Shown: one piece after another, positions 1 to 64,000 of the stretch
Layout of the letters: every line of letters begins with the position of its first letter
Position numbering within the stretch: position 1 is the first letter of the stretch
Source of the DNA: an uncultured Candidatus Saccharibacteria bacterium
GTDB taxonomy: Bacteria; Patescibacteriota; Doudnabacteria; UBA920
Reading direction: 5' to 3'
Length of the DNA: 64,000 nt
NCBI GenBank assembly: GCA_964532425.1
Contig: CAZHIA010000002.1
Span: forward strand, 169,798-233,797
Program-made: the position numbers and the translations under genes
Notes under the pieces: model-generated
What the model saw: the letters and a program-made list of their open reading frames with translations, nothing else
Databases searched by the model: none
What the model was told of the DNA's origin: nothing

Positions 1-547
1 TTCCGCAGTTGGATACCATAAAGTTGAGCGTCTGGGTGATGCCGTTTATGGTAGCTTGCTTGACCCACTGCCCCACATCGCTGCTGGACCAGGTATTGCC
101 GGATTGGCTCCAGTAGCCGTTGTTGTCCGTATTGAATGTGGTTTGATTCATCATCTGGCCGTTATGCCACGATGTCCAATTTATCGTGCCATTGCTGCCT
201 GATGGGGAACTACCCGGCATGCTTATTGTATAGGTAGGGGTTTGCCCGACGCAGGCCTGCTGATTCCAGGTGAGGGAAAAATTTTGTCCCTGCGGAGTAT
301 AATTTTGGCCAGAGTAATTTTGTTGCGTGTTTCCGGAGTAGTACTGCGGTGCGGTGTCATCATAATCTGTATATACGGGAGTGCTAGGGCTCGGAACTGA
401 AGTGGTGGGGATATATTGGTAGCACGACGAGGCATTACTTCCACCACAACCAGCTTGAGCGACGGTGGCTGCCGGCTTAGGGCCGTAGGTTGACCATATC
501 GCGAGTACGAGAGCGATAATCGCGGTTATAACGATATATTTTTGCAT
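1..547 (-). CDS. secreted or membrane-anchored hypothetical protein, N-terminal part only (gene runs off the window start)
   Basis: ATG at 547-545 with AGGAG about 8 nt upstream. The frame stays open to the window edge, so it is absent from the ORF track. An N-terminal hydrophobic helix is followed by a Ser/Thr/Asn/Gln-rich low-complexity region. Confidence 0.5.
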   Translation of the reverse strand, partial: MQKYIVITAIIALVLAIWSTYGPKPAATVAQAGCGGSNASSCYQYIPTTSVPSPSTPVYTDYDDTAPQYYSGNTQQNYSGQNYTPQGQNFSLTWNQQACVGQTPTYTISMPGSSPSGSNGTINWTSWHNGQMMNQTTFNTDNNGYWSQSGNTWSSSDVGQWVKQATINGITQTLNFMVSNCG

Positions 548-656
548 AATAAATCTCCTTACAGTTAACGTTGCCTGTAAGGAGACGAATGGGATAGGGG
601 GTAATTAAATTGATAAAAGATTTGGGATTTGAGAGACGGGCAGCTTACGTATGCCC

Positions 657-1745
657 CTACAAAGACAAATTCGAGTCCGCCTGCACCGCTGCCGGTTTGG
701 GCAACTTTTTCTTTCCCATCAATTGGAAGGCGGCAGCAATGCCGATCATTTCAGCATTGTCAGTGGTGAGGTTGGCTTCCGGTACAAAAAATTTCAGACC
801 AGCAGCATCGCTAGTTTGGCGGAGAGATTCACGCAACTGCCGATTGGCGGAGACTCCGCCGGAGAGGGAAATGGATTTGGCTTTGTATTCTTTGGCTGCC
901 CGCATGGCTTTGGCGAGCAGGACATCGACAACAGCTTGCTGGAAGCTGGCGCAAACACTAGTTTTTAGTTTATAGTTTATAGTTTGTAGGGGACGGTCGC
1001 GACCGTCCCGTACAGAGCTATCACGAAGATAATACAGGACCGCAGTCTTCAGACCGGCGAATGAAAAGTTGTACTCCTTGGAATTTATCATCGGACGGGG
1101 GAAGGGGATTGATGGTTGTCCTTTTTCGGCCAGCTTACTCACTTCGGGACCGCCGGGGTAGGGAAGTTTGAGTAGTTTGGCGACCTTGTCGAACGCTTCT
1201 CCGGCGGCATCGTCGACGGTTTGTCCCAGCACTTTATAATGGTATGGGTCTTTCATGAGCACCAAGGTGGTGTGCCCACCGCTGACGATCAAAGCGATTT
1301 GCGGGTAGACATCCTTAATCTGTAATCCTAAATCCTGAATCTTGCCTATGGGTGAATAGAGGTGGCCGCTTAAGTGGTTTACCGGAATAAGGGGTTTATG
1401 CATAGCCAGCGCAAGCATCTTGGCGAATTCTACGCCGACAATTAAAGACGGGATAAGCCCTGGGCCCTGGGTGACGGAGACATAATCAATCGCCTCAAGC
1501 GGACAATGGCTGGTAGAGAGTGCCTTTTCGACCACTGGTGCTATGGCAAGAATATGGGCCCGCGCGGCAACTTCCGGTACCACGCCGCCCATCTTGGCAT
1601 GGAGCCTGATTTGGGATTTGACGATCGACGATAGGGTTTGGAGGATCGGGAATTTTCCGGCTTTTTGCATTGAGATAACGCTCGCAGCTGTTTCGTCGCA
1701 GCTGGTTTCTATGGCAAGTATGAGAATTTTTTCGGTATTGACCAT
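657..1745 (-). CDS. tsaD: tRNA N6-adenosine threonylcarbamoyltransferase TsaD (Kae1/Gcp family)
   Basis: 362-aa product with an N-terminal 'LAIETSCDETAASV' motif, a conserved 'SGGHT' motif and a C-terminal 'LSGGVSANRQLRE' motif typical of TsaD. Confidence 0.9.
   Translation of the reverse strand: MVNTEKILILAIETSCDETAASVISMQKAGKFPILQTLSSIVKSQIRLHAKMGGVVPEVAARAHILAIAPVVEKALSTSHCPLEAIDYVSVTQGPGLIPSLIVGVEFAKMLALAMHKPLIPVNHLSGHLYSPIGKIQDLGLQIKDVYPQIALIVSGGHTTLVLMKDPYHYKVLGQTVDDAAGEAFDKVAKLLKLPYPGGPEVSKLAEKGQPSIPFPRPMINSKEYNFSFAGLKTAVLYYLRDSSVRDGRDRPLQTINYKLKTSVCASFQQAVVDVLLAKAMRAAKEYKAKSISLSGGVSANRQLRESLRQTSDAAGLKFFVPEANLTTDNAEMIGIAAAFQLMGKKKLPKPAAVQADSNLSL
959..1009. repeat. four tandem TAGTTTN heptamers followed by a perfect 20-bp palindrome (gggacggtcgcgaccgtccc, 990-1009), in frame inside tsaD
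   Basis: Read directly from the sequence. On the coding strand it translates as '...RDGRDRPLQTINYKLKT...', which appears to be an insertion relative to E. coli TsaD as I recall it. Confidence 0.6.
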
Positions 1746-1926
1746 GGTAAGAAATTAATTTATCCTATTGATACATTGCCTGGCGGAAGCTCTGCTGGTA
1801 ACACAGTACGGAAGACCATCCTTCGGGGCGACCCAGGAAAACTTTCCTCCAACCACCGCATGCAGATGCGCTCCGCCTTTTGATGCAAACCCATATCCCA
1901 GGAGGAATTATAGAATTGTAACCGTA

Positions 1927-1957
1927 CGGGGTGCTGGCCTGGCACCCCCTTTTTTAT
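1927..1957 (+). terminator. rho-independent terminator with no upstream plus-strand ORF
   Basis: Hairpin ggggtgc(tggcctg)gcacccc followed by a T6 tract. The U-tract orientation matches the plus strand only. Confidence 0.5.
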
Positions 1958-2086
1958 TAGTAGTCTCTAATATACGAATCAAGCACAAATATACTAATGC
2001 CGCACACCGTCCTTAATATTTTAGAACGGCCAATGGCCATTCGTATATTTTGCGCTATATTCGTTATATTCGAGATTACTATATTA

Positions 2087-2599
2087 CTATATAAGAGCCT
2101 TGCTATTATGCGTTTGCCGTATTGCTACCAGAAGTGACCAGGCGGTGCCGGTGATGATCAGAAGAATGCCGAGTGTCAGGATGGTATTTGCAATCCCGTG
2201 CGTGTGCCGCAGTTGGCCGGTCATGACAAGGAGCCAGTTCCAGTCGTGGATGGTTGAGTCGCCGCCGAGCAGTGGCAATTCCATAGCCAGAGCATCTGCG
2301 GCATATCGTGCTACATTGGCCAAGCTTTGTCCGGCCCACATGAGGACAATGCCGGCAGACCAGCCATCGTTCCTTTTCCAGAAGTAGGCGGCGAATAAAA
2401 GGGGAATAATCACTTGCAGCAGACTGCCGCCGGCAACCGCTAGGAACTGGCCGAACGGAAGGAATATCCAGTGACCGGCTTCGTGGATTATGAGATTAAC
2501 GCTATCGATAAAGTGCCAGTCGCCCCAGGTTCTCGCGCAGTAGAAGAAGTAGGTAGCTGCCAACAAAGTTCCAAATATCTTAAGGTGGCTTTTAGCCAT
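2087..2599 (-). CDS. polytopic membrane protein with an HExxH (HEAGH) zinc-metallopeptidase-like motif
   Basis: 170-aa product with several hydrophobic helices and the motif 'IIHEAGHWIF'. Confidence 0.55.
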   Translation of the reverse strand: MAKSHLKIFGTLLAATYFFYCARTWGDWHFIDSVNLIIHEAGHWIFLPFGQFLAVAGGSLLQVIIPLLFAAYFWKRNDGWSAGIVLMWAGQSLANVARYAADALAMELPLLGGDSTIHDWNWLLVMTGQLRHTHGIANTILTLGILLIITGTAWSLLVAIRQTHNSKALI

Positions 2600-2637
2600 G
2601 GGAATGATATAATTGAGAGGAACAAGCCATGTAACTT

Positions 2638-2687
2638 GTAGTGCAGGCCCTTGGCCTGCTTTTGGCAGGGCACGGCCCTGCGCTACA
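2638..2687. repeat. imperfect ~22-bp-arm inverted-repeat element; one arm also occurs at 17127-17149
   Basis: Arms tgtagtgcaggcccttggcctgc and gcagggcacggccctgcgctaca flank a 'ttttg' centre. It lies in the divergent intergenic region. Confidence 0.4.
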
Positions 2688-2761
2688 TCTGATTGCCAAT
2701 GGTTACATGTAAAAAAGTTGCTTGCCTAGGCATTATACCAACAATTAACGAACCATGGTAT

Positions 2762-3202
2762 ATGGAAATTAATACGAAGATCAATAAAGTCAGCGATAAG
2801 CTGCAAGGATTCAAGCAGTTCATAATGAGAGGGAATGTCGTCGACTTGGCGGTCGGCGTCGTGATTGGCGCAGCCTTTAGCTCGGTAGTAAATTCTTTGG
2901 TCAAAGGGATGCTGACGCCGCTCATTGGTGCAATTGCCCGGGTACCGGATTTTTCGGGCCTGTATTTTACGCTCAATGGCAGCAAGTTCCTATATGGCGA
3001 TTTCATTAATGCGATCATCTCATTCGTGATCGTGGCTGCGACAGTGTACTTTTTTGTCGTGGTGCCCTTGAATGCTATGGTGAAAAAATTCCAGAAAGAA
3101 CCGCTGCCTGATCCGAATATTACTAAGTGCCCGGAGTGTTTGAGCGATATTCTGAAAGAGGCCAAGCGCTGCAAATATTGCACTGCCCAGCTGAAAGCAT
3201 AA
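2762..3202 (+). CDS. mscL: large-conductance mechanosensitive channel MscL with a C-terminal Cys4 extension
   Basis: Motif 'FKQFIMRGNVVDLAVGVVIGAAF' matches the MscL N-terminus. The start was moved to the internal ATG (aa 24 of the ORF). The C-terminus carries 'CPEC...CKYC'. Confidence 0.8.
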   Translation: MEINTKINKVSDKLQGFKQFIMRGNVVDLAVGVVIGAAFSSVVNSLVKGMLTPLIGAIARVPDFSGLYFTLNGSKFLYGDFINAIISFVIVAATVYFFVVVPLNAMVKKFQKEPLPDPNITKCPECLSDILKEAKRCKYCTAQLKA

Positions 3203-3208
3203 TAAGAA

Positions 3209-3234
3209 CCCGCAGCACCTGCTGCGGGTTTTAT
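3209..3234 (+). terminator. rho-independent terminator of mscL
   Basis: Hairpin cccgcagc(acct)gctgcggg followed by ttttat. Confidence 0.7.
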
Positions 3235-3253
3235 CTGGTATAATACAGGTATC

Positions 3254-3724
3254 ATGAAATTTCGGCATTTTCTCCATCGGGCTAAACGCATCAAGCGGCT
3301 GACTCAGCTGATCGTGCTGATGAGCTTTTTAATAACCTTCGGACTGGTTCGTGCCATTACCCATCTTCAAAAAGCGGGTTACCTGCCGAACCAGACGGGA
3401 GACGTGCATGTCCACCATCTGGTCCCTGGAATTTTTCTGTTGCTTATTACCGGATACATTGGGTTGTCATTCTGGCATCATGCAAAGCTCCGCCAAATGA
3501 TGGCCGTGCTCTACGGCGTTGGCGCCGCTCTCGTTATGGATGAGTTCGCACTGTGGCTGTATTTGCATGATGTCTACTGGAGCGAGCAGGGAAGGGATAG
3601 TATTGATGCGGTAATTATTACGACCGCTCTGATGATCCTGGTCTTTGTGGTTAGCGAGATCTATGATATCCGTAGTAGCCGCATAAAGCACCTGCACGAA
3701 CAGGAGAATCAGGAAAAAGAATAA
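3254..3724 (+). CDS. hypothetical membrane protein
   Basis: 156-aa product with four predicted transmembrane helices; no recognisable motif. Confidence 0.55.
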   Translation: MKFRHFLHRAKRIKRLTQLIVLMSFLITFGLVRAITHLQKAGYLPNQTGDVHVHHLVPGIFLLLITGYIGLSFWHHAKLRQMMAVLYGVGAALVMDEFALWLYLHDVYWSEQGRDSIDAVIITTALMILVFVVSEIYDIRSSRIKHLHEQENQEKE

Positions 3725-3765
3725 CCGCCCAGCCCTTTCCAAAGAAAGAGCTGGACGGTTTTTTG
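3725..3765. terminator. hairpin plus T-tract between convergent genes
   Basis: Arms ccgcccagc and gctggacgg, followed by ttttttg. Confidence 0.4.
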
Positions 3766-3769
3766 TTGT

Positions 3770-4012
3770 TTACTCGGCGGTCCAGCCGCAGCCGGGGCTG
3801 GTGCAACGGGCGTGGACGAGAGGGCCACCTTCAGACATTTTAAGCGTGTCCTCAGTAGTCTCTTTTTCGGTCGGTTTTAGAGTTTTTTGTCCACACTTCG
3901 GACAATCGAATCGTTTGTAGATTCCGGCTGTTGCTGCGCTGTGCTGGCTCTGCTGCCAACGCATGAGGTTGAGCCTGCTGCGGACTGCGCCATAGCCTCT
4001 ATTTCTTCTCAT
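3770..4012 (-). CDS. small zinc-ribbon protein
   Basis: Start re-assigned to the ATG at 4012, which has an AGGAGG Shine-Dalgarno (SD) sequence. The product carries 'CPKCG ... CTSPGC'. Confidence 0.5.
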   Translation of the reverse strand: MRRNRGYGAVRSRLNLMRWQQSQHSAATAGIYKRFDCPKCGQKTLKPTEKETTEDTLKMSEGGPLVHARCTSPGCGWTAE

Positions 4013-4029
4013 GTGATCCTCCTGGTGAA

Positions 4030-4065
4030 AGATTACTTTACCAGATTTATTGTTGTTTGTCAAGA
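4030..4065 (-). promoter_or_regulatory. sigma70-like promoter (TTGACA, 17-nt spacer, TAAAGT) for the zinc-ribbon gene
   Basis: On the minus strand: ttgacaaacaacaataaatctggtaaagt. Confidence 0.4.
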
Positions 4066-4140
4066 CTAAAAATAAAACAGCACAAAGTATGCTTTGTGCT
4101 GGCAGTGATTATTCAATTGGTTGATCGATTGATGGAGCAG

Positions 4141-4380
4141 TTACTTTAGCAAGGAATCCAGGGCATCCTTTGCGAAACCAATGACGATGTAATCATCTAT
4201 TTGGATGACCGGTGTTGAGGTTTGTCCGCTGATTGTTACCATGTGCTCTGCCGCTTGCCCATCCTTGGAGACATCGATGTCCGTGTACTGCAATTTGCGT
4301 TTTCTAAAATATGCTTTGGCCAACTGGCAAAAGGCGCAGGAGGGCATGGAGTAAATAGTGATCTCGGGGATGTTGTTCAT
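4141..4380 (-). CDS. glutaredoxin/NrdH-like thiol-disulfide oxidoreductase
   Basis: Thioredoxin-fold motif 'ITIYSMPSCAFCQLAKAYF' with a CxxC pair. Start set at the internal ATG (aa 27 of the ORF). Confidence 0.7.
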   Translation of the reverse strand: MNNIPEITIYSMPSCAFCQLAKAYFRKRKLQYTDIDVSKDGQAAEHMVTISGQTSTPVIQIDDYIVIGFAKDALDSLLK

Positions 4381-4443
4381 ATTGATATCATACAGCTGCG
4401 ATCTTGGCGGGCCCCTCCTGCCTGCCGGTAGGCAGGGTCGGCA

Positions 4444-4574
4444 GGCCCTACGCTGCAAGACACTGTTCCCTGTAGGGGCGTGCGATAGCAGCCCGCAGAG
4501 ACTCCTGTAAATACATCAGACTGGCGGATAAATCCGGCCCCTACGACTGCAGACCGCCCCTGTAGGGGCAAGCG
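4444..4574. repeat. two diverged ~40-nt hairpin-forming direct repeats separated by ~50 bp
   Basis: Unit 1 (4444-4484) is ggccctacgctgcaagacactgttccctgtaggggcgtgcg. Unit 2 (4536-4574) is ggcccctacgactgcagaccgcccctgtaggggcaagcg. Confidence 0.4.
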
Positions 4575-4676
4575 GTCCTGTCCGCCGAAGCCTTGGCGAA
4601 GGCGGAAGCTTCCCGCCTCTTCATATAACTATCATACCATACGGGAGAGTTCAAGATGGTTTTTATTTACCACAAA

Positions 4677-5327
4677 CTATTCGTCAATGGGTCGAATAAT
4701 CTCCGGCGAGTCATTCTTCGATGAGTTCACTGCGGTTGAAACAGGAATGGCATGCATGACTGCGTCCGGGTAAGGTGCAAGCATGGACAGTAGTTCATCC
4801 GGTGTCCCATCGTGGTTGAGCCACGCCTGTTCGAGTTCACGTGGCAATATGGCGGGCATGCGGTTGTGGACTCGCGCGACGAGCGGATTTGGGTTTAGCG
4901 TGATAATGGCGAACTGCGTGGCGTGATCAGGGCCGGTGTCATACAGTCCGGCGAACGCAAAGAGTTCACCACCGCCCACCGTAAAACGGTATGGCTGTTT
5001 TGTCTTGCCGATGTGGGACCATTCGTAAAATCCGTCCGCAGGCACCAAGCAGCGCTTGCCCGCAAAGAGGGAAGTAAAGAAACGTTTGGTATCGAGACTC
5101 TCTTTGCGCACGTTGAAAATTATTCCGCCTTTCATGAAAGCGGGGGTAAGGCCCCACGATGCAGTAACAAGGCCGTTCTGCAATTCCGTGTCGCGCTTGA
5201 GGATGATCGGCAGTTGTTGAGTAGGACGGGCGTTGTAACGGGGAGGAAGCTCCACTTTGTTGTACCCGGCATTGAACCTTCGGCCGATTTCTTTGAATGG
5301 ATGGATGACTGAAAATGCTCCGCACAT
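4677..5327 (-). CDS. yedK: SOS response-associated peptidase (SRAP; YedK/HMCES family abasic-site processing protein)
   Basis: Motifs 'MCGAF', 'DGFYEW' and 'HNRMP' are present. Start set to the ATG that places Cys at position 2, which is the family's catalytic nucleophile. Confidence 0.8.
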   Translation of the reverse strand: MCGAFSVIHPFKEIGRRFNAGYNKVELPPRYNARPTQQLPIILKRDTELQNGLVTASWGLTPAFMKGGIIFNVRKESLDTKRFFTSLFAGKRCLVPADGFYEWSHIGKTKQPYRFTVGGGELFAFAGLYDTGPDHATQFAIITLNPNPLVARVHNRMPAILPRELEQAWLNHDGTPDELLSMLAPYPDAVMHAIPVSTAVNSSKNDSPEIIRPIDE

Positions 5328-5531
5328 AGATGTATTATAAGCTATAGGCTCTCTCATGCAAGACGGCTTGGCCTGCCAGAACAGACACTTTGGCCGACAC
5401 GGACAGTGGCGGTTTGCGTCTTAAATGACAGGAGAATTTCTTAAGGAGGAAATGCGAAGTTTGCATGGCCGGTTGAGTGAATTCTCCACGGCAGGATGCC
5501 TGCCAGAGGCGGTACCACTAAGGAGAAAATA

Positions 5532-5987
5532 ATGCCACAAAAATCGGTTGCCAAACCGAAGCGTTCCGCTCCGGCATTGACCAAGCGGGAGATTGTCGAA
5601 CAGAACCAGCATTTAAGTAATCAGGATCTGCTCAAATTATTGCACCGGAGCGGGTACACGGAAGCGACTATTTACACCATAAACGGCATTCAATCCCAAT
5701 TGCATCGGCACAGAAAGACCGGTGCCGGATTAAAGACAGTGACGGTCGGGCCCCCGGCTGCCACAGTTAAAAGCGCTGCCGTGCCTGCAGAACCACACAC
5801 ATCGGAATCCGGCGGGTCGCAAGCCGGTCACGGTTCCGAAAAAGACGTGGTCGCCCAAGCACGGGACTGGTATAACCAGCGCGATGCATATTTGCAGGAT
5901 ATCCGCGAAGAGCGGGAGCGTTTGCAGAAGCGTCTTTCCGAACTCGATGAGGCCGAGCGTCTCATTAACGGCATGCAACAATCGTAA
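5532..5987 (+). CDS. hypothetical protein with a coiled-coil C-terminus
   Basis: ATG at 5532 with AGGAG 7 nt upstream; no recognisable domain. Confidence 0.55.
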   Translation: MPQKSVAKPKRSAPALTKREIVEQNQHLSNQDLLKLLHRSGYTEATIYTINGIQSQLHRHRKTGAGLKTVTVGPPAATVKSAAVPAEPHTSESGGSQAGHGSEKDVVAQARDWYNQRDAYLQDIREERERLQKRLSELDEAERLINGMQQS

Positions 5988-6014
5988 CAAGCCAGCCTCT
6001 TTCAGCCTCGTCTC

Positions 6015-6046
6015 CGCCTTCGGGCGGATCGGCGGGGTTGTTTTTA
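6015..6046 (+). terminator. hairpin ccgcc(ttcg)ggcgg followed by a T-rich tract
   Basis: Read directly from the sequence. Confidence 0.4.
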
Positions 6047-6071
6047 AATAGACTTTTTGTACGACCAACTG

Positions 6072-6100
6072 TTGACAGTATGACCTATTTATGGTATTTT
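6072..6100 (+). promoter_or_regulatory. sigma70-like promoter (TTGACA, 17-nt spacer, TATTTT) upstream of acpS
   Basis: ttgacagtatgacctatttatggtatttt. Confidence 0.45.
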
Positions 6101-6137
6101 TATTTGTTTTGTACCTACACAGAAATCAGGGGGAAAA

Positions 6138-6527
6138 ATGAACGAAATTGTGAGTGAACATGTTTCGGCGTCCTTAGCTGCCATACAGGGTTTTCCTGTT
6201 GTTAGCTGTGGTATGGACATTGTTCATATTCCGACTTTCAGAGACCGCATGGTGCCAGCTGTCTTGGAGCGGACGCTGACCGATTACGAGCTTCGGGAAT
6301 TTCCCCGGCTCGAAAGCAAGGCGGGTCTGTTTGCCGCCAAGGAAGCGTTCATGAAAGCAGTTCACCGAAAGATCGACTGGCACGAAGTCTGGGTAGAGCG
6401 CAAGCTGAACGGACAGCCAGTCCTGCACAGCTTGTGCATGCCGGACGGATGTATTGCGCTGGTAACCATTTCACATGACGGCGATTATGCCGCCGCTGTA
6501 GTCTTGATCGGGAGGAAACCAGAATGA
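6138..6527 (+). CDS. acpS: holo-[acyl-carrier-protein] synthase (4'-phosphopantetheinyl transferase)
   Basis: Motifs 'GMDIVHI', 'FAAKEAFMKA' and 'ISHDGDYAAAVV' are present. There is an AGGGGG SD sequence. The TGA stop overlaps the next start (ATGA). Confidence 0.85.
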   Translation: MNEIVSEHVSASLAAIQGFPVVSCGMDIVHIPTFRDRMVPAVLERTLTDYELREFPRLESKAGLFAAKEAFMKAVHRKIDWHEVWVERKLNGQPVLHSLCMPDGCIALVTISHDGDYAAAVVLIGRKPE

Positions 6528-9004
6528 GTCAGCCACAAACTCTCTTTGACCTGCTGTTGACGTTTGAGCAGCGTGGTGGCCAAACAGCTATCATAGAACG
6601 AACTGGCGTGCGCCGGTTCAAGCGCAGCTATCGCGACTTGTTCGAGCGCACCGGCCAGATGGCCCATTTCCTCGCAGAACAGGGTGTAAACAAAGGCGAC
6701 CGCGTGGTAGTCTGGGCGCCGAACAGCTTCTGGTGGGCCGTAACGTACTGGGCCTGCGCATCGCGCGGTGCTGTGATTGTGCCCGTAGATTTTGGTTCGG
6801 GCCTTGAACGTGCCGCCAAGATCGCTGAACTGACCGAGGCAAAAGTTATTGTCCAGAGCCAGTTCAAAGCGGATCGGTTCGATGATTCGCGTGCAGTGCT
6901 CGCTGAAGAACTGAAGTATCTGCTGGATGGCCGTCCGGTCCTGTGTGACGATCCGGGGACTGCCCCTGAAGATCTGGCTGAGATCATGTACACTTCAGGG
7001 ACCACATCGGACCCGAAGGGTGTCATGCTGTCGCATCAGAATTTGACCGCCAACCTGATTCAGGTTACCGGCCATATCACCATCGGCAGCAACTACCGGT
7101 TCTTGTCCTTACTGCCGCTGTCCCATATGTTCGAACAGTTGGCGGGGTTTCTGGTGCCGCTCTATCTTGGTTGCCAGATTGTGTACCTTGGCACATTAAA
7201 GCCGACGGCGATCATGGAGGCATTTGCAGAAGAGGATATCTATGTAACCGTCATCGTGCCTCGGCTGCTTCAGGTGCTCAAGGAGAAAATCGAGAATACC
7301 CTCGCTGAAAAGCACTTGCTGGGAGGATTTGCCGCGCTCAAGTCTTGGGCAGCGGAAAAATCGCTTGGCATACGCCGTACGCTGTTCTATCCGATCCGTA
7401 AAAAATTTGGAAGCAATTTCCAATTTTTCGTCTCGGGTGGTTCAGCCTTGGACGGCGCTGTTTTTTCGTTCTGGCAGGGGATTGGTATCCCGGTCATCGA
7501 AGGTTACGGACTAACCGAGACATCACCAGTCGCCACGGCCAACACGCGCGAGCGGCAGGTGCTGCGGTCAGTTGGCGTGCCGCCCAAAGGCGTCACAGTC
7601 CGGCTGGCTGAAGACAGGGAGATTCTCATCAGTGGCGCCAACGTCTTCATGGGGTATTACAAGAATCCCCACGCAACGCTGGATGCATTCACTGACCAGC
7701 GGGAATTTAGAAGCGGTGATTTGGGCCGGTTCGACGAGGAGGGGAATCTCTACATCGACGGCCGCAAGAAAGAGATGATCGTCCTGCCGTCAGGAATGAA
7801 CGTGTTTCCTGATGATATTGAGGGGGTGCTGAATGCCTTACCGGGCGTTCAACAGTCTTGTATCGTCGGCAAGAAAACGACCGACGGCGAGGAAGTCCAT
7901 GCGGTGTTGATCCTTAATGGTAGCCGCGACCCCAAGGATATCATTCGGGAAGCCAATAGCAAGCTTGAAAGTACGCAGCAGATCACTGGTTTTACCATCT
8001 GGCCTGAAGCAAAGTTTCCGACCACCTCGACCCTCAAGATCCAGCGGACTAAGGTCCGTGACCAGATCGCCAAGGGCACCGGGGACGGACAGGTCAGCAT
8101 GGTGGGGGATGAGCTGCAACAACTGCTCGCCGAGGTTACCAAAAGGAACCCGGGTGAGATTACCGATGCGGCGAGTTTGGTAAACGATCTTGGCCTAACG
8201 TCCATCGGCCGGCTGCAGCTGGTAACCTACCTCGAACAGAAGTTCCGCCTCGACGTGGAAGAAGATGCAATCACTCCGCAGACGGTTGTCGGCGACCTTC
8301 GCCGCATGATCGAAAAGCGCGAACAGGTTCAGAGCGCTAACACTTTGCGGTTTTGGACCAACTCCGCGCCAACACGCGCCTTGCGGCGGGTAACCGATCT
8401 GCTGCTGTGGCTGTGTTTCTACCGGTGGTTCTTGCAGCTGAAGGTGGAAGGCATGGAAAATCTGGACAGGGTGGACTACCCGGTCATTTTTATCTCCAAC
8501 CATGTGAGCTACTTAGATCAGCCGGCCATCTACTTCGCCTTGCCGCGGCACATTCGTGCTCGGTTGGCGACGGCGGCTTGGGCTGAGTTTTTCACGAACG
8601 GGAATTCCATTCTGGTGCATCTGTGGAAGCGGGTGGCGTACGAGCTGGTTACCATCCTGCTCAATGTCTTCCCGTTGCCGCAGACCAAGGGTTTCCGCAA
8701 GTCCCTGCAGTTCATGGGCCGCTTGATCGATAACAAGATCAACTTCCTGATTTTTCCGGAAGGCGAGCGGTCTGCTGACGCGGAGCTTCTGCCGTTCATG
8801 CCCGGTCTCGGGCTCATGGTCAGCCAGTTGCAAGTGCCGGTAGTTCCGATCAAGATTACCGGCATTGAGAATGTCCTGCAAAAGGGCAGCAGCCGGCTGC
8901 GGCGGGGAACAGTCACGGTCCGGTTCGGCAAGCCCTTGCAGTTCGGGTTTGTCCCGCCGTCCGAGATTGTCGAAACGGCCCGCGAAACCGTTGCGACGCT
9001 CTAA
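6524..9004 (+). CDS. tri-domain fusion: AMP-binding acyl-ACP/CoA synthetase, embedded ACP-like carrier domain, and C-terminal lysophospholipid acyltransferase (PlsC/LPLAT)
   Basis: The AMP-binding domain shows 'YTSGTTSDPKGV' and 'GYGLTE'. The carrier domain has 'DLGLTSIGRL'. The acyltransferase domain has H(x)4D ('NHVSYLD') and 'FPEGERS'. Confidence 0.85.
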   Translation: MSQPQTLFDLLLTFEQRGGQTAIIERTGVRRFKRSYRDLFERTGQMAHFLAEQGVNKGDRVVVWAPNSFWWAVTYWACASRGAVIVPVDFGSGLERAAKIAELTEAKVIVQSQFKADRFDDSRAVLAEELKYLLDGRPVLCDDPGTAPEDLAEIMYTSGTTSDPKGVMLSHQNLTANLIQVTGHITIGSNYRFLSLLPLSHMFEQLAGFLVPLYLGCQIVYLGTLKPTAIMEAFAEEDIYVTVIVPRLLQVLKEKIENTLAEKHLLGGFAALKSWAAEKSLGIRRTLFYPIRKKFGSNFQFFVSGGSALDGAVFSFWQGIGIPVIEGYGLTETSPVATANTRERQVLRSVGVPPKGVTVRLAEDREILISGANVFMGYYKNPHATLDAFTDQREFRSGDLGRFDEEGNLYIDGRKKEMIVLPSGMNVFPDDIEGVLNALPGVQQSCIVGKKTTDGEEVHAVLILNGSRDPKDIIREANSKLESTQQITGFTIWPEAKFPTTSTLKIQRTKVRDQIAKGTGDGQVSMVGDELQQLLAEVTKRNPGEITDAASLVNDLGLTSIGRLQLVTYLEQKFRLDVEEDAITPQTVVGDLRRMIEKREQVQSANTLRFWTNSAPTRALRRVTDLLLWLCFYRWFLQLKVEGMENLDRVDYPVIFISNHVSYLDQPAIYFALPRHIRARLATAAWAEFFTNGNSILVHLWKRVAYELVTILLNVFPLPQTKGFRKSLQFMGRLIDNKINFLIFPEGERSADAELLPFMPGLGLMVSQLQVPVVPIKITGIENVLQKGSSRLRRGTVTVRFGKPLQFGFVPPSEIVETARETVATL

Positions 9005-9024
9005 CTCACTCACACCTATACGAT

Positions 9025-9061
9025 CCGCTGCCTGGCGTTTAAGCTGGGCAGCGGTTTTTTT
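9025..9061 (+). terminator. rho-independent terminator
   Basis: Hairpin ccgctgcc/ggcagcgg followed by T7. Confidence 0.65.
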
Positions 9062-9210
9062 ATACCATGGTGCTTTACCCTTGTTGATTGTAGATACTCC
9101 AGCTATACGGTGCCATACACGTCATTGTATGTCTGTTTTTCAGTTTTATATATTATAGTGAATAAGGGATTTGAATGACCTGAAACTTGGCTGGTGGCGC
9201 GGAAAACTTA

Positions 9211-9239
9211 TTGACGTTTAAGGGAAAAATTGGTATACT
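9211..9239 (+). promoter_or_regulatory. sigma70-like promoter (TTGACG, 17-nt spacer, TATACT) for the efflux operon, followed by a ~140-nt leader
   Basis: ttgacgtttaagggaaaaattggtatact. Confidence 0.5.
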
Positions 9240-9379
9240 TACAACTATATTATTCGTGTTTTGCAAAGCGGCTGAAAGCCATCGTTTAGGCATCAGAGAT
9301 TGCCGGCGCGTGGCGGCCTGAGCGCGTGCAATGTGGCTTTCACAACAACAATTTTATCAACTAACTTAATTATTTCCCT

Positions 9380-10945
9380 ATGGAAACTCCTGTCTCATAC
9401 GCGAAGCACCACAAATACATTTTTGGAACTTTGCTGGTCCTCGTTATTTTGGTGACCGCCATTGGTTCCCGTTTTATGGGTAAGAAGAACCAGCAGGCTG
9501 AGGTCAATCAGCTGTCCACGGTGACGCTGGTCAGCGCTCAGGATTATCTTAAGGATCGCGGACAAATTTCCGCCAATGGAATGGTTGAATCTCTGGAACA
9601 GGCAGAACTGCGCAGCCAGGCTTCCGGTCCGGTCACGAAGATTAATGTCCAAATCGGCCAGCAGGTAAGGAGCGGGCAGGTTTTGGTGACTTTGCAAAAT
9701 AATGACATTAGCGCGCAAATAGCCCAGGCCCAGGCTGTACTGAAGAGCCAACAAGCCCGCCTTGATGAGATGCGCAAAGGTGCTCGGAACGAACAGATTC
9801 TGTTGGAAGAAGCTAAACTGAATGCCGCCAAGCAAGGTCTGACTGATACCAAAGCCCAGCAAGACGTGCTGGTTAAAAGCGCTTACACAAGCTTGCTGAA
9901 TGCCGGGCTTACCGCCAAAGCGGGGAGCGGCAATAGCGGTTCGGGTAACCCGACCGTTTCCGGCAGTTATACCGGCACCCAGCAAGGCGAGTATGTGGTT
10001 ACCCTGTACGCCGCAAATGACGGAATGCATTACAAAGTGACGGGATTAGAGAATTATAGCGGTCTGATCAACTCGACTCCGCAATCGCTTGGTTCCCAGG
10101 GTTTGTTTATCCAGTTTCCCTCCGCCAATTTGAACGCGAACGACACATGGACTATTTCCATCCCGAATACCCAAGCTCCGACTTATACGGCTTTGAATAG
10201 CGCCTATCAGGCAGCGGTACAGGGACGCGAGACTGCGGTCAATGGTGCTCAGAGCGGGTTGAATGCCGAACAGAAAGCCTATGATCTCCTGGTAGCCGGC
10301 GCGACCAATGACCAAATTAGGCAGCAGGAGGCAGCAGTTGACCAGGCCAGTGCGGCAGTTGCCGCGGCATCCGCCCAGTATGACAAGACAGTCATCAAAT
10401 CCCCCATAGACGGCACGGTCGCATCATTGCCGGTCAAGTACGGCGAGCTGGTCAGTCCGGGAGCGCTTGTAGCTTCCGTAGTGAACAAGGGCGGCCAGCA
10501 GGTGAAGGCATACATTAGCGATTATGATCTTCCGTTTGTGGAAGAGGGGGCTGAAGTTGCCATTGGCGATAAGGCCACGGGCACGCTGGCACGCTTGTCC
10601 CCGAGTATTGATCCCCAGACTAAAAATGTCGAGGTACAAGTTGTTGTCACTGATCCGGCTGTAGCTGGTTTGGTCGTGGGTCAGAATGTGGCTTTAAAAA
10701 TTTCAACGAAGCAGTCGAGCGGTTCCGGCCCGGTGTTCTTGCTGCCGCTTCAGGCGGTAAAGGTTTCCGGTGGTGGTGCTTCGGTTTTGACCGTGAAAGA
10801 CGGTTCGATTATTGAAGAGCGCCCGGTGGAGCTTGGCTCTGTTTCCGGCGAGAATGTGGAAGTGAAAAGCGGCCTGACTCCCGATATGCAGATTATCTCG
10901 GCTGTGTATGATCTAAAAGCGGGGCAGAAGGTGAACGTGGAATAG
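9380..10945 (+). CDS. RND efflux periplasmic adaptor (membrane fusion protein, HlyD/AcrA family)
   Basis: N-terminal membrane anchor, long coiled-coil region and a C-terminal beta-barrel region with 'SPIDGTVASL'. Confidence 0.8.
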   Translation: METPVSYAKHHKYIFGTLLVLVILVTAIGSRFMGKKNQQAEVNQLSTVTLVSAQDYLKDRGQISANGMVESLEQAELRSQASGPVTKINVQIGQQVRSGQVLVTLQNNDISAQIAQAQAVLKSQQARLDEMRKGARNEQILLEEAKLNAAKQGLTDTKAQQDVLVKSAYTSLLNAGLTAKAGSGNSGSGNPTVSGSYTGTQQGEYVVTLYAANDGMHYKVTGLENYSGLINSTPQSLGSQGLFIQFPSANLNANDTWTISIPNTQAPTYTALNSAYQAAVQGRETAVNGAQSGLNAEQKAYDLLVAGATNDQIRQQEAAVDQASAAVAAASAQYDKTVIKSPIDGTVASLPVKYGELVSPGALVASVVNKGGQQVKAYISDYDLPFVEEGAEVAIGDKATGTLARLSPSIDPQTKNVEVQVVVTDPAVAGLVVGQNVALKISTKQSSGSGPVFLLPLQAVKVSGGGASVLTVKDGSIIEERPVELGSVSGENVEVKSGLTPDMQIISAVYDLKAGQKVNVE

Positions 10946-11098
10946 GAATTGACAAAATTTAAAAAATTGACAAAAATGTTCGGGCAAGAAACTGAAATAC
11001 AATTGTATTTCTACTGTATCTCAACTGTGTTACTACTGTATTCCAACAGTGTTGGCTTGCCAGTTAAGGCATATTAAATCAACTTTACCTTACGTACT

Positions 11099-14000
11099 AT
11101 GTCCGATCCTATTAACCCTTCTACTCCCCGCACCACCGACCAGCGCTACCTCGACCAGCTGGAATTCAAGCCGGAACTCAGAAAGACCTGGTTGAATTTT
11201 TTCGTCTCCAATTTCCGCGTGGTCATTCTCCTTATTATCCTGGTTAGCGGGGCCGGATTATATTCGTTCTTCCGCTTGCCGCGGGAATCCAATCCCGAAG
11301 TGAAGATCCCTATTGCCGTAGTTACGACGGTCTATCCCGGCGCTTCTCCTGCTGACGTGGAAGATTTGGTCACCAAGAAGATCGAAACCCAGGTCTCCGG
11401 CTTGAAGGGTCTCGATAAGATGACCTCGACCTCGGCCAATTCCTATTCGTCCATCGTCGTCGAATTCGACCCGAAGGAAGATTTGAAGGATTCCATCCGC
11501 AGCCTGCGGGACAAGGTGACTGATGCCAAAAAAGATCTTCCCGCGGATGCCAAAGATCCTGTCGTGACCGAAATCTCGCTGGATGACCAGCCGATTGAAA
11601 CCCTCGTCCTGACCGGGCCGTACGACGGTTTTACCATGCGCAAGTACGGCGAAGACCTTAAGGATGAACTGGAGAAAATCCCGGGCGTGCGCGAAGTTAA
11701 CATCTCCGGCGGCGACGAGAAGGAATTTCAGATCGCATATGATCCTGCCAAGTTGTTGTTTTACGGCATTTCCGCAGACCAGGCTAATCAGGCCGTTGCC
11801 GCCACCAATCTCGGCATACCTTCTGGCAACTTTGACGGCACAAAGTTCGTCTATCCTATCCGCACTGACTCGAAAGTCTATACTGCAGAGAGTATCGGCA
11901 ACATTGCCGTGTCCCATACCCAGGATGGGAGCGTGGTAACCGTGCGCGATCTGGGCCAGGTCAAAGAAACCTCCATCAAAAAAACCGTGTTGTCCCGCCT
12001 TTCCATTTTAGGTGACAAGCCGCAATCGGCCGTGACGCTGTCTATTGTCAAGCGCACCGGCAGTTCCATTTTGGACACTGCGGACAAAGCCAAACTGACC
12101 GCAGACAGCATGATCAAAACGTTTGCACCCGGCGTAAAGTACGATCTTACTTTCGATTCGGCCAAATTTGTCCGCGAGGATTTTAACCAGCTCACGCATG
12201 ACTTTATTCTGACCCTGTTGCTGGTCTTCGGCATATTGTTCCTTATTGTCGGACTCAAGGAGGCGTTTGTGGCCGGCCTTGCCATTCCGCTGACGTTCTT
12301 CATTAGTTTTACCGCGCTCGACATAATTGGTATTTCTTTAAACTTCCTTTCGCTATTCTCCTTGATTCTGGCTTTAGGTTTGTTGGTGGACGATGCCATT
12401 GTGGTCGTATCCGCTACCAAGCAGTACCTGCGGACTGGCAAGTACACGCCGGAAGAGGCGGTACTGCTGGTGCTCCATGATTTTAAAGTGGTACTGACCA
12501 CGACCACCCTGACCACGGTCTGGGCATTTTTGCCCCTGCTCTACTCTTCGGGCATTATGGGCGAGTACATCAAATCTATCCCGATTACCGTTTCCATAAC
12601 GCTCATCGGCTCGCTGCTTGTAGCTCTCATGATTAACCACCCGCTGGCTGCAGTGCTTGAACGGCTTCGCCTGACGCGGCGCTTTTTCTGGCTCCTGGAA
12701 GTGCTCATACTTATTATTGCCGGTATTTCCTTCATTGTTGGCGGCTGGGCCGGTTATCTCATTGGTGCTCTGTTGGTGGCGACTGAAATTTGGACTCTGG
12801 TCTGGTACGAGCGCGGGGGACATGCGGTGCTTATAGAGCATGAACAGTTATCCGAAAAAGAGTGGGAGAGCGACGAAGCGGTCAAACAGAAACTGCGCGA
12901 GCAGGCTAGCCACGAGAATCCTTCGCTGTCGAGCCGGCTCATGCATGGTATTATCCGCTTTGATCGGTTCCTGCCCATTTACGAAAAATACTTGCGCGCC
13001 GTTATTACGACCAAACAGCAGCGCCGAAGGCTCTACGTCGCAATAACGCTCCTGTTCCTTGTAGCCGTAGCCATGCCGGTCACCGGCATTGTTCAAAGCG
13101 AGTTCTTCCCGCCGTCTGATTCTGACTATGTCTACCTTGATATTCGCATGCCGGTCGGACAGAAACTGGAAGAGACCGACAAAATAGTAACACAGGTGGA
13201 AGAGAAATTGCTTCACTATCCGGAGATCGCCAATTTTTCCACGCTGGTCGGCCAGCCAAGCCCCCTCTCCGAAAGCAGCCGTGCCCAGACGAACCTAGCG
13301 TCCATTACCATTACACTGAAGGATAAGAAGATTAGAAAAGTAAAATCTTACGACTTTGCCGACCGCTTGCGTAACGAGGTCACTGACGTTGACGGCGCGG
13401 CTATTACCGTGTCTGCCCCGACCGGGGGGCCGCCGTCAGGCAGCGCATTCGAAGCACGCATCAAGGGCGATGACCTGAACAAGCTCAGTCAAATCGCTTA
13501 TGACTTGGAACCGAAGCTAACTTCCATCCCGGGCGTGATCAATGCCGATATTTCCCTCAAGGATAGCGCACCGGAATACACCTTCACCTTGGATCCTATC
13601 AAGCTGGAGCAGAATTCTTTGAATGCCGCGTACGTCGGTTCCACCCTGCGCATGGCTATTGCCGGTACGGATGTTTCCACCGTGCTCATTAACGGCAAAG
13701 AGGTGAAGATTGTCGCCCAGTTCGCGGACAACCAGCTACCAAGCTTGGAAGATGTGCAGAATTTGCAAATCCTGAACTTGCGCAAGCAGCCGGTCTTTTT
13801 GAAGGACGTAGCTCAGATAGATCTGAAGCCTTCCGTGGACAGCATTACCCGCATTGACCAGAAACGAACGGTGCTGCTGTCGGCCGGCGCCAACTCACAG
13901 ACAAACTCTAACATTATTCTGGCGCAGTTCAAGAAAAACATCGCGAACTACCAGCTGCCGGCAGGTTACAGCATTGTCTATGGCGGACAGAACGAACAGA

Positions 14001-14500
14001 ATCAGGAATCCGTAACCTCCATCATTGTGGCTATGATCATTGCCATGGTCCTCATTGTGGCCACCCTCGTCATCCAGTTCAACTCGTTCCGCAAAGCCTT
14101 CATTGTGCTCGTGACCATTCCGCTGGCATTAATCGGCGTATTTCTGGGCATGGCCATGCTGAACGTGCACTTAAGCTTCCCAGGCCTGATTGGTATTTTG
14201 GCCCTGTTCGGTATTGTGGTAAAGAATGCCATCATTCTCGTGGACAAGATCAACCTGAACTTGAAGAGCGGCATTGCATTTATGGATGCCGTAGTGGATG
14301 CGGGTAAGTCCCGGCTTGAGGCAATCTTCATTACTTCCATTTGTACCATTTTCGGCATTCTGCCGGTGACGCTCTCTAACGATCTTTGGCGGGCATTGGG
14401 TAGCGCGGTCATTTTTGGACTCATGCTGTCCTCGTTCCTGACACTCTTTATGGTGCCGACCCTGTTCGTGACACTGATTGGGGAGAAGGAGAGGTTTTAG
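11099..14500 (+). CDS. RND efflux transporter permease (AcrB/HAE family)
   Basis: 1133-aa product with 12-TM topology and two large periplasmic loops; AcrB-like N-terminus. Confidence 0.9.
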   Translation: MSDPINPSTPRTTDQRYLDQLEFKPELRKTWLNFFVSNFRVVILLIILVSGAGLYSFFRLPRESNPEVKIPIAVVTTVYPGASPADVEDLVTKKIETQVSGLKGLDKMTSTSANSYSSIVVEFDPKEDLKDSIRSLRDKVTDAKKDLPADAKDPVVTEISLDDQPIETLVLTGPYDGFTMRKYGEDLKDELEKIPGVREVNISGGDEKEFQIAYDPAKLLFYGISADQANQAVAATNLGIPSGNFDGTKFVYPIRTDSKVYTAESIGNIAVSHTQDGSVVTVRDLGQVKETSIKKTVLSRLSILGDKPQSAVTLSIVKRTGSSILDTADKAKLTADSMIKTFAPGVKYDLTFDSAKFVREDFNQLTHDFILTLLLVFGILFLIVGLKEAFVAGLAIPLTFFISFTALDIIGISLNFLSLFSLILALGLLVDDAIVVVSATKQYLRTGKYTPEEAVLLVLHDFKVVLTTTTLTTVWAFLPLLYSSGIMGEYIKSIPITVSITLIGSLLVALMINHPLAAVLERLRLTRRFFWLLEVLILIIAGISFIVGGWAGYLIGALLVATEIWTLVWYERGGHAVLIEHEQLSEKEWESDEAVKQKLREQASHENPSLSSRLMHGIIRFDRFLPIYEKYLRAVITTKQQRRRLYVAITLLFLVAVAMPVTGIVQSEFFPPSDSDYVYLDIRMPVGQKLEETDKIVTQVEEKLLHYPEIANFSTLVGQPSPLSESSRAQTNLASITITLKDKKIRKVKSYDFADRLRNEVTDVDGAAITVSAPTGGPPSGSAFEARIKGDDLNKLSQIAYDLEPKLTSIPGVINADISLKDSAPEYTFTLDPIKLEQNSLNAAYVGSTLRMAIAGTDVSTVLINGKEVKIVAQFADNQLPSLEDVQNLQILNLRKQPVFLKDVAQIDLKPSVDSITRIDQKRTVLLSAGANSQTNSNIILAQFKKNIANYQLPAGYSIVYGGQNEQNQESVTSIIVAMIIAMVLIVATLVIQFNSFRKAFIVLVTIPLALIGVFLGMAMLNVHLSFPGLIGILALFGIVVKNAIILVDKINLNLKSGIAFMDAVVDAGKSRLEAIFITSICTIFGILPVTLSNDLWRALGSAVIFGLMLSSFLTLFMVPTLFVTLIGEKERF

Positions 14501-14682
14501 GGGAACAATTGACACTTGACCTTTGACCATTAACAGCTGACAAGGGCAAATTGTCAGTGGATGAGTTCATGTAAGAGGTGTAGGGAACGGCTCGCTTCGC
14601 TTCACGGGCGAAGCGGGTTTAAAACCGTTCCCTGAGAGACTGGATCGATGTCTGGATGCACGTTTGGCATCAAAATAAAAAC

Positions 14683-14707
14683 CTTCCCGTTGCGGGAAGG
14701 TTTTTTT
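14683..14707. terminator. bidirectional rho-independent terminator
   Basis: ccttcccg/cgggaagg hairpin with an A-tract before and a T7 tract after. Confidence 0.65.
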
Positions 14708-14715
14708 GTATGAAG

Positions 14716-15309
14716 TTAGGCGCGGGAGGGGGATTGGGCGAGGAGATTGTTCTTGACCATCCAAATGGCCAAATAGCCGGCCAAGGGCAGACCCCATACG
14801 GGCCACAGGCCGAGCAGGCCTAACAGGAGCCAAGCGTCTTTTTTGGTAAAAAGGTAACCGGAGACGCCGAGATAGATCATCCAAACGATCATATCAACAA
14901 AGTTCGGAACAAATGACTGGTTGCTGTTCCAATTGTTAAGCCATAAGTAGAGGGAGAGGCCAGCCAGGATCCAAAATCCGGCATTGAACTTTCGCCAGAG
15001 GGCTTCGGCGTGGTGGGTGGGGGAGGGGTGTCTGAGGCGGAAGCTGATCGAGCCGAGCCAGAGCAGGCCGAAGAAAATTATCAGGAGGTTGATGAAAGCG
15101 GGCAGTACGTCGAACGCGAAGAAATTCCAGGAAAAGTTGTTTCCAATGGCAACGCTCCACGGTGCTCCCAGGATACGAAGGCCGAAGTCCGCCATTTGCA
15201 CATTTTGGTGGAGAATGAAGTCGCGGAACACGAAGATGTAAATGGCAAGATAGATGATCGCAGCCGCCGCGGCTACGGGCACTGCAGGGATATGTTTTTG
15301 TTTCGACAT
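14716..15309 (-). CDS. hypothetical polytopic membrane protein
   Basis: 197-aa product, Trp/Leu-rich with multiple transmembrane helices. Confidence 0.55.
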   Translation of the reverse strand: MSKQKHIPAVPVAAAAAIIYLAIYIFVFRDFILHQNVQMADFGLRILGAPWSVAIGNNFSWNFFAFDVLPAFINLLIIFFGLLWLGSISFRLRHPSPTHHAEALWRKFNAGFWILAGLSLYLWLNNWNSNQSFVPNFVDMIVWMIYLGVSGYLFTKKDAWLLLGLLGLWPVWGLPLAGYLAIWMVKNNLLAQSPSRA

Positions 15310-15526
15310 AGTTTTTGCTTGTTTGATTTTACTGTACCATGTTTTGCGTGAGTATGCAATCTTGTATATTTGTCAAAGTATCTCAATGTAGCGTGCCGAT
15401 TCATCGGCCATATGGACCAACCGGCCCATAAATGGGCACGCTACAGAATCAATAGAGACGTAGTGACTCTTGACTAAAGCAGCAATTTATAGTATCCTAT
15501 ATTTTCAACTTAAGGAGGAAACAACA

Positions 15527-16651
15527 ATGCAGAAGGAGAAAGCGGTGTCGAGCCTTAAGGATCTGGCGGCATTGCTGGGCCGGCAAGGGATTACCGACCG
15601 GAAAAAGTATAGCGAATGGAGCAAAAGGCACGTGCCGGATCTGGAAGACTTGCTGTGGTACCGGCAGGAATCTGGCATGCCGGCAGTTAATACGCTTGTC
15701 AAACCGGCATTCCATCCGAAGCTGCCACTCATGTTGTTCAATTACACGAACGTAGCTCATAACACACTCCACGGTTTTCCGAGCGGCTGGACCGACCCGA
15801 TCCGGCTGTGCCGCGGTATAGTATTTGATCTCTCAGGAAATCTCGTGGCCTTGCCCTTCCCCAAGTTCTTCAACTTCGGGGAGCACGAAGAAACCAAGAA
15901 TCTGCCGGATGAACCTTTCGAGGCAACGGCCAAGTTTGACGGGCATTTGGGCGTCATTTTCGAATACGATGGCCAGTTGCTTCTGACTACGCGGGTCATG
16001 TTCGACGGCCCGACCGGACAGCTCGGTAATGTTATGCTGAACCGGTACGCCGAAAAGTACGGCTGGCAAAAGTCGTACCCGGGCAACGTGACCGTGTGCG
16101 CCGAGATTGTCCATCCCAATACTCATGTGCTGACCGATTATGGCCAGCGCGAAGAACTGGTGGCGATTGGTGCGTTCGACCGGACGACACTGGACGATTA
16201 TTGCCACTGCCGCCTTGGCGATCTTGCCGACCAACTGCAGCTGTCTGCTGCCGATGTCTGGCCGGGGGAGAACGTGGCAGACCTAGTGGAATACATGCGC
16301 GATGATACGGTGACCAACCGGGAGGGGTTCGTGGCCCGGTTCCAGAGCGGCTTGCGGGTCAAGTTCAAGTTCAAAACATACATAGGGAAGATGGTGGCTC
16401 AAAAATTGAGCTATCCCTACTTGATGAACCGTTTTCGAACAGGTAACCTGCGGCGCATGCTGGATACGCTGCCCGAAGAGGTTATGCCCGAAGCCCTGCA
16501 GATGCTCGGACAGATTATGCTCTGTGTGAGCGACGGTGATACGCCTCAGCAGCGGTGGCGCAACCTGTACCCATTGGTGGAAGCCGGTAACTCCTACCAA
16601 CAAGGCGTCTGTCGCGACTTCGTGAAGTCCTTATCTGCAAGTGCCAAGTAA
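15527..16651 (+). CDS. ATP-dependent RNA ligase-like nucleotidyltransferase (KxDG superfamily)
   Basis: Motif I 'KFDGH', motif IV 'EGFVAR' and motif V 'LRVKFKFK' are present. Start set at the ATG with an AAGGAGG SD sequence (aa 20 of the ORF). Confidence 0.6.
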   Translation: MQKEKAVSSLKDLAALLGRQGITDRKKYSEWSKRHVPDLEDLLWYRQESGMPAVNTLVKPAFHPKLPLMLFNYTNVAHNTLHGFPSGWTDPIRLCRGIVFDLSGNLVALPFPKFFNFGEHEETKNLPDEPFEATAKFDGHLGVIFEYDGQLLLTTRVMFDGPTGQLGNVMLNRYAEKYGWQKSYPGNVTVCAEIVHPNTHVLTDYGQREELVAIGAFDRTTLDDYCHCRLGDLADQLQLSAADVWPGENVADLVEYMRDDTVTNREGFVARFQSGLRVKFKFKTYIGKMVAQKLSYPYLMNRFRTGNLRRMLDTLPEEVMPEALQMLGQIMLCVSDGDTPQQRWRNLYPLVEAGNSYQQGVCRDFVKSLSASAK

Positions 16652-16655
16652 TCAT

Positions 16656-16694
16656 AAACCGCCCCACTCTTTATTCGTAAAGGGGGGCGGTTTT
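16656..16694. terminator. bidirectional terminator between convergent genes
   Basis: ccgcccc/ggggcgg stem followed by tttt. Confidence 0.55.
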
Positions 16695-16732
16695 ACTATT
16701 TCGCTATTTCACTCTTCGCTAATCGCTACTTG

Positions 16733-16960
16733 TTACATTGCCGGCTGTACCGGCTGCGCAGCGGTAACCGGCTTGCGGTTGTAGGTAAATGCTTCCCAAA
16801 TGGCAGACAAGCCGACCAGAATATAGACGATCTTCGGGAGCACATCGGTCATGTGCATGCCAAGCATCGTAAATAGGTCTTTATTGAACAGTCCGACGAG
16901 CAGCCAGTTCAATCCTCCAATGACCAGGAGAATAAAAGCAATGATGTGTAAGGCTTTCAT
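16733..16960 (-). CDS. DUF378-family small membrane protein
   Basis: Signature 'GGLNWLLVGLF'. Start set to the internal ATG (aa 79 of the ORF), which has a GGGGGTGA SD sequence. Confidence 0.7.
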   Translation of the reverse strand: MKALHIIAFILLVIGGLNWLLVGLFNKDLFTMLGMHMTDVLPKIVYILVGLSAIWEAFTYNRKPVTAAQPVQPAM

Positions 16961-17079
16961 TATACTCACCCCCTTTCGGAAAAGATGGGTTATTTGATGT
17001 AGTCGTGAGAAAGCGATGTAAGTAACCTTTGGCGTGTAAAAGGAAATTGATTGTTTGTTGGTGAGTTTCCAATTTCTAA

Positions 17080-17095
17080 TCCGCCAGCTGGCGGA
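17080..17095. repeat. perfect 16-bp palindrome tccgccagctggcgga flanked by direct CCAATTTC repeats; the same 16-mer recurs at 60301-60316
   Basis: Read directly from the sequence, ~120 bp upstream of the DUF378 gene. Confidence 0.5.
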
Positions 17096-17217
17096 CCAAT
17101 TTCCAATAGGACATACAACACTTGGCTGTAGTGCAGGCCCGCTTGGCCTCCGAAGTTTTAACGAAGGAGGGTAGCTTGCCGTGTCACAGGTCAATGGTTA
17201 AGTGTCAATTGTTGCAC

Positions 17218-19638
17218 CTATTTGTTCAGTTCCGCCATGGTGAGGGGTCCCATGGTACCGGTCACCCGGATTTTGTGCAGTTTCTGGTACGCTTTGACTG
17301 CTGCCATGGTCTGGCCTCCAAACTTGCCAGTCACGGGTCCTTTATAAATTCCTTCCTCGGTCAGGCGTTTTTGCAGTTCAGTTACGTCGTTGTTGAGATC
17401 GCCGAGCGCCAGCTGTTTGGTAAACTTGAATTTCGTGTTGGTCGGCGTAGTCGGCATGGTCACGGTACCCGTAGAGGGAGGTGGGGTGGCCGGGGAGGTG
17501 ACGGTAATAGCCAGGGTTGCACATTGCCCGCCGCTTTGGCAGATGGATGCGCTGGTTGAACCGGCTGAAAGCGCCATAATGGTGACTGCACTGCCGATAA
17601 TTTGTACCGAGGCGACGCTCGGATTGCTGTTACCCGACAAATAGTAACCGCCGTTGCCGGAAGCGGTCACGGTCTGGGAGAGTCCCGAGGTCAGGGTCAT
17701 GCTGGCCTGGCTCAAAGTGAGGGGAGTAGCGCTGCTGGTGGTTCCCGGATTGACGGTTACGGTCAGCGGCTTGCAGCTACTGGTAGACGCGCAGACCACA
17801 ATTGTGGCCGTGCCACTGGCCTGTCCTGCCAAGGTGAGGGTGGTGCCGTTCATGGTTGGGACAACCGCCGAAGGATTCGAATTAGCTGCCACATAGTAAC
17901 TATTGCCGGTTCCTCCCGAAACTGCAACTGTCATGGTCTGGCCGCCATTGAGCGTAGGATTGCTCTGGCTAAAAGCTGGCAGAGCGGTGGTTGTGGAATT
18001 GTTAGAAACGGAAATGAATAGGATGGCACACTGTCCGCCGCTTTGACAGATGGAGACATTCGTTGTTCCTACCGACAGCGCGCTAATAATGGCAATGCTG
18101 CCTGTAATTTGGATAGAAGCAATGTTTTGATTGGTGCTGTTGGAAACGTAGTAGCCGCCCGCCCCGGACATGGTTATTGCCGTAGCCGCTCCCGTATTGA
18201 GCGTGACATTATTCTGACTGAAGGCGATTGGCGTGCCGGAACCGGACGCGTTTACGGTCACGGCTAGCGCGGAACACGCACCGCCGGCTGAACAGACATT
18301 AATGGTGGTGGAACCGACATTAATGCCGGAGACGGTCACAATGTTTCCGTTAATGCTAGACTGGGCAATGTTGGCAGAACCGCTGGCGGCCACCACGCTG
18401 TAAGGAGTGGTGCCACCAGACACGGTCACGCTTAAGACCTGGCCGGCTAGCAGGGAAATGCTGCTTTGGCTTAATGCCAGCGGCCCGCCGGTGGAAGTGT
18501 AGCTGACCGTGGCAGTAAGCCAGCCGCAGTTTGCCGAAGATGAACAGACGGTAATGGTTGCGGATCCGTTGCTATTTCCGTATAGGTTCAGGCTGCTGCC
18601 GGAGACCGTGGCTTGGACGGAGTTGGCATTGGAGTTAGCGGAAACATAGTACGAACCGTTCGATCCGCCGGAGAGTGCAATGGCCAGGTTTTGGCCGATG
18701 GTCAGGCTGGGATTGTTCTGGCTGAATGTCACCGTGGATGTGCTGGTGCTACTGATAGTGGCATTAATGATGCCGCAGGAGCTCATGTTGGAAGAACAGA
18801 CCGTAATGGCGGAAGTTGCCCCGCTGCTGCCGTTGGCGGTGAGCGTGATGGTCGAGCCTGAAATGCTGGTCTGGACAGCGGCTGAGTTGGAATTATTCAG
18901 GACCGAGTAGGTACCGTTCCCCCCGGAAATGGTAATGGGTACGCTTTGGCTCGTGCCGAGCGTGACGCTGCTCATACTGAAGGTTAGCGGGGTGGAAGCG
19001 GTGCTGCTGACAGTCACATAGATGCTGGCGCAATTGGCCGGATTCGTCGTGCCTACGGCAGTCGTGCTGGCGGGAATGCAGACCGTGGCTACGGTGGATC
19101 CGTAGCTGAGGCCGATGACCGTGATTTGGTTGCCGCTAATGTTGATGTTAGCGATCGGGGGATTAGAGCTATTGGACAGGTAGAGGGAATTGGCAGGGAC
19201 GTTTAAGGCAGTTAAGCTCACTGACTGGCCGACCGTGACCGAAACAGCGGTTTGACTGAGCGTAAACGAACCGCTGGCAGCGGTTGTGGTATCCGGCCAG
19301 ACTGCGGCGGCAGATGTCTGGCCGCCGACGCTGACCGTGATTGAGCTGCCGGCTGTAATGCCGTAGTTAGCAGTCCCAATAGTGGTCGTGTAGTTGCCGC
19401 TGGCATTCGTAGTCCCGAGGTAGGACATAGCCTGTCCGGTGCCGAGCTTGTTGTATGACAAAATGACTCCGGAATTGGCATCGCCATTGACCGTAATATC
19501 GACCGAATCAGAAGTCCCCGAGCGGGACAGCGACAGGGTCGGGGTCGCAGCCGAGGCGGAAGGAGTAAACACAAAAGTCGTTGCCGTGACCATCATCAAA
19601 GCAGCGGCCAAGAGAAGCAGGTTGTATGTTTTTTTCAT
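17218..19638 (-). CDS. secreted cell-surface protein with ~8 tandem Cys-pair repeats and a C-terminal peptidoglycan-binding (PG_binding_1-like) domain
   Basis: Signal peptide present. A repeated unit of ~85 aa ends in '...TITVCSS..C..L..TV'. The C-terminus reads 'GDLNNDVTELQKRL...GPVTGKFGGQTMAAVKAYQ'. Confidence 0.8.
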   Translation of the reverse strand: MKKTYNLLLLAAALMMVTATTFVFTPSASAATPTLSLSRSGTSDSVDITVNGDANSGVILSYNKLGTGQAMSYLGTTNASGNYTTTIGTANYGITAGSSITVSVGGQTSAAAVWPDTTTAASGSFTLSQTAVSVTVGQSVSLTALNVPANSLYLSNSSNPPIANINISGNQITVIGLSYGSTVATVCIPASTTAVGTTNPANCASIYVTVSSTASTPLTFSMSSVTLGTSQSVPITISGGNGTYSVLNNSNSAAVQTSISGSTITLTANGSSGATSAITVCSSNMSSCGIINATISSTSTSTVTFSQNNPSLTIGQNLAIALSGGSNGSYYVSANSNANSVQATVSGSSLNLYGNSNGSATITVCSSSANCGWLTATVSYTSTGGPLALSQSSISLLAGQVLSVTVSGGTTPYSVVAASGSANIAQSSINGNIVTVSGINVGSTTINVCSAGGACSALAVTVNASGSGTPIAFSQNNVTLNTGAATAITMSGAGGYYVSNSTNQNIASIQITGSIAIISALSVGTTNVSICQSGGQCAILFISVSNNSTTTALPAFSQSNPTLNGGQTMTVAVSGGTGNSYYVAANSNPSAVVPTMNGTTLTLAGQASGTATIVVCASTSSCKPLTVTVNPGTTSSATPLTLSQASMTLTSGLSQTVTASGNGGYYLSGNSNPSVASVQIIGSAVTIMALSAGSTSASICQSGGQCATLAITVTSPATPPPSTGTVTMPTTPTNTKFKFTKQLALGDLNNDVTELQKRLTEEGIYKGPVTGKFGGQTMAAVKAYQKLHKIRVTGTMGPLTMAELNK

Positions 19639-19754
19639 GGCTGTATTTGTTGATATTTATGAATTAATTATACCACCAATGAACCGTAAAATAAAGGAAA
19701 TCTTCCGTCCCGACAATTGGTGCGGCCGCTTAACAGTCACCATCAAGCGACAAT

Positions 19755-19783
19755 GTAAAAAAGCGCCGGAAGCAGTTCCGGCG
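19755..19783 (-). terminator. rho-independent terminator of the deacetylase gene
   Basis: gcgccggaa/ttccggcgc hairpin with a T-tract on the minus strand. Confidence 0.6.
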
Positions 19784-19808
19784 CTGGGATGGATTGGCCA
19801 GGAGGAAG

Positions 19809-21032
19809 TTATTCGGGATAGAGATCCTGAATACCCTGGCTAACCGTGATGATGCGAAGTTTTTTATCGAGCGCGTATTTGACCGCGGCTTGGAAGTTAT
19901 CCGGCGTGAATGCAAACTCGCTCCCGGACGTGTTGATCTGGTGAAAGAGGATAATGAGCCAGGTCTTTTGCTGCTGCGCCTGGTCCATCCAGGATTTGAC
20001 GGTCTCGAGCGTTATAGGGACCGGCACATTGTCGATGGCTTTCACTTTTAGCCGGTACCGGCTCGTGGTCGGCGTATTAAAGCCGTCATCACTGGTGCGG
20101 GCGGCGGCAAACGCCGGTTTGACAATGCTATCAGCCACGCCGTTGTATTTGCCATACGGGTAAGCAAATATCGTGATGGCGGTACGGGCAATGCCGCGCA
20201 GCTCTGTCTGTCCCCAGACGATTTCGTTTGTGGCACTCGTGGGATCAAGCAGGGTCAGGTCAGGGTGGGTTCGCGTATGGGCGCTGATCTCGTGGTTTTG
20301 CAAAACCAGCATTCTCAGATCGGCGGAAGTCATGCGGTCCGGTTGGTCAAGGAATTGGGAAACCGCAAAGAAATTCAGCCGCACGCCCAGGTTGGCCGCC
20401 CACTGCCCGAGCGGGACCTGGTTGGCCCAGCTATCGTCCAGGTCAAAGGTTACCCGGCCTTCGGGGAACTGCAAAGCGCTGGTCGGGGTGGTGGCGACGA
20501 GTCCATAGTTGTCCGTATCCAGCGTACCAATGCCTGCAATGAGGTGAAAGACGGTCGCTGAAGTGGTCCCTGGCGGGGGAGTAAATGCCAGACTGGCCTT
20601 GCTCCAACTGCTTGGTGAAGCAGGAATTGCCTGGAAGCCGCCGTAACTGAGCGCGCCCAGCGAATTTCGAAACTGGACAACGAGCCAGGAGGAAATGTCG
20701 CACTTATATTGGTTGGTGAACAGGTAGGTTTGTCCGGCTGTGACGGGGGCGTCCTGAAAGTACCACTTGGCATCACCATCCCAATAGCTGGTGATCTTGA
20801 CCTCGACTGCCCGGTCAGATATGCCGTTCGGTCCATTGACCGGATAGGTATAGGTGCGCGTGTTGGTGCCCCAACCGCCCCGCAGCCAGCCATCCGGGTC
20901 CGTACTGTCTCGTCCCGCGTTTTCCATGCCCGGGTTGGCTATGAGATTGATTTGGGCAAAAGCCGCACCGGGCAAAAATACCATGACAGCCATCAGCAGT
21001 AGCGCAGATGCTATTCTTCGCATTGGGTTCAT
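19809..21032 (-). CDS. secreted polysaccharide deacetylase (NodB homology) with an N-terminal carbohydrate-binding-like domain
   Basis: Signal peptide present. NodB motifs 'TFDLDD', 'HTRTHPDL' and 'AYPYG' are present. Confidence 0.75.
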   Translation of the reverse strand: MNPMRRIASALLLMAVMVFLPGAAFAQINLIANPGMENAGRDSTDPDGWLRGGWGTNTRTYTYPVNGPNGISDRAVEVKITSYWDGDAKWYFQDAPVTAGQTYLFTNQYKCDISSWLVVQFRNSLGALSYGGFQAIPASPSSWSKASLAFTPPPGTTSATVFHLIAGIGTLDTDNYGLVATTPTSALQFPEGRVTFDLDDSWANQVPLGQWAANLGVRLNFFAVSQFLDQPDRMTSADLRMLVLQNHEISAHTRTHPDLTLLDPTSATNEIVWGQTELRGIARTAITIFAYPYGKYNGVADSIVKPAFAAARTSDDGFNTPTTSRYRLKVKAIDNVPVPITLETVKSWMDQAQQQKTWLIILFHQINTSGSEFAFTPDNFQAAVKYALDKKLRIITVSQGIQDLYPE

Positions 21033-21208
21033 GCATTCTCCTTGTGATTGTAATGTGCTAGAAGCGTAACAACATGAGCAAGACAGCAGCGCTCAGCTGT
21101 CGCGTATTCCTTTGAATATCAGCATCATAATTGACGGCTCACGTTATACAAAAATACGCACGGAGAAGCAGGTTTATATTTTTTTCTTTGCTCTCATGCC
21201 GTTTTTAC

Positions 21209-21232
21209 GAAAAAAGCCGGCTCATGCCGGCT
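21209..21232 (-). terminator. rho-independent terminator of the pilin gene
   Basis: gccggc(tcat)gccggc hairpin with T6 on the minus strand. Confidence 0.65.
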
Positions 21233-21241
21233 CTATGCAGA

Positions 21242-21754
21242 CTACCAACTCACTCCGCCCGGGGTTGAAACCTGCCAGGACCACCCTGGCCTGACTGGGT
21301 CATAGAATGGGTCGCTCGCCGGGTATCCTGTTTCAGCCAGACAGTGGGCCATGAGTTTGTAATTTTTTCCGTCGGACAGGTAAATATAACAGGCCCAGGC
21401 TGGGGTGGCGCAAGTGCCGACGCCGGTGCCCGGATCGTGCGGGAGCTTGGTAATGTACTGCGGGGCCAGGTTGGGAATCCAGGCGTTGCTGCCGGTTAGG
21501 CCATGGCTGCCCCCGTTGGAACATTCTCCCCACCAAGTGCCGTCTGTCGTGGGATACTGGTTGTTGTCGCTGTAGTACAGTTCCAAGGCTTTGGACAACT
21601 GGGACAAGTTGCCTTTGCGCTGCGCGTCGCGGCTTTTCATCCGGGCCGCGTTCAAAGACACCAGCACGACCGAGGACAGCAGGCCGATAATGGAAATAAC
21701 AACGAGTAATTCGATTAAGGTAAACCCGTACACCAGCTCCCTCCTCGAGCGCAC
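21242..21754 (-). CDS. type IV pilin/pseudopilin with a prepilin N-terminal methylation motif
   Basis: 'G|FTLIELLVVISIIGLL' is present. Start proposed at the in-frame GTG, giving the leader MRSRRELVYG. The ORF track's upstream ATG would give an implausible >40-aa leader. Confidence 0.6.
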   Translation of the reverse strand: MRSRRELVYGFTLIELLVVISIIGLLSSVVLVSLNAARMKSRDAQRKGNLSQLSKALELYYSDNNQYPTTDGTWWGECSNGGSHGLTGSNAWIPNLAPQYITKLPHDPGTGVGTCATPAWACYIYLSDGKNYKLMAHCLAETGYPASDPFYDPVRPGWSWQVSTPGGVSW

Positions 21755-21971
21755 TTCATTTTTCTGCTGCCTCTCCGGATGAGCCGCCTTGAGGAGTAAA
21801 CCGTGATTGAGTGGTGCCGGGGTAAAATCTTTTTGTTTCGTATGCATATTCTCCGGTGCTTGTATTGTAACAATTCCGTGCCAGATGGCAATCACTTTAA
21901 AAATACCCCGTTTCGTGACGATTTTCACGAAACAGGGTATGAGGTTGCCTGATGTCCGTATTGAGAGCGAG

Positions 21972-22493
21972 CTACTTTTCGGTTTTGATCGGATCCACCT
22001 GAACGGGAGTGATTTGTTCCTGCTGCCCGGGGTGCTCTGTGGAGAGCGTGGGCGGGACGGGAGGCAGTGGGTGCGGTGCTGGTGGTATGGACCTTCGTTT
22101 CCGTTCCGTTTCCACTTGGTAGGATCGGTAGAATACGGTCATAAACAACACCCACCAGATAATGACGCCGATGAGGGATTTGGGAGAAGCTGCGACTTGC
22201 ACGACCTTGTCCAGGGTCCACATGGCCATGAGGACTCCGGAAGCCCAGCGATGCCCGCGGGCTACGAAAAAGGCCAGCGGCGCATAGAGGACAAGCGCAT
22301 ATATGTACGTGTCCTTGCCGATTAATCCGGTGAAGGAAAGTAGAATAGTGATGCACAGCGAGAATGTGACTGCCAGCACCGTGGCTCCGCGGCTGGTATG
22401 GAGGAATCGCAGTGTGTCATACTCGTTTACCTGGCGTTCCAGGTCTTCGGGCTTTAAAGCCCAGAAGGGTGTGTGTTGTTTTTGGTTATCCAT
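21972..22493 (-). CDS. hypothetical membrane protein with a Pro-rich C-terminus
   Basis: 173-aa product with three transmembrane helices. Confidence 0.5.
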   Translation of the reverse strand: MDNQKQHTPFWALKPEDLERQVNEYDTLRFLHTSRGATVLAVTFSLCITILLSFTGLIGKDTYIYALVLYAPLAFFVARGHRWASGVLMAMWTLDKVVQVAASPKSLIGVIIWWVLFMTVFYRSYQVETERKRRSIPPAPHPLPPVPPTLSTEHPGQQEQITPVQVDPIKTEK

Positions 22494-22614
22494 AATTGTG
22501 AGTTGGCTTGTATGTGTTTTTACGTGTCGCTGTAATCATATCAAATTTTCGGCTCATGTAATAGGAATATGGGCATTCTGCCACCGTCCCGTTTTTCACC
22601 GGGGTCCTGAATAG

Positions 22615-22643
22615 GAAAAAGCGGCACCGGAAGCGGTGCCGCT
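22615..22643 (-). terminator. rho-independent terminator of the GH6 gene
   Basis: gcggcaccg/cggtgccgc hairpin with T5 on the minus strand. Confidence 0.6.
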
Positions 22644-22671
22644 TGGGCGGGACAAGATGCGCTGGGGTGTT

Positions 22672-23703
22672 CTACCACAACGCTTTTGAGGAAAGCCCTA
22701 AAACATAATCAGGCATAAACGTTCCGCCGTCGGGCTCGCCCGGCCGGCAGCCGCCGTCGGATTCCCCAGGAGGCTTCCACCAGAACAGAAGAATGGGAAA
22801 TTTGTAGCGCAGTTCAAACTGCGGGCGGTCGCCGAGCGCACGGCCCGGGGGATTGCACCAGGGATACGGGGTGGAATTGTCTTGCAGCGGGCCGCGGCCA
22901 TTCCTGGCGGTATCGATGGTAGCGCCACCAATTTGTATACTGTAAGCGGTCCGCAGGGTTTCATACAGATCATTGGTATAGACCAGAGTGGGAGATAGAT
23001 ACTCGAAACCCGAAACGTTTGCCGAAAATCCGTAGGCTCTGCTGATACCGGCGCGGGCTAGGCGGTCGGCCATGACTTGTACGGAATTCCATGCGGGGTG
23101 CTGCGGGTCGGCCACGGTCCAAGCGGAATTGCCGGCATCCAGGAAGGTATACACATTGGGCGCAGCAGCGAGCGCCTGCACGGCGTAGTTGATAAGATCG
23201 AGCCGAATTTGCTGCTGCGTGGCGTCCATGCAATCCATGTCGGGTAGCGCGTCAGGTTCCAAAACAATGGAAATGACTAGGTCAGGGCGAATGCCGATTC
23301 CCGCAGTGAAACCGTCGACCCAGTTTTTGTAAGCCTGTGGCGCGGGAGAGCCGCCGCCGGATAGCCCGCTGCAGACATCGCGCTGGTACATATTGTAGAT
23401 GACCAGGCCAACAAGCACTTTTTTGCGCTGCGCTGGGTCTGCGTATGAATTGATGGCAGCGGCATAGTTCTGCGCCCGCGACAGCAAGTTGTCCACGTCT
23501 GTCCGTATGTCCGTGTTCCAGTCCCCAAACCAGAATCCGTGCGGCTGGTTGGCAACTTTGGACATGAGGGCCAGTTTGTCCGGCTGGTCCTGGTTCCTGG
23601 ACATCCACTCTTGCATATAGCCGGGTGGTTCGATATAGAACGTGACATCGTCGGCAGCAGCAGGATGCAAAAGGAGCAGAAATAAGCAGAGCGAATTCCT
23701 CAA
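22672..23703 (-). CDS. secreted glycoside hydrolase family 6 (endoglucanase/cellobiohydrolase family)
   Basis: Signal peptide present. 'IVLEPDALPDM' and C-terminal 'WWKPPGESDGGC' match the GH6 catalytic signatures. Confidence 0.7.
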   Translation of the reverse strand: MRNSLCLFLLLLHPAAADDVTFYIEPPGYMQEWMSRNQDQPDKLALMSKVANQPHGFWFGDWNTDIRTDVDNLLSRAQNYAAAINSYADPAQRKKVLVGLVIYNMYQRDVCSGLSGGGSPAPQAYKNWVDGFTAGIGIRPDLVISIVLEPDALPDMDCMDATQQQIRLDLINYAVQALAAAPNVYTFLDAGNSAWTVADPQHPAWNSVQVMADRLARAGISRAYGFSANVSGFEYLSPTLVYTNDLYETLRTAYSIQIGGATIDTARNGRGPLQDNSTPYPWCNPPGRALGDRPQFELRYKFPILLFWWKPPGESDGGCRPGEPDGGTFMPDYVLGLSSKALW

Positions 23704-23753
23704 ACGAATCCTCCTTGTACGCCTTTGTGACGAATCAGCGCAAAATGCCTTGC

Positions 23754-23789
23754 AATAAAAATGCCCGAGCGGGGTATCCGCCCGGGCAT
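23754..23789 (-). terminator. terminator of the cupredoxin gene
   Basis: atgcccg...cgggcat hairpin with a T-tract on the minus strand. Confidence 0.5.
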
Positions 23790-23833
23790 GGTATAAGGAC
23801 TAGAATCATTCGTTAAACTGCGAGTCTTGGCGC

Positions 23834-24259
23834 TTACTTTACATTGAGCGTCCCGACCATACCGCGCTCACGATGACCGTCTATAGAACAATACATCTGG
23901 AACGTGCCGGCATTGTCCGCGACGAACTGTACGGTTTGCGAATTACCAGTTCCGACCGCCTCGGTTTTTACGTGGTAGCTGTCGATAACAAGGTTATGTG
24001 GGTAGTCCGTAGCGACATTTTGGAAATTGATCACCACAGTATCTCCTTTGTTGACCGTGATGGTGTTCGGTGAAAAAAAGTAGTCGCCGCCTTGGATGGT
24101 GAAGGTCTTTGTCTGTCCGGTGGATGGGGTGGAGTTGGAAGTGGATGTTGTGGTGTTTTGGGGAGTCGGAGGACTGTTTTGGGTGGTAGAAGAGTTTTGG
24201 CTGCTGCACCCGGCAGCCAACAGAAGGATTGCAGCAGAAGTGATGATAGTTTTTTTCAT
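23834..24259 (-). CDS. cupredoxin-like lipoprotein (type-1 copper site ligands present)
   Basis: Lipobox 'LLAAGCS' present. His in 'DYPHNLV' plus 'YCSIDGHRERGM' gives a C-x4-H-x4-M arrangement. Confidence 0.7.
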   Translation of the reverse strand: MKKTIITSAAILLLAAGCSSQNSSTTQNSPPTPQNTTTSTSNSTPSTGQTKTFTIQGGDYFFSPNTITVNKGDTVVINFQNVATDYPHNLVIDSYHVKTEAVGTGNSQTVQFVADNAGTFQMYCSIDGHRERGMVGTLNVK

Positions 24260-24345
24260 AATGAATTTGTTTTACATTTAATATGACAAATAATAATTAT
24301 TATAAACCCGGTGTGCCTTGTTCGGCAGCGCCATCGAATAACGAA

Positions 24346-24867
24346 TTACGCATCTGTCTTTACGGGTTCTCCTATATCCCTGGGCGCAAATACCCAGAGC
24401 CGCTTCAGGCTGAAGTTCCAGATGGTACTAAAGATGGTGGAAAAGATCTTGGAGACGAGGTCGTTGATGCCGATCCATCTGATAAACAGGAATAGGATCA
24501 GACTATTAATGAGCAGGCCGCTTAAGGTGGTGCTATAAAAGCGCAGGGCTTCGCCCGGAGTGGGTGCGTTAGTCTGGCGAAACGTCCAGGTACGGTTGGC
24601 AAAGAAGCTAAAAGTTGTGCCGCAGACAAAGGAGATAGCATTGGCCAGGTATTTGGTCGGACCGTGGTAGTCGAAAAAAGCTGTATGCCTGGTCAGCGTT
24701 GCGTATATGCCAAAATCGATCAGTGTATTGATCGCGCCGATAAGGGCGAATTTGACAAACTGGTGGCTGACTTCGCGGTGTTGTTTGGCCGGCAGGAACA
24801 GTGCAAGAATAGTATATATTTTTTGGTCAATGGTATTGAGAAGGTTTTTAAATCTGGAGAAGGTCAT
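24346..24867 (-). CDS. GtrA-family membrane protein
   Basis: 'FVKFALIGAINTLIDFGIY' and four transmembrane helices. Start set to the internal ATG (aa 10 of the ORF). Confidence 0.65.
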   Translation of the reverse strand: MTFSRFKNLLNTIDQKIYTILALFLPAKQHREVSHQFVKFALIGAINTLIDFGIYATLTRHTAFFDYHGPTKYLANAISFVCGTTFSFFANRTWTFRQTNAPTPGEALRFYSTTLSGLLINSLILFLFIRWIGINDLVSKIFSTIFSTIWNFSLKRLWVFAPRDIGEPVKTDA

Positions 24868-24997
24868 GGAGTGTTCCAAGAATGCTGTTTGCACCGGTTA
24901 CTGATAAGTTTGGCGAGAGGTATTGTCTTTGTTAGCGACGACCGGGTTGGCGTGCTCCTTACGAAACCGGAACGCTAAAATACAGGTAGCGGAGAGA

Positions 24998-25441
24998 TTA
25001 TACTCTGGCGGAGTCGGCTTTCCAGTGTTTGATCCTGAGCTTAATATTTTTATTGTTGAGGCGTTCACTGATGGCTTGCTGGATGAGCGGTAAAAATTCG
25101 TCATCAGGAGCAAAGCGCAATGCTATAATCTGGTCCATGCTCAGCCGGTTGTCCAGCAGCTTGCCGGTCAGGGTGAAATGCCGCAGGTTTTCTTCCGCGC
25201 GGATTATGCGATCCTGGACGGTAGTGGCAAATGACCTTGTGTACCATGCGGTGATGATAGCAGTAATAGCCAGGGCCAGCAGCGTCCAGGGTTCGTATCT
25301 GGCGCTTCCGTTGTTGCGGTAGGAGTGGATGAGGGTGATGAGGCTGGTGACTAACGCAAAGAGATTAATGAGTGTCAGCACAATATGGAATATTGGCACT
25401 ATTCTGGCATGATTTTTATAGTCTTGTTTTTTCATATGCAA
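24998..25441 (-). CDS. hypothetical membrane protein
   Basis: 147-aa product with two transmembrane helices. Confidence 0.5.
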   Translation of the reverse strand: MHMKKQDYKNHARIVPIFHIVLTLINLFALVTSLITLIHSYRNNGSARYEPWTLLALAITAIITAWYTRSFATTVQDRIIRAEENLRHFTLTGKLLDNRLSMDQIIALRFAPDDEFLPLIQQAISERLNNKNIKLRIKHWKADSARV

Positions 25442-25509
25442 AAGTTACATTTGGCTTAATATACTACACATGACGATTCGTGTCCGGTAATTTTACCGGG
25501 CGGAAAATT

Positions 25510-25543
25510 TGTCTGGATACAAGAAGAGCCCCGGAGTTTTGAA
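25510..25543 (-). terminator. terminator hairpin gccccgga...tccggggc
   Basis: Read directly from the sequence. Confidence 0.45.
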
Positions 25544-25571
25544 GTTCCGGGGCCTCGGCCAGTGCGGCAGT

Positions 25572-26063
25572 TTACGATTGGGTGCGGACAAGAAGGCTTT
25601 CGACCGTATCGCCGGGCACGGCATGGGCGACTTTGACTGATATGTCCGGCGTACTCGATTCCGTCCAGGGCTGGCTGTAGCCGATGCGATAGGCGAGATC
25701 CAGCCCGTCCAGCCGTTCGGGGGAGGCGAGTATAATGCTGTTGCCACTCCACCGGCATGGAAAATCCCTGTCTGGGACCGAGATTCCTGACACGATTATG
25801 GCCATGCGGCGCAGGAAGTCGTCGCCGGCCTTGTAGCCGTGGGCTTGGTTCACCGCCTTGAGTTGGATGATTTTTATCAGGGCTACGCTCAGCGGTTCGG
25901 TGCGCTGCAGGCGTTGTTCCAGAAAGCTTTCCCCGGCGCTCCAGCTGAACAGCCCGGTCAGCGTGTCGAATGCGAGGCGGCGCCTGGCTTCCTCCAGGCG
26001 CCTTATGAAGGCTTCAAAGCGCTGTGCCGGATCCAGAGGACGGTCTCTATTCTTTTCGTCCAT
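25572..26063 (-). CDS. degenerate GGDEF-domain protein; the GG(D/E)EF active-site motif is replaced by 'WSGNS'
   Basis: 'DTLTGLFSW', 'GDDFLRRMA' and 'RWSGNSIIL' follow the diguanylate-cyclase layout but lack the catalytic GGDEF. Confidence 0.6.
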   Translation of the reverse strand: MDEKNRDRPLDPAQRFEAFIRRLEEARRRLAFDTLTGLFSWSAGESFLEQRLQRTEPLSVALIKIIQLKAVNQAHGYKAGDDFLRRMAIIVSGISVPDRDFPCRWSGNSIILASPERLDGLDLAYRIGYSQPWTESSTPDISVKVAHAVPGDTVESLLVRTQS

Positions 26064-26195
26064 AATTCCTCCTTCCCGATGGTTCGTCTTAGCAGTCTAT
26101 AGGACTGGATGTGTGAGAGGTTTTTACAGTCGCGGGCTTGAATGTCCGGTACTGCTTTGATACAGTGTAGGTGAGACAAACTCAAAAATCAATAT

Positions 26196-27290
26196 ATGCC
26201 AAAACGCGGTGAATATACGCCTATCCGTTTCCCCAAAGACGAGTCCGCTCATAATTTTATCGTCGAATGGTGGTATTTTAACGGGCATGTGTGCGACAAA
26301 TCGGGAAACCAGTATTCGTTCATGGACTGTCTATTCAAGATCGACAATAAAAAAGTACACGTACCGATCTTAAGCCGTTTGCCGGTGAAAACAGTCTACT
26401 TTTCCCATTCGCTCATTTCCGATCTGAAAGCCAAGAAGTTTTATCCCCGTACCTCTCCATTTTCCATTATTTCTGAAGACAGCTTCACCAAACCGCTGCT
26501 CTATATTAATTACCTGAATCCGGAACTGAAGAACGGTTACACGAATTGTGCTATTGAGCAGCTCAACACGTCTACCTACCGCGTGAAAAACGAACGGATC
26601 GATCTGACGTTGGTTGCGACCAAGCAGCCGCTCCTGGAAGGCGGCAGGGGATTTCTTGATTTAAAATCATCAACAACCTACTACTATTCTTTAACGAATC
26701 TCCGGACTGAAGGGAGGATTAAAATAAAGAACAAATGGGTTGAGGTTACCGGCAAATCGTGGATGGACCACCAATGGTCAAACGTCGGCTTTGCCAAAAA
26801 CGGGTGGAACTGGTTTTGCGCCCAGCTGGAGAATAATACGGAGCTGGTTTGCTGCATGTTTGACGATGGTAAAGACAAAACGTACTTCGCCGACATTTCG
26901 TATCCGGATGGCCGACAAGACCACTTTGCCGATGTGCAAATTAAACCATTGGGTAAAAATTGGACCAGCCCCCAAAGCAAGGCAGTCTACCCCGTTGCTT
27001 GGGAACTTGAAATTCCGGCAAAAAAATTGAAACTGACATTTCAGGCTCGAATTGCAAACCAAGAGATGCTGTCCGGATTCGTGAATTACTGGGAAGGTCC
27101 AATGGCTGTGCAGGCCTTGGTAAACGGCAAGAAAATTCGTGGTCAGGGATTTATGGAATTGGTCGGTTACCCGTCCAAATACAACGACGTGCATGTGCTC
27201 GAGGAAGACATTGAGGAAGATTTTAACCGGCTTTTTAAACTCGCAAAAGCCAAGACCGCTGCCATTGTGGGGAATAATAGGCAAAAATAG
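26196..27290 (+). CDS. AttH/CrtC-like (carotenoid 1,2-hydratase family) lipocalin-fold protein
   Basis: 364-aa product with 'SWMDHQWSN' and a beta-rich composition. The family assignment is tentative. Confidence 0.5.
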   Translation: MPKRGEYTPIRFPKDESAHNFIVEWWYFNGHVCDKSGNQYSFMDCLFKIDNKKVHVPILSRLPVKTVYFSHSLISDLKAKKFYPRTSPFSIISEDSFTKPLLYINYLNPELKNGYTNCAIEQLNTSTYRVKNERIDLTLVATKQPLLEGGRGFLDLKSSTTYYYSLTNLRTEGRIKIKNKWVEVTGKSWMDHQWSNVGFAKNGWNWFCAQLENNTELVCCMFDDGKDKTYFADISYPDGRQDHFADVQIKPLGKNWTSPQSKAVYPVAWELEIPAKKLKLTFQARIANQEMLSGFVNYWEGPMAVQALVNGKKIRGQGFMELVGYPSKYNDVHVLEEDIEEDFNRLFKLAKAKTAAIVGNNRQK

Positions 27291-27319
27291 AGTTAGATGG
27301 GATCCATCTCATTCAAGCT

Positions 27320-27348
27320 GCGAGCCTCATATGAGGCTCGCGGTTTTG
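27320..27348. terminator. bidirectional terminator between convergent genes
   Basis: Perfect hairpin gcgagcctca(ta)tgaggctcgc followed by ggttttg. Confidence 0.6.
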
Positions 27349-27349
27349 C

Positions 27350-30300
27350 TTAATAACTCCAGCCGAGATCACCTGTGTTGGTTGTTACCTTTAATAGGAC
27401 TAATCCATCCTGGCTTGCTGAGGTTTTTCCAGCGGGTCCGTTGCCAATAATGGTTGTTTTCTTTCCGTCATACCGGGCAAGCACGCTGAAGTCTTTTTTT
27501 GATTTGATTTCCTGAGTGAGAGATTTGAGATCTTGTTGTTTGTCGAGCCGCCAGGTGAATTTGAATTTGTTCTTACTGATGTCTGCCGGTATACCATCGT
27601 AGGAGATTGATTTGATCTCGGCTTGTTCCGTTCGGCGTCGGTCTTTTTCTTTGAGGCGGATTACTGTTGTGTTGCCGGCCTCGTCTGTTAATATAATTTG
27701 ATCGTCGTTATCCTGTACCTCAACAGTAGGGGAGACGTTGTCTTTGCCTTCAAAGAGCAAATCTTTCTTTTCGGGATTGAACCGGATAGCAGCTTCCGGC
27801 GCGGTTTTGTCGATTTTGATTGTTATTGTGGCGGGGGTTTCTACGTTGCCCACATTATCGGTAGAATAATAGGTTAAGGTATGAATGCCTTCCGCAGTAA
27901 TTAACGTTGATGTGGCTGTGGTTGTTGCTGCTCCGTCAAGGGCAATATATGTTGCCGCCACGCCGCTTTCCGTGTCTGCAGCGTTCAAGCTGATTTGTAC
28001 GTCAGAAGTATACCAGCCATTCTTGCCTGGTGTGCCGGAAACTACTGCCGTAGTCGAGGGGCTGGTCTCGTCAATAATATGTTTAACTTCTAAGTAACCG
28101 AGTTGTACATCGCTGATTTGCACGATCGAATGAACGTCGCTGAACGGATCCAGGCGAAAACCGATTTTATGAGGCCCGGGCTGCAACTCTCCAATGGGAA
28201 TTTCGCCCGCGGTATTCAAACCGGCCGGCGTTCTCCGTTCGTCGATCTTGTATACCGGATTGTCATCGACAAACACCGTCAGAACACCTTGTGCACCTAT
28301 CATTGATAGAAACTGGAAATCGAATTTGAGTATGTTTGATGGTTGGTCCGTAGTGTCCATAATTTCAAACCAGACTGGGGAGCCGGTTTCTTCGCTAAAC
28401 ACTGTTCCCCGCGGACCCAAATAATAATTTACGATACCACTGGCACTTAAAGTAATTGGCAGGTTCAGGATTTTGTCGAGTACTGCGTAGTAAAGGGTGT
28501 CCAAGACAGTAAACTCTTTCGGTGCTATTGGGCAAGAAATGGTATTTGTCGTCAACGCACAATAGTTGCCGGGGTTAAACTGAATTGGCAGGGTAGAAGA
28601 TCCGTGTTCCAACGCAAAAAGGAACCCGTATGCATATGCGTTACTGCTCGAACTTATACTATCTTGGTACCATTCATACGGCCAATTATGTGATTTATTA
28701 AGATCAAGCGCAATATAAGGGTTAGTGGGGGTAACATCGAAATTGTAAGCATTGTGAAGAGCTATATTTGTGTCATGATATAGCGGAACCAGTTCTCCCT
28801 TGGCATCGAGGTACTGTTCTGCCCACCATGAACTTTTGTCTCCAGAGGAACCATGAGTCGGATTGGGGTCAAATCCATATAAAGAAGAATCTCCGAAAGG
28901 GTCGTACGCGTCAAGGAATGTCAGGTGGATTATCGGCTGACTCGGCATATTCAATTTGCGGATCTTCGCGGCTGTATTCTGGATCAAGTTCGCTCCCGCG
29001 CTATGGCCGATCAGATGGATTTTTCCCCATGTGACGGTTGAAAGAGCGGCGCGGATGTCGGTTCCCGAAGCCTGTGCGTTTAGGTCATGTTCGAACCAGT
29101 CTCCCAGTGCCAGAACATCTCCCAATTCCCTCCCATGAATCCCGGCGTTGTTATATGCATCCCATGGGGCATTTACATTTGCCAGTGAAGCGTCCTCATG
29201 CCAATCAAACACGCAAATATTCCAGTTGGTTTTATCAGCCGGCGGGACTTGTGCTGCTATTGAGTCTGCCATATTACGGACCCACCCGTTTGCATCGTCT
29301 CTCCAGCCGTGCGTAATGATGACTAAGTTGCTCGCTGCTGTATAGTAAGCAGAGGAACAATCCAGTGTATTGTTTAATGAAGGTTGAGCAGAAGGGGTGT
29401 TTGCGATGGTTTTGGCGATAATTGTAAAATCCGTATTGCTTGCAACCCCGAACTCCTGCCAGGTCGAGGTGGCGCCGGTGTCGTCGATGGCGCGGGCTTG
29501 CCAGTGATACTGGCCGGGAATTAAGCCGAAGACAGTGGTAGATGCGATGCTACCGGAAGATGCCAGAGTACTGGTTGCCATTGGCTCATTGTAAAATCTT
29601 CCGCCATTTTCATTTGTTCGCCGTAGTTCAATTTGTAGGGAAGCCCTCCTTTCGGCCAGACTGGTTGGCAAACCTTGGAAGGTGACAGTGCTTTCGGTGG
29701 TCGTCGCGCCTTCGCTCATCGCGGTCGTACCATCTGGGAGGATTTGACCCAATGCAGTCAGTGTCGGCAATGAGGGTGTTGGCGCTTGATGGCCAAAATA
29801 ATATTTATTCGTATCAGTAAACCTATAAAAATCATTGGAAACCTGGCTATATGCCAATGTGATATAGTCGTCCGGTTTAATTGCCCGGCCCAAGGTATCT
29901 TCTATTTGGCTGCGGGTCAGGGGATTGCAGACCATTTTGTTGTTGACAATGCTGCAGCCATTATTTGTTTCCTGCCCCTGCCAGGAATGATAATTGTCCC
30001 ATTGCCAAATATGCTTGATGATAAAGTCATAATGTTGGCCGGTTAGAAGATAATCGGTAATTCCGTTGGCATCATCTTCAACAAGCACTGCAACGTCCTT
30101 GGACTGATCGGGCGCAAAATGCAGCTGAGAATCGTTAACATAAGGTGATTCTGAAACCTGGCCATTGAAACCCATAAGCAATACGATTCTCGTTTCCGGC
30201 CCCTGCCAGTCGAAACTGATTTTTAAATTGTCGTTTTGATCGTAATCGAAAGCAACGTCGGAAAACGGCGGCAGCTGGGGTGCATACGTTAGCTGGAAAT

Positions 30301-31315
30301 AAACATCCTGTAAGCCTCCGGGCAAGTCCGCAGTATATACTAGTGGCGAGTAGTTAGAAACAAAAGCATTTTCGTTAGACGTTTTCCATGAGCTGCCGTT
30401 GCTGGAGCCATAAATATTCAATCGTTTTGCGACCCCACCGAAGCTGACGTATGGTTGGAAAATAATGTAATAATATTTTTCCGGATTTAATGTTAGGCCG
30501 CTATAGGTAAGATTTGCGGGAGCAGGGGAGAGCCCTGTTGTGGCAAGACTGATCGGAACGGAAATATCGGTCGGATCAGTCGTGGCAGTGGCATTGTGCG
30601 GACATTGCATCTCTGAACCGCCCCAGACCGCTGTTCCGGTTCCCGGCCCGTTCTCTGGACTATAAGGCGTATCGCTTTGATATATAGTCAGGTAAAACGA
30701 ACCTCCGTCTGGGCAGGAAATTTTTAAATCCAGCCCATTGATGGTACCGCTTAAGCCATTTCCCAAGGATTGGTATAGTCTCTGTATCCAACCAACCGAG
30801 TACTCCGTATTAAAGTCGTTTTGGTTATAAAGGGTTGTCTCGGTTTGCGGAGCAGGAATGGGCACAATGGTAAAATCCGCATTTCCGGTTGAGCCGTACC
30901 CCTGCCAGGCCGATGTATTTCCCTGTTCATCCACGGCACGGGCTTGCCAGTGGTATTGGCCGGGGGCAAGATCGGTCATGGGAATTTGCGCTGTGGACCC
31001 GGAAGCCAGCAGGCTGCTGCTTGCCGTGGGCTGGCCAGTAAATTGTCCCTGGTTTTCGTCCAGGCGCCGCAGTTCGATCTCCATTCGGATTTGGCCGCCG
31101 GAAGAATCGGCTATGAGCCCTATAAATATTAATGAAGTGAGTTGGGTTGCGGTGCCGTCTTCCAGTACATTCCAGTTCGGCCGAAATTGACCGAGGTTGG
31201 CAACGGTCGGGGTTGCCCCAGTGTCTGCGGTTGCTTGCCAAGGAAAGATGAGCAGCCAGCATGGCAGCAGAACCAGGCCGATTGCCAAAACAAGATTAAA
31301 ATATGTTTTTTTCAT
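27350..31315 (-). CDS. giant secreted multi-domain protein with two Fn3-like modules, a central GxSxG alpha/beta-hydrolase (lipase/esterase-like) domain and C-terminal Ig-like domains
   Basis: Signal peptide after the re-assigned start (aa 35 of the ORF). The two Fn3-like modules carry 'QYHWQARAVDEQGNTSAWQ' and 'QYHWQARAIDDTGATSTWQ'. The hydrolase domain has 'IHLIGHSAGANL'. Confidence 0.75.
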   Translation of the reverse strand: MKKTYFNLVLAIGLVLLPCWLLIFPWQATADTGATPTVANLGQFRPNWNVLEDGTATQLTSLIFIGLIADSSGGQIRMEIELRRLDENQGQFTGQPTASSSLLASGSTAQIPMTDLAPGQYHWQARAVDEQGNTSAWQGYGSTGNADFTIVPIPAPQTETTLYNQNDFNTEYSVGWIQRLYQSLGNGLSGTINGLDLKISCPDGGSFYLTIYQSDTPYSPENGPGTGTAVWGGSEMQCPHNATATTDPTDISVPISLATTGLSPAPANLTYSGLTLNPEKYYYIIFQPYVSFGGVAKRLNIYGSSNGSSWKTSNENAFVSNYSPLVYTADLPGGLQDVYFQLTYAPQLPPFSDVAFDYDQNDNLKISFDWQGPETRIVLLMGFNGQVSESPYVNDSQLHFAPDQSKDVAVLVEDDANGITDYLLTGQHYDFIIKHIWQWDNYHSWQGQETNNGCSIVNNKMVCNPLTRSQIEDTLGRAIKPDDYITLAYSQVSNDFYRFTDTNKYYFGHQAPTPSLPTLTALGQILPDGTTAMSEGATTTESTVTFQGLPTSLAERRASLQIELRRTNENGGRFYNEPMATSTLASSGSIASTTVFGLIPGQYHWQARAIDDTGATSTWQEFGVASNTDFTIIAKTIANTPSAQPSLNNTLDCSSAYYTAASNLVIITHGWRDDANGWVRNMADSIAAQVPPADKTNWNICVFDWHEDASLANVNAPWDAYNNAGIHGRELGDVLALGDWFEHDLNAQASGTDIRAALSTVTWGKIHLIGHSAGANLIQNTAAKIRKLNMPSQPIIHLTFLDAYDPFGDSSLYGFDPNPTHGSSGDKSSWWAEQYLDAKGELVPLYHDTNIALHNAYNFDVTPTNPYIALDLNKSHNWPYEWYQDSISSSSNAYAYGFLFALEHGSSTLPIQFNPGNYCALTTNTISCPIAPKEFTVLDTLYYAVLDKILNLPITLSASGIVNYYLGPRGTVFSEETGSPVWFEIMDTTDQPSNILKFDFQFLSMIGAQGVLTVFVDDNPVYKIDERRTPAGLNTAGEIPIGELQPGPHKIGFRLDPFSDVHSIVQISDVQLGYLEVKHIIDETSPSTTAVVSGTPGKNGWYTSDVQISLNAADTESGVAATYIALDGAATTTATSTLITAEGIHTLTYYSTDNVGNVETPATITIKIDKTAPEAAIRFNPEKKDLLFEGKDNVSPTVEVQDNDDQIILTDEAGNTTVIRLKEKDRRRTEQAEIKSISYDGIPADISKNKFKFTWRLDKQQDLKSLTQEIKSKKDFSVLARYDGKKTTIIGNGPAGKTSASQDGLVLLKVTTNTGDLGWSY

Positions 31316-31430
31316 GTAATTGTTCTTATTTGCCTCAATTATACACCTTTTTGACTTTTGGCAAGCGACTTCGGTAGATATCGCGTATACTATTGGCAAG
31401 GGAGTATTTATTATCACATTGAATAAAATT

Positions 31431-31835
31431 ATGGACCAAATTAGCGATACCTTAAAATTTTTATTCCTGGCTTTCAGGGCTGAAGCGATAGCCGGGCGTA
31501 AAATGGGCGGGGCAGGTTTGAATTTTCCGGACCTGGTGGCGCTTTACGCTATCAGCCAGGCGCCAGAGGGGAGAATCAGCGGGGTCGACTTGGTTGAGCG
31601 GATCGGACTTACAGATTCGTACTTGTCCCGGCTGCTGGGTCCTTTGGAAAAAATGAATGTGATTAAAAAAGAGCCTCACGGAAAAAGTTTTGATGTGGTA
31701 ATAACTCCGACAGGAAAGGTGTTGTTTGAAAGCACTCTCAAGTTTGCCGAACTGCGCTGCGCGGATCTGATACCCGAGAACCAAAAAGGGGAGTTGGGAC
31801 GGATTATACTATTTTTAGAGAGCATGCGTCCGTAG
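31431..31835 (+). CDS. MarR-family transcriptional regulator
   Basis: Winged-helix region 'ISGVDLVERIGLTDSYLSRLLGPLEKMNVIKKEP'. Divergent from the giant gene. Start at the internal ATG (aa 38 of the ORF). Confidence 0.75.
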   Translation: MDQISDTLKFLFLAFRAEAIAGRKMGGAGLNFPDLVALYAISQAPEGRISGVDLVERIGLTDSYLSRLLGPLEKMNVIKKEPHGKSFDVVITPTGKVLFESTLKFAELRCADLIPENQKGELGRIILFLESMRP

Positions 31836-31963
31836 CAGTTGATGGACGTTTTTTGTGAGCACATCGCCGCTCAGGCTCGCCTGAACGGTATTTATTAACT
31901 CTTGACACAAGTGAGTAAAAATGATAATTTATCAAGTCATTCATGGACAAGATTGGAGGATGC

Positions 31964-32794
31964 ATGACAAGGGAAAACGAATTGTTAGCGCGTTGTGCCG
32001 GGAGTGGCGTGGCTCAGAGGAAGACGAACCTGGCGGAATTTCAAAGCCTGCCGGAACTTCCTGTGGGGCTGTATGAAATTTCGTGGGATTGGGATGCAAC
32101 TAAAGAAGAGGCTGAGCGCGGTTGGGGTAGGTCGTCCAGCGGCTCCGTGGTGAATGTGGTCGTCGGTGGCTGGACCATGCGCGATGCGGTGTATTTTGCC
32201 CTGGGGCATACGGTTGGCTCGTTTCGGGACAACCGTCTTACCGTAGAGCATCCGTACAATATGGACAACATGGTCAAGTACACGCCACTGGTCCGGAACT
32301 TTGCTCCGCCGGGAATCCAGAGAAACAAGGTGGAAGTGGTATTTATTGGCCAGGATTATCGTTCAGCACAACTCCAAAAAGCGCTTACCCAAACTGTCCG
32401 GCCTGGTCAGTACACCATACGAGGGACGTATGGAGCACTGTTCCATCCCGAAGGCGCGCATGATGCGCGGTTCGGCATGGGGAATTACCGGGAGCTGCAC
32501 GATCCTCGCGGGACCGATCCGCAACTGTATGATCGGGAGATTGCGGTCAGGATCTGTGTGGAAGTGCAGGGGATGACCCTGCGCGACCTGTGCTTTCTGG
32601 CAGCGGGTATGAGCGACTTCAGCGGCCTCGGCGAAGCCATGCCCATCGGCCCGATTGCCGTTTCGGAAGTCGAATATGTTCCCATATCGTTCTCCCAAGA
32701 CAAGCTTTGCCGGTCGGAGTCTGTTTCCCGCCCTGCTACCAAGCCGGCCCGGGAACTACCAGACAGCACGAGACGCCTGCAGTTACCGTGGTGA
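31964..32794 (+). CDS. hypothetical protein
   Basis: ATG at 31964 with a GGAGGA SD sequence just upstream. The start is uncertain; an alternative ATG lies at 31943. Confidence 0.5.
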   Translation: MTRENELLARCAGSGVAQRKTNLAEFQSLPELPVGLYEISWDWDATKEEAERGWGRSSSGSVVNVVVGGWTMRDAVYFALGHTVGSFRDNRLTVEHPYNMDNMVKYTPLVRNFAPPGIQRNKVEVVFIGQDYRSAQLQKALTQTVRPGQYTIRGTYGALFHPEGAHDARFGMGNYRELHDPRGTDPQLYDREIAVRICVEVQGMTLRDLCFLAAGMSDFSGLGEAMPIGPIAVSEVEYVPISFSQDKLCRSESVSRPATKPARELPDSTRRLQLPW

Positions 32795-32811
32795 CGGCAG
32801 CATAAAAAATA

Positions 32812-32847
32812 ACCCGCGATTCTGTTGAATCGCGGGTTTCTTGTTTT
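32812..32847. terminator. bidirectional terminator acccgcgattc(tgtt)gaatcgcgggt; an identical copy lies at 37666-37691
   Basis: The 11-bp-stem hairpin has an A-tract upstream and a T-tract downstream. Confidence 0.7.
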
Positions 32848-32862
32848 CCGAGCCAGTCTTAC

Positions 32863-34083
32863 TTACAGCCGGCTGAGGATTCTGCCGAAGAGCGAGGTGG
32901 CTTCGCGGTCGCTCGCGGCATATACCATAGCTTCCGCTTCTCCATCGGTGATGTGCTCGCCGGAACCGATCTTAGCAAACCCATTGATCAGGTTAAATAC
33001 GTTGGGCTTGTTTTCGATCTGGGCCTGCGGGTGGCAGAAGCGGGCCGTGGCCTTAATCATACCCGGGCCAGACTTATCCGCGTACCGGATCATGCGGTCC
33101 CAGGCGTCCAGGTTCAGCGTGGTGAAGTGCTCTACGAACAGACGCATGCGTTCCAGTTGGATGTCATAGAACGCCGGTCGCCCATCCTGGTAGTAATAAC
33201 CGCAATCGCTGACCATGCCGGCCGCATGGAGAATGCGTTCGTGCAGGGTCGGCGAAGGTTTGAGGGGTGCCCAGCGCCAGGCTTCATAAATCATGTAGCT
33301 CTCGGGGACGGGGATGCTGTCCCACTCGCTGTATTCCTTCCCCTTATAGAGCTTCACGATTTTATGGTTCCAGTGGTGTCCGGTTACCTCCATCATACTG
33401 ATGACCGCATCCGGCTCGATATAGATGGAATACGGATTGTACCGGATGGCAAAGAATTCCCGGCCGTTACGCTGAATGCGCGTGTATTTGTCCTGATTGC
33501 GATCCAACACCTTGAGGGCGTTTTCGGCACTCCAGTCGTTGAGGTTGTTGCCGTCCTCGGGGGTGGGGTAGAGGAGCAGACTCCCCAGCTCATCGTCGTA
33601 GTCGAAGACCTTCATCCGCAAGCTGGGTGAGAAAACTTCCCGATCGCCCATGAAATCGAACCGGACTACGGTGCCGTCCTGGTATTCGATGTACGTGTAC
33701 TCGCCGCAAACCTCGCACTTGTGCTTGTGCGACTGTATGCCGCGGTTGGAGATGTAGGAGCCGCAGCTGTTGCATTTGCCTTTGCGCTCGCAGACATCGT
33801 CCCTGAGGTGTGCGTAATGCGAGCCGGGAGACGGGTGGTGTTCGTCCTTTCCGCAGTCCTTTATCTGGTAACCGTCGGCACGTAGCTGGGCAAACAGGAC
33901 CGGCAGCGCGGTTTTGGTTTTGACATACAAACCGCAGCCGCGGATATCGACCACTTGCTTGGTAATAATGCGCTGACGCTCGGTTTCGCTGAGGTTCTCT
34001 GGGGTGACTAACGTTACAACCGCTCCGGCTTGCTCGCAACGCGCCCAAAAACGCGGGTCGTTGAGTTTACTCGGATTTGGCAT
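32863..34083 (-). CDS. hypothetical Cys-cluster (zinc-ribbon-like) protein
   Basis: 406-aa product with 'CERKGKCNSCGSY' and 'HKHKCEVCGEY'. It has its own strong SD sequence (AGGAGGACAC-ATG). Confidence 0.6.
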   Translation of the reverse strand: MPNPSKLNDPRFWARCEQAGAVVTLVTPENLSETERQRIITKQVVDIRGCGLYVKTKTALPVLFAQLRADGYQIKDCGKDEHHPSPGSHYAHLRDDVCERKGKCNSCGSYISNRGIQSHKHKCEVCGEYTYIEYQDGTVVRFDFMGDREVFSPSLRMKVFDYDDELGSLLLYPTPEDGNNLNDWSAENALKVLDRNQDKYTRIQRNGREFFAIRYNPYSIYIEPDAVISMMEVTGHHWNHKIVKLYKGKEYSEWDSIPVPESYMIYEAWRWAPLKPSPTLHERILHAAGMVSDCGYYYQDGRPAFYDIQLERMRLFVEHFTTLNLDAWDRMIRYADKSGPGMIKATARFCHPQAQIENKPNVFNLINGFAKIGSGEHITDGEAEAMVYAASDREATSLFGRILSRL

Positions 34084-34137
34084 GTGTCCTCCTGTTATTA
34101 TAGGGTTTACCGGTTCTAGAAATACCTATAACGTGTA

Positions 34138-34166
34138 ACTATATAACGAATATACGCTTTCGTCAA
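34138..34166 (-). promoter_or_regulatory. sigma70-like promoter (TTGACG, 17-nt spacer, TATAGT) for the 406-aa gene
   Basis: On the minus strand: ttgacgaaagcgtatattcgttatatagt. Confidence 0.5.
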
Positions 34167-34184
34167 GAGTGAACCTACTTTAAA

Positions 34185-34217
34185 CCACTCCCTCCATGGT
34201 CCCCATGGAGGGAGTGG
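34185..34217 (-). terminator. perfect 15-bp-arm hairpin immediately after the ligase-1 stop codon
   Basis: ccactccctccatgg(tcc)ccatggagggagtgg. The downstream U-tract is weak (tttaaagt). Confidence 0.45.
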
Positions 34218-34224
34218 TAACGCC

Positions 34225-34845
34225 TTATGTTCGTCGGTCTTTGAACCAGCGCCAGCGGCTTGATGCGTGCGTGTATTTTTGGTTGAGTAACTTTACCCAG
34301 ATGCCGGGCAGTTGCGGATCGTAGGTCGAGGTCTTCTGCTTAGCGATCAATCCCTCCCACTTTCTTTTTTGCATCAGCTGGATCAGTTTGGAAGCCTCAG
34401 TAGCTTCGAAGGACGTAACGGGAACAATGTGTCCGCGCGGGCGGGGGAGCAGGCGGCGCAGATACGCTTGTCGTTCCTGAAGCGGTAAAATGCGCAGGTC
34501 GAATCCTTCCAGATACAGAAGGTCAAACACGGCCAGCCTGACTGGCAGCTGGCGCCGCATGAGCGCGGTAAAGTCCGGATCGCCCTGGTCATCCAGGCAC
34601 ACCAGCTCGCCGTCTAATATAGCGCTCGAAAGGCCCCAACCTGCCAGCTCTTCGGCAATTTCATTGAATCCGTTATGGAACAGACCTTTCTTGGTTTGCA
34701 AGGTGACTCTCTTGCCTTCAATGCGGGGGATGCAGCGGAACCCGTCATACTTTTGTTCAAAAATATATCCTGCAGGGTCAGCGAGCACAGCCTCGATATC
34801 GCGGTGAATTTTGCTGGGCAATACTGGCTCTATGGCCGGTAGCAT
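34225..34845 (-). CDS. minimal ATP-dependent ligase-like nucleotidyltransferase (NTase domain only, ~206 aa), paralog 1
   Basis: Motif I 'EQKYDGFRC', motif III 'ILDGELV', motif IV 'EGLIAK' and motif V 'IWVKLL' are present. The product is too short to contain an OB domain. Second ATG preferred because of the SD spacing. Confidence 0.7.
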   Translation of the reverse strand: MLPAIEPVLPSKIHRDIEAVLADPAGYIFEQKYDGFRCIPRIEGKRVTLQTKKGLFHNGFNEIAEELAGWGLSSAILDGELVCLDDQGDPDFTALMRRQLPVRLAVFDLLYLEGFDLRILPLQERQAYLRRLLPRPRGHIVPVTSFEATEASKLIQLMQKRKWEGLIAKQKTSTYDPQLPGIWVKLLNQKYTHASSRWRWFKDRRT

Positions 34846-35005
34846 CATTCCTCCTCTATAACGAATATCGTATATAACTGCAGGCGCGATGTAAAATTAA
34901 CTATAAGATATGAGTGCTTCAACGTTTACAGGGTGGTTCGTACGGGATTGACGGTCAGGCAGAAGTGTGCTTAAATTGAGTGTTACGTTTCAAAGGAGGT
35001 AACAC

Positions 35006-36013
35006 ATGAGTGTCAAACCCTACGATACCATATGGGGTATTGGCAAGGCGCTTGTAAGCCTGGAAGCCTTAAATAAGCTTTTCGGCGACAGGCACCGTGC
35101 CGGCTATGATCGCGGAGAACGGATGGAGGAATACTGCGTTCTCGGCCGCTGGTGGCTGGATAGCTGCGGAAATTGCGCACGCATTATGCCGCCGAATATT
35201 CCCAAAGAGCAGTTTCCGGATTTTCCTGACGTGCTCACAAGGGACGAGTTCTGGGCGTATATTAAAACAAACGCCCAGCCGAACTACCGGTTGAGTTGGA
35301 GCCTTGGTGATGCCCTGCCGCCGGCCACTGTTCGCTGCGCTGACTGCGGCAAGTATTGGAATCTCGACAACTGCCACGATGTGGTAGAGCGCGAATTCAC
35401 CGAGACTCTCCCGTTAACCGATTTTATCGGCAAGACCCTGGAGGAGGCGCAGGCCTTTTGGCGCTCCCGGGAAGACGGCATATATCGGTTCAACGGTTGG
35501 AGCATTCGCAACGACCGCTATATCGATTTGACCCCGAATCCCGAGTACGAAACCCTGAAGGTCAACGAACACGGTTGGGCTGATGAGAAGACCGGCATTG
35601 ACGGCAGTTATGTCATTGTTCCGGGCGACGAAACGCTTTTGCTGGGCTGGCGCCTGTATCATGGGGAGTGCAATCGCAGGCACATTGAGCGCGCAATGCG
35701 GGAACGTTTTGCCCAGCTGTTCAAGCAGGCGGGTTTCCACAGTGTTGAGCTGACGGCCGTTCCAAACCAATACTGCTCCTGCCCGATGTGCGGGCCGTGG
35801 TTCGAGGCAAGAACCGTATTCGGTCTCGTGACCATTGGATGGCGCAAGCGCGTCATTTATCTGGACTGGAACAAGACGGGAATCCAGGTCAATAACGTAC
35901 CGGAGGACTCGAATATTACGCACGGCAGCGGCTGGACCCACGCCTGGGGGTATGAAAAGGCTGCCGAATATCTGCGTACCATTCGCCAAGCCGCGCAGCC
36001 GGTGGTAGCATAG
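35006..36013 (+). CDS. hypothetical Cys-rich protein
   Basis: 335-aa product with 'CADCGKYWNLDNCHD' and 'CSCPMCGPW'. An AAGGAGG SD sequence is present. Confidence 0.6.
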   Translation: MSVKPYDTIWGIGKALVSLEALNKLFGDRHRAGYDRGERMEEYCVLGRWWLDSCGNCARIMPPNIPKEQFPDFPDVLTRDEFWAYIKTNAQPNYRLSWSLGDALPPATVRCADCGKYWNLDNCHDVVEREFTETLPLTDFIGKTLEEAQAFWRSREDGIYRFNGWSIRNDRYIDLTPNPEYETLKVNEHGWADEKTGIDGSYVIVPGDETLLLGWRLYHGECNRRHIERAMRERFAQLFKQAGFHSVELTAVPNQYCSCPMCGPWFEARTVFGLVTIGWRKRVIYLDWNKTGIQVNNVPEDSNITHGSGWTHAWGYEKAAEYLRTIRQAAQPVVA

Positions 36014-36034
36014 GTGCTGGAAGCACGCACAAAC

Positions 36035-36071
36035 ACGCACGCCTCGGATTTCGATCCGGGCGTGCGTTTTC
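36035..36071 (+). terminator. rho-independent terminator
   Basis: acgcacgcc...ggcgtgcgt followed by tttt. Confidence 0.55.
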
Positions 36072-36079
36072 ATTTATGT

Positions 36080-36110
36080 AAAAATCCCCCGATGGTTCCC
36101 ATCGGGGGAT
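36080..36110 (-). terminator. rho-independent terminator on the minus strand
   Basis: tcccccgatgg(ttcc)catcggggga with T5 on the minus strand. Confidence 0.55.
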
Positions 36111-36134
36111 TGAGCAAAGAGGCGACTCTCAAAT

Positions 36135-36437
36135 TTATTCGAATAACGATAAGCTGCTTGCGTCCATTTGCTGGTTTTTAACCAGGTTGCCGCACAGGGG
36201 TTGAAATTTGGAAAAATTTTGATCAGTGATGCCGGTGGGCCGCAGGCCGGTTTCCAACCAGTACAGCAGGTTCGATATGTCATGCTGAAATTCTGTCCGT
36301 TGGGCCGTAGTAAGCTGAGTGGTATGCTTGTCGAGCAGCTTATGCTTTTTGTACGCCATGTTCAAAATGTCCTGCTTGTCCAGGTATTTGATGCTGCTCA
36401 AAAAATCATCAAAGTCGTTAGCCATATAAGGTATCAT
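36135..36437 (-). CDS. hypothetical protein (start uncertain)
   Basis: Open frame with lower GC than its neighbours; no recognisable motif. Confidence 0.3.
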   Translation of the reverse strand: MIPYMANDFDDFLSSIKYLDKQDILNMAYKKHKLLDKHTTQLTTAQRTEFQHDISNLLYWLETGLRPTGITDQNFSKFQPLCGNLVKNQQMDASSLSLFE

Positions 36438-36636
36438 ACTGGATAGTCGAGGCTGCTGTCCAGCCAATATACAAAACTTTGTGTTCGTGCTACGCTTGTG
36501 GTACAAACGCTATGAAAGAAACCTCGTCGAATTCTGCCAACATAGCAGTTTGTAACTTTATCATATAATATTGCATCAATGCGAATTGATGCTTATTATA
36601 GCGAAAAGTGCATTTATCATCTAAAATTGTAATTTC

Positions 36637-36834
36637 ATGAATGGTGTAGTAAAAAAGAAAACCGACAAGGGTTTTGGCTTCATCAGCGTTGAAGGCCAGG
36701 ACAAGGATTTGTTCTTTCACAGCAAGTCCTTGGTCGATGTAACCTTTGACGAAATTCGCGAAGGCGATGAAGTTTCCTTTGACGTGGAAGATTCTCCGAA
36801 AGGCAAGAACGCCGTCAACGTGAGAAAAGCTTAA
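36637..36834 (+). CDS. cspA: cold-shock protein (CspA family)
   Basis: 'GVVKKKTDKGFGFISVEGQDKDLFFH' matches the RNP1/RNP2 cold-shock-domain motifs. Confidence 0.9.
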   Translation: MNGVVKKKTDKGFGFISVEGQDKDLFFHSKSLVDVTFDEIREGDEVSFDVEDSPKGKNAVNVRKA

Positions 36835-36902
36835 AGCTCCTAAAAACCTCTCCGTATCCGCCAGTTGGCGAACGGAGAGGTTTTTGTTATGCGGGCGGAG
36901 CT

Positions 36903-37424
36903 TTATAATGTTTGCTGCAAACCGATTTTGTCCGTTTTACCCTTATCGTAATTAAGGAATACGATCGGGAATAATTCTTTGTTGGTGTCTAAGGGGTATA
37001 TGCCTATGCATTTGAACAGGAAAGTTGGAAAATCTTTAGGATTTAGAGTAGCAAGCAGAAGGTTTCCTTTAAATTTCATCATGTATGCAGCAATGCAACA
37101 ATCAACAAGAGATGCTGAATTGTGCTTTCTAGCCGAGTAAGCATTCGCTATCTTTATCGCATCGGTAACAATATTGATATCAGGCATTCCTAAATCTGCA
37201 TAAGCAATGGTGTGTAAAAATTCTTTTCTTTTTTGTTTATGTTCTTTCTCGAATGCCCCGCGAATGAATTCGAATTCAATAAAAGGGAAGTAGACTGGTG
37301 CACAGCAGCTATCCGTTAAGAATTTAAAAAAAGCCTCGAAATAATCAAAATTAGTCGAAGCTTGGATAATTACCCCGGTGTCTAAGAGTACGTGCTTATG
37401 ATTAATTTCTGATGCCAAATCCAT
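36903..37424 (-). CDS. vapC: PIN-domain (VapC-like) ribonuclease toxin
   Basis: N-terminal 'HVLLDTGVII', then 'LVDCCIAAYMM' and 'LATLNPKDF' match the PIN acidic residues and C-terminal motif. Confidence 0.7.
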   Translation of the reverse strand: MDLASEINHKHVLLDTGVIIQASTNFDYFEAFFKFLTDSCCAPVYFPFIEFEFIRGAFEKEHKQKRKEFLHTIAYADLGMPDINIVTDAIKIANAYSARKHNSASLVDCCIAAYMMKFKGNLLLATLNPKDFPTFLFKCIGIYPLDTNKELFPIVFLNYDKGKTDKIGLQQTL

Positions 37425-37560
37425 AAACACTCAACTCGTTGTTGGTTTGTTGTGGATGCTCTTTGGCTTCCTGTTCCGTATGCTTTTTGATCTCCTCAGC
37501 CAGCCTTTTCAGTTTCTCGAAATTCCAATTATTCTGGTTTTTAGCTTGTATTTCGGGCAT
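37402..37560 (-). CDS. candidate cognate antitoxin (52 aa, Lys/Glu-rich)
   Basis: Unannotated small ORF (MPEIQAKNQNNWNFEKLKRLAEEIKK...) immediately upstream of the PIN gene; its stop overlaps the PIN start. Confidence 0.35.
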   Translation of the reverse strand: MPEIQAKNQNNWNFEKLKRLAEEIKKHTEQEAKEHPQQTNNELSVYGFGIRN

Positions 37561-37665
37561 ATGATATTTGTTATATTATAGCATAAAAGACAGGAAAATT
37601 GAAAAAATGTTACATAACCAAATAAAAGTGAACAATGTCCTTAAATTCAGGCCAAAACAAAAATA

Positions 37666-37700
37666 ACCCGCGATTCTGTTGAATCGCGGGTTTCTTGTTG
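37666..37700 (-). terminator. terminator hairpin identical to the one at 32812-32847, directly after ligase paralog 2
   Basis: acccgcgattc(tgtt)gaatcgcgggt. Confidence 0.65.
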
Positions 37701-37704
37701 TTCC

Positions 37705-38325
37705 TTATGTTCGGCGGTCTTGAAACCAGCGCCAGCGGCTTGATGCGTGGGTGTATTTCTCGTTGAGCAATTTTACCCAAATGTCAGGCATGTGCGGATC
37801 GTACGTCGAGTTTTTTTCTTTGGCAATAACTCCTTCCCAATGTCGTTCCCGCTTGAGGCTCATCAGCTTAAGAACTTCCGTGGCCTTAAAGGAACTCACC
37901 GGAAAAATTGACCCGCGCCGCTCGGGGAGCAGCTGGCGTAGGTATGATTGCCGTATCGGCAATGGTAAAATGCGAAGGTCGAGTCCGTGCAGATACAACA
38001 GGTCGAATACAGCCAGGCTTACCGGCAGCTGGCGCTTCATGAGCGCCGTAAAATTCGGATCACCCTTCTCGTCCAGACAAACCAGTTCGCCGTCTAGGAT
38101 GGCACTCTGTAGGTCCCACTCCGCTAACTCTTCAGCGATTTGATTGAATCCGTTGTGGAGTAGGCCTTTTTTGGTTTGCAGGGTGACGCTCTTGCCTTCT
38201 ATGCGGGGAATGCAGCGGAAGCCGTCATATTTTTGTTCGAAGCTGTAATTTATCGGGTTCGCTATTACGTGCTCGATAGCGCGGCGGTGTTTGCTGGGCA
38301 ATACTGGTTCTATGGCCGGTAACAC
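37705..38325 (-). CDS. minimal ATP-dependent ligase-like nucleotidyltransferase, paralog 2 (GTG start)
   Basis: About 75% identical to paralog 1 and carries the same motifs I, III, IV and V. The GTG start has GGAGGA upstream, giving an N-terminus (M)LPAIEPV like that of paralog 1. Confidence 0.7.
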   Translation of the reverse strand: MLPAIEPVLPSKHRRAIEHVIANPINYSFEQKYDGFRCIPRIEGKSVTLQTKKGLLHNGFNQIAEELAEWDLQSAILDGELVCLDEKGDPNFTALMKRQLPVSLAVFDLLYLHGLDLRILPLPIRQSYLRQLLPERRGSIFPVSSFKATEVLKLMSLKRERHWEGVIAKEKNSTYDPHMPDIWVKLLNEKYTHASSRWRWFQDRRT

Positions 38326-38398
38326 AAATCCTCCTTCTGAAGAGTATTGTATACAACTGCAAATACAGTGTATAATTATGGCATAATTATGCGAATAT

Positions 38399-39331
38399 AT
38401 GCCAGAAATAAACACAGTGGGGGAACCAACCCCGCAACTTCAAACTTTTGAAATAGCGAGAGAAGCTTCCCCGGACAAGCAGTGGGAACTTGCTTCTATG
38501 AAAGCTCGAATAGAACGGGCTTTTGGGGACGAAGAAGTAGCAGGCAAGGTACGGGCTGACTTTGCGTACACGTTTGGCCAACTCGGGTTATCGGCTGCAG
38601 ATGCGGAAGAGCTCTCTACATTCGTTCAGTCAAAACTTTTGGAACCCGCTCCTTTAGATACTATCGAGCGAGACGTCTTGCATCATTTTGAAGGAGTAAA
38701 AGTCAAGACGGAAAATGGCGAATTGAATTTGGTCGAAACGCTGGATGCGATGCTGAAAAGCAGGGCGGAAATTATTTACTCGCAAGTTGCTCCCTATTTG
38801 GCAGGGACAGTTGGCAAGGTGCTGGATTACGGCGCTGGAGACGGGCAGATTGCCCAGCGGCTGCATGATAGGTTAGGATTGGATATTGAAGGGGTGGATA
38901 TTCGGTCTTATGCCGCTGCTGGCGTTACGGTGCCAATCCATACGTTTAACGGGATGAAAGTGCCTGCGCAAGACAAGCAGTACGAAGGCGGCCTCATGAC
39001 CAACGTAGCCCACCACGAACAGAACAACGAACGAATCTTGGAAGAGCTGGACCGGGTCATTAGCCATCGGCTTGTGGTCATCGAAACCGTCCCAGTTGGA
39101 AATACGCCGGTAGAGATTCAAAAGGATGCCGAGCGGACTTTTATGAGTGACTATTTGTATAACCGACTTTTCCATAATGCCGACGTTCCCGTACCCGGCA
39201 CGTTTGATACCTCCGAAAACTGGGAGCAGAGGTTTCAAAAATACGGATGGAAACTGAAGCACTCGGAAAGCTTGGGCCGCGACCAAGCAACCATTAATGA
39301 TGTCCATCACCTGTTAGTTTTTGAAAGGTAA
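38399..39331 (+). CDS. class I SAM-dependent methyltransferase
   Basis: 'VLDYGAGDGQIA' glycine-rich motif I. Divergent from ligase paralog 2. Confidence 0.65.
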   Translation: MPEINTVGEPTPQLQTFEIAREASPDKQWELASMKARIERAFGDEEVAGKVRADFAYTFGQLGLSAADAEELSTFVQSKLLEPAPLDTIERDVLHHFEGVKVKTENGELNLVETLDAMLKSRAEIIYSQVAPYLAGTVGKVLDYGAGDGQIAQRLHDRLGLDIEGVDIRSYAAAGVTVPIHTFNGMKVPAQDKQYEGGLMTNVAHHEQNNERILEELDRVISHRLVVIETVPVGNTPVEIQKDAERTFMSDYLYNRLFHNADVPVPGTFDTSENWEQRFQKYGWKLKHSESLGRDQATINDVHHLLVFER

Positions 39332-39373
39332 TCCACTGCACTCTCATATTTCTTGTTGAATTTTCCAAAATAG

Positions 39374-39410
39374 TAAAAACCCCTACCCGATCGGGTGGGG
39401 GTTTTAAAAA
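39374..39410. terminator. bidirectional terminator
   Basis: cccctacccg/cgggtggggg hairpin flanked by A and T tracts. Confidence 0.55.
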
Positions 39411-39448
39411 AGAAATTTTAATTTCAGGTCAGGGCTTATGTATCTGTA

Positions 39449-39796
39449 TTACCAAATCGGGTGTTTTGTTTCCACTTCGTTCTCGGGCTGCCATGGGGGA
39501 GTGGTTACGAGGATCATGTTGAATCTCCCTTTGTAGTAGATCCGGGTTTGAGGCTGGATAGTCAGAACATCGCCTGCGCTAACCGCCACTTCCTCATCGT
39601 CGAGGTAAAAAGTCCCGCCTCCGTCCAGCACAATGTAAGTGAACGTTGATGCCTTGTCGTAAAATTCCTGGTTGTGCCCGGTCTCCGTGGTGACGTGTAC
39701 CAGGCCCGATCCGCCAATGTTCGGGTAGACATCCAGCTTAATGTCGAACTTTTCTTTTTTGGGGATGTCCGCGGATTTGGTGAGATTATATTTCAT
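39449..39796 (-). CDS. cupin-domain protein
   Basis: Small beta-barrel composition. Start at the internal ATG (aa 28 of the ORF), just downstream of the conserved promoter module. Confidence 0.6.
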   Translation of the reverse strand: MKYNLTKSADIPKKEKFDIKLDVYPNIGGSGLVHVTTETGHNQEFYDKASTFTYIVLDGGGTFYLDDEEVAVSAGDVLTIQPQTRIYYKGRFNMILVTTPPWQPENEVETKHPIW

Positions 39797-39818
39797 AGAA
39801 AGAAAATGATTGGTTGTC

Positions 39819-39864
39819 AACGCCAGTATAGCAGGTTGCCGAGAAAAGCTCGAGGTGTAAGACC
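39819..39864 (-). promoter_or_regulatory. conserved promoter module, copy A (extended -10 TGcTATACT); a near-identical copy lies at 42649-42694
   Basis: On the minus strand: GTCTTACaCCTCGAGCTTTTCtcGGCAAcCTGCTATACTGGCGTT. Confidence 0.45.
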
Positions 39865-39954
39865 TGGTTGGAATCATTTTTGCCTCGGTGCGTAGTTGCT
39901 GGCTGCCCGCGCCGTGGCATTATTGTTTGCAACGGTAATTGACAGGTCCGGGGA

Positions 39955-40431
39955 TTATTGCGGCAAGTTCGACTGGCCGTGCTGAAGCCTCCAACCGTGT
40001 CCGGGTCCTGGGTTTTGAGTCTGACGGTAGAGGCCGCGCATGGGGCCTTTGTGCATCCATAGGGCATCCAGGCCGGTAGCATCAGTCAGCCAACCGGCAA
40101 TAAGAATGGACAGAATGACTCCTACAACAACCAGAAAAAAATTTCTTTTATAGGAAAAATCATATCGTTTGAGTAAGGAGAGGGTAATGGCGATCCCGGC
40201 CGCGGCCATCACGAATGCCCACCAGGGAAAAGACAGAAGTAGCATATTAAGGCGGACGCTGCCCATAGGTCCGTGCGATCGCAGGGAAAAAGCGATCAGA
40301 CTCGCTAGAAACGTTGAAAAAATTAGCGACCCGACCAGTCCGGTGATTCCTGCCACGGCCGCCATGAGAAAATGCCAGCGGGGTTTCATTTTTGCTGCAC
40401 CGCTTTCGATGGCTGTCATGACGGTTTCCAT
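39955..40431 (-). CDS. membrane protein, candidate anti-sigma factor
   Basis: Its ATG overlaps the sigma-factor stop codon by 1 nt (TAATG). Three or four transmembrane helices. Confidence 0.5.
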   Translation of the reverse strand: METVMTAIESGAAKMKPRWHFLMAAVAGITGLVGSLIFSTFLASLIAFSLRSHGPMGSVRLNMLLLSFPWWAFVMAAAGIAITLSLLKRYDFSYKRNFFLVVVGVILSILIAGWLTDATGLDALWMHKGPMRGLYRQTQNPGPGHGWRLQHGQSNLPQ

Positions 40432-40982
40432 TACGCCTGTTGTTTGGTGGTTTGGCATATTTTCTTCATTAATGCTTTTGCCCGGCTGATTCTCGTGCCG
40501 ACGGTACTTATTGGGATCCTCAAGATATCGCTGATCTCTTCGTACGATTTACCATCCAGGTAGTATAGAGATAGTGGTTCGGAAAAGAGCAGGGGAATTC
40601 CGTTCATGCAACGCGTGACCATGGCTTGCAGCTCACTCCGGGTGAGGTTTTCCGTAATGTCTTCTTCGCTGGGTAGCTCGAAATCATCCGGCAATTCGGT
40701 AAGATGTTTCCGTTTTCGAATTTCATTCAGGGCTTCGTTGTGGACGATGCGGTATAGCCATGACGAAAATTTCTTTTTGACGTTAAAGCCGTTGAGGTTT
40801 ATATACGCCTTGATCAGGCTGTTTTGTACGATATCTAGAGATTCCGCTTCGTCTTTCGCGATCGAGTTTGCGTAGCGAGTGAGCCTGTCCTGATAACGGG
40901 CAATAACCTCCCGGTACGATTCGGGGTTGCCGTTCCGTATATGCTCAACCAATTGTTCATCGCTGAGTTCCGAGATGTTCAT
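40431..40982 (-). CDS. ECF-type RNA polymerase sigma factor (sigma-70 regions 2 and 4)
   Basis: Region 2 shows 'ESLDIVQNSLIKAY' and region 4 shows 'LYYLDGKSYEEISDIL'. Start set to the internal ATG (aa 96 of the ORF). Confidence 0.8.
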   Translation of the reverse strand: MNISELSDEQLVEHIRNGNPESYREVIARYQDRLTRYANSIAKDEAESLDIVQNSLIKAYINLNGFNVKKKFSSWLYRIVHNEALNEIRKRKHLTELPDDFELPSEEDITENLTRSELQAMVTRCMNGIPLLFSEPLSLYYLDGKSYEEISDILRIPISTVGTRISRAKALMKKICQTTKQQA

Positions 40983-41014
40983 AAAATAAATGGTATCACA
41001 CGGTTGGTGTTTTG

Positions 41015-41057
41015 CAATATCAATATCCCGCCCGCTCCGGGCGGGATATTGATATTG
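41015..41057. promoter_or_regulatory. 43-bp palindrome (perfect 19-bp arms, 5-nt centre) between the upstream small gene and the ECF sigma gene
   Basis: caatatcaatatcccgccc-gctcc-gggcgggatattgatattg, read directly from the sequence. Confidence 0.5.
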
Positions 41058-41067
41058 ACTGTCTCCA

Positions 41068-41436
41068 TTACCAACCGCAATGAGCCGTTCCGGCTCCTGA
41101 CCGAGGGTTGTGGCCAGTAGACAGCCCAAGCTGTTGCCGGATGGTGTTCGCTTCGGTGATTTTACCCTCTTCAGCGAGGCGGTGGGCTTGGGCAAATTGG
41201 GCGAAATTGTTTTCGTTGACGACAGTACTGGCTCTGCCCCTGCCTTGCATGAGCTGTTTCCAGGCATTATAATCGTTCGTTTCGAACGCTTTTTCCATGG
41301 CCGCGTGCCGGTCTGCGGTGTAGTTTGGGCCGGTCATGGCGGGGTTGCCCCGGTATGCCGAAGCGGAGTGCTCCAGTATGGCAATTGCCGCTATTGCCGC
41401 AATTGCGGACAGTCCAAGAATTTTCACTATACGCAT
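41068..41436 (-). CDS. small secreted protein
   Basis: Signal peptide 'ILGLSAIAAIAAIAILEHSASA'; no recognisable domain. Confidence 0.5.
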   Translation of the reverse strand: MRIVKILGLSAIAAIAAIAILEHSASAYRGNPAMTGPNYTADRHAAMEKAFETNDYNAWKQLMQGRGRASTVVNENNFAQFAQAHRLAEEGKITEANTIRQQLGLSTGHNPRSGAGTAHCGW

Positions 41437-41594
41437 ATGTATGCTCCTGTTTATCTCGACCTTTGCTTCTATTACACTTCAGCAGCGGAATTTCTTCCTG
41501 GGATTTTGGTTTATCGAAAAAACCCTCACCACAGGGCGGGGGTTTGTCGTTCCTCAGGGTGTTTGAAAATCGCGGGTAGTAGAAGGACGAAGAT

Positions 41595-42599
41595 TTAAAC
41601 ATCCATCGGAGCGGAGAGCTCTTCCTGTTTAAGAGAGGCGGCGGGATGCTCCTGCAAATAGCCCAGGGTGGACAAACAACAGCTTACGAAGAACCTCTCC
41701 TGTTGTGATAAAGGTTGTTGGTGAATCAGGTCGTATATATGGCCCCAAGATTCGTGGTTACCATTTTCGGGGACCCCTTGGTTTTTGATATATTCATATA
41801 GTTTCGGAACAATGCGGCTCAGAACAGTCCGGTACACATCGGTTAGTTTTGCGGGGTTGAGGTGATAATCCTCAATGAGTTTGATCAGGCTAAAGTCGCT
41901 TTTGTCCCGATTCTCCTCCATCAAGTCACGGCCAATGTCCCATGCTGCCAGGAGTTGGTTGCGGTCTCGTTCTTTTTGTGTCCAGAGCTCTTCGCTTTGG
42001 CTTTGTTGCCGATCTGCCAAATGTCGAAGGTAAGCCAGGTTGAATGATTTACGGCCAAAATAATTTTCAACTTCTGCATCAAAGGTTTTCTGGTCGGGGG
42101 TTAAGGCCAGGCGCAGTTCCACGAGCGGCAGTTCTTTAATTTCAGGCGGCATATAGGGATCGTAGGTGCGCAGGATTTCTTCGGCCTCGGTTAGGAAATT
42201 CTGCAAGCTGGAGTAAATTTTTTCTTTGTTTTGTCCGTCCGCTCTCGCTACAACTTCCGGCCAGAAGACTTCGTCAATAAAGTTGTCCAAGATACGAACG
42301 GCTGCCGTGGATAGAAATTCCCGGCTGTTAAAATTATTGCTACGATGTGCGGAAGGCCCTACAAGATTATTCATGATGTAATAAAAATTGGCCTCGATAA
42401 TTTCCAAGCTGGGAGGGGAGTAGTGAGAAGCAAGAGTCGGGAAGTGGCGTCGCATGAGGTCTAAAAATTTTGCCCGCATTTCTTCGAACTCTTCGCGATC
42501 TTCGAATTCGAGTGATCCTTCCGGCAAGTTCGCTAAGAAGGCGTTGGCTTCCTTCTGGTTGGAAATACCTTGGCTGCTAAAATAACGTTCGTTGCGCAT
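41595..42599 (-). CDS. hypothetical protein
   Basis: 335-aa helical composition. Start set at the ATG (aa 41 of the ORF) downstream of conserved promoter module copy B. Confidence 0.55.
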   Translation of the reverse strand: MRNERYFSSQGISNQKEANAFLANLPEGSLEFEDREEFEEMRAKFLDLMRRHFPTLASHYSPPSLEIIEANFYYIMNNLVGPSAHRSNNFNSREFLSTAAVRILDNFIDEVFWPEVVARADGQNKEKIYSSLQNFLTEAEEILRTYDPYMPPEIKELPLVELRLALTPDQKTFDAEVENYFGRKSFNLAYLRHLADRQQSQSEELWTQKERDRNQLLAAWDIGRDLMEENRDKSDFSLIKLIEDYHLNPAKLTDVYRTVLSRIVPKLYEYIKNQGVPENGNHESWGHIYDLIHQQPLSQQERFFVSCCLSTLGYLQEHPAASLKQEELSAPMDV

Positions 42600-42648
42600 A
42601 AAGGGGATGAAAATGTATGATACGGGGTAAGGAAAATTACTGCCTGAT

Positions 42649-42694
42649 AACGCCAGTATAGCAGTTTGCCTTGAAAAGCTCGAGGAGTAAGACT
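42649..42694 (-). promoter_or_regulatory. conserved promoter module, copy B
   Basis: On the minus strand: GTCTTACtCCTCGAGCTTTTCaaGGCAAaCTGCTATACTGGCGTT. Confidence 0.45.
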
Positions 42695-42745
42695 TATTCC
42701 TAGTAGTTTCTTGCCGCAAGATAGGGGAATGGGTATTATAAAACT

Positions 42746-43195
42746 ATGTACAAACGCCTCTTTGCTACTTTCATTTTCATCGCCTATTGCGCGGTTCTGG
42801 TTAAATTATTGGTGTTCAAGGCTGTGTCATTTAGAATTGGCCATCTTATGCTCAATTTTTCCGGAGGCGGTACCGGACCGGCCAACTTTGTTCCGTTTCG
42901 GACCATCCTGCCGTACTTGCTCGGTGAGAAGGGGAGCGTGATAGCGTTTTTTGAACTGGCCGGCAATATTGGGTTATTGGTGCCGGTGGGATTTATTGCG
43001 CCTTTCGTTTTTAAAAACATGACATGGAAAAAAACCCTCCTGCTCGCACTAGCCGCCGGCCTTGTTCTGGAGGGAATGCAAGTGGTCCTGCGCGTTGGCA
43101 TATTCGACATTGACGATGTGATCCTGAATGCCCTGGGTGTTATGATTGGGTACTGGATATTTATACTTCTCGCAAAATGGGCGCGGTTTCGTTAA
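42746..43195 (+). CDS. VanZ-family membrane protein
   Basis: 'NFVPFRTI' and 'NIGLLVPVGF' motifs with four transmembrane helices. Confidence 0.75.
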   Translation: MYKRLFATFIFIAYCAVLVKLLVFKAVSFRIGHLMLNFSGGGTGPANFVPFRTILPYLLGEKGSVIAFFELAGNIGLLVPVGFIAPFVFKNMTWKKTLLLALAAGLVLEGMQVVLRVGIFDIDDVILNALGVMIGYWIFILLAKWARFR

Positions 43196-43215
43196 ACCTT
43201 GCTTAAATATTAAAA

Positions 43216-43245
43216 CCCCTTGAAGGCCGTCTTCAAGGGGTTTTT
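43216..43245. terminator. bidirectional rho-independent terminator
   Basis: ccccttgaag(gccgt)cttcaagggg followed by ttttt. Confidence 0.7.
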
Positions 43246-43268
43246 GGTTTGGCAAGTATAGGAGTCTA

Positions 43269-44135
43269 TTATTTGATTTTCACTGACGTGCCGCCTTTAT
43301 AGCCATAAGTTAAGCCGCGCTCATTTACGGCAATAATGTTGACGGGGATTGATTTGCCTAATTGTTCATATAAACTATCGGCCAATGTAATATCACGGCT
43401 CGATAACGCTCCGTTTGTAACAAATCCATTCCCAAGTTCGCTGTCCTTTGCCACGCTCACGCCCCCATATTCGTCAGGATGGTTGTGGGCCAAGTCAACT
43501 CTGAGCACTTGCTTAGATTGAATTACTTTTTGAATGATCGCATCAGTTACCTGCTGGGATACTTCTAAACCACCGCTTAAAGCAACTTCTTTTATTACCC
43601 CCTGTTCTGTAAATGCAGACATTTGTAATATTTCAGTAAACTTGCCTTTTCCGATCCTGCGTGCCTGGCGGCAAAAAGCTTGTTCTAGTTCTGTCGCGGT
43701 CCGGATATATTCCAACCATCGTATATCAAAAAATGATCTTTCAATCCGTTCGAATTGTTTTAAAAAATCGGGGTGGGCGAGTATCAGATCCATTACGTTA
43801 GTTCTTTCCGAGCCTACATTGAACCTTGCCATTTGCTCCTTCCAAAACTGTATTTTTAGCTGCAGTTCTTCTTCACCTTCCGCTATTGCCCGTTGCACCT
43901 GCGGCAAAACAGCAATGCTTTCCAAGTAGGCAATGCTGGCTGGTTCTAATTGTACGCTTTGCTCAGAACATAATTCTGACCAAATATGTTCCTTGATAAA
44001 TTCACCATTATCATAATTCATGCATACAGTATAACAAATGGCACCTTCTTGCAGAAGATGCCATTTTTGGAAGACAGGTTGGATTAAAAAACCTCTGTTT
44101 TTTGGATAGGAAATTAGCGAGAGGTGGTCTCCCAT
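43269..44135 (-). CDS. hypothetical protein
   Basis: 288-aa product immediately downstream of the HIT gene (stop and start adjacent). Confidence 0.55.
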   Translation of the reverse strand: MGDHLSLISYPKNRGFLIQPVFQKWHLLQEGAICYTVCMNYDNGEFIKEHIWSELCSEQSVQLEPASIAYLESIAVLPQVQRAIAEGEEELQLKIQFWKEQMARFNVGSERTNVMDLILAHPDFLKQFERIERSFFDIRWLEYIRTATELEQAFCRQARRIGKGKFTEILQMSAFTEQGVIKEVALSGGLEVSQQVTDAIIQKVIQSKQVLRVDLAHNHPDEYGGVSVAKDSELGNGFVTNGALSSRDITLADSLYEQLGKSIPVNIIAVNERGLTYGYKGGTSVKIK

Positions 44136-44783
44136 TTAAGAATTGAATTTTGGCCGATCTTGTTTGTGCCAGAGTTGGATGCAGTGTGTGTTTTCGCGAT
44201 TCCCTTCTGTCATTAAGGCATTGTTTGTGTGCATTTCTTTCCAATTTCCCCGTTCCGGTCTTCCGAGTGCTGCGGCAAACCGGTCTCTAAAAAACCTCGG
44301 TGCTCCTAAGCTTGCGTCCACAACCCACATTTGAGTTTCGATACTGAAAAACAGATATTGCCCGTCTTTCCGGTATAGGCTTTGGAGATCTTTAATGCTC
44401 GCAATCTCTTGCAATTTGTCGAGGCCTTCCGGCACGATCTGTAGCGGTGTACCTGAGAAGGGGAGAAGGTGTACGTGGGAATGGAATACTGTCTGCCCAA
44501 TTTTGCCGTGTTCAAAAGAGCTGACTGACCCATAATTCGACTTAATGAATTGCGAGACCTTTTCGTATGCTCCCATAAATTCGTTCAATAACTCTTCTGA
44601 ATATTCGCCCACACAGGAGAGGTGCTGTTTAGGGATAATCAAGATATGCCCCTCGGTTAAAGGGTGACGGTCGCAGACGATCCGAAGGTTTTTAGTTTCT
44701 TCGATAGAATCAATAAGGGTCTCCGAATGGGGATCGCAGTGGGGACAGCTGCTCTTGATGGCTTCCTCTGAAAGGTCTTTCAT
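44136..44783 (-). CDS. HIT-family (histidine triad) nucleotide hydrolase/transferase
   Basis: 'HSHVHLLP' histidine triad and 'CPHCDP...HILIIPKQH' are present. Confidence 0.7.
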   Translation of the reverse strand: MKDLSEEAIKSSCPHCDPHSETLIDSIEETKNLRIVCDRHPLTEGHILIIPKQHLSCVGEYSEELLNEFMGAYEKVSQFIKSNYGSVSSFEHGKIGQTVFHSHVHLLPFSGTPLQIVPEGLDKLQEIASIKDLQSLYRKDGQYLFFSIETQMWVVDASLGAPRFFRDRFAAALGRPERGNWKEMHTNNALMTEGNRENTHCIQLWHKQDRPKFNS

Positions 44784-44805
44784 AGTAAATTAGTTTTTAA
44801 TAGCT

Positions 44806-45744
44806 CTATAGAGCGCGTAACATTTGTTCAGGCGTGAGTCTGCCGGCTTGTTCGGCCCGTTCGATAATTTTTTCTGCCAATTTAGTACCATCGTATTTGG
44901 ATAATTTGCGCGGGCCGGCGTAGTCTTCGGTCATAACTTTTGCTATGGCTCGGCCGGTCAGGCGCCGGTGGGAAATTTCTTCGCCGTTGAGAATCATGTC
45001 GAACCCACTGGGAGACCTGCCTTTCCGAGAACCGAGTACGACTCCTTGTTTATCCATTTCGGCTTTTATGATGGCCTGGACCTGTTTACCAACTTCAGGA
45101 TCCGGTACGTACACGACCACGCTGTCTGTATTGCCCAGCAGAACCTTGAGGTCATCTGCAAATTTCATTTTAATATCGACTCCTAAGGAATTGGCGAGTT
45201 CTTCAACTCGTGTCTGTGCTCGCAGCAACGCGTCATAAAACTTGATTGTTTCAGACAACAATTCGTTCGGTTCGTCGTTGGTGGGGACAAAAGTGGCGTA
45301 TTCCTTGTATTGCACCCGTGCCTGTTCGCCGCGTGGTCCATGGATGGTGCGCGGGTAGCTCGTGTCCTGCAAATGAGGATTGCTGACCTGCCAAAAGCTT
45401 TCTCCATTGCCTTTTTCTCCCTTCAATCCTAGTTTTTCTCTGAACATCTTTTTTGTCGTTTCGGTGATTTTTTCAAACTGCCTTAACTGCATTTCCGAGA
45501 ATTTGGAGAGAATTTCATTGACCTGTTCCTGGGACAGACGAGTCTCTAAGCATCCTGAGACGTCTGCTGCCATGACCCGGTAGAATTTATCGGAATTAGT
45601 CTTTTCACCTGCTTTATAAAAATGTTGGATATGCTGCAAAGTCATATCTGCAGCAGGCTTGATAGATGCGGGAGAAAGCCCTCCCCGCGACTCTATCGTG
45701 TATTGCCTTTCCATTTGATTTCTGTACTCTGGCAGCATAGTCAT
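44806..45744 (-). CDS. hypothetical protein
   Basis: 312-aa product, first gene of a three-gene minus-strand cluster. Confidence 0.55.
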   Translation of the reverse strand: MTMLPEYRNQMERQYTIESRGGLSPASIKPAADMTLQHIQHFYKAGEKTNSDKFYRVMAADVSGCLETRLSQEQVNEILSKFSEMQLRQFEKITETTKKMFREKLGLKGEKGNGESFWQVSNPHLQDTSYPRTIHGPRGEQARVQYKEYATFVPTNDEPNELLSETIKFYDALLRAQTRVEELANSLGVDIKMKFADDLKVLLGNTDSVVVYVPDPEVGKQVQAIIKAEMDKQGVVLGSRKGRSPSGFDMILNGEEISHRRLTGRAIAKVMTEDYAGPRKLSKYDGTKLAEKIIERAEQAGRLTPEQMLRAL

Positions 45745-46003
45745 ATATAACGGATTTTGTGTGAAGATCGTACTGAGTAGACCTTCATATAAGGTTTGAT
45801 TATTAATAGCGTATACCCAACTTTTCTTATAATCAAGCGTCCTTGAAGGAAATTTGTCATGATGAACGAAGATGGTTTTTGGACAGCCGGTATTGCTTTT
45901 GATTTTTTTGTAAAAAAAAGACCTAAAAAGGCCAGTTAAACTTTAAGAGGGTGAAGCGGTGGGCACGTCGTACTTTCCGTGCCCACCACCCTCGGAGTAT
46001 CCG

Positions 46004-46393
46004 CTAGTAGTAGCCTTGGAAGTGTTCCAATGACGCCCAGAGGTGTTCGTCTATGACTTCTAACAGGCTTGACCTGTTCAGTGTCAAAAAATCCATGATT
46101 GCCGTACCGACAGAACACAATCGAACTGGTTGTCCGAGGACGGCCATTCTTTTCACTACCCCCAGAATGGTGCCTAGCCCGGCCGAATCCATGCCCTCCA
46201 AGTCTTTGAGCTCGATGATGAGCCCGTAAGGCTCAACATCTTTTTCTCCATTTTTTACTCGTTCGTTGATGGATGTGGCCAGTCCAGCAGGGTATTGGAA
46301 GGTGCCTGTTGTCACGGCTACCAAATTGAAGACCCCGCTGAGTGACAGCACCATTACTCGGCCGTGGTAAGATTCTTTTACTGCGAAACTCAT
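46004..46393 (-). CDS. STAS-domain anti-sigma-factor antagonist (SpoIIAA-like)
   Basis: 'LSLSGVF...DLEGMDSAGLGTILGV' matches the STAS phosphorylation-loop motif. Confidence 0.75.
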   Translation of the reverse strand: MSFAVKESYHGRVMVLSLSGVFNLVAVTTGTFQYPAGLATSINERVKNGEKDVEPYGLIIELKDLEGMDSAGLGTILGVVKRMAVLGQPVRLCSVGTAIMDFLTLNRSSLLEVIDEHLWASLEHFQGYY

Positions 46394-46601
46394 GATGACC
46401 TCCTTACATGTTGCGGTTGGGGTAGAAGTTATTGAGCTGCGCTCTGCGAGCGAAGGACAATGCTACTACCATTGTACTACCTCACGAACAGGCAATAATA
46501 TCATTTAATCGCGTATAGGTCAAAAGCAAACGGGGGATATGGTCTATTGTTGTTTGATCCTTTGGTCATAAGGTGGGACTAGGCTAATTCCTGCTGCGCT
46601 C

Positions 46602-46630
46602 TTGAAAAAAAACCAGCATTATGGTAAACT
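46602..46630 (+). promoter_or_regulatory. sigma70-like promoter (TTGAAA, 17-nt spacer, TAAACT) for the tRNA
   Basis: ttgaaaaaaaaccagcattatggtaaact, 53 nt upstream of the tRNA. Confidence 0.45.
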
Positions 46631-46658
46631 ATGAAAGCTACAAATTGATATATTTGTG

Positions 46659-46678
46659 AATTAACAAATTTGTTAATT
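46659..46678. promoter_or_regulatory. perfect 20-bp AT-rich palindrome (aattaacaaatttgttaatt) abutting the tRNA 5' end
   Basis: Read directly from the sequence; ends 4 nt before tRNA position 1. Confidence 0.4.
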
Positions 46679-46682
46679 ATCT

Positions 46683-46757
46683 GGCCCATTCGTCTAGTGG
46701 CTAGGACATCTGGTTTTCAGCCAGGTAACGGGGGTTCGATTCCCCCATGGGCTACCA
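46683..46757 (+). tRNA. tRNA-Glu (anticodon UUC), 75 nt with an encoded CCA
   Basis: Manual fold: 7-bp acceptor stem (G1-U72 wobble), D-stem GTCT/GGAC, anticodon stem TCTGG/CCAGG with loop TTTTCAG (anticodon TTC), T-arm GGGGG-TTCGATT-CCCCC, discriminator A, CCA. Confidence 0.85.
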
Positions 46758-48258
46758 TCGATTTTTTACCACCCGAAAGGGTGGTTTTCGATTGGAAGAT
46801 ATGCGAGATTTTTGGGGTTGTAAATGTTAAATAGTTGTATACCGGCTTTTCCGGAAAGATCAAACCCATAAGCTTTGTCTTTTGCCAAAAGGTTGCCTGT
46901 CTCCAGTAGTTCGGCAGTTGCTCAATAAAGTTAAATACGAAAGTTACCGCTTCATCGATATCGAATTCTTCCAGGCGAGTTTCCCGGAGTTGGCTCTCCT
47001 TGTCGGCGATCTTCATTTTGACCGCTTCGAATTCGGTTTTAAAATCTTCGTCCGAGATGAGTCCGGTTTTTACCAGGCTAAATACTTTGGCCTTTTCTAA
47101 TTTAAGCTCATCGATCTCAGTTCGCAAAGTTGCGTAATGCTGGTTAAGGTCCGAATACTTGCCTTGCCATACATCCAAAATAACTTCTTTAAATGCGTTC
47201 AAGAGATCTTTCTTTGGGGTGATGTCCTCTAAAAATTTAGCGAACTCCTCTTCCAGTTTGGCTTTGGGTACAGACTTTTTGTAAGCGCATTGTTTGTAAT
47301 AGCAGCGGTAATACGGATAGCGAACACCTAACTTACCCACGCTGTACATAGCCGTTAAAGGTCTTCCGCAATAACTGCAAATAATCATATTCCTTAAAGG
47401 GAATTCCGCGTCATGCCGGGCATTGGCAATATATTGGCCTTTGGTGTAATGTCTTAATAACTTTTGGTTTTTGTAAAAAGTTTCCTCGCTGATCAAGGCT
47501 TCATGGGTTCCCCGGAATTCCTTACCGGCGTATTCAATTACGCCCATGTAGAATTTGCTGGACAGGAACTTATGCATGAGCTGGGCCGTAATTTCGCCGC
47601 CTAATGGGGTTTTTAAGCCGCGCGCGGTAACTTGTTTCCTTAACTCTTCTTCCGTCCAAATGCCGGTGGAAAATTCGTTTAAAAGATATTTAACCAACTC
47701 GGACCGCTCCGGATCTAAAATGATGGTCTTTTCTCCGTTTGGTTTTGTAAAATTCAAATAGCCCAATGTAACCCGATGCGGAAAGCGGCCGGATTCGGCG
47801 CATCTGATCATGCCTTCCTTTACGCGCTCGCTTTTAATGTCGTTATCGAATTGGGCAATGCTGGCCATCATGTTGCCCATAAGTCTTCCGGATGAAGTTT
47901 CGTCTACCGGCTCGGTAGCAGATAATATTTGCACATCCAAACCTTTGAAAAAAGACTTAATTTGATAGTAGTCTTCCGCGTTACGGGTTAAGCGGTCAAT
48001 TTTGTAAACCACTATGCAATTTATATTGTTCTTTTTACTAGCGCAAAATTTAAGCATATCCTGCAAGCCCGGACGGTCCGTAGTTTTGGCCGATTCACCT
48101 GCATCGGAAAAATATTTAACAATTTTAAAATTATTACTCTCCGCGAATTTCCTACAAACTTCTTTTTGGTTGTTTAAACTAAATCCGCGTTCGGCCTGGT
48201 CCGAAGTGGAAACGCGATAATAAATTACAGCTTTTTTATTGCCAATATTTTTTATCAT
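46717..48258 (-). CDS. large serine recombinase (resolvase catalytic domain, recombinase domain and zinc ribbon)
   Basis: 'AVIYYRVSTSDQ', 'IDRLTRN' and 'CSYCGRPL...YYRCYYKQC' are present. Start set to the internal ATG (aa 16 of the ORF). The 3' 41 nt overlap the tRNA on the opposite strand. Confidence 0.85.
   Translation of the reverse strand: MIKNIGNKKAVIYYRVSTSDQAERGFSLNNQKEVCRKFAESNNFKIVKYFSDAGESAKTTDRPGLQDMLKFCASKKNNINCIVVYKIDRLTRNAEDYYQIKSFFKGLDVQILSATEPVDETSSGRLMGNMMASIAQFDNDIKSERVKEGMIRCAESGRFPHRVTLGYLNFTKPNGEKTIILDPERSELVKYLLNEFSTGIWTEEELRKQVTARGLKTPLGGEITAQLMHKFLSSKFYMGVIEYAGKEFRGTHEALISEETFYKNQKLLRHYTKGQYIANARHDAEFPLRNMIICSYCGRPLTAMYSVGKLGVRYPYYRCYYKQCAYKKSVPKAKLEEEFAKFLEDITPKKDLLNAFKEVILDVWQGKYSDLNQHYATLRTEIDELKLEKAKVFSLVKTGLISDEDFKTEFEAVKMKIADKESQLRETRLEEFDIDEAVTFVFNFIEQLPNYWRQATFWQKTKLMGLIFPEKPVYNYLTFTTPKISHIFQSKTTLSGGKKSMVAHGGIEPPLPG
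46733..46757. repeat. attL core: 25-bp direct repeat (3' end of tRNA-Glu)
   Basis: ggttcgattcccccatgggctacca, identical to 60362-60386. Confidence 0.8.
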
Positions 48259-48411
48259 AATTGCATAGTTAAATGCTAAAGGGGCGGCCCCTGATTCACC
48301 CAACTCAACTGTTCCAAAAGGAATAGCTTTGCTGGCAAGGACCGCCCCTAAAGGCAGTAAAGCAAATAAAAACCTTTCGGAACTATTTAATTGAGTGGGT
48401 GAATATTCATA

Positions 48412-48606
48412 TTATACCTCAACCCACCTGACTTCGACAAGTACCTCTACCCATCTTTTTTCGTCATCCAGCCTTTTCTTCTTCCAAAAGTCAAAAGCCA
48501 TATCAGCAATCTGATACATTTGCATCCGGATTAATTCGGTTTCTTCATCGGAAAGCTCCGATCCGGCATGGCCTAATAATTTTTTGAATTTTGTTAAAGT
48601 TATCAT
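48412..48606 (-). CDS. small hypothetical protein
   Basis: 64-aa product; its start abuts the upstream gene's stop codon. Confidence 0.4.
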   Translation of the reverse strand: MITLTKFKKLLGHAGSELSDEETELIRMQMYQIADMAFDFWKKKRLDDEKRWVEVLVEVRWVEV

Positions 48607-48607
48607 T

Positions 48608-49177
48608 CTAAAATCCGATCCTCGATAATTGTTCGAATAAATTATCCAGTTTTATTTGCTTCTTCGTAGGCTTTCCCCGGTAATGAGTTTTAGTTATTTT
48701 TTCAGATAACTTGCTTATTTTTTGGTCCAGTTCAAAACCTTTCAGAATGTGAGGTCCCCGGAATTTTTTGCTTAAGTTCTTTGAGGCATAAACCAGCCGC
48801 TGGCAATGCCTACAGCAGAAATAGGCACCGTTTTTTGCTTTGTAGAGTACTCCCACGCGCTTGCCACAGGCTATAACCGGGCATAAAAACCACCAGCGGA
48901 ATCCTCCGTAAAAACATTTTGACCGGGCAAGTGATATGTTATAATCAATCCGTTTTTTACCCTCCTCGGGGTATATGTCATAAACGATCCGGAGATGGGG
49001 CTTTTGTTGATTTTCAAAGCTTGTCTGGATCGCAGCCATAAATTCATCGGCAGACAGCCACTCGGTCCAGGTAATAACTCCAGCCTTCTCCTCCTTCAAA
49101 TATTTATGCTGGCCCAGCCACCAAATTGAAATTTTGAAAGTTTCAAAATTTGAGAGAGAAGAAGAGGAAGACCCCAT
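48608..49177 (-). CDS. hypothetical zinc-ribbon protein
   Basis: 'CPVIACGKR...CCRHCQRL'. Confidence 0.45.
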   Translation of the reverse strand: MGSSSSSLSNFETFKISIWWLGQHKYLKEEKAGVITWTEWLSADEFMAAIQTSFENQQKPHLRIVYDIYPEEGKKRIDYNISLARSKCFYGGFRWWFLCPVIACGKRVGVLYKAKNGAYFCCRHCQRLVYASKNLSKKFRGPHILKGFELDQKISKLSEKITKTHYRGKPTKKQIKLDNLFEQLSRIGF

Positions 49178-49298
49178 ATTTTACCCATTTGTGGTTCCAA
49201 AAAACCGAAATCATTAGAGATCACAACGGCGAAAAAGGTTTATTGAATAAATTTACTCATTTTTTGCCTTTAACACAGTGTCAGATTTGCTTTATTGA

Positions 49299-51488
49299 TT
49301 AACTCGATAACTCCCTTATATTTTTACATTTCTCGCTCATTATCCAGCTAAATTCATCGGTTAAGCTGATAAATTTTTCGGGTTCTCCCACGCTGCCAAG
49401 ACCGTTTGCCGATAGATTACAAACCTTAAGAATTTTAAGTGCTTCCATTTCTTTGAGTGCTGTGGGCCGGGAACAGTTCAAAGCCTCCATAACTTCCTTT
49501 GTTGCCATTATTCCCTTAATATCTAGCAATGCTCGAAATAGCTTGGCTCTCGTTGTTGGCGCGCTATCGATTGAAATTTCAATGACTAACTTTAAATCAA
49601 AATTATTAATCTGTCGCCTGCCGCAAACTAACGCATGACCCCGGGCCAAGTTGTAGAATAACTGGTTAATTCGGTCCGGTTTTTCTATTACTGGCTGAGT
49701 GTACTCATATTCATTTCCGTCCACAGATTTATCTTTCCATACATTAATCACGCCGCGAAGCTTTGCTAAAAGTTGCGCGCATCGGGATATCATAACTACA
49801 GTCTCCCGATCGTCCTTAGATTTTTCCCATATCACGCCCTCAGGATTTTTAAACCATAAAGTTTGAAGAAAATCTTTTGTAATTTCTCTGCACTGTTTTT
49901 CTTTTTGTTTGTACGACTGATCAATTAACTGTTCGGCCAATTCGGTTTCACTTTTCTCTTTGGACAACATTTTTAAGAAAAACAGCCTGGACCCTAAATT
50001 GCCCATCATTTTCCATACACGCGGCGGTATAGGAGTAGAAGCGGCCAAAAGCATAAAAAGGTATTCGCCGACATATTGTCTTTGCCCATGAACTCCGCTA
50101 TCCGTATTCAACCCTTCCCCGTCCAATACGCGCGTTAAGATGCCTAATGACTCGTTTAAGTCATCATCCCTTTTCGAGAATAAGGTTGCTAAATCTCGGA
50201 TCATAAACATTTTATATTTTAAACGCGGCAATAAATCGATGTCCTTTAATTCCTCTTTGGAGACATTAGCTGAGTTGGACACAAACGAAGCCGGAGTAAA
50301 TTTGTCCGTGGCGTAAGTCAATCCTTCAATTTCAGAGAAGAAGTTTATTGCGATGGTTTTTCCGGATGAAGGCACGTCCACAAAAACTAAAGCAAACGGA
50401 TTTGTAACATCAGTTATTAAAATTTGGGCCATAATGGATAAACCGACTTCAGCTGGAAATTTTAATTCTGGAAAATTTTTTATCACCACACTCTTCCAAT
50501 CCGGAAAGGCTACTTCCCGGTCAATTTTATCGATTTTTTTAATACGTGGTAGTTCTTCCAAATTTAAGATTTCCTTAGCGTATTTGCTGGTTAAGTCTTC
50601 AATGTTTCCATCCAGCTTAATTAAAAAATCCGTTATATCGCCGCCTGTTCCGACTTCTTTAGGCAAAATAACTTTGTACAAGCTTTTATGCCCGGCTTCT
50701 TTAAATTTGTATATAAGTCTTTCGGCTCCTTCTCTTCCTGCTTTGTCATTATCAAAACAAACATAAATTGACTTTACGTTCAAAAGATTTTTTACCCAGT
50801 CATCCTTAAATGTTCCGGCCCCATGAGTGGATGTAACAGCACTGATGCCCCGGCCCACAAGTGCTAAACGATCTAATTCGCCCTCACAGATAATAATTTT
50901 TTCCGTACTGAATGGCACTGTTTCCCAATCGTATAACTGAGCTTCCCCGGAAGGGTAAGTCACTTTTTCTTTGCCTTCTTTTGGGTTTCTTCTTAGTTTA
51001 AAATATGCATAATCCCCACTTTGGTCTTTAATTGGTATAGTTATCCAAGTCTTGCCATAAAAATTGCCAAACCCTAATTTATATTGCTTGATGACAATAT
51101 CTGAAATTCCCCGGTCGTTTAGATAACGCCTAATATCATCTGGTATATTAGCGTGGCAACTTTCAACTAGCGCATTATCAAAATTTACATTATCGCTTTC
51201 ATTGTATTTTTGTTTTTTCGAACTTGGCTCTTTCCAATTTAAAGCAATATCTTTCAGTTCATCGCCCCAAAATTCGCGCAATGTATGAATGTTCCCCTGA
51301 GTACCGCATTTTTTACAATCGTACTGGCCTGTTTTTTCGTCAAAATATAAGTGTGCTTCTTTACCGGAACTGTCTTCATCACAACCACTAAACAAACAAT
51401 GAGTTACAAGTTCACCATTTGCGCGCTGGTATTTTACCCCTTTTCTGTCTAAATATTCCTTTATTGTTATGGTTTCAAAATTTTGCAT
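49299..51488 (-). CDS. DnaG-like primase (CHC2 zinc finger plus TOPRIM) fused to a P-loop NTPase region; island replication protein
   Basis: Zinc finger 'HCLFSGC...DCKKCG', TOPRIM 'IIICEGELD' and 'CFDNDKAGREGAERL', and Walker A 'DVPSSGKT' are present. Confidence 0.75.
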   Translation of the reverse strand: MQNFETITIKEYLDRKGVKYQRANGELVTHCLFSGCDEDSSGKEAHLYFDEKTGQYDCKKCGTQGNIHTLREFWGDELKDIALNWKEPSSKKQKYNESDNVNFDNALVESCHANIPDDIRRYLNDRGISDIVIKQYKLGFGNFYGKTWITIPIKDQSGDYAYFKLRRNPKEGKEKVTYPSGEAQLYDWETVPFSTEKIIICEGELDRLALVGRGISAVTSTHGAGTFKDDWVKNLLNVKSIYVCFDNDKAGREGAERLIYKFKEAGHKSLYKVILPKEVGTGGDITDFLIKLDGNIEDLTSKYAKEILNLEELPRIKKIDKIDREVAFPDWKSVVIKNFPELKFPAEVGLSIMAQILITDVTNPFALVFVDVPSSGKTIAINFFSEIEGLTYATDKFTPASFVSNSANVSKEELKDIDLLPRLKYKMFMIRDLATLFSKRDDDLNESLGILTRVLDGEGLNTDSGVHGQRQYVGEYLFMLLAASTPIPPRVWKMMGNLGSRLFFLKMLSKEKSETELAEQLIDQSYKQKEKQCREITKDFLQTLWFKNPEGVIWEKSKDDRETVVMISRCAQLLAKLRGVINVWKDKSVDGNEYEYTQPVIEKPDRINQLFYNLARGHALVCGRRQINNFDLKLVIEISIDSAPTTRAKLFRALLDIKGIMATKEVMEALNCSRPTALKEMEALKILKVCNLSANGLGSVGEPEKFISLTDEFSWIMSEKCKNIRELSS

Positions 51489-51515
51489 AAATTTTTATTT
51501 CGTAGAGGCTCGGGC

Positions 51516-51761
51516 TTAAAGCATGTTCGCTATAGCCTGAGTTAATTCTTTTAAGCCTTTTTCATACTGGCCGGGATGCAGGGCGAATATTCCGGAGTGG
51601 AATTTTGCTATTGCACTTATTAATTTATAGCTATAGGAAAAATTAAATATCACTTTATATTCCTTGCTATAAATATCAATTACGCGAATTGGAAACAAAG
51701 TACTAAGTTTTACTGCTAACTGAAGATCGCTAATTGGATATAGATTCCCTTGTTTAGGCAT
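51516..51761 (-). CDS. small hypothetical protein
   Basis: 81-aa ORF, AT-rich. Confidence 0.35.
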   Translation of the reverse strand: MPKQGNLYPISDLQLAVKLSTLFPIRVIDIYSKEYKVIFNFSYSYKLISAIAKFHSGIFALHPGQYEKGLKELTQAIANML

Positions 51762-51974
51762 AAATTTATTTTTAATTATTAAAACCTACTTTACCCCGGG
51801 CTGGAAGGTATGGAACCAGCCAAGGATATAGTAGGCTTTGCATACCTTTTGCTATTTACACAATGAACTATAGCAAAGGTAAAAATGAGCAAAATTAATT
51901 ATCACAATTTTTTGGCAACCTCTGTGGATATAACAAAAAAAGCCTGTTTTTACAGGCCAATTTGTTGTACCTAT

Positions 51975-52961
51975 TTATTTTTTTGATAAATTTGCCTCCT
52001 TTTTACGAAAACTATTCCAGCAACTTTCGGAACAAAACTGCCGTGGCACCCCATTCAAAGCATGGATGTTATCCAATGAAGAGTGCTTACCACAACACTC
52101 ACACTTATTTTTTGTCACCGCGATAACAGAAGGGATTTCAAACGTCTGATTTTCCTTACGTCTTTCCAAATAACATTTTCTATTTTCTGTTTGGTTACAG
52201 AAACTTTCCTTTTTTATCCTTTTTAAACTTTTACCACATCTGCCACATATAGTGGTATATTTATTTTTGCACTCGCTTCTTAATAGCTCCAAATCTGAAA
52301 TAATATCATCGTACCCAAAGGAGTCAACTACTAAAGGGAAGTACTTAGAAATGCACTGCTCGAGAAATTGAACAGCCTCAATTTTATCTTTTGGGATTTT
52401 TTTGGTATGGATGTTTATGATTTCCAAAATTTCATCAAAAGCAACATTAGGTAAATTTAAAATTTGTTTTCTTGTAAGATTATATTTTTGGATAAAATCT
52501 CTTATCTGTTTATTTTGAAAATCCTTATATTTTGGTAAAAATATTTTTTCAAATTTGTTATTTAAAGACAACCCCCTGTCACTTAGAGAGCGTAAGCGTT
52601 TCAATGCCCGATATGTAAATAATTTTTTATACTTATCTGAGTGCGAATTTTCAAAAGTTGCAAGAGATTCCTCATCTGCTGTCCTGATACATTCTTCAAT
52701 TTCATTTGTTCCAAAAATAGCACGTTGGCTATCCTGCCTCATAAAATCAATCGGATCAACACCTTCAAATATTTGATCATCAAATTCACTTTCGGCTTGT
52801 TTAAATACAGCTAAAAGAATAGTGCTAACGCTTGCTCCAATTTCTAATAAATAAAGCAAATCTTTATGTACCAACTGGTCTTCGTATTGCTGCAATAAAG
52901 ACTGATAAACCCGGGAAAACCGCTGGTAGGTTTTTTGGTAAATGTGTAATGAATTTTCCAT
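51975..52961 (-). CDS. hypothetical protein with a C-terminal Cys-cluster
   Basis: 'CGRCGKSL...CECCGKHS...CSESC'. Confidence 0.5.
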   Translation of the reverse strand: MENSLHIYQKTYQRFSRVYQSLLQQYEDQLVHKDLLYLLEIGASVSTILLAVFKQAESEFDDQIFEGVDPIDFMRQDSQRAIFGTNEIEECIRTADEESLATFENSHSDKYKKLFTYRALKRLRSLSDRGLSLNNKFEKIFLPKYKDFQNKQIRDFIQKYNLTRKQILNLPNVAFDEILEIINIHTKKIPKDKIEAVQFLEQCISKYFPLVVDSFGYDDIISDLELLRSECKNKYTTICGRCGKSLKRIKKESFCNQTENRKCYLERRKENQTFEIPSVIAVTKNKCECCGKHSSLDNIHALNGVPRQFCSESCWNSFRKKEANLSKK

Positions 52962-53256
52962 ACCTTTTTCTTTATTTTACTCCCTATTTCCAGTTTGGGA
53001 AATTTGCTGTAAAATATAGGTACAATTGAATAGAGTAGCCTAAACCTTGCAGTAATGCAGGGCATGGCGAAAAAATCCGGATAAGAACAGAGACGGTCAT
53101 CGTCTTGCTTTACTTATCCGGTTATCATCCGAAAGGGTGGTAGGCCTATCCCGAAAGGGAAAAGCCATTGCAAGCGGTGGCCCTTTTTGTTATCCGTATA
53201 AAATTAATAATCGAAGTTTATTTTAGAGAAGCAAAAATAATTTTATTTAAAAAGGT

Positions 53257-53775
53257 ATGAAAAGAGAATTGTGGAATTCAATTTTAAACTCATTGCCAGA
53301 TACGAGAGCCTCAATCATTGCACCAGAAGATGTTGAGGAAGCAGCGGATATGCTAGATGCAGACAATATAAATCATCAAAAATTCTTGTCTAATATGGAA
53401 GCGTTTTTTGCAGGGCCAAATTTTAAAACGCGCGCAATTTTACGGGGACAAAATATTGAAGAAGACATGACATCCTCGATGAAATTTTTTGCCGGAAGAA
53501 TTGACAAAAAAGCTCCAGCAATCCCCATATGGTTTTACAGCGCTTACCCTGATGTAATGAACTGGTTTACCGAAAAACAAAAACAGCTAATTTCTTCCCG
53601 GGATACTGATTTCATAACGGCCGAAAATTCCAAATTATATGGTATAAATATTTCTGATCCATTATTAAACATACAGAATATTACAAACAGTAAGGGCGAA
53701 ACCAAACCAAAGTATTTAAAAAATTTGGTACACAATTTTAAGATTACGTTTGGTCAAAAACTTGAAGCACAGTAA
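53257..53775 (+). CDS. hypothetical protein
   Basis: 172-aa product; first of a plus-strand run of genes. Confidence 0.45.
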   Translation: MKRELWNSILNSLPDTRASIIAPEDVEEAADMLDADNINHQKFLSNMEAFFAGPNFKTRAILRGQNIEEDMTSSMKFFAGRIDKKAPAIPIWFYSAYPDVMNWFTEKQKQLISSRDTDFITAENSKLYGINISDPLLNIQNITNSKGETKPKYLKNLVHNFKITFGQKLEAQ

Positions 53776-53789
53776 TTTTGCTTTTAAAT

Positions 53790-54104
53790 ATGGCAAGGAA
53801 AAATTATTATCCCATATTCCAGATAATCTCAATCATTTTGCTATTGCTGGCCATCCCTTCTGTCTGGCCTTACGGTGTTTATCAATTTGTAAAAATTGTT
53901 GTATTCTTAACGTGCATTTACAATATTTATATTTTGAAAGAGAAGGACCAGATTTGGACAATTTTGTTTATAGTATTAGCTCTCCTATTTAATCCCGTCG
54001 TTCCGATATATTTGTCTAAAAACTTATGGCAAATAATTGACGGCATTTCGGCAATAATCATTTTTACAAATTACGCTAAATTTAAAAAAATTATTAATCC
54101 TTAA
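53790..54104 (+). CDS. small membrane protein
   Basis: Three transmembrane helices. Start at the ATG (aa 5 of the ORF). Confidence 0.4.
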   Translation: MARKNYYPIFQIISIILLLLAIPSVWPYGVYQFVKIVVFLTCIYNIYILKEKDQIWTILFIVLALLFNPVVPIYLSKNLWQIIDGISAIIIFTNYAKFKKIINP

Positions 54105-54109
54105 AACAC

Positions 54110-54385
54110 ATGGGCGAGCACTGGCAAAAATTGCTTTTCAAAAACTTAAAACGTGAACCTAATTCTAAACCCCTGGTTTTTGAAATTTTATTTTTGCTTG
54201 GGGAAGAAAAACCTTCGGACCCGGTACAATATATCAAGGACTGGCTTTTAAGCCATCCAGCCGAAACAGAACGATTAAAAGACCAGGAATTGCTTAACAG
54301 GGAAGCTGAATTTATATATAAGCTTTCTACCGGCGAAATTCCTTTCCCGGAATATTGCACACGAGTATATAAAAAGATTGATTAA
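54110..54385 (+). CDS. small hypothetical protein
   Basis: 91-aa product. Confidence 0.4.
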   Translation: MGEHWQKLLFKNLKREPNSKPLVFEILFLLGEEKPSDPVQYIKDWLLSHPAETERLKDQELLNREAEFIYKLSTGEIPFPEYCTRVYKKID

Positions 54386-54456
54386 ATTTAACTCGCTAAA
54401 TATGCTATAATTTAAGCATAAATTAGCGAGTTTTTAATTTTAGTGTTGTCAAAAAA

Positions 54457-56730
54457 ATGACAAATTACGATTTCAAAAATTTATCTCCTCTGGACTTCGA
54501 GGTCCTAGTTAAAGACCTGCTGGAGGCGAAGTTAAAAATTAATTTAGAAAATTTTATTGCCGGTCCGGACGGAGGCGTTGATTTAAGGTATTGCTACGAC
54601 TCGAAAAATGAATTAGTGATCCAATGCAAAAATTATTTTGATTTCAACCAATTACTAAGAGTTTTAAAAAAGGAAGTTAAAAAAGTAAGAGAACTAAAAC
54701 CTAAGAGATATATTGTAGCCACCTCTGTCGGGCTGACTAGGCTACGAAAGGCCAAAATTCATGAGCTGTTTAAGCCGTTCATGCGTAAGCCATCTGACGT
54801 TTACGGGGCAAGCGATCTGAATTCCATAATATCTAAAAATAAGGATATTGAGCGGTCCCACTTTAAGCTCTGGCTATCCAGTACCAATATTCTAAATACC
54901 ATTGTTCACAGTAAAGTCGTCAACCAGAGCCGTTTCGAGATGGATAGGATAAAGGACGCTGTAAAAGTTTATGTCCCAAATGAAAGTTTTAATGAAGCTC
55001 TTAATATCTTGCAGCAAAGACATGCTGTAGTAATTTGCGGCATCCCCGGTATCGGCAAATCCACATTAAGCCGTATACTGGCTTACCATTATTTAGCCAA
55101 TGGTTTTGACGAGTTTATTTATATTTCAAATTCCATTTCAGAAGCCTATGAGCTTTACGAGGATGGGAAAAAACAGGTATTTTTCTTTGACGATTTTTTA
55201 GGGAAACGGCTTTTGGAAGAAAATCTGGAAACAAACGAAGATCAAAATATCTTACGTTTTATGGAAAAGGTCGCGGATTCAGAGGATAAAATTTTGATTC
55301 TGGCCACAAGGGAGTATATCTTAAACCAAGCAAAGGAAAAATTTGAAAATTTAAACCAACACCGGGTGCAGTTATCGAAGTGCATTTTAGATCTGAAAAA
55401 ATACACAAATTTTGTACGCGCAAAAATTCTATACAACCATTTGTTTTTTTCTAAACTGCCGGAAAAATACATTGAAAATTTAGTATACCATAAAAATTTT
55501 CTCGATATAATCAAACACAGAAATTATAATCCCCGGATAGTTCACACGATCACGCAAGATCAAGATGTTTGGAAAAATATCTCACCTGAAAATTTTTACG
55601 ACAAATTTATAGAATATCTTGATAAGCCATTCAGTATATGGGAACATGTATTTTCGCATCAAATCTCGCCACTTTCCCAGGCCCTTCTTCTTATCCTGGC
55701 CCAAACAGACACCCCAATATTGAAAGATGATCTCGCGGATGCGGTTTCCGCGTTCGGAGCTAAGTTTGGCAATAAGTATGGTTTTAAGTTTAATGAGCGG
55801 GATTTTGAACATGCCCTAAGAGAATGCGAGAACACGTTTATAACCATAGACAAGGACCCAAATAACCACCTGTATATAGATTTCCAAAATCCTTCAATTC
55901 AGGATTTTTTGATTTTGTATATTAGCCAGGACGAAAAACTTACATTTGACCTGATTACGGCCGCCCATTTTTTTAACCAAGCAATTAACATGCTTTCGAA
56001 GCCGATCAATAAATCATCCACGATTGAACCGGCACAACTCAAACGTGAAGTTAAGCAAAAAGTAATGGAAAATTTTGCTATACTTCGAAGTTCTGGACTT
56101 ACTAAAACCACTATGGCGGGTAAAGCTGATGACTGGTGGTGGTCAAAAGCCAATGACACCGAACTATCCAGGCTAAACATACTGTTCAATAAATTTGGGC
56201 AGGATCAGGACGTGAGGCAACTTATTAAAGAACGAATTATTGCGATGGATGAAAAGAAGTTTAACAACGCTGATGTGCCGTACTATGTCAACCTTCTTGC
56301 TGGCCTGGGCAAATCCATAGGCAAGGATCCTGCCGAACTAATTAAAAACCTGTCCTCCAGCATTTACTTTACCGACGGCATCGATCAGCTTGAGAGGCTT
56401 TCTAAAGTCTACCCTAAGGAATACCGTGCTTTTATCAAGGGCACTGAATTTTCAAATTTAGTAGACTATACCATAGATAATGAAATGGAAAATACTGACG
56501 ACGATGGTTTAGAAGAATTAAGAGACAACGTACAATCTTTGCAAAGAAGGTTTAACCTGGACCTATCGGAAAAACTCGACACTATCCAGGAGATGTTAGG
56601 AGATGCCCGGTCCCGACACTATGCTGAGATGGACCCCGACGATTACCGGGTTAATTACGATGACCACCGAGAAATTTCTGACGGCGAATTAAGGGCCATG
56701 TTCGACACCCTTCGAACCGGCCAAAAATAA
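54457..56730 (+). CDS. Mrr-like restriction-endonuclease (PD-(D/E)xK) domain fused to a STAND-type P-loop NTPase and helical C-terminal region (Avs-like antiviral ATPase candidate)
   Basis: N-terminus 'LSPLDFEVLVKDLL...GPDGGVDL...VIQCKNY' (Mrr_cat-like). Walker A 'VICGIPGIGKSTL'. Walker B 'VFFFDDFLG'. 'ILILATRE' sensor-1-like motif. About 350 aa of helical C-terminus. Confidence 0.7.
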   Translation: MTNYDFKNLSPLDFEVLVKDLLEAKLKINLENFIAGPDGGVDLRYCYDSKNELVIQCKNYFDFNQLLRVLKKEVKKVRELKPKRYIVATSVGLTRLRKAKIHELFKPFMRKPSDVYGASDLNSIISKNKDIERSHFKLWLSSTNILNTIVHSKVVNQSRFEMDRIKDAVKVYVPNESFNEALNILQQRHAVVICGIPGIGKSTLSRILAYHYLANGFDEFIYISNSISEAYELYEDGKKQVFFFDDFLGKRLLEENLETNEDQNILRFMEKVADSEDKILILATREYILNQAKEKFENLNQHRVQLSKCILDLKKYTNFVRAKILYNHLFFSKLPEKYIENLVYHKNFLDIIKHRNYNPRIVHTITQDQDVWKNISPENFYDKFIEYLDKPFSIWEHVFSHQISPLSQALLLILAQTDTPILKDDLADAVSAFGAKFGNKYGFKFNERDFEHALRECENTFITIDKDPNNHLYIDFQNPSIQDFLILYISQDEKLTFDLITAAHFFNQAINMLSKPINKSSTIEPAQLKREVKQKVMENFAILRSSGLTKTTMAGKADDWWWSKANDTELSRLNILFNKFGQDQDVRQLIKERIIAMDEKKFNNADVPYYVNLLAGLGKSIGKDPAELIKNLSSSIYFTDGIDQLERLSKVYPKEYRAFIKGTEFSNLVDYTIDNEMENTDDDGLEELRDNVQSLQRRFNLDLSEKLDTIQEMLGDARSRHYAEMDPDDYRVNYDDHREISDGELRAMFDTLRTGQK

Positions 56731-56743
56731 TCTTATTTAGCAT

Positions 56744-57301
56744 ATGGAAAACGAGGTCAAACAAATAGTCGAAAAATCTATCCTGGAGATAATTGAGGAA
56801 TTTAATAGTAATCCGGACGTGTTTCTTACGGAAGAAGATGTAAGGTGCCATCTAGTCGCTAAACTTTTACAGAATAAACAGCTATCGACTCTGGCCGATA
56901 CCGCAGACGGCTCAAAATCCATTCCGATTCATACCGAAGTACGGTGGTACGGGGCAAGCGGAAAATTACGTTACAGATCCGATATTGTTCTGCTTAAAAC
57001 AAATTCTTTAAAAACAAAAAGATCCTTCCACTTGCCCACCAAAGGATATTCGTTTGATGAATTCTACTCGATTATAGAAGTTAAATTGCGCCGCATACGT
57101 CCGAGGAGCGACAAAAAATATTTAACTCTCATTAAAGAAGATTTTGAACGTTTACAAGCTTTGATAGAAGATACACCTGGAGTAAACGCAACTTTTCATT
57201 TGATCTGCTTTGATAAAAAATCTGATCTTTCTCCTAACCTGGACCGGTATTATCATGATCCCAAAATAAAATTCCAGTATATTTTTAAAGATTGTCGCTA
57301 A
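56744..57301 (+). CDS. small PD-(D/E)xK-like nuclease-fold protein (tentative)
   Basis: 'RSDIVLL' ... 'IIEVKL' give a D...E-x-K spacing. The gene lies 13 nt after the NTPase gene. Confidence 0.4.
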   Translation: MENEVKQIVEKSILEIIEEFNSNPDVFLTEEDVRCHLVAKLLQNKQLSTLADTADGSKSIPIHTEVRWYGASGKLRYRSDIVLLKTNSLKTKRSFHLPTKGYSFDEFYSIIEVKLRRIRPRSDKKYLTLIKEDFERLQALIEDTPGVNATFHLICFDKKSDLSPNLDRYYHDPKIKFQYIFKDCR

Positions 57302-57311
57302 AAATACGGGT

Positions 57312-58265
57312 ATGAACTTTCTAAGAAAAATATTTGCCAAGAAAAACCTTATTTCCAGGAGCACAACTCCAACAAATGAACTAAGCACCCACGTTGCAAT
57401 TCCAGAACCTACTAAATCTTTACTTTGGATAACGAACGAAAACGCTTCTAAAATCAGATCAGCCGGATCAATCCGAATCACTATCACTCTATCTGATACA
57501 GGGGTAAAAACTACTCAGGGAGACCCCGATGACAGTAATAATTTTTTCTCTGAGCCGAGCCTTATTTGGACCAAGTTGCCGGTTTTGCCGAACTCCAGCC
57601 TGGAAACAAAACCGATGTATTACCCTTCCTACTCCGGCCTTTCCCCGGCTCACCGGTACCAATACTTAAAATGGCTGGCCAATGTTGAACAGCCGACAAA
57701 TTTAAGTTACGTATTCCTTTATTACTATGGTTTAGAAAGACACCTACTTATCGGAAACTACGATGGCGCAGTAGATGAAATATTACGCCTGATAAAATTC
57801 CACGATCGGGGAACTTTTAAAAGCTACGCAACGACGGCTCTATTAGTAGCTAGCCTTGAGCGAAAAAGACCGGATATTTTTCAAAAGGCTCCTTTTTTAT
57901 TGGAACAACTTACCAATGAAGGCATACTGCTTAGATTCCTAACAGGTAATAGCCTTACAGCAAAAGAGGTGATGAGCTTAGCCTCGCAAGTTGGCTTTAA
58001 AAATAAACGCTACATTAAATTGCGCCCGGTAGATTTTGAGGAAGAACTACAAAATAGAATTGACCGCTCTGAAATTTCAATAAAAAATACCATAACTTTA
58101 TATTCTTTAAAAACGGAAAACTCTACAGCTTTTGCTAACCTCTCTATACCCGATCACATCAGGACAATAAAAATACCTCAAATCTTATACGATGAAAGAT
58201 TTAAGGCAAATCTCCTGGCTCTTTTAGAACAAACACACGAAGCCATCAAAAATAGGCCACGTTGA
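57312..58265 (+). CDS. hypothetical protein with a TerB-N-like motif (tentative)
   Basis: 'YYPSYSGLSPAHRYQYLKWL...YVFLYYYGLERHLL'. The gene lies 10 nt after the preceding gene. Confidence 0.4.
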   Translation: MNFLRKIFAKKNLISRSTTPTNELSTHVAIPEPTKSLLWITNENASKIRSAGSIRITITLSDTGVKTTQGDPDDSNNFFSEPSLIWTKLPVLPNSSLETKPMYYPSYSGLSPAHRYQYLKWLANVEQPTNLSYVFLYYYGLERHLLIGNYDGAVDEILRLIKFHDRGTFKSYATTALLVASLERKRPDIFQKAPFLLEQLTNEGILLRFLTGNSLTAKEVMSLASQVGFKNKRYIKLRPVDFEEELQNRIDRSEISIKNTITLYSLKTENSTAFANLSIPDHIRTIKIPQILYDERFKANLLALLEQTHEAIKNRPR

Positions 58266-58532
58266 ATAATTAATGCTTATTTTCCTATAAGCGTACAGAA
58301 TATCATCCTGTGTTTGCCTGTTTTAATACCAAACAAGGTATAGTAAGTAATATCTACTTCGCTAACAGTAAATGATTCAACCTTAGGCGTTAAAATCAAC
58401 GAGGCCGGAAATTTCGGCATGTCCTGAGAAGCTATGGCCGTACAAGAATTGGATCCAAGATCGGGATTTTTAATCACTATTTTTGGAATGAAAATACCGA
58501 CTAATAGAACAAGTAACGCAATAACAATCCAC

Positions 58533-59357
58533 CTACTCATACAAGCTCCTGGTATCATTAAAACCCATAATGTCTCCGGCCGGTGATATAACCACCTGTA
58601 CGAACGGAGCCATATCCTCGCCTTGCGGCTTGTTTTTTAAAACCCATTGGAAGGCGGCTTGCTTGCCGTCTTTGGATGTTTCCGTATAAGTAAAATCAGA
58701 ACTGTTTTTAATTTGCTCGAAATCGGAGACATGTTTGGCTAAAAACTGGTAGCCAATTTGTTTGAGTCGAGTTTGAGTAAGTTCCGGCTTTACGCGGTAC
58801 GCGTCTGCTGAACCCTGGGCCGGAGCGAACTGAACAACTTTGTTTGAAGCCGGATCAACTGAATATTCCATGCCTTTATCGTCCCGGTAAACGTCCACAT
58901 TTTTACCGTTGCTCGAATATAAATTATCCCGAATGTCCCAAAGCGTAATTTGCAAAGACTGGTCTTCCCGGATGTCTTTAATATTTGCCGTTGCCGTAGC
59001 GATGGCTTGCGGATCTTTGTTTTGAATCTGGAGCCGCTTAACCGTATCCTGCAAGTTGGCCCTCTGTTGATTATATCTTAAGTCGTAATGTTCGCACTGG
59101 ACCGTATCATCCGGAGTATCGGTTAAACAGCCGTGCCGGTAGCGATAATTGATTAAGGAATTAAGGTCCGATTGGATAGCCTGGATATCTTTGTTGGTTT
59201 TTAGCCAGACCGGAATCATGCCGTCTACTTCCTGTTTTTCTGAAACTTCAGCGACAAGCGTTTTATTATTTAGTTTTAGCTGTCGGTATATGCCAAAACC
59301 TATTAGGGCAAGAACGACTACCCCACATCCAATGTATAAATATTTTTTTCTGGTCAT
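58533..59357 (-). CDS. membrane-anchored hypothetical protein
   Basis: Start at the ATG (aa 15 of the ORF), which overlaps the upstream gene's stop (ATGA). A transmembrane helix follows. Confidence 0.45.
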   Translation of the reverse strand: MTRKKYLYIGCGVVVLALIGFGIYRQLKLNNKTLVAEVSEKQEVDGMIPVWLKTNKDIQAIQSDLNSLINYRYRHGCLTDTPDDTVQCEHYDLRYNQQRANLQDTVKRLQIQNKDPQAIATATANIKDIREDQSLQITLWDIRDNLYSSNGKNVDVYRDDKGMEYSVDPASNKVVQFAPAQGSADAYRVKPELTQTRLKQIGYQFLAKHVSDFEQIKNSSDFTYTETSKDGKQAAFQWVLKNKPQGEDMAPFVQVVISPAGDIMGFNDTRSLYE

Positions 59358-59635
59358 AAAAATATTCCCATAAGGATCAAAGCCAAAATCGGACCCCAAA
59401 CTAACGCGTAGATATTCCTAATTTGATCAAAATTAAGAGGCACCTTCATCATCTGGTACCTTGGCGATTCCAATGTTAAAAATTTTTGTTTAACTTTGAT
59501 AACCCGATATGAGTCTAGCGGAAATACCGGCAAAAAAAGCAGTATTATCCACTTAGTAGCAATATATGAACCGTCGGCAGGATTAATCTCTCGCTTGCCA
59601 TAGAGCGTTGTCCCAAAACCATTGAAAGATAACAT
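59354..59635 (-). CDS. small membrane protein
   Basis: 93-aa product with two transmembrane helices. Confidence 0.4.
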   Translation of the reverse strand: MLSFNGFGTTLYGKREINPADGSYIATKWIILLFLPVFPLDSYRVIKVKQKFLTLESPRYQMMKVPLNFDQIRNIYALVWGPILALILMGIFL

Positions 59636-60040
59636 AGTCGTATAATTAAGTACGCTTTAAGTATATCCCTTTAGCGAATTAAAATAAATAGCTCTTAACT
59701 ACAGCCAAAATACGATACTACGATGATTACGATATTTTATTTAAAATATCAGAAAGCCAAATTTTGAAGTTTCCTAAATTTTTGTGCGAATAATTTTGGG
59801 GCCCCCTGGGGCGAATTTTCTATAAACGGTCGTCTTGCCCTATGCCCCGGCACCGGGGGTCGATAAAGCAAAACTGACACTGTGATAGAGGGTTGTAACA
59901 AAAAAAGACCGCAAGGGCCTTTTTGAGCGTTAAGGGCTAGGATTGAGTAGCGAGTAAAGGAATTAAGGCCCGAAATTGCTTTATTTCCTCTACCAAAAAA
60001 TGTAAGTTCTGAAAACTGAAGGCTACCATAAACAAAAATG

Positions 60041-60074
60041 CCTCACCCTTGTGGTGGGGCTTTTTTGTTTATCG
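60041..60074 (+). terminator. rho-independent terminator-like hairpin
   Basis: gcctcacc(cttgt)ggtggggc followed by tttttt. Confidence 0.45.
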
Positions 60075-60361
60075 ATGTTCATCGATGGGGAATCGAACGG
60101 GCAGCAGTGAGCTAGTGGAGGCCAGCAGGCCGACACGTAGCGAACGCCGAAGAAGTGCTACGGATAGCACTTCTTTGCTGCCCCGGACAACGAAGCCCGC
60201 CTGGGGCGGGCGAGGCGGAATTCCCCCATGGGCAAGGGGATACAGCCGAGCGATCTAGGAACTGCCACCGGCAGTTTATCGCAATCCATGGACAAGTGAG
60301 TCCGCCAGCTGGCGGACGAGCGCGACAATTCCCCCATGAATCATCGAATGTAGCCGTAGGC
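60075..60361. repeat. GC-rich hairpin-dense block with nested degenerate copies of the tRNA 3' end (island right-arm/attR region)
   Basis: Partial copies 'attcccccatgggc' near 60222 and 'attcccccatg' near 60327 precede the full repeat. Four consecutive inverted repeats are present, including the 16-bp palindrome tccgccagctggcgga. Confidence 0.5.
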
Positions 60362-60386
60362 GGTTCGATTCCCCCATGGGCTACCA
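60362..60386. repeat. attR core: 25-bp direct repeat
   Basis: Identical to 46733-46757. It has no 5' acceptor-strand partner, so it is a 3' fragment only. Confidence 0.8.
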
Positions 60387-60551
60387 CTAACAACCTCATT
60401 CCCCAGAATGGGGTTTTTAGTTTGGTTTTATTGATGCGAAATGAATTTTCCAAAATTTAGGTGTGATTGATATATTTTTGAAATATACTTATAGTTAAGG
60501 TAAATTAGTTTTCAATCCCAGTTTGGTACCCAAAAGCTAAAATAAATTGTT

Positions 60552-61283
60552 ATGGAAAATAATGAATTTGGAACTTTAATGCAGCGTCTTAAAGACATGC
60601 ATAATCGGTATTATAAAACTATACATGCTTTTTATGCCTATGAAGCTCTTCGTGAAGTTATAGCCCCAAATATTGTTGGTGAACACATGGCTCATGGAAA
60701 TGTAGAGGTATTTAATAAGTATAAAAACTTTTTTCTCCCAGCCAAAGAATCTTTAAAAGTATATTTTTTCTTAGAGCTCGCAAAATTATTTGATGCCTCT
60801 AAACAATCCTTGCACATTAATAAAATTATTAATTTTACTGAAAGTAACATTGAAAATTTAACTGTTGATGCATTCCAAGAATATAATCAGGACCGAGAAC
60901 TTGTTACTCAATTGATCAAAGAGTACAAAGGCATGTCGCATAAAGATCTTACAGAAATCAGAAACTCCCTCACTAAGCATCAGGTGGTCCTGGAAAAGTT
61001 GGAAGACTATAGAAACAAATGGCTTGTGCATGATGATTTAAATAAACCCGAGATACCTTCTATAACAGGAGAGGAAATAAAAAGCTTACTTGAAATAATA
61101 GAAAAAATTCTGAATTCTTTCACGGGTAAATTAAATAGTGAAAGTTGGTTATATAGTTATGCGGAAGACGAGACTAAATCTGACGTTCGTTTGGTTATTG
61201 ATCACCTGCGGAGATTTGAACCCTATAGAATAAAAGAGATTGAAGATGAGTATAAAGAGAATTTAAAAAAATTTTCCGTTTAG
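60552..61283 (+). CDS. hypothetical protein (possible HEPN-like R-x5-H motif)
   Basis: 243-aa AT-rich product containing 'RNKWLVH'. Confidence 0.4.
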   Translation: MENNEFGTLMQRLKDMHNRYYKTIHAFYAYEALREVIAPNIVGEHMAHGNVEVFNKYKNFFLPAKESLKVYFFLELAKLFDASKQSLHINKIINFTESNIENLTVDAFQEYNQDRELVTQLIKEYKGMSHKDLTEIRNSLTKHQVVLEKLEDYRNKWLVHDDLNKPEIPSITGEEIKSLLEIIEKILNSFTGKLNSESWLYSYAEDETKSDVRLVIDHLRRFEPYRIKEIEDEYKENLKKFSV

Positions 61284-61437
61284 CCATTCTTTATCAAAAA
61301 TAAGTAAACTTCCCTCACCAAAGCCAAATAAGTTTTCCAGCCGTTCAGACGGTATCTACCACAAAAAACTCGAACATAATTCGAGTTTTTGTTTGCTAAT
61401 ATAATTTTATTATTAGTAAAGGTATTTTTACAGCTAA

Positions 61438-61893
61438 TTGAATATATGGCATAATTATAATATGCAAAACAATAGGGAAACCCATATTTTACCTGAAAAC
61501 GAAATAGTGAACGCAATAGCGCAAAATGCTCAGTGGGAATTGAATTCTCGTGGAAATGATGTCATAACTCTAAGTTATGGAAGGAAAGATTTAATGATTG
61601 TTGCCAGTAAACGTGATAATTCGGTTATTACCAGAGTTGAAAATATGAGGGAGTCTGGCCAAGAAGAAAATGAAACCACCTTGTTATATACTGCAGCTAA
61701 AAAAATAATGGGGCAGCTTGCTCAAAAATACAAAAGCGATTTAAAGTATACTATAAGTACTTCGGATGAAAGTATGAATGCTTGGGCACAAAGTAAAGGT
61801 GTTAACATTTTTAATTTACAACCGGCTTCTGATATCCGTGATGATTTTGATCATCATTATCGAGCAACTATAGCATATAAACCAGAGGAATAG
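61438..61893 (+). CDS. hypothetical protein
   Basis: 151-aa AT-rich product. Confidence 0.4.
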   Translation: MNIWHNYNMQNNRETHILPENEIVNAIAQNAQWELNSRGNDVITLSYGRKDLMIVASKRDNSVITRVENMRESGQEENETTLLYTAAKKIMGQLAQKYKSDLKYTISTSDESMNAWAQSKGVNIFNLQPASDIRDDFDHHYRATIAYKPEE

Positions 61894-62081
61894 GTTTTAA
61901 AACTATAATGCAGATTGCAAAATAATGATTTAGTTAGGTGGCCATTCAAACATTGATTAAATTTAAATAAACACCTTTTATCAAAGCCAAAAATTTTTTC
62001 ACCTGTCTCGACTTGGTCTACCAACAAAAGAACACTGCTTCATAGTAGTGTTCTTTTATTGGTAATTAATATAGGATGTGG

Positions 62082-62342
62082 TTATTTACCCTGTTCATTC
62101 AGTTTGTAAAACTTCGTAACCGCTTTTTTGAATTTTGTTAGCGTACCTGGCAAATCATTCATGTTAACTTCATTCTCATCTAAGCCCATTCCACGCGCGG
62201 CTTCTTTTAATTCGGCCTCCACCGAATCGCCTGCGGTAATGCCGTCTATGGCAAGCTCAAATTCTTTTATCCTCGCGCTTGCTGCTAATTCCCGGTCACT
62301 TAATGGTCGTTCGTGAATTGGCAGCCTATGTTCTCCGTCCAT
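62082..62342 (-). CDS. small hypothetical protein
   Basis: 86-aa acidic product. Confidence 0.35.
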   Translation of the reverse strand: MDGEHRLPIHERPLSDRELAASARIKEFELAIDGITAGDSVEAELKEAARGMGLDENEVNMNDLPGTLTKFKKAVTKFYKLNEQGK

Positions 62343-62527
62343 AATTTGAATAGCTAATTATCTCTATTAGCTTTAGTTTATAAGGTTTTATTTCCAAAAG
62401 CAAACAATCATCTTTTTGGCGAGCCGCACGATGGTTGTCGGACCGATGCCGATCTGCCATGCAAAAATGCCTCCCTATAGGGATGAGGCATTTTTTTCTA
62501 AGATGATCCTTGTGCTAAGCTTTTCCT

Positions 62528-63025
62528 CTACCAACTCTGATCATCACCAGACGGGCCGTAGATTTTAGGTATGGGGATGTTGTTCAGCCGCATGTAGACC
62601 GTGAGCTGTCCGCGGTGGTGGACGAGGTGGCGGATGGTGGAATCAACGTTGTTTTTCTTGGTGTCGGTCATAAGCGTCTGACCTTTCATTTTGAGAGAAA
62701 ACTCTTTCATCAGTTCTTCGTCGGAGACGTGTTCCAATGCTTTGCGGGCGGCAGCCATGCATTCATCGAAATGTTTCGGCAGATCATCCACCGAATTCAT
62801 CTGAAACCGTTCATAGGTAGCAAAGTCTATCTCGCCCTGGCTGATGATGGCATCGATCCATTTTGGTATGTCCGAAACGGTAATGGCCAGGCTTTTCAGC
62901 GGCATGGCTTTTTCTGTCGGCTTGTATTCCATCACTTGGTCTGTCAGCCGTTCGAGACATTTTCGAGTGGCTTCAGCTTCGGATTCCAGCTGGGAGAGAT
63001 AAATTTGTCCGAGGGGAACATTCAT
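62528..63025 (-). CDS. DinB/YfiT-family (DinB_2) metal-dependent protein
   Basis: 'HLVHHRGQL' with a four-helix-bundle composition. Confidence 0.7.
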   Translation of the reverse strand: MNVPLGQIYLSQLESEAEATRKCLERLTDQVMEYKPTEKAMPLKSLAITVSDIPKWIDAIISQGEIDFATYERFQMNSVDDLPKHFDECMAAARKALEHVSDEELMKEFSLKMKGQTLMTDTKKNNVDSTIRHLVHHRGQLTVYMRLNNIPIPKIYGPSGDDQSW

Positions 63026-63265
63026 AGAGCTCCTTTCATTTGATTTAAAAGATGTATTGATAGTATATCAAAAGTTTTGGCAGGTTCTGCGGTCTCGTAA
63101 TGCTATCTATGACGGCAATAAGGCGGGGGAGTTGTGAGGCACAATTGAAAACCGGCACCATAGTATTGGTGCCGGTTCTGGTCAGGCTTGAATGAACTAG
63201 GGTCATACGTCAACCCTTCTTGAAATACCGGAATTGGAGTATACTGTGGCCATGAAAGGAGGGTT

Positions 63266-63541
63266 ATGGGTTGGATGCTATTAGTACTGGTCGGCCTTGG
63301 CCTTGCCCATATGTTGAGTACCGGTTCGACTGGAAATGCTGCCAACGATCCGGAAGCGACACCGCCCGCACCGGAACCCGAATCACTGCCAAACTCCCAC
63401 AACGAAAATTCTTCTGCGTGGGTGGAAGACTCTGAAAGTCCGCCGGAATCCGATAGCAGAGACGAAGATGCTCAGGTCCGCCCGGAGGATGATCCTTACT
63501 ATTGCACCTGTGGCTGCGGCCACTACATGCAGGGTGATTGA
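63266..63541 (+). CDS. small acidic membrane-anchored protein (weak)
   Basis: Transmembrane helix followed by an Asp/Glu/Pro-rich tail ending 'CTCGCGHY'. Confidence 0.3.
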   Translation: MGWMLLVLVGLGLAHMLSTGSTGNAANDPEATPPAPEPESLPNSHNENSSAWVEDSESPPESDSRDEDAQVRPEDDPYYCTCGCGHYMQGD

Positions 63542-63651
63542 CAAATGAACTAACCGGCCGTGTGCCGGCACGAAGCACGCGCTTTCTTACAAGAAAGCGC
63601 GTGTGTTTTTAAATAAAAACAGCGCCCTTGGCAAGGACGCTGTAGGAAAAT

Positions 63652-63975
63652 CTAGCTGATTCCCCAAAGAATGTGTTTGTACTCCTTCGGACACTCGCAC
63701 GGCTGGTAGCCTCCGGTAGCAGCATCTCCCACCCACTGGTACCACCACTGCCGGTACTGCTTCAGGCCGCCAAAGCCATAGAGAGCATCTGCTTGTACAG
63801 TCGCTATAACCGCATAGCGATACGAGTACTCAAAGATGTCTCCCTCGTTTCTTTCTACAATCTGCTTGGCCCGCTTGAGTGTCGAACACATAGCTATGGT
63901 CCGAGCTCCGCCGTATTGCTGGCTCTCCCTACTAGGCCAGCCCTCTACAATTGTAGTAATTGAGTAAAGTCTCAT
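63652..63975 (-). CDS. hypothetical protein
   Basis: ATG (aa 6 of the ORF) with an AAGGGGA SD sequence. Confidence 0.4.
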   Translation of the reverse strand: MRLYSITTIVEGWPSRESQQYGGARTIAMCSTLKRAKQIVERNEGDIFEYSYRYAVIATVQADALYGFGGLKQYRQWWYQWVGDAATGGYQPCECPKEYKHILWGIS

Positions 63976-64000
63976 AGGTTCCCCTTGCAAGGGGGCTACC

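Follow-up and report, generated by a model that had tools for sequence, protein, structure and literature searches.

An overlapping gene pair for a phosphopantetheinyl transferase and a tri-domain adenylation, carrier and acyltransferase protein in Patescibacteria: a candidate module for lysolipid acylation

Bacteria of the Patescibacteria/CPR group account for much of bacterial diversity and possess membranes, yet recognizable pathways to make fatty acids and phospholipids are absent. ACP-dependent lipid synthesis has been reported as lacking in CPR bacteria, with no ACP-producing or ACP-requiring enzymes in the genomes studied, and CPR membranes are enriched in lysolipids that probably come from neighbors (PMC7242380). 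Mechanisms for lipid uptake and breakdown in Patescibacteria have been reported as not identified (PMC11665869). The locus described here lies in a 64-kb stretch of DNA that probably stems from a Patescibacteria genome (hereafter the window), and in it a phosphopantetheinyl transferase (PPTase) gene overlaps a gene for a protein carrying its own carrier domain. Our literature search returned no paper tying CPR/Patescibacteria to PPTases, to patatin or to the ACS-ACP-AGPAT fusion, and a PPTase-linked tri-domain operon appears to be unreported in this context. The features of the locus are as follows.

6072..6100, + strand: promoter-like site (TTGACA, 17 nt, TATTTT, with TG before the -10 element), 38 nt upstream of the PPTase ATG
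6138..6527, + strand: AcpS-type (group I) 4'-phosphopantetheinyl transferase, 129 aa, single ACPS domain
6510..6527, + strand: coupling junction, with a Shine-Dalgarno sequence GGGAGG (6510-6515) within the 3' end of the PPTase gene and an ATGA stop/start overlap (6524-6527)
6524..9004, + strand: 826-aa protein with an ACS-like fatty-acid adenylation domain, a carrier domain and a PlsC/AGPAT-type acyltransferase domain (Pfam), ElbD-like but without the reductase domain
6569..8065, + strand: adenylation domain, aa 16-514 (AMP-binding, E 1.9e-70 over aa 16-379; weak AMP-binding_C matches)
8108..8299, + strand: carrier (PP-binding) domain, aa 529-592 (PF00550, 34.6 bits, cut-off 20.8)
8438..8857, + strand: PlsC/AGPAT-type acyltransferase domain, aa 639-778 (Pfam Acyltransferase, PF01553, 59.9 bits, cut-off 23)
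9025..9064, + strand: intrinsic terminator-like hairpin, 21 nt past the stop codon (12-bp stem with 9 G-C pairs, 6-nt loop, then T7)

The two open reading frames form a compact operon, and both exist with the ATGA overlap that a preliminary description of this DNA had reported. At the junction, GGGAGGAAACCAGAATGAGT, the ATG of the second gene (6524-6526) and the TGA of the first (6525-6527) share 4 nt, and the Shine-Dalgarno sequence lies 8 nt 5' of the second ATG. The putative promoter matches the consensus at 10 of 12 positions, a consensus match being all that the scan reports, and the terminator-like hairpin is predicted to close the operon after two genes. Unrelated genes for HlyD/RND components lie directly downstream, behind this hairpin and a promoter-like site of their own (9211-9239); their adjacency to the tri-domain gene is not kept in relatives, and we do not count them as members of the system. 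The sequence motifs named in the preliminary description all translate where expected: YTSGTTSDPKG (6989-7021), DLGLTSIGRL (8186-8215), NHVSYLD (8498-8518) and FPEGERS (8753-8773) in the large frame, and GMDIVHI and FAAKEAFMKA in the small one.

The composition proposed for the large protein is borne out by the domain models, all three of which (AMP-binding, PP-binding and Acyltransferase) match above their cut-offs, and the domain matches of both reading frames lie far beyond chance. The same tri-domain architecture recurs in over 120 homologs about 824 aa in length, and the order adenylation, carrier, acyltransferase is conserved among them. An AlphaFold2 model of the whole protein has a pLDDT of 79 and a pTM of 0.72. 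Within the adenylation domain, the P-loop spans T157-G166 (6989-7021 including Y156) and Lys505 occupies the conserved catalytic-lysine position of adenylating enzymes. Both elements are conserved in 25 close homologs, as are Ser560 of the carrier and His660 of the acyltransferase. By sequence and by fold, the closest solved structures are acyl-CoA synthetases, MatB, 4CL and the A domains of NRPSs, and the Foldseek matches include A-PCP didomains and modules; FadD10 matches only with E 8e-20, and none of the 60 sequence matches listed is called a fatty acyl-AMP ligase.

The carrier domain is closest to FAS-type ACP models, though below their cut-offs. Its putative attachment residue, Ser560 (codon 8201-8203), lies within DLGLTSIGRL, and in the AlphaFold2 model a helix begins at this residue, as expected for a carrier attachment serine at the start of helix 2. 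Conservation of this serine was a natural check on the idea of a built-in carrier, and it proved invariant among orthologs and distant homologs alike (n = 52, down to 27% identity, ElbD-type proteins included), within the motif (D/T)S(L/I). The acyltransferase domain is preceded by a hydrophobic helix (aa 615-636 in the same model) and carries the HX4D motif as H660...D665 (8498-8518 with N659) together with FPEG at 744-747 (8753-8764), which extends to FPEGER at 744-749. Its histidine is invariant in the same number of homologs (52), and Asp665 is present in 51 of these, with Glu in the other.

These domains and their conserved residues suggest a reaction sequence that we consider probable. 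The PPTase would move 4'-phosphopantetheine from CoA to Ser560 of the built-in carrier. The adenylation domain would then use ATP to convert a free long-chain fatty acid to an acyl-adenylate and load it as a thioester onto the enzyme's own carrier arm, which would hand the acyl group to the C-terminal PlsC-type domain with its predicted catalytic pair His660/Asp665. At the membrane surface, this domain would form an ester with the free hydroxyl of a lyso-glycerolipid. The acceptor is most likely a lysophospholipid, or possibly lysophosphatidic acid (LPA), and the net result would be formation of a diacyl lipid from free fatty acid, ATP and lysolipid, with no call on free ACP or an acyl-CoA pool. 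The gene structure, the domains, the conservation of the catalytic residues and the gene linkage are observed; every enzyme activity, the identity of the fatty-acid substrate and of the acceptor, and the physiological function are inferred. The preliminary description called the pair a self-contained module. It is only partly so, since the PPTase still requires CoA as the phosphopantetheine donor.

The choice of acceptor is where the strongest competing explanation arises. If the acceptor were glycerol-3-phosphate (G3P) or LPA, the enzyme would replace PlsB or PlsC and turn scavenged fatty acids into phosphatidic acid de novo, instead of re-acylating existing lysophospholipids. For the acyltransferase domain, the one solved sequence relative is an LPA acyltransferase, PlsC of T. 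maritima (5KYM, E 1.4e-10), the domain matches TIGR00530 (AGP_acyltrn) with E 7e-10, and some CPR genomes have PlsY and PlsC but no route to acyl-ACP or acyl-phosphate (PMC7242380). However, taken alone, the domain finds its best NCBIfam matches in the acyltransferase regions of Aas-type acyl-[ACP]-phospholipid O-acyltransferase models (E 3e-14 and 1e-12), which outscore the PlsC models. Moreover, the recurrent neighbors in related genomes are patatin-like lipase genes, whose products would generate lysolipids, and no G3P dehydrogenase, CDP-diacylglycerol synthase or head-group enzyme adjoins the gene in loci with annotated neighbors. We consider synthesis from G3P or LPA unlikely. Acceptor specificity is not readable from sequence because the scores fall far below the cut-offs of the Aas equivalogs (51.7, 46.8 and 24.7 bits for the domain alone, the last against a cut-off of 886) and of the PlsC equivalogs (38.8 against 102.95 for TIGR00530; 22.5 against 501 for PRK15018). 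Acylation of lysophospholipids by this enzyme is our preferred reading on the strength of the relative scores and the neighboring genes.

The priming step depends on the small gene, which the preliminary description had labeled acpS. The AcpS type of this PPTase is secure, with scores above the cut-offs of Pfam ACPS (PF01648; 42.5 bits, cut-off 25) and of TIGR00556 (47.8 bits, cut-off 45.35). The housekeeping name overstates the evidence because the protein falls under every NCBIfam AcpS equivalog cut-off, including those of TIGR00516 (37.1 against 59.8), NF000832 (45.8 against 107) and nine other AcpS or PPTase equivalog models. Compared with its homologs, the protein is also extended by 22 aa at the N-terminus. 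Residues G25, D27, K68-E69-A70, K73 and H113 are invariant among 18 relatives; the Asp of G-x-D, the Glu of K-E-A and the Lys that follows are what we take to be the catalytic positions expected of active AcpS enzymes. By these profile scores, the PPTase belongs to a clade distinct from housekeeping AcpS.

Might this enzyme nevertheless be a general holo-ACP synthase that serves a free ACP encoded elsewhere, its position being no more than a by-product of lipid genes loosely grouped together? Its single AcpS-type domain is canonical and retains every catalytic residue, and some Patescibacteria are reported to carry an acpP gene, horizontally acquired (PMC12455944). Against this explanation stand the separate clade and, above all, the linkage of the two genes. 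We scanned metagenomes with a profile of the PPTase clade and considered the informative loci with at least 40% identity to the window PPTase, the metagenomic loci being mostly without established taxonomy. The tri-domain gene lies directly downstream in 15 of the 17 informative loci, with the frames overlapping or nearly abutting, so the synteny of the pair is maintained in relatives. In contrast, more distant, housekeeping-like AcpS matches mostly lack a downstream tri-domain gene, and those on long contigs lack it. Across 32 loci the gap between the two genes ranges from -14 to +74 nt, with 17 nt or less in 29 and the same 4-nt overlap in nine. In addition, a family-specific profile, which a divergent free ACP could escape, detected no second carrier protein in the 64-kb window. 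A purely general role for this PPTase is in our judgment improbable, and dedicated and general roles are not mutually exclusive.

The best reading of these comparisons is that the PPTase acts as the dedicated partner of the tri-domain enzyme. That an in-cis carrier is primed by a co-expressed PPTase, as first proposed from the gene pair, is well supported by comparative genomics. Among 39 full-length tri-domain loci in named genomes from Desulfuromonadota, Chloroflexota, Acidobacteriota, Myxococcota and further phyla, a profile search found an adjacent PPTase in only one or two, a scarcity that fits priming in trans by housekeeping enzymes where these are present.

A patatin-like lipase gene resides in the neighborhood of the tri-domain gene in several relatives (six loci). 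Where it is adjacent, such a lipase may supply both lysolipid and fatty acid, forming a remodeling cycle of the Lands type or a salvage loop. The window itself has no patatin gene detectable by phmmer when four patatin neighbors of relatives served as queries. Nor does its 64-kb span contain an LplT-like transporter or any other lipid gene besides the operon; no MFS gene lies beside the operon, and Pfam scans of the window reading frames revealed no HAD phosphatase or NAD-dependent epimerase family next to it. The MFS neighbor of the copy in Geobacter sp. SVR was considered as a possible LplT and set aside: its matches are to generic MFS families, with no LplT among the 25 NCBIfam matches listed.

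The proposal that the module would suit a bacterium whose lipid biosynthesis is reduced agrees with the probable Patescibacteria origin of the window: the best named relatives of its TsaD protein carry organism names that begin with '[Pat' or '[Can', and one tri-domain homolog is named Candidatus Sungbacteria. The fusion is not special to reduced genomes, however, since it also occurs in Geobacteraceae, Chloroflexota, Acidobacteriota and others. More tentatively, we speculate that the operon, together with the patatin-like lipase of its relatives, could represent a missing lipid-salvage route in part of the CPR/Patescibacteria. Phospholipids from a host or the environment would be cleaved and diacyl lipids rebuilt with ATP alone, without FAS II, free ACP or an acyl-CoA pool. 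In this scenario, which we regard as possible but doubtful, the compact Geobacteraceae clade would derive from the PPTase-linked lineage by horizontal transfer, with subsequent loss of a redundant PPTase.

An operon that encodes its own carrier and priming enzyme, often near a phospholipase, offers a clonable candidate for the step from scavenged lysolipid and fatty acid to bilayer lipid. If the proposal is correct, it would give a first function to a widespread, uncharacterized fusion of the reductase-less ElbD-like type (present in Geobacter, Chloroflexota, Acidobacteriota and elsewhere) and could help explain how CPR bacteria build their membranes. If the enzyme serves ordinary remodeling instead, the pair would still provide a tidy case of a PPTase that travels with its only client.

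A different role is suggested by the myxobacterial ElbD-type proteins, to which all three domains are homologous (28-31% identity across query residues 26-807 at myxobacterial loci, by tblastn). The protein might serve ether or other non-standard lipids and not ordinary phospholipid salvage; its acceptor could, for instance, be dihydroxyacetone phosphate, an intermediate of ornithine or amino lipids, or a neutral lipid. ElbD is required for the formation of alkyl ether lipids (PMC9131029), and ElbD homologs of Acidobacteriota and Poribacteria have been discussed as ether-lipid genes (bioRxiv 10.64898/2026.06.23.733905). But the protein has no FAR reductase domain, the defining feature of the ether-lipid route, neither the window reading frames scanned nor the loci of close relatives with annotated neighbors yielded a homolog of elbB, elbE or agps, and the recurrent neighbors are instead patatin and PPTase genes. 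We give such a specialized role little credence. Least probable of all is that the protein is an ordinary acyl-CoA synthetase whose acyltransferase uses acyl-CoA and whose carrier is vestigial or regulatory: the solved relatives nearest its adenylation domain are indeed acyl-CoA synthetases and MatB, not canonical FAALs, and source databases label its homologs long-chain acyl-CoA synthetase, but neither the invariant serine motif of the carrier nor the tight linkage to a PPTase gene would persist for a vestigial domain.

How does a putative self-loading acyltransferase of this kind relate to systems already described? The ACS-ACP-AGPAT architecture is not new. It is of the ElbD-like, reductase-less type that recurs across many phyla, with Geobacteraceae, Chloroflexota and Acidobacteriota among the carriers, and 'ElbD-like homologues lacking a FAR domain' have been mentioned for other phyla (Lorenzen et al. 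2014, via PMC9131029). ElbD of Myxococcus xanthus is a multidomain FAR-ACS-ACP-AGPAT protein encoded in the elb ether-lipid operon. In vitro work confirmed its activity as ACS and as ACP and detected no acyltransferase activity (PMC9131029). The adenylation, carrier and acyltransferase domains are homologous and identically ordered in the two proteins, and the carrier serine, HX4D and FPEG motifs are common to the window protein and its ElbD-type relatives. Pfam models identify NAD_binding_4/Sterile, AMP-binding, PP-binding and Acyltransferase domains at two of the myxobacterial loci. In contrast, the window protein lacks the N-terminal FAR1-like reductase, has no NAD_binding_4 match and starts with its adenylation domain at residue 16. 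The settings differ as well: the window operon has no elb-type neighbors, is preceded by an AcpS-type PPTase that appears dedicated to it, is accompanied by a patatin-like lipase in relatives, and probably belongs to a Patescibacteria host.

The preliminary description had likened the protein to E. coli Aas, a bifunctional 2-acyl-glycerophosphoethanolamine acyltransferase and acyl-ACP synthetase, and the proposed overall chemistry is the same: with ATP, a free fatty acid is loaded onto the thiol of phosphopantetheine, and a PlsC-family (HX4D) transferase then passes it to a lysophospholipid (PMC11416262). The homology, though, is with ElbD. Aas has the opposite domain order (transferase 1-203, synthetase 204-719) and uses free holo-ACP, with no built-in carrier (PMC11416262), and its partner LplT, a lysophospholipid flippase, has no counterpart beside the operon. 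The whole protein also scores far below the Aas equivalog cut-offs (156 against 1349 for PRK06814; 139 against 1221 for PRK08633). It is a fusion independent of Aas, a putative functional analogue and not a member of that family.

Two further groups of proteins share parts of this design. Surveys of FAALs have noted FAAL-like adenylation domains fused to LPLAT/AGPAT-like domains as an unusual architecture independent of PKS/NRPS systems (PMC8460268; PMC12820801). These are probably the same set of proteins as the window family, or an overlapping one, but the surveys assign them no function and mention neither a link to PPTase or patatin genes nor a CPR setting. Loading modules of NRPS and PKS systems (A-PCP, FAAL-ACP) likewise combine adenylation, an in-cis carrier and a downstream transferase with a PPTase in the cluster. 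In the window protein, by contrast, the acceptor domain is of the PlsC type and not a condensation or ketosynthase domain, and there is a single module. Its PPTase is of the small AcpS type, whereas secondary-metabolism clusters usually employ the Sfp type.

The preliminary description placed an acpS gene in translational coupling with a gene for a fused acyl-ACP synthetase, carrier and lysophospholipid acyltransferase. Both reading frames and their ATGA overlap are present as claimed, and every motif quoted for them translates at its expected coordinates. At the junction, GGGAGGAAACCAGAATGAGT, the ATG of the tri-domain gene (6524-6526) overlaps the TGA of the upstream gene (6525-6527), and a Shine-Dalgarno sequence, GGGAGG, lies 8 nt 5' of this ATG within the 3' end of the upstream gene. 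The locus is composed of the following features.

6072-6100: promoter-like site (TTGACA, 17 nt, TATTTT, with an extended -10), a consensus match only
6138..6527, + strand: AcpS-type phosphopantetheinyl transferase (PPTase), 129 aa
6524..9004, + strand: tri-domain protein, 826 aa
9025-9064: terminator-like hairpin (12 bp, G+C-rich, then seven T's), 21 nt past the tri-domain stop codon, a consensus match only
9211-9239: promoter-like site of the HlyD/RND genes
9380-14500, + strand: HlyD-family adaptor (521 aa) and long RND permease (1133 aa), downstream of the operon's terminator

Because a promoter-like site precedes the two genes, a hairpin and a run of T residues follow them, and the next genes have a promoter-like site of their own, the PPTase and tri-domain genes look like a self-contained bicistronic operon, as judged from sequence. 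In the relatives examined, the HlyD/RND pair does not recur next to the tri-domain gene. Its permease scores 500 bits against RND_permease_2, which is below that model's cut-off, and the pairing of an RND permease with an adaptor is curious for a presumably single-membrane cell of the Patescibacteria group (CPR).

All three expected domain models match the large protein: AMP-binding (E 1.9e-70, aa 16-379), PP-binding (34.6 bits, cut-off 20.8, aa 529-592) and Acyltransferase (59.9 bits, cut-off 23, aa 639-778). Database searches gave more than 120 proteins, about 824 aa in length, with the same three Pfam domains and 50-54% identity, and those that are named come mostly from Geobacteraceae or Desulfuromonadaceae, with one from Candidatus Sungbacteria. 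Among species-representative genomes, full-length three-domain matches were found in Geobacter and Citrifermentans (52% identity), in Anaerolineae and Dehalococcoidia (about 36%), and in Acidobacteriota, Acidimicrobiaceae, Nitrospirota and Myxococcota (26-35%).

The preliminary description staked its reading on a conserved carrier serine and a conserved domain order, and both are conserved among the homologs that we compared. In a 25-sequence alignment, the invariant positions include the adenylation P-loop T157-S158-G159..P164-K165-G166, E326-G-Y-G-L-x-E332, G398-D399, R414 and Lys505, the carrier motif G557-L558-x-S560-I561, and the acyltransferase residues H660/D665 and F744-P-E-G747. Neither the carrier serine nor the acyltransferase histidine varies in the wider set of 52 sequences, which reaches down to 27% identity and takes in Chloroflexota, Acidobacteriota, Nitrospirota, Acidimicrobiaceae and four myxobacterial proteins of the type represented by ElbD, a Myxococcus reductase-ACS-ACP-AGPAT protein; Asp665 is replaced once, by Glu. 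Built from the alignment, an AlphaFold2 model reached a pLDDT of 79 and a pTM of 0.72, good enough to use, and only its inter-domain linkers have low confidence. The solved structures nearest to it in fold are acyl-CoA synthetases, MatB, 4-coumarate ligases and NRPS A-PCP modules, and the carrier domain is similar to FAS-type ACPs.

The PPTase matches Pfam ACPS (42.5 bits, cut-off 25) and passes the domain model TIGR00556 (47.8 versus 45.35). The name acpS therefore stands in the sense of an AcpS-type single-domain PPTase, but the housekeeping sense is not established, because the protein falls under every NCBIfam AcpS equivalog cut-off (for example, 37.1 versus 59.8 for TIGR00516). Its relatives (102-129 aa) retain G25, D27, K68-E69-A70, K73 and H113, a pattern that fits an active enzyme.

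In the gene neighbourhoods looked up, PPTase relatives lay directly 5' of tri-domain genes or overlapped a patatin gene. A profile of the PPTase clade, run against metagenomes, yielded 80 loci, 19 of them with at least 40% identity to the window PPTase. The tri-domain gene begins right after the PPTase in 15 of the 17 such loci with usable downstream sequence, and two have a patatin gene as well. Among the weaker matches, a tri-domain gene is nearby in 20 of 61; most others, including long gut-metagenome contigs, have no nearby tri-domain gene, as expected of housekeeping AcpS. Across 32 loci the junction between the two genes ranges from -14 to +74 nt and is 17 nt or less in 29, and a 4-nt ATGA overlap identical to that of the window occurs in nine, including the Acidimicrobiaceae locus L011.

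Full-length tri-domain loci from named genomes (39 in all) have a PPTase ORF upstream only in L011 and, doubtfully, in L014. The L011 PPTase (4675-5001 in an Acidimicrobiaceae MAG), which scores 25.0 bits against Pfam ACPS, at the cut-off, lies outside the window's clade and is nonetheless linked to a tri-domain gene. Two metagenomic loci, L121 and L128, also outside this clade, show the reverse order, with the PPTase gene after the tri-domain gene. Given these linkages beyond the window's clade, the association may be ancient or may have arisen repeatedly. The simplest reading, we infer, is that the carrier is primed in trans wherever a housekeeping AcpS or Sfp is available, and that lineages lacking such an enzyme need the linked PPTase.

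Patatin-like lipase genes recur beside the tri-domain gene, the PPTase gene or both in the closest relatives, often with overlapping reading frames, at the following locus coordinates.

L002: 4849-5700
L086: 8472-9308
L087: 3842-4651
L088: 82-918
L094: 1576-2460
L095: 3900-4733

On the Sungbacteria contig the order is patatin, PPTase, tri-domain, with overlapping genes. Two other near relatives have the orders alanine racemase, tri-domain, patatin and tri-domain, patatin, Fic, PPTase.

Geobacter sp. SVR (locus L004) has no PPTase at its tri-domain locus. Its gene is preceded by one for an MlaA phospholipid-binding lipoprotein (4672-5508) and followed by an MFS transporter gene (8698-9963), a lipid-trafficking context unlike that of the CPR genes. 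We considered this transporter as a candidate LplT, but no LplT model is among the 25 NCBIfam matches listed. In a neighbour-joining tree, Geobacter-type tri-domain proteins are monophyletic (200/200 bootstraps) and group with PPTase- and patatin-linked sequences (200/200), and the linked sequences form a clade without Geobacter in only 16 of 200. This suggests that the Geobacteraceae clade is nested within the PPTase-linked radiation, a placement that is tentative because the distance tree is midpoint-rooted and few of the metagenomic loci are assigned to a taxon.

Elsewhere, the window encodes a type IV pilin and a large surface protein, and it contains a defence island and numerous ORFs that lack annotation. 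The best named relatives of the window's TsaD (60-64% identity) belong to entries with organism names starting '[Pat' or '[Can'; taken with the Sungbacteria homolog and this gene content, they indicate a Patescibacteria/CPR genome. Besides the operon, no patatin, lipid transporter or other lipid gene was found in the 64 kb.

15470-16651, + strand: T4-type RNA ligase, 393 aa
22672-23703, - strand: glycoside hydrolase family 6 protein
26196-27290, + strand: CrtC/lipocalin-like protein of two domains that may bind hydrophobic ligands
27350-31417, - strand: 1355-aa surface protein with a Big_13 domain, near the two preceding genes
34225-34848 and 37705-38415, - strand: short ORFs (207 and 236 aa) that encode the adenylation domain of ATP-dependent DNA ligases and no other domain
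46683-62000: region beside a tRNA gene, probably an integrated element or a defence island
46683-46754, + strand: tRNA gene
46717-48303, - strand: large serine recombinase, its end overlapping the tRNA gene
49299-51488, - strand: Toprim/primase-like protein
53037-53166, + strand: full-length LOOT RNA (Rfam RF03000), 72.7 bits versus a gathering score of 46.4
54457-56730, + strand: Mrr-nSTAND3 NTPase
57312-58265, + strand: TerB_N protein
60552-61283, + strand: AbiU2-type HEPN protein

The LOOT RNA sits between two protein genes inside the putative island, and a literature search on its distribution and function found nothing. The two DNA-ligase-adenylation ORFs and the RNA ligase all fall within 25 kb.

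Conserved residues, gene linkage and the ElbD precedent lead us to propose that the PPTase would use CoA to convert the apo-carrier (Ser560) to its holo form, and that the adenylation domain would then make a fatty acyl-adenylate and thioesterify the enzyme's own phosphopantetheine arm. From the carrier, the acyl group would pass to the PlsC-type domain; in the AlphaFold2 model this domain follows a hydrophobic helix (aa 615-636), a possible site of membrane contact. His660/Asp665 would then catalyse transfer to a lyso-glycerolipid hydroxyl.

The acceptor is the weakest point of this proposal. The only solved sequence relative of the acyltransferase domain is Thermotoga PlsC (5KYM, E 1.4e-10), and it is possible that LPA or G3P is acylated instead of a lysophospholipid. 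Taken alone, however, the domain matches the acyltransferase segments of Aas-family models best (E 3e-14 and 1e-12), and the PlsC model TIGR00530 comes after them (E 7e-10), although all these scores are far under the cut-offs. This slightly better Aas-type match, the recurrent patatin neighbour and the reported enrichment of lysolipids in CPR cells (PMC7242380) lead us to favour a lysophospholipid as the acceptor.

The module, suggested to be self-contained, is not fully autonomous, since CoA (once per enzyme molecule), ATP and fatty acids must be supplied. From the CPR literature we assume that the host, of whose genome 64 kb was inspected, lacks acpP and FAS; acpP is present in some Patescibacteria (PMC12455944). 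For lipid salvage by bacteria unable to make lipids, the operon is a candidate that can be tested.

The tri-domain fusion is of a known, biochemically unexplored kind, since 'ElbD-like homologues' without the reductase domain have been recorded in other phyla, for which lipid data are scarce or absent (PMC9131029), and FAAL surveys mention lysophospholipid acyltransferase fusions, to which they ascribe no function (PMC8460268, PMC12820801). What appears unreported in the literature searched is the clade-specific, tight coupling to a dedicated PPTase, and frequently to a patatin, in CPR-like genomes. The myxobacterial matches sit in ORFs of about 1570-1620 aa (stop to stop), and the two such loci scanned, L019 and L021, encode an additional N-terminal fatty-acyl reductase domain, NAD_binding_4 (with a Sterile domain also in L021). 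This reductase joined to the three shared domains is the architecture of ElbD, which Myxococcus requires to form alkyl ether lipids and for which in vitro work confirmed ACS and ACP activities but could detect no acyltransferase activity (PMC9131029). In contrast, E. coli Aas has the reverse order, with the transferase at 1-203 and the synthetase at 204-719, and works with free holo-ACP (PMC11416262), whereas the tri-domain protein begins with its adenylation domain and has a built-in carrier. E. coli Aas is a functional analogue from an independent fusion and belongs to a different family.

Follow-up and report, generated by a model that had tools for sequence, protein, structure and literature searches.

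Large serine recombinases (LSRs, or serine integrases) of phages and islands, such as those of phiC31, Bxb1, A118/LI and SPbeta (SprA), combine a resolvase catalytic domain, a recombinase domain and a zinc ribbon with an inserted coiled-coil, and they act at short att sites, recombining attP and attB of about 40-50 bp with a 2-bp crossover, in a direction set by an RDF. RDFs bind DBD2 and the CC hinge, Int-RDF C-terminal fusions are functional, and the extreme C-terminus of SprA affects directionality (PMC11722253 and its ref. 49; PMC5737554). In other systems the attachment site itself lies within a gene. In the mycobacteriophages BPs, Brujita and Charlie, attP lies inside the repressor gene, and integration by a tyrosine recombinase removes a C-terminal degradation tag, such that the integration state is read out at the protein level; papers on this integration-dependent immunity include PMC4557955 and PMC3694055. 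In SSV-type archaeal elements attP lies inside int, a tyrosine recombinase gene that is cut into two large parts, and thereby inactivated, on integration into a tRNA gene; the topic is reviewed in PMC8371274. Tycheposons of Prochlorococcus are tRNA-targeted islands carrying a site-specific integrase, replication genes (primase/helicase) and variable cargo, of which most use tyrosine recombinases and a minority large serine recombinases (Hackl et al., bioRxiv 10.1101/2020.12.28.424599).

Here we describe a 13-kb island, of inferred mobility, in a candidate-phyla-radiation (CPR) bacterium, which sits at the very end of a tRNA gene and whose LSR gene is arranged such that insertion of the island would swap the enzyme's own C-terminal tail. 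Scores of relatives share this design, and we found no description of it in the literature searched. The window, which is the whole stretch of DNA analysed, comprises 64,000 nt (positions 169,798 to 233,797 of contig CAZHIA010000002.1, assembly GCA_964532425.1).

The tRNA-Glu island and its features

The observation in the initial annotation is confirmed: a tRNA-Glu(UUC), an exact 25-bp repeat of its 3' end, an AT-rich block and an LSR gene whose last 41 nt run antisense over the tRNA are all present. ARAGORN finds a single tRNA, and the 25-mer GGTTCGATTCCCCCATGGGCTACCA occurs exactly twice, at 46733-46757 and 60362-60386, with no further copies at up to 3 mismatches and 0 expected in shuffled sequence. 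The GC content is 33-43% between 47 and 60 kb, compared with 44-46% just upstream and 47-58% further upstream. However, two details of that description are inaccurate. The last ~340 bp before the second copy (60040-60386), described as AT-rich, are GC-rich (about 60-64%), and the right flank from 60387 to about 62400, described as GC-rich, is also AT-rich (32-41%). The features are as follows.

46683-46757 (+), tRNA-Glu(UUC), the target gene (attB left arm; Rfam tRNA 60.1 bits), of which the last 8 nt now belong to the attL core
46750-46758, attL core GGCTACCAT, the proposed crossover region at the extreme 3' end of the tRNA
46717-48258 (-), LSR gene, integrated isoform of 513 aa from ATG, ending ...SMVAHGGIEPPLPG*; the stop codon TGA is the complement of tRNA nt 35-37 (anticodon nt 35-36 plus A37)
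46768-46785 (+), terminator-like hairpin for the regenerated tRNA, embedded antisense in the LSR coding sequence (encodes ..TLSGGKK..)
48412-48606 (-), 64-aa ORF directly upstream of the LSR, an inferred candidate directionality factor or regulator
49299-51488 (-), primase (Toprim) of 729 aa, the replication module (Pfam Toprim_2 4.8e-12; phrog_47 DNA primase 6.3e-25)
53037-53166 (+), LOOT RNA (Rfam RF03000) in the divergent intergenic region
54457-56730 (+), Mrr-type nuclease fused to an nSTAND3 NTPase, defence-type cargo (Pfam nSTAND3 4.3e-51 and Mrr_cat 1.7e-6; PADLOC candidate system PDC-S73, 1.1e-160)
57312-58265 (+), TerB_N-domain protein (SngA-like), cargo (Pfam TerB_N 4.6e-16; PADLOC SngA 4.6e-14)
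59937-60020 (-), "ext", an orphan coding segment for the alternative LSR C-terminus FSFQNLHFLVEEIKQFRALIPLLATQS*, joined in frame to the LSR only in the reconstructed excised circle
60021-60029, attR core GGCTACCAT, the proposed true right end of the LSR island
60040-60060 (+), terminator hairpin that would directly follow the tRNA in the empty site
60082-60243 (+), T-module A, a GC-rich structured element that is not part of the LSR island
60251-60352 (+), degenerate second T-module, ending AATTCCCCCATGA
60362-60386 (+), the second copy of the 25-mer, followed by its own terminator at 60392-60415
60552-61283 (+), HEPN AbiU2-like gene (Pfam HEPN_AbiU2 8.3e-15) in a further AT-rich stretch (to about 62400), outside all tRNA-derived repeats; no further core copies were found

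The recombinase matches Pfam Resolvase (PF00239, 3.6e-36, residues 25-173 of the 528-aa ORF), Recombinase (PF07508, 8.7e-11) and Zn_ribbon_recom (PF13408, 2.7e-8), as well as phrog_95 integrase (1.9e-92). The motif YYRVSTSDQ is present, and S17, R15, R62, R89, R92 and D96 are invariant in 36-61 homologs. In the AF2 model, coiled-coil helices 350-397 and 403-426 follow the Cys-rich ribbon. The protein thus has the domains and catalytic motifs of an LSR. The 64-aa ORF upstream is conserved in that position in 27 of 79 related loci (tblastn), but has no Pfam, NCBIfam or PHROGs hit. The LOOT RNA scores 72.7 bits against a gathering score of 46.4, and recurs in related islands, namely in L001, L002, L009, L012, L059 and L030 by covariance model and in L054, L045, L031, L017 and L035 by nhmmer (L numbers denote related loci).

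A split recombinase ORF conserved across related loci

The overlap between the LSR gene and the tRNA is a family trait. In 64 of 79 species-representative loci, almost all Patescibacteria, the LSR ORF ends inside an antisense tRNA: 49 of these are tRNA-Glu, mostly with a 39-41-nt overlap and TGA at tRNA nt 35-37, and 15 are Ala, Lys, Arg or Val, with overlaps of 39-69 nt. Of the 120 best homologs, 99 match a tRNA-antisense tail motif (GIEP/RIEL-type), seven more have such a tail by eye, and three have the alternative ext tail.

Joining the LSR at the 9-bp core GGCTACCAT (46750-46758) to its exact copy at 60021-60029 gives a 530-aa ORF ending ...MVAFSFQNLHFLVEEIKQFRALIPLLATQS*. An HMM of the ext peptide has a single hit in the window (E 1.5e-8), and finds orphan copies on the LSR strand at the far end of islands in at least 22 loci at E<0.01, as well as fused LSR-ext ORFs in L010, L048, L020, L005 and L013. 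Homologous tails are also present in homologs P0041, P0089 and P0105. Each orphan is preceded by a terminator and a short copy of the tRNA 3' end, and the layout of ext, short core and terminator is seen in about 30 related loci. In relatives the cores are 5-11 bp long and start 0-2 nt from the tRNA 3' end, and the reconstructed ORFs are in frame. The ext block has a dN/dS of about 0.28 over 102 pairs, indicating purifying selection. Contig L010, which carries a fused LSR-ext ORF, has a 126-nt terminal overlap and is therefore probably circular, a likely free circle. The AF2 model of the 530-aa form has a pLDDT of 85, with a coiled-coil, and ext is predicted as a helix at 509-528; however, ext is placed with a pLDDT below 50, and docking on the zinc-ribbon/coiled-coil region is not supported by the model.

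Presence/absence of the island was also examined, as the initial annotation had suggested. There were no matches to this tRNA in JGI metagenomes, and Logan contigs of the same sample (SRR11567520) show only the occupied state. The species of the window is not among the representative genomes, where the best LSR match is 65%. No empty site, attP junction or presence/absence polymorphism was thus found for this species, and mobility is inferred.

T-modules and the 25-bp repeat

The second copy of the 25-mer lies 340 bp outside the proposed island, behind a stack of GC-rich structured elements that we term T-modules. The 5' end of T-module A, GGGGAATCGAAC, is the reverse complement of the tRNA T-loop and T-stem, and its 3' end, ATTCCCCCATGGGC, copies the tRNA 3' part. 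It scores 112.9 bits with our covariance model R1 and has a fold z-score of -5.9, whereas the degenerate second module scores 7.4 bits (E 0.028 with filters off). The model found 44 copies with strong covariation, about 50 nt downstream of many tRNA genes and usually with no LSR nearby. The T-modules are a separate class that is absent from Rfam: no Rfam 15 covariance model matches them at E<=1 in the window, and only sub-threshold noise was obtained on T-units of L061. Based on the T-unit architecture in 16 loci, the 25-mer is probably the original tRNA 3' end, displaced by earlier T-type insertions.

Interpretation and comparison with described systems

We consider it likely, at a probability of roughly 0.8, that 46759-60020 (13.26 kb) is an integrated member of a family of tRNA-targeting genomic islands common in Patescibacteria, to which the host also belongs, and that the island is inserted by an LSR whose attP lies inside the last ~30 codons of its own gene. 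In this view the crossover falls in the last nucleotides of the tRNA gene (core GGCTACCAT; in relatives the shared core reduces to CTAC). In the excised circle the LSR ORF would run across the core into the other end of the island, giving the 530-aa protein with a conserved, probably helical C-terminal peptide, whereas after integration the same ORF runs into the antisense tRNA, giving the 513-aa protein whose last 11 residues (HGGIEPPLPG-type) are dictated by the tRNA. The island would restore the 3' end of the tRNA and supply its terminator from within the LSR coding sequence, and the 25-bp repeat would play no part in this mechanism.

What could the tail swap mean for the recombinase? The split-ORF architecture and its conservation across the family rest directly on our analysis, but that the two isoforms differ in activity or stability, and that integration state thereby feeds back on the recombinase, is inferred. 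The likeliest effect would be on directionality or on the ability to re-excise, because the extreme C-terminus of LSRs lies next to the zinc-ribbon/coiled-coil hinge where directionality factors act. However, the tRNA-derived tail is conserved only because the tRNA is conserved, and it need not have a function of its own; in addition, many loci hold stacks of orphan ext fragments, which could mean that the elements rarely excise. We currently cannot exclude, although we regard it as a tentative possibility, that the swap is a built-in directionality or commitment switch, in which the circle-encoded 530-aa form integrates and the tRNA-terminated 513-aa form, possibly with the 64-aa partner, has a different reaction preference; the element would then sense its own integration state without a separate sensing system. 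Equally tentative is that the T-modules are a new class of miniature tRNA-targeting mobile elements or tRNA-minihelix-mimicking RNAs, with a 5' end matched by complementarity to the T-arm of the tRNA gene they occupy, which could even reflect nucleic-acid-guided target choice.

The interpretation in the initial annotation is partly supported. An integrated island at the 3' end of tRNA-Glu, an intact LSR with a 3' end translated from the tRNA antisense strand, a primase and defence-type cargo, and an island-supplied terminator all hold. That the element is recently acquired and possibly still mobile is plausible, because both halves of the split ORF are intact, but is not demonstrated, because no empty site or circle junction was found for this species. 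The 25-bp repeat, in contrast, is most likely not the recombination boundary, and a model in which the 25-mers are attL and attR, the LSR excises the whole 46758-60386 segment and strands exchange in the T-arm seems very unlikely. In its favour, the 25-mer is exact and unique, a reconstructed junction shows, by our reading, dyad symmetry around the second copy (TCGAATGTAGCC ... GGCTACCATCGA), and in L059 an LSR island does sit at the core of a T-module, such that T-module cores can serve as targets. However, a circle closed at the 25-mer gives a 591-aa ORF with 78 unconserved, GC-rich read-through codons, whereas closing at the 9-bp core gives the family-conserved tail; long repeats at island ends are rare in relatives, and 60030-60386 consists of T-modules, which occur at many tRNAs without any LSR. 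The T-arm, whose stem the initial annotation had put forward as an inverted repeat of the kind serine integrases recognise, is probably not where strands exchange, and would lie in the left half-site. It is similarly improbable that the modules are accessory sites or an RNA cofactor of this LSR and so belong to the element. They lie directly outside ext in the window, L032, L051, L059, L061 and L171, and their 5' complementarity to the T-arm is guide-like, but only 7 of the 79 LSR loci contain a strong module match (E below 1e-6), all 27 module loci from metagenomes lack an LSR within reach, modules follow nine or more different tRNA types, and they have their own direct repeats starting in the T-loop, unlike the LSR core.

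A further alternative, possible but doubtful, retains the architecture and treats the tail swap as a loss, in which the integrated 513-aa protein is crippled, as in SSV-type "suicidal" integration, integration is effectively one-way, and the island is a stranded, decaying passenger. Stacks of two or three orphan ext fragments and decayed modules at single tRNAs (L053, L061, L032, L059, L044, L045 and L062) suggest in-situ decay rather than excision, and the tRNA-coded tail differs with tRNA type, so no particular integrated tail is selected. On the other hand, the integrated ORFs are full-length and intact in 64 of 79 species, the small ORF that accompanies the LSR in 27 loci could be an excision factor, and the probably circular L010 and the attP-like fused ORFs show that joined forms exist. 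The initial annotation called the layout typical of P4-like and PICI-like phage satellites, but a satellite of this type, dependent on a helper phage for packaging, is very unlikely. The integrase-primase-cargo layout with a defence gene would fit, but the only recombinase is of the serine and not the tyrosine type, and no capsid, terminase, packaging or capsid-redirection gene (sid/psu/delta, terS, cpm/ppi) was found in Pfam or PHROGs among 19 island and flank ORFs, although distant, unrecognisable homologs cannot be excluded. Close relatives of this LSR are also nearly absent from 2.9 million viral contigs: among the 80 loci kept, only one exceeds 40% identity (46%), and four more are 29-38% identical over most of its length.

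Compared with the LSRs of phages and islands, the protein has the same three domains, but attP lies inside the recombinase's own 3' coding region, giving two integration-state-specific C-termini, the target is the terminal nucleotides of a tRNA gene, and the family is concentrated in Patescibacteria. The T-module, as a covarying multi-helix structure of about 170 nt whose closing helix uses a copy of the tRNA T-stem and acceptor 3' strand, resembles a tRNA minihelix and can be compared with structured RNAs near mobile elements and tRNAs (LOOT, the tmRNA tRNA-like domain, viral tRNA-like structures); however, ARAGORN calls no tmRNA, and the module behaves as an insertion flanked by direct repeats of the tRNA 3' part. 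Tycheposons share the tRNA target, integrase, replication genes and variable cargo, but occur in a different host phylum, and no recombinase ORF running into the tRNA is reported in the parts of that study consulted. As in integration-dependent immunity, an attP within an ORF gives the integrated and excised forms different C-termini, but here the split gene is the serine recombinase itself rather than the repressor, and the removed tail is a conserved, predicted helix rather than a degradation tag. As in SSV-type elements, the recombinase gene spans attP and the target is a tRNA gene, but here only the last ~27 codons are exchanged, and the ORF stays complete with a tRNA-supplied stop codon.

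Antisense tRNA tails across the recombinase family
The observation put forward in the initial annotation, an AT-rich island at a tRNA-Glu gene with a serine recombinase whose 3' end overlaps the tRNA, holds, whereas the interpretation attached to it is only partly supported, as neither the island boundary nor the satellite analogy that it proposed stands up. ARAGORN finds a single tRNA in the window, the last 25 nt of which recur exactly once; no further copies appear with up to three mismatches, and none are expected by chance. The GC content is 33-43% from 47 to 60 kb, 44-46% immediately upstream and 47-58% further upstream. The claim that everything between the two repeat copies is AT-rich and both flanks are GC-rich needs two exceptions, however, as the last ~340 bp before the second copy are GC-rich and the right flank up to about 62400 is also AT-rich. 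GC also dips to 41-44% at 36001-38000 and to about 46-48% at 26001-32000. The features of the locus that are relevant here are as follows.

46683-46757, tRNA-Glu(UUC)
46717-48258, minus strand, gene of a large serine recombinase (LSR)
46750-46758, GGCTACCAT, the tRNA terminus and proposed left core
46759-60020, the island as delimited here
46768-46785, terminator-like hairpin for the regenerated tRNA
48412-48606, minus strand, 64-aa ORF directly upstream of the LSR
53037-53166, plus strand, LOOT RNA (RF03000)
60021-60029, second copy of GGCTACCAT, the proposed right core
60040-60060, terminator
60082-60243, plus strand, intact T-module A (a GC-rich structured element)
60362-60386, second copy of the 25-mer, followed by its own terminator
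60420-62400, further AT-rich stretch (32-41% GC)

The LSR ORF has the three Pfam domains of a large serine recombinase and matches the PHROG integrase phrog_95 at 1.9e-92. It ends ...SMVAHGGIEPPLPG*, and its stop codon is the complement of tRNA positions 35-37, so that 41 nt overlap. The hairpin at 46768-46785 lies within the LSR ORF on the other strand (residues ..TLSGGKK..), and therefore the attP arm, the terminator and the protein linker share the same bases.

This overlap is a family trait. A protein search returned 493 homologs, the best at 65% identity. Of the 120 best, 99 match a motif for tails that are translations of an antisense tRNA T-arm (...LVAPRGIEPLLPG, TGIEPVLPH, RRIELRLPG), seven more have such a tail as judged by eye, and three share a different tail containing (D/E)I(K/R)(K/R)W. 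Fetching relatives from one genome per species gave 79 loci (designated L numbers), nearly all from Patescibacteria, including Saccharibacteria, Doudnabacteria, Paceibacterota, Magasanikbacteria, Falkowbacteria and others; the window's host is also a Patescibacterium, in keeping with the named homologs of a flanking RND permease. In 64 of the 79 loci the LSR ORF ends inside an antisense tRNA gene. In 49 of these it is tRNA-Glu, mostly with a 39-41-nt overlap and TGA at tRNA nt 35-37, and in 15 it is tRNA-Ala, Lys, Arg or Val, with overlaps of 39-69 nt and stops in the D-arm, the acceptor or the anticodon loop. A sub-group of the family that targets these latter tRNAs comprises L003, L014, L024, L028, L029, L033-L041, L047, L048, L065 and L066.

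Island ends and the proposed exchange of the recombinase tail
Where does the island end? If the circle is closed at the 25-mer, as the initial annotation implied, the LSR ORF reads 78 further codons through GC-rich sequence, and this potential coding extension is unconserved. Just left of the GC-rich patch, however, there is the 9-bp copy of the tRNA terminus, GGCTACCAT, and closing the circle there gives a 530-aa ORF ending ...KKSMVAFSFQNLHFLVEEIKQFRALIPLLATQS*. The predicted joints would read ...CTGAAGGCTACCATCGATTTTTTACC... for attP and ...TTCCCCCATGGGCTACCATAAACAAAAATGCC... for attB; inspection of the reconstructed attP and attB for dyad symmetry, by eye only, gave no clear answer. The tail of the 530-aa ORF is homologous to the alternative tails of the homologous proteins P0041, P0089 and P0105 and of the L010 ORF. 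An HMM built from eight such tails finds the window copy (E 1.5e-8, the only hit in the window), as well as orphan copies of the tail ("ext") on the LSR strand at the far end of the islands in at least 22 loci at E<0.01, and LSR ORFs fused to the tail in L010, L048, L020, L005 and L013. Every orphan copy is preceded by a terminator hairpin and a short copy of the tRNA 3' end. Where both ends are in reach, the shared core is 5-11 bp, starts 0-2 nt from the tRNA 3' end, and the reconstructed ORF is in frame; we read CTAC as the common denominator of the tRNA-Glu cores. A search of the relatives for long direct repeats of the tRNA 3' end found repeats of 12 nt or more in only 5 loci (13-22 nt), as the real cores are shorter than this 12-nt threshold. 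The tail block has a dN/dS of about 0.28 over 102 pairs, so it evolves as a peptide. Finally, L010 (contig JBAZKU010000004.1, 11164 bp) carries a fused ORF, and its first 126 nt equal positions 11027-11152, so that it is probably a free circular element of ~11 kb; the same MAG also has an integrated copy (L032).

We conclude that attP lies within the LSR coding sequence, that the island is 46759-60020, and that integration exchanges the last 27 residues for 11 tRNA-encoded ones. The two alternative ORF ends and their recurrence across the family can be read directly from the sequences, whereas any difference in activity between the two protein forms, a role for the 64-aa ORF and the present mobility of the island are inferred. 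Mobility in particular rests on the intactness of both ORF halves and on family evidence: a 34-nt tRNA pattern had 0 hits in JGI metagenomes, exact-protein look-ups of flanking genes returned only occupied or uninformative Logan contigs, and the LSR itself is not on record in the contig index, its cluster having no name or accession, so that neither an empty site nor a circle junction was found for this species in these searches.

What might the exchange of tails do? LSRs integrate by default and need a directionality factor that binds the zinc-ribbon domain and the hinge of the coiled-coil. C-terminal Int-RDF fusions are functional, and the extreme C-terminus of SprA has been implicated in directionality (PMC11722253 and its ref. 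49; PMC5737554). A conserved amphipathic peptide tethered to that end could therefore modulate direction or activity. AF2 gives a confident LSR fold (pLDDT 85, coiled-coil helices 350-397 and 403-426) and predicts the tail as a helix (509-528), but with pLDDT below 50, so that the model does not place it on the rest of the protein. The 64-aa ORF has no family match, is conserved immediately upstream of the LSR in 27 of 79 loci, and is a candidate partner, possibly an excision factor or regulator. Nonetheless, two or three orphan ext fragments are stacked at single tRNAs in the left flanks of L053, L061, L032, L059, L044, L045 and L062, which look like graveyards of decayed islands, or tandem arrays; read as decay in place of many elements, they keep open the alternative that the integrated form is impaired.

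A structured element downstream of tRNA genes
The GC-rich patch in front of the second 25-mer was first considered as a possible tmRNA or tRNA-like gene, but ARAGORN and Rfam give nothing and the 3' CCA does not follow the closing helix. The region 60040-60400 folds far better than shuffles (z -5.9) and has homologs next to tRNA-derived repeats in L059, L061 and L013. Eight copies aligned well, and RNAalifold found compensatory changes in 21 of 31 pairs. A covariance model and a gapped-pattern scan of metagenomes raised the set to 44 copies of this element of about 170 nt, the T-module, including the window copy, L059 2034-2205 and 11473-11644, L061 13529-13699, L055 11426-11602, and loci L160-L186. 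On this set, 93% of cells are paired against 69% in shuffles, 27 of 31 pairs show double changes, and there are 282 double-change cells, against 80 in shuffles and at most 53 in slid controls. No Rfam family matches, and the viral contigs searched contain no T-modules. G.U and A.C cells are equal (27 each), so that this strand test favors neither transcribed strand, nor an action as RNA over one as DNA.

In 22 of the 27 metagenome loci, and in L055 and L061, the module lies 41-55 nt downstream of a called tRNA gene on the same strand; in the other five (L163, L167, L171, L180, L184) no tRNA is called next to the module within the sequence available around it. The tRNAs include Glu, Gly, Lys, Leu, Met, Trp, Ala, Ser and Cys, the modules are often in tandem, and none of the 27 metagenome loci has an LSR within reach. 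The module's 5' end is the exact reverse complement (10-17 nt) of the local T-loop and T-stem 3' strand. Its 3' end is GGCGGA followed by a direct copy of the tRNA from ATTCC to the 3' end or beyond: in 11 of the 16 units examined this copy is an exact repeat of 16-22 nt, two tandem units share 47 nt, and in three units only 6-10 nt remain identical. A new terminator follows. This is the signature of a small insertion that regenerates the tRNA and displaces the old 3' end outward.

In the window the order is tRNA, LSR island, terminator (60040-60060), intact module A (60082-60243, 112.9 bits), degenerate module B (7.4 bits), a 22-nt remnant, and then the 25-mer with its own terminator. The 25-mer is therefore best read as the original tRNA end, with the LSR island arriving later, at the regenerated tRNA terminus. 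In L059 an LSR island sits between two perfect 226-bp copies of such a unit (core, terminator, module, core; 1980-2360 and 11430-11800), and the LSR ORF there reads into the module instead of a tRNA, which shows that module cores can serve as LSR targets. The AT-rich stretch at 60420-62400 lies outside all tRNA-derived repeats and holds a HEPN AbiU2-like gene and two unknown ORFs; it may be an older defense islet, with the GC shift back to host level near 62400.

Cargo, significance and related elements
Besides the LSR and the 64-aa ORF, the island carries the following genes.

a zinc-ribbon-like 189-aa ORF
a Toprim primase
a weak HNH hit
DUF6804
an Mrr-nSTAND3 protein equal to PADLOC candidate PDC-S73 (1.1e-160)
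a TerB_N protein
small membrane-like ORFs

Only the LSR and the 64-aa ORF are widely shared with relatives, so the rest is variable cargo. A LOOT RNA (72.7 bits) lies in the divergent intergenic region and recurs in at least 11 related islands, including L001 5926-6056, L012 5979-6109, L009 645-777, L002 6580-6699, L059 6624-6746 and L030 5367-5492, 4-9 kb from the LSR and on the opposite strand in most of them. This association may give the orphan motif a genomic context.

Serine integrases are major genome-engineering tools, and how they set direction is an active structural question. In the large natural family described here, the extreme C-terminus of the enzyme would be rewritten by the recombination event itself, which offers a ready-made pair of isoforms for asking what that tail does, as well as compact integrases inferred to target tRNA ends. 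The result also corrects how such islands should be delimited, as the longest tRNA-derived repeat is most likely not the att site here, and it shows that islands of one family occupy tRNA genes in many CPR bacteria, a poorly understood group with small genomes; the one examined here carries defense genes. The strongly covarying element that stacks up downstream of tRNA genes is uncatalogued and deserves its own study. Literature searches found no description of an LSR with attP inside its own ORF, of CPR tRNA-targeting LSR islands, or of the T-module, although with incomplete coverage this is absence of evidence only.

How does the element relate to known ones? While tRNA-integrated islands and LSRs as such are established, the arrangement of the recombinase ORF across attP differs from the LSRs that we found described. 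The initial annotation called the layout typical of P4-like and PICI-like phage satellites, but no phage structural or packaging gene was found in the island with PHROGs or Pfam, and viral contigs contain almost no close relatives of the LSR, as only one of the 80 viral-contig loci kept exceeds 40% identity to it. The element does not fit P4 or PICI satellites, and is best compared with tRNA-targeted replicative islands such as tycheposons.

What the first reader, a model, noticed from the sequence alone, without database searches (positions are those of the whole stretch)
54457..58265. Compact three-gene candidate antiviral cassette in the island: Mrr-nuclease/STAND NTPase, small PD-(D/E)xK-like protein and TerB-N-like protein
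Seen in the sequence: three plus-strand genes separated by only 13 and 10 nt, which is operon-like. Gene 1 (757 aa) has an N-terminal Mrr_cat-like restriction-endonuclease core (GPDGGVDL ... QCKNY), Walker A VICGIPGIGKSTL, Walker B VFFFDD, an ILILATRE sensor-1-like motif and a long helical C-terminal region. From established knowledge this is the effector/ATPase/sensor layout of antiviral STAND (Avs) proteins, but this protein is much shorter than described Avs1-4. Gene 2 (185 aa) shows D...E-x-K spacing (RSDIVLL ... IIEVKL). Gene 3 carries YxxLSPxxRYQYLxWL ... FLYYYGLERHLL, which resembles the TerB-N domain linked to defence/stress systems. By inference this is a defence module carried as island cargo. 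Combining a short Mrr-STAND protein with these two partners is, as far as I can judge, not a described named system.
Basis: partly seen in the sequence, partly recalled or inferred. Interest (0 to 1): 0.8.

Follow-up and report, generated by a model that had tools for sequence, protein, structure and literature searches.

The report
Three independent defence genes, island cargo
Three tightly packed genes on a small integrated mobile element are real and look like anti-phage genes, but relatives of each are found elsewhere without the other two, so this looks like a miniature defence island rather than a new three-part immune system.

Summary
Three + strand ORFs (757, 185 and 317 aa) lie 13 and 10 nt apart, inside a 13.6-kb element integrated at tRNA-Glu and bounded by an exact 25-nt repeat.

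The domain calls also hold:
- Gene 1 is Mrr_cat + nSTAND3 NTPase. It matches the untested PADLOC single-gene candidate PDC-S73 over its full length (E 1e-160).
- Gene 2 has no family model. Its high-confidence predicted structure has a BglII/BamHI-type restriction-endonuclease fold.
- Gene 3 carries a TerB_N domain on a helical scaffold.

The system-level reading does not hold:
- None of 43 gene 1 loci, drawn from many phyla, has a gene 2 or gene 3 relative. They share no recurrent neighbour at all.
- None of 63 non-redundant gene 2 loci has gene 3. One has gene 1, but not adjacent.
- Gene 3's relatives mostly form a different operon (helicase–DUF2779–TerB_N).

The best reading is three separately evolving defence-type modules, probably co-transcribed, carried as cargo. 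Gene 1 is an Avs-like stand-alone sensor-nuclease. A lineage-specific composite that mirrors the helicase–DUF2779–TerB_N layout is not excluded, but only this one instance was found. Interest is modest.

The parts
46683..46757 (+). tRNA-Glu (UUC), the integration target. Its last 25 nt (46733-46757) form attL.
   Evidence: ARAGORN, Rfam tRNA 60.1 bits, exact repeat search.
46717..48303 (-). Large serine recombinase, the element's integrase. Its 3' end overlaps attL.
   Evidence: Pfam Resolvase 3.6e-36, Recombinase 8.7e-11, Zn_ribbon_recom 2.7e-8.
49299..51488 (-). Toprim-domain primase-like replication protein of the element (729 aa).
   Evidence: Pfam Toprim_2 4.8e-12 and other Toprim models.
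54457..56730 (+). Gene 1: Mrr-type nuclease, nSTAND3 P-loop NTPase and a variable C-terminal region, in one protein (757 aa). Member of PADLOC candidate family PDC-S73.
   Evidence: PADLOC PDC-S73 E 1.1e-160 over 1-739 of 752 profile positions. Pfam. More than 1600 homologues.
54475..54696 (+). Gene 1 Mrr_cat nuclease domain (aa 7-80), with family-invariant D38, G40, D42, Q56, C57, K58.
   Evidence: Pfam Mrr_cat E 1.7e-6, above its cut-off. Invariant columns in a 27-sequence alignment.
54970..55449 (+). Gene 1 nSTAND3 NTPase core (aa 172-331). Invariant Walker A G195-x-P197-G198-I199-G200-K201, Walker B D245/D246, and T284-R285-E286.
   Evidence: Pfam PF20720 E 4.3e-51, profile positions 1-155 of 155. 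Invariant columns.
56744..57301 (+). Gene 2: stand-alone PD-(D/E)xK nuclease-fold protein of BglII/BamHI type (185 aa), from a small family with no existing model.
57312..58265 (+). Gene 3: TerB_N-domain protein (317 aa) with a helical scaffold and no recognisable enzymatic domain.
60362..60386 (+). attR: exact 25-nt copy of the tRNA-Glu 3' end, marking the right boundary of the 13.6-kb element.
   Evidence: 2 matches, 0 expected.

Best explanation
The 3.8-kb segment is the cargo slot of a 13.6-kb element integrated at tRNA-Glu by a serine recombinase. It holds three defence-type genes that evolve and move independently, so it is a miniature defence island and not one three-component machine. 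Gene 1 is a self-contained Avs-like protein. By inference, its C-terminal region senses an infection cue, the nSTAND3 NTPase drives nucleotide-dependent assembly, and the N-terminal Mrr-type nuclease then cuts DNA. Gene 2 is a solitary BglII/BamHI-fold nuclease. Its relatives sit next to many different defence proteins. By inference it acts alone, most simply as a nuclease aimed at foreign or modified DNA, because no methyltransferase accompanies it. Gene 3 is a TerB_N scaffold protein. Its relatives usually form the last gene of a helicase-DUF2779-TerB_N operon, but here it has been separated from those partners. The three genes are probably co-transcribed, since the gaps are 13 and 10 nt and no terminator lies between them. 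Shown here: gene structure, domains, folds, island borders and the lack of co-occurrence. Inferred: all biochemical activities and the anti-phage role.
For: The domains are confirmed. Gene 1 relatives: 43 loci from Bacteroidota, Patescibacteria, Acidobacteriota, Alpha- and Epsilonproteobacteria, Streptomyces and others. None has a gene 2 or gene 3 relative within 7 kb. No neighbour family recurs in more than 4 of the 43 loci. Annotated plasmid copies are single genes flanked by recombinases or type I RM. This fits PADLOC's single-gene class, PDC-S73. Gene 2 relatives: 63 non-redundant loci. None has gene 3, and one (L072) has a gene 1 relative 2.2 kb away with two genes in between. Their tight same-strand neighbours are very diverse: type IIG RM/Eco57I methylases (6-7 loci), HerA (6 loci), NACHT NTPases, DruA, Mrr_cat-DndB, ResIII helicases, an ABC ATPase, DUF4365-TPR-PIN, DUF2779, and one SIR2 fusion. 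Gene 3 relatives: 5 of 8 independent contexts hold a helicase plus DUF2779, and none holds gene 1 or gene 2. The nearest relatives sit at very different distances (gene 1 44%, gene 2 72%, gene 3 69% identity) and come from different contexts. The nSTAND3 module occurs in validated Avs5 proteins.
Against: The 13 and 10 nt gaps, shared strand and similar GC (37-40%) are what an operon-encoded system would look like. Gene 2 relatives very often sit directly behind a large NTPase or methylase, so gene 2 could be a promiscuous accessory and not autonomous. The layout [REase+NTPase][PD-(D/E)xK][TerB_N] mirrors gene 3's usual operon [helicase+MTES_1575 REase][DUF2779 nuclease][TerB_N]. Sampling is limited to 43, 63 and about 15 loci. 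No activity of any of the three families has been tested: the PDC candidates are untested.
Confidence: 0.62

Rival explanations
1. One reading: the three genes form one dedicated three-component antiviral system, with a STAND sensor-nuclease and two obligate partners.
For: Operon-like spacing and shared strand. No terminator-like site in the two short gaps. All three carry defence-associated domains.
Against: The combination was seen nowhere else: 0 of 43 gene 1 loci, 0 of 63 gene 2 loci (one non-adjacent gene 1) and 0 of about 15 gene 3 loci. Gene 1 relatives have no recurrent neighbour at all. Gene 1's family is catalogued as a single-gene candidate.
Confidence: 0.08
2. Lineage-specific composite formed by module replacement. 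Gene 3 (TerB_N) kept its role but swapped partners. Gene 1 (REase + P-loop NTPase) stands in for the helicase-MTES_1575 protein, and gene 2 (PD-(D/E)xK) stands in for the Cas4-like DUF2779 nuclease.
For: The two architectures run in parallel. DUF2779 is described as a Cas4-like PD-(D/E)xK plus exonuclease protein. A gene 2 relative directly follows a DUF2779 gene in L048, and another lies 3.4 kb from one in L013. The slot before TerB_N can accept an extra gene, as in L132 with DUF2130. Gene 3 is intact, keeps all family-invariant residues, and its closest relative (69% identity) is helicase-DUF2779-linked. No helicase or DUF2779 is present in the 64-kb window.
Against: Only this single instance exists. 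Gene 3 relatives also occur without any helicase or DUF2779 (L121, L133, L135), so TerB_N need not have a fixed partner. Gene 1 and gene 2 families are otherwise independent. The rest of the genome outside the window could not be searched.
Confidence: 0.15
3. Not antiviral. The genes serve the mobile element itself (stabilisation or addiction, exclusion of competing elements) or some housekeeping or stress role.
For: The genes ride on an integrative element. Gene 1 relatives occur on 40 plasmids, 28 of them conjugative. One gene 3 relative lies between murJ and lepA. TerB-family proteins were first linked to stress responses, and how they act in defence is stated to be unclear.
Against: The neighbourhoods of gene 2 and gene 3 relatives are dominated by RM, BREX/DISARM-type, Druantia, HerA, NACHT and OLD-like genes. 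Gene 1 matches a candidate family that was defined by being embedded in defence systems. Anti-plasmid and anti-phage roles are not mutually exclusive.
Confidence: 0.12

Closest known systems
PADLOC phage-defence candidate PDC-S73 (single-gene candidate)
   Same: Gene 1 matches the family model end to end (E 1.1e-160, positions 1-739 of 752). It shares the Mrr_cat + nSTAND3 architecture and length (about 750-775 aa) with more than 100 listed homologues. Relatives are stand-alone genes.
   Different: It is only 39-44% identical to its nearest relatives. Here it is followed at 13 nt by two further defence-type genes, which was seen in no other locus. The candidate class is untested.
Avs (antiviral STAND) proteins, especially Avs5 (SIR2-nSTAND3-repeats)
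   Same: Both have a tripartite layout: an N-terminal effector, a central STAND NTPase and a C-terminal region. The NTPase belongs to Pfam nSTAND3 (PF20720), the family reported in validated PaAvs5 proteins.
   Different: The effector is an Mrr-type nuclease, not SIR2. No PADLOC Avs model matched gene 1 at E up to 1. No TPR, Sel1 or PPR repeats were detected by Pfam in the C-terminal 420 aa. It is much shorter than, for example, SeAvs3 (2028 aa, as listed).
Shango (SngA/SngB/SngC) and other TerB-containing defence systems (Bunzi, Dionysus)
   Same: Gene 3 matches the N-terminal TerB_N part of SngA (E 4.6e-14, profile positions 63-181 of 528). TerB-family proteins are components of validated systems.
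   Different: Gene 3 has only TerB_N, with no TerB core or TerB_C hit. No SngB or SngC-like ATPase or helicase lies beside it.
Recurrent but uncatalogued operon: SF1 helicase (AAA_11/AAA_12 + MTES_1575) - DUF2779 - TerB_N
   Same: Gene 3's closest relatives (53-69% identity) are the third gene of this operon.
   Different: The window has neither the helicase nor DUF2779. Gene 3 instead follows genes 1 and 2.
Type II restriction endonucleases of the BglII/BamHI/OkrAI/BstYI structural class

Membership tests
PDC-S73 (PADLOC candidate) | Full-length match to the family HMM | tested here: met
   E 1.1e-160, 534.9 bits, protein 1-739 against profile 1-739 of 752.
PDC-S73 (PADLOC candidate) | Acts as a single gene, with no obligate neighbour | tested here: met
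   43 loci have no recurrent neighbour family (at most 4 of 43) and no gene 2 or gene 3 relatives. Plasmid copies are solitary.
PDC-S73 (PADLOC candidate) | Demonstrated anti-phage activity | not testable with these tools
   The source paper calls the 145 PDCs untested. No paper in the library mentions PDC-S73.
Avs / antiviral STAND | N-terminal effector domain | tested here: met
   Mrr_cat E 1.7e-6 at aa 7-80, with invariant D38, D42, Q56, K58.
Avs / antiviral STAND | Central STAND-type P-loop NTPase with intact Walker A and B | tested here: met
   nSTAND3 E 4.3e-51 over the whole profile. GxPGIGK and DD are invariant in the family.
Avs / antiviral STAND | C-terminal repeat (TPR-like) sensor domain | tested here: inconclusive
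   No repeat family was detected by Pfam in aa 340-757. This region is the least conserved part of the family, and most plasmid relatives align only over aa 1 to about 510. That fits a variable sensor, but the structure was not modelled.
Avs / antiviral STAND | Match to an Avs1-5 family model | tested here: not met
   No Avs model appears among the PADLOC hits at E up to 1.
Avs / antiviral STAND | Activation by binding a phage protein, followed by oligomerisation | not testable with these tools
   Needs experiments.
Shango | SngA with TerB_N + TerB + TerB_C | tested here: not met
   Only TerB_N was detected. The SngA match covers profile positions 63-181 of 528.
Shango | Adjacent SngB ATPase and SngC helicase | tested here: not met
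   Genes 1 and 2 do not hit SngB or SngC. There are no other genes in the cassette.
Helicase-DUF2779-TerB_N operon (uncatalogued) | TerB_N protein of this subfamily | tested here: met
   69% identity to P0148 and 53-60% to other operon members.
Helicase-DUF2779-TerB_N operon (uncatalogued) | Upstream SF1/SF2 helicase and DUF2779 genes | tested here: not met
   No DUF2779 homologue in the whole window. The only helicase-query hit is a weak P-loop-level match to gene 1 itself (E 0.005).
Type II restriction-modification | PD-(D/E)xK endonuclease fold | tested here: met
Type II restriction-modification | Cognate DNA methyltransferase next to the endonuclease | tested here: not met
   No methyltransferase domain was found in any scanned island ORF. 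The 81-aa ORF at 51516-51761 was not scanned. Only some gene 2 relatives lie near methylases.

The most novel reading that the evidence does not exclude
The cassette is a newly assembled composite. A TerB_N scaffold that normally works with a helicase-REase and a Cas4-like DUF2779 nuclease has been re-wired to an Mrr-nSTAND3 sensor and a BglII-like nuclease. That would be an example of non-orthologous module replacement creating a new TerB_N-dependent immune system. It would also make the gene 2 family, which has no existing model, a general plug-in nuclease for many defence NTPases.
Probability: 0.13. Interest if true: 0.6.

Novelty: new member of a known kind. Interest (0 to 1): 0.33.

Why it matters
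For the scan, this shows that tight spacing plus three defence-like domains is not enough to call a multi-gene system. Three things are worth keeping:

1. A divergent Mrr-nSTAND3 (PDC-S73) gene on a mobile element. Its gene 2 and gene 3 companions have their closest relatives in Patescibacteria-type contigs. It could be tested as a compact, 757-aa Avs-like nuclease.
2. A small, well-conserved nuclease family with a BglII/BamHI fold and no Pfam, PADLOC or NCBIfam model. It sits beside many different defence proteins.
3. A recurrent helicase-DUF2779-TerB_N operon that is not catalogued as a multi-gene system in PADLOC v2. It could help explain what TerB_N domains do in immunity, which the literature still calls unclear.

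Tried and rejected
- Literature on PDC-S73: no paper in the library mentions it, and the PADLOC-candidate preprint's supplements hold no 'S73' string. I could not learn in which system the family was found embedded.
The host organism stays unidentified.
- Neighbour-versus-distant-gene PADLOC comparison for gene 2: both sets are rich in defence models, so it shows a defence-island setting but is not a clean enrichment test.
- Fold search for gene 3 found only generic helical repeats. Sequence searches of the PDB were empty for genes 2 and 3, and gave only P-loop-level hits for gene 1.
- Phage genomes: gene 2 has no hit and gene 3 has one weak hit at 33% identity. Seven distant gene 3-like genes in IMG/VR contigs have no helicase, DUF2779, gene 1 or gene 2 nearby. 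I therefore set aside a phage-encoded or counter-defence origin.
- Composition does not separate the three genes (GC 37-40%). The promoter and terminator scans were no better than shuffled sequence.
- Gene 2 as a classical type II restriction enzyme was rejected for this locus, because no methyltransferase is present.
- Shango membership for gene 3 was rejected (see the membership test).
Full report
OBSERVATION. All are on the + strand, with gaps of 13 and 10 nt. All quoted motifs are present in the translations. These are genuine genes. Gene 1 has more than 1600 homologues (best non-self E 2.5e-184). Gene 2 has 26, at up to 72% identity. Gene 3 has at least 326, at up to 69% identity.

SETTING. 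The cassette lies inside a well-delimited integrated element. tRNA-Glu(UUC) is at 46683-46757. Its last 25 nt, GGTTCGATTCCCCCATGGGCTACCA, recur exactly at 60362-60386, with two matches against zero expected. Next to attL is a large serine recombinase (Resolvase, Recombinase and Zn_ribbon_recom domains), followed by a Toprim primase-like gene. GC is 38.7% inside the element versus 50.6% in the upstream host DNA. No methyltransferase domain was found in any scanned island ORF. The host organism could not be identified. The closest relatives of genes 2 and 3 come mostly from Patescibacteria-labelled assemblies.

GENE 1. Pfam gives nSTAND3 (PF20720) at E 4.3e-51 over the whole profile (aa 172-331) and Mrr_cat at E 1.7e-6 (aa 7-80). 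PADLOC gives a full-length match to PDC-S73 (E 1.1e-160, 1-739 of 752). The N-terminal 180 aa also match the N-terminal module of two Argonaute-associated protein models. No Avs model matches.

In a 27-sequence alignment the nuclease residues (D38, D42, Q56, K58), Walker A (GxPGIGK, K201), Walker B (D245, D246) and T284-R285-E286 are invariant. Conservation falls away after about residue 510. Most plasmid relatives likewise align only over residues 1 to about 510.

PDCs are 145 untested candidates that were proposed because they are embedded in BREX, DISARM or type I RM loci. nSTAND3 is the NTPase module reported in experimentally validated Avs5 (SIR2-STAND) proteins. Gene 1 is therefore an Avs-like effector-NTPase-variable-region protein. 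It is already catalogued as a single-gene candidate and is about 40-44% identical to its nearest relatives.

CO-OCCURRENCE: THE DECISIVE TEST. I built profile HMMs for the three families and searched every fetched locus.

(a) Gene 1. 43 loci from many phyla with 7-kb flanks hold no gene 2 or gene 3 relative. Clustering their neighbours shows no family recurring in more than 4 of 43 loci. Two annotated plasmid copies are solitary genes, flanked by recombinases and, in one case, a type I RM system.

(b) Gene 2. 68 metagenome loci plus 6 others reduce to 63 non-redundant loci. None has gene 3. One (L072) has a gene 1 relative, but it lies 2.2 kb away behind two other genes, and there the gene 2 domain is fused to a SIR2_2 domain.

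(c) Gene 3. In eight independent contexts, five pair the TerB_N gene with a large helicase and a DUF2779 gene. These are L006, L119/120 and L124, then L132 with an extra DUF2130 gene, and L137 with an SNF2 helicase. Two sit in mobile or defence islands without these partners (L133, L135). One sits between murJ and lepA (L121). None has gene 1 or gene 2. The window itself has no DUF2779 homologue, and the helicase queries find only a weak P-loop-level match to gene 1.

The closest relatives of genes 2 and 3 (72% and 69% identity) come from contexts unrelated to each other and to gene 1.

WHAT GENE 2'S NEIGHBOURS SAY. Gene 2 relatives very often lie directly behind a large same-strand gene, but that gene differs from locus to locus:
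- type IIG RM / Eco57I-type methylases (6-7 loci)
- HerA ATPases (6 loci)
- a 2141-aa NACHT protein (gap 8 nt), and a 1328-aa NACHT protein downstream in another locus
- DruA
- Mrr_cat-DndB
- ResIII helicases
- an AAA_13 ABC ATPase
- DUF4365-TPR-PIN
- DUF2779

. Genes 4.5-8 kb away are also rich in BREX, DISARM and RM models. The family is therefore a defence-island resident with no fixed partner. Either it is autonomous or it is a promiscuous accessory, and the data cannot separate these.

MECHANISM (inferred). Gene 1: an infection cue is sensed by the variable C-terminal region, nSTAND3 drives nucleotide-dependent assembly, and the Mrr-type nuclease cleaves DNA, by analogy with Avs proteins. 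Gene 2: a metal-dependent DNA endonuclease. With no methyltransferase partner here, it would have to spare host DNA in some other way, for example by specificity for modified or otherwise foreign DNA, or by tight regulation. Gene 3: a non-enzymatic scaffold or sensor. None of these activities has been tested.

RIVALS. An obligate three-gene system is unlikely (about 0.08). A lineage-specific composite is not excluded (about 0.15). The layout [REase+NTPase][PD-(D/E)xK][TerB_N] parallels [helicase+MTES_1575 REase][Cas4-like DUF2779][TerB_N]. A gene 2 relative directly follows DUF2779 in L048. But only one instance of the window's layout exists. A non-antiviral, element-maintenance role (about 0.12) is also possible: gene 1 relatives are common on conjugative plasmids.

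VERDICT. The 'three-gene system' and 'not described' claims are not supported. This is a typical cargo mini defence island whose lead gene belongs to a catalogued but untested candidate family. Novelty: new member of a known kind. Interest is modest, about 0.33. Two by-products are worth recording: the gene 2 nuclease family, which has no existing model, and the helicase-DUF2779-TerB_N operon.

Noticed in passing
window 53037-53166 (+): A strong match to Rfam LOOT RNA (RF03000), 72.7 bits against a gathering score of 46.4. It is followed by a terminator-like hairpin at 53164-53181. It lies inside the island, at the divergent junction between the minus-strand integration/replication genes and the plus-strand cargo genes. 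I do not know its function.
   Followed up: partly
window 60388-62000, including gene 60552-61283 (+): Just outside attR is a second low-GC patch (31.7%) carrying a HEPN_AbiU2 abortive-infection-type gene (Pfam E 8e-15) and a 151-aa ORF. A further copy of the 14-nt att core lies at 60220-60233. This suggests the tRNA-Glu site is a hotspot holding remnants of an earlier insertion.
   Followed up: partly
L006 4979-10984; L119 810-7960; L124 1781-8413; L132 1-8912; L137 8001-14161: A recurrent operon: SF1 helicase (AAA_11/AAA_12 + MTES_1575 REase domain, 1167-1643 aa), then DUF2779, then a TerB_N protein. One variant has an SNF2 helicase and one has an inserted DUF2130 gene. The helicase hits PADLOC PDC-S37, Hhe and Mokosh models. 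DUF2779 has no PADLOC model, so the three-gene combination is not catalogued there.
   Followed up: partly
L008-L075 (gene 2 family loci); window 56744-57301: A small family with a BglII/BamHI-like fold, no Pfam, NCBIfam or PADLOC model, and 505 clusters at 50% identity. It sits tightly beside many different defence proteins: type IIG RM, HerA, NACHT, DruA, DndB, ABC ATPase and PIN-TPR. It is a possible new defence-associated nuclease family.
   Followed up: partly
L072 6834-8531 (+): A 565-aa protein that fuses a SIR2_2 domain to a C-terminal gene 2-type nuclease domain. It lies 2.2 kb upstream of a gene 1 relative (10697-12970), with YopX-like and DUF4268 genes in between. A second fusion of 681 aa (P0332) appeared in the exhaustive search.
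   Followed up: partly
window 54389-54440: A long AT-rich hairpin (AACTCGCTAA...TTAGCGAGTT) contains a TATAAT hexamer, is followed by a T-run, and ends just upstream of the gene 1 start codon. It could be the terminator of the upstream three-gene block, an operator/promoter for gene 1, or both.
   Followed up: no
window 53257-54385 (+): Three small + strand genes precede the cassette: a 172-aa ORF with no family, a DUF6804 membrane-like protein (Pfam E 2e-20) and a 91-aa ORF. Their function is unknown and their relation to the cassette was not examined.
   Followed up: no
window 46717-46757: The 3' end of the serine recombinase ORF overlaps the tRNA-Glu 3' end and attL by 41 nt, so the end of the integrase gene runs into the attachment site.
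   Followed up: no
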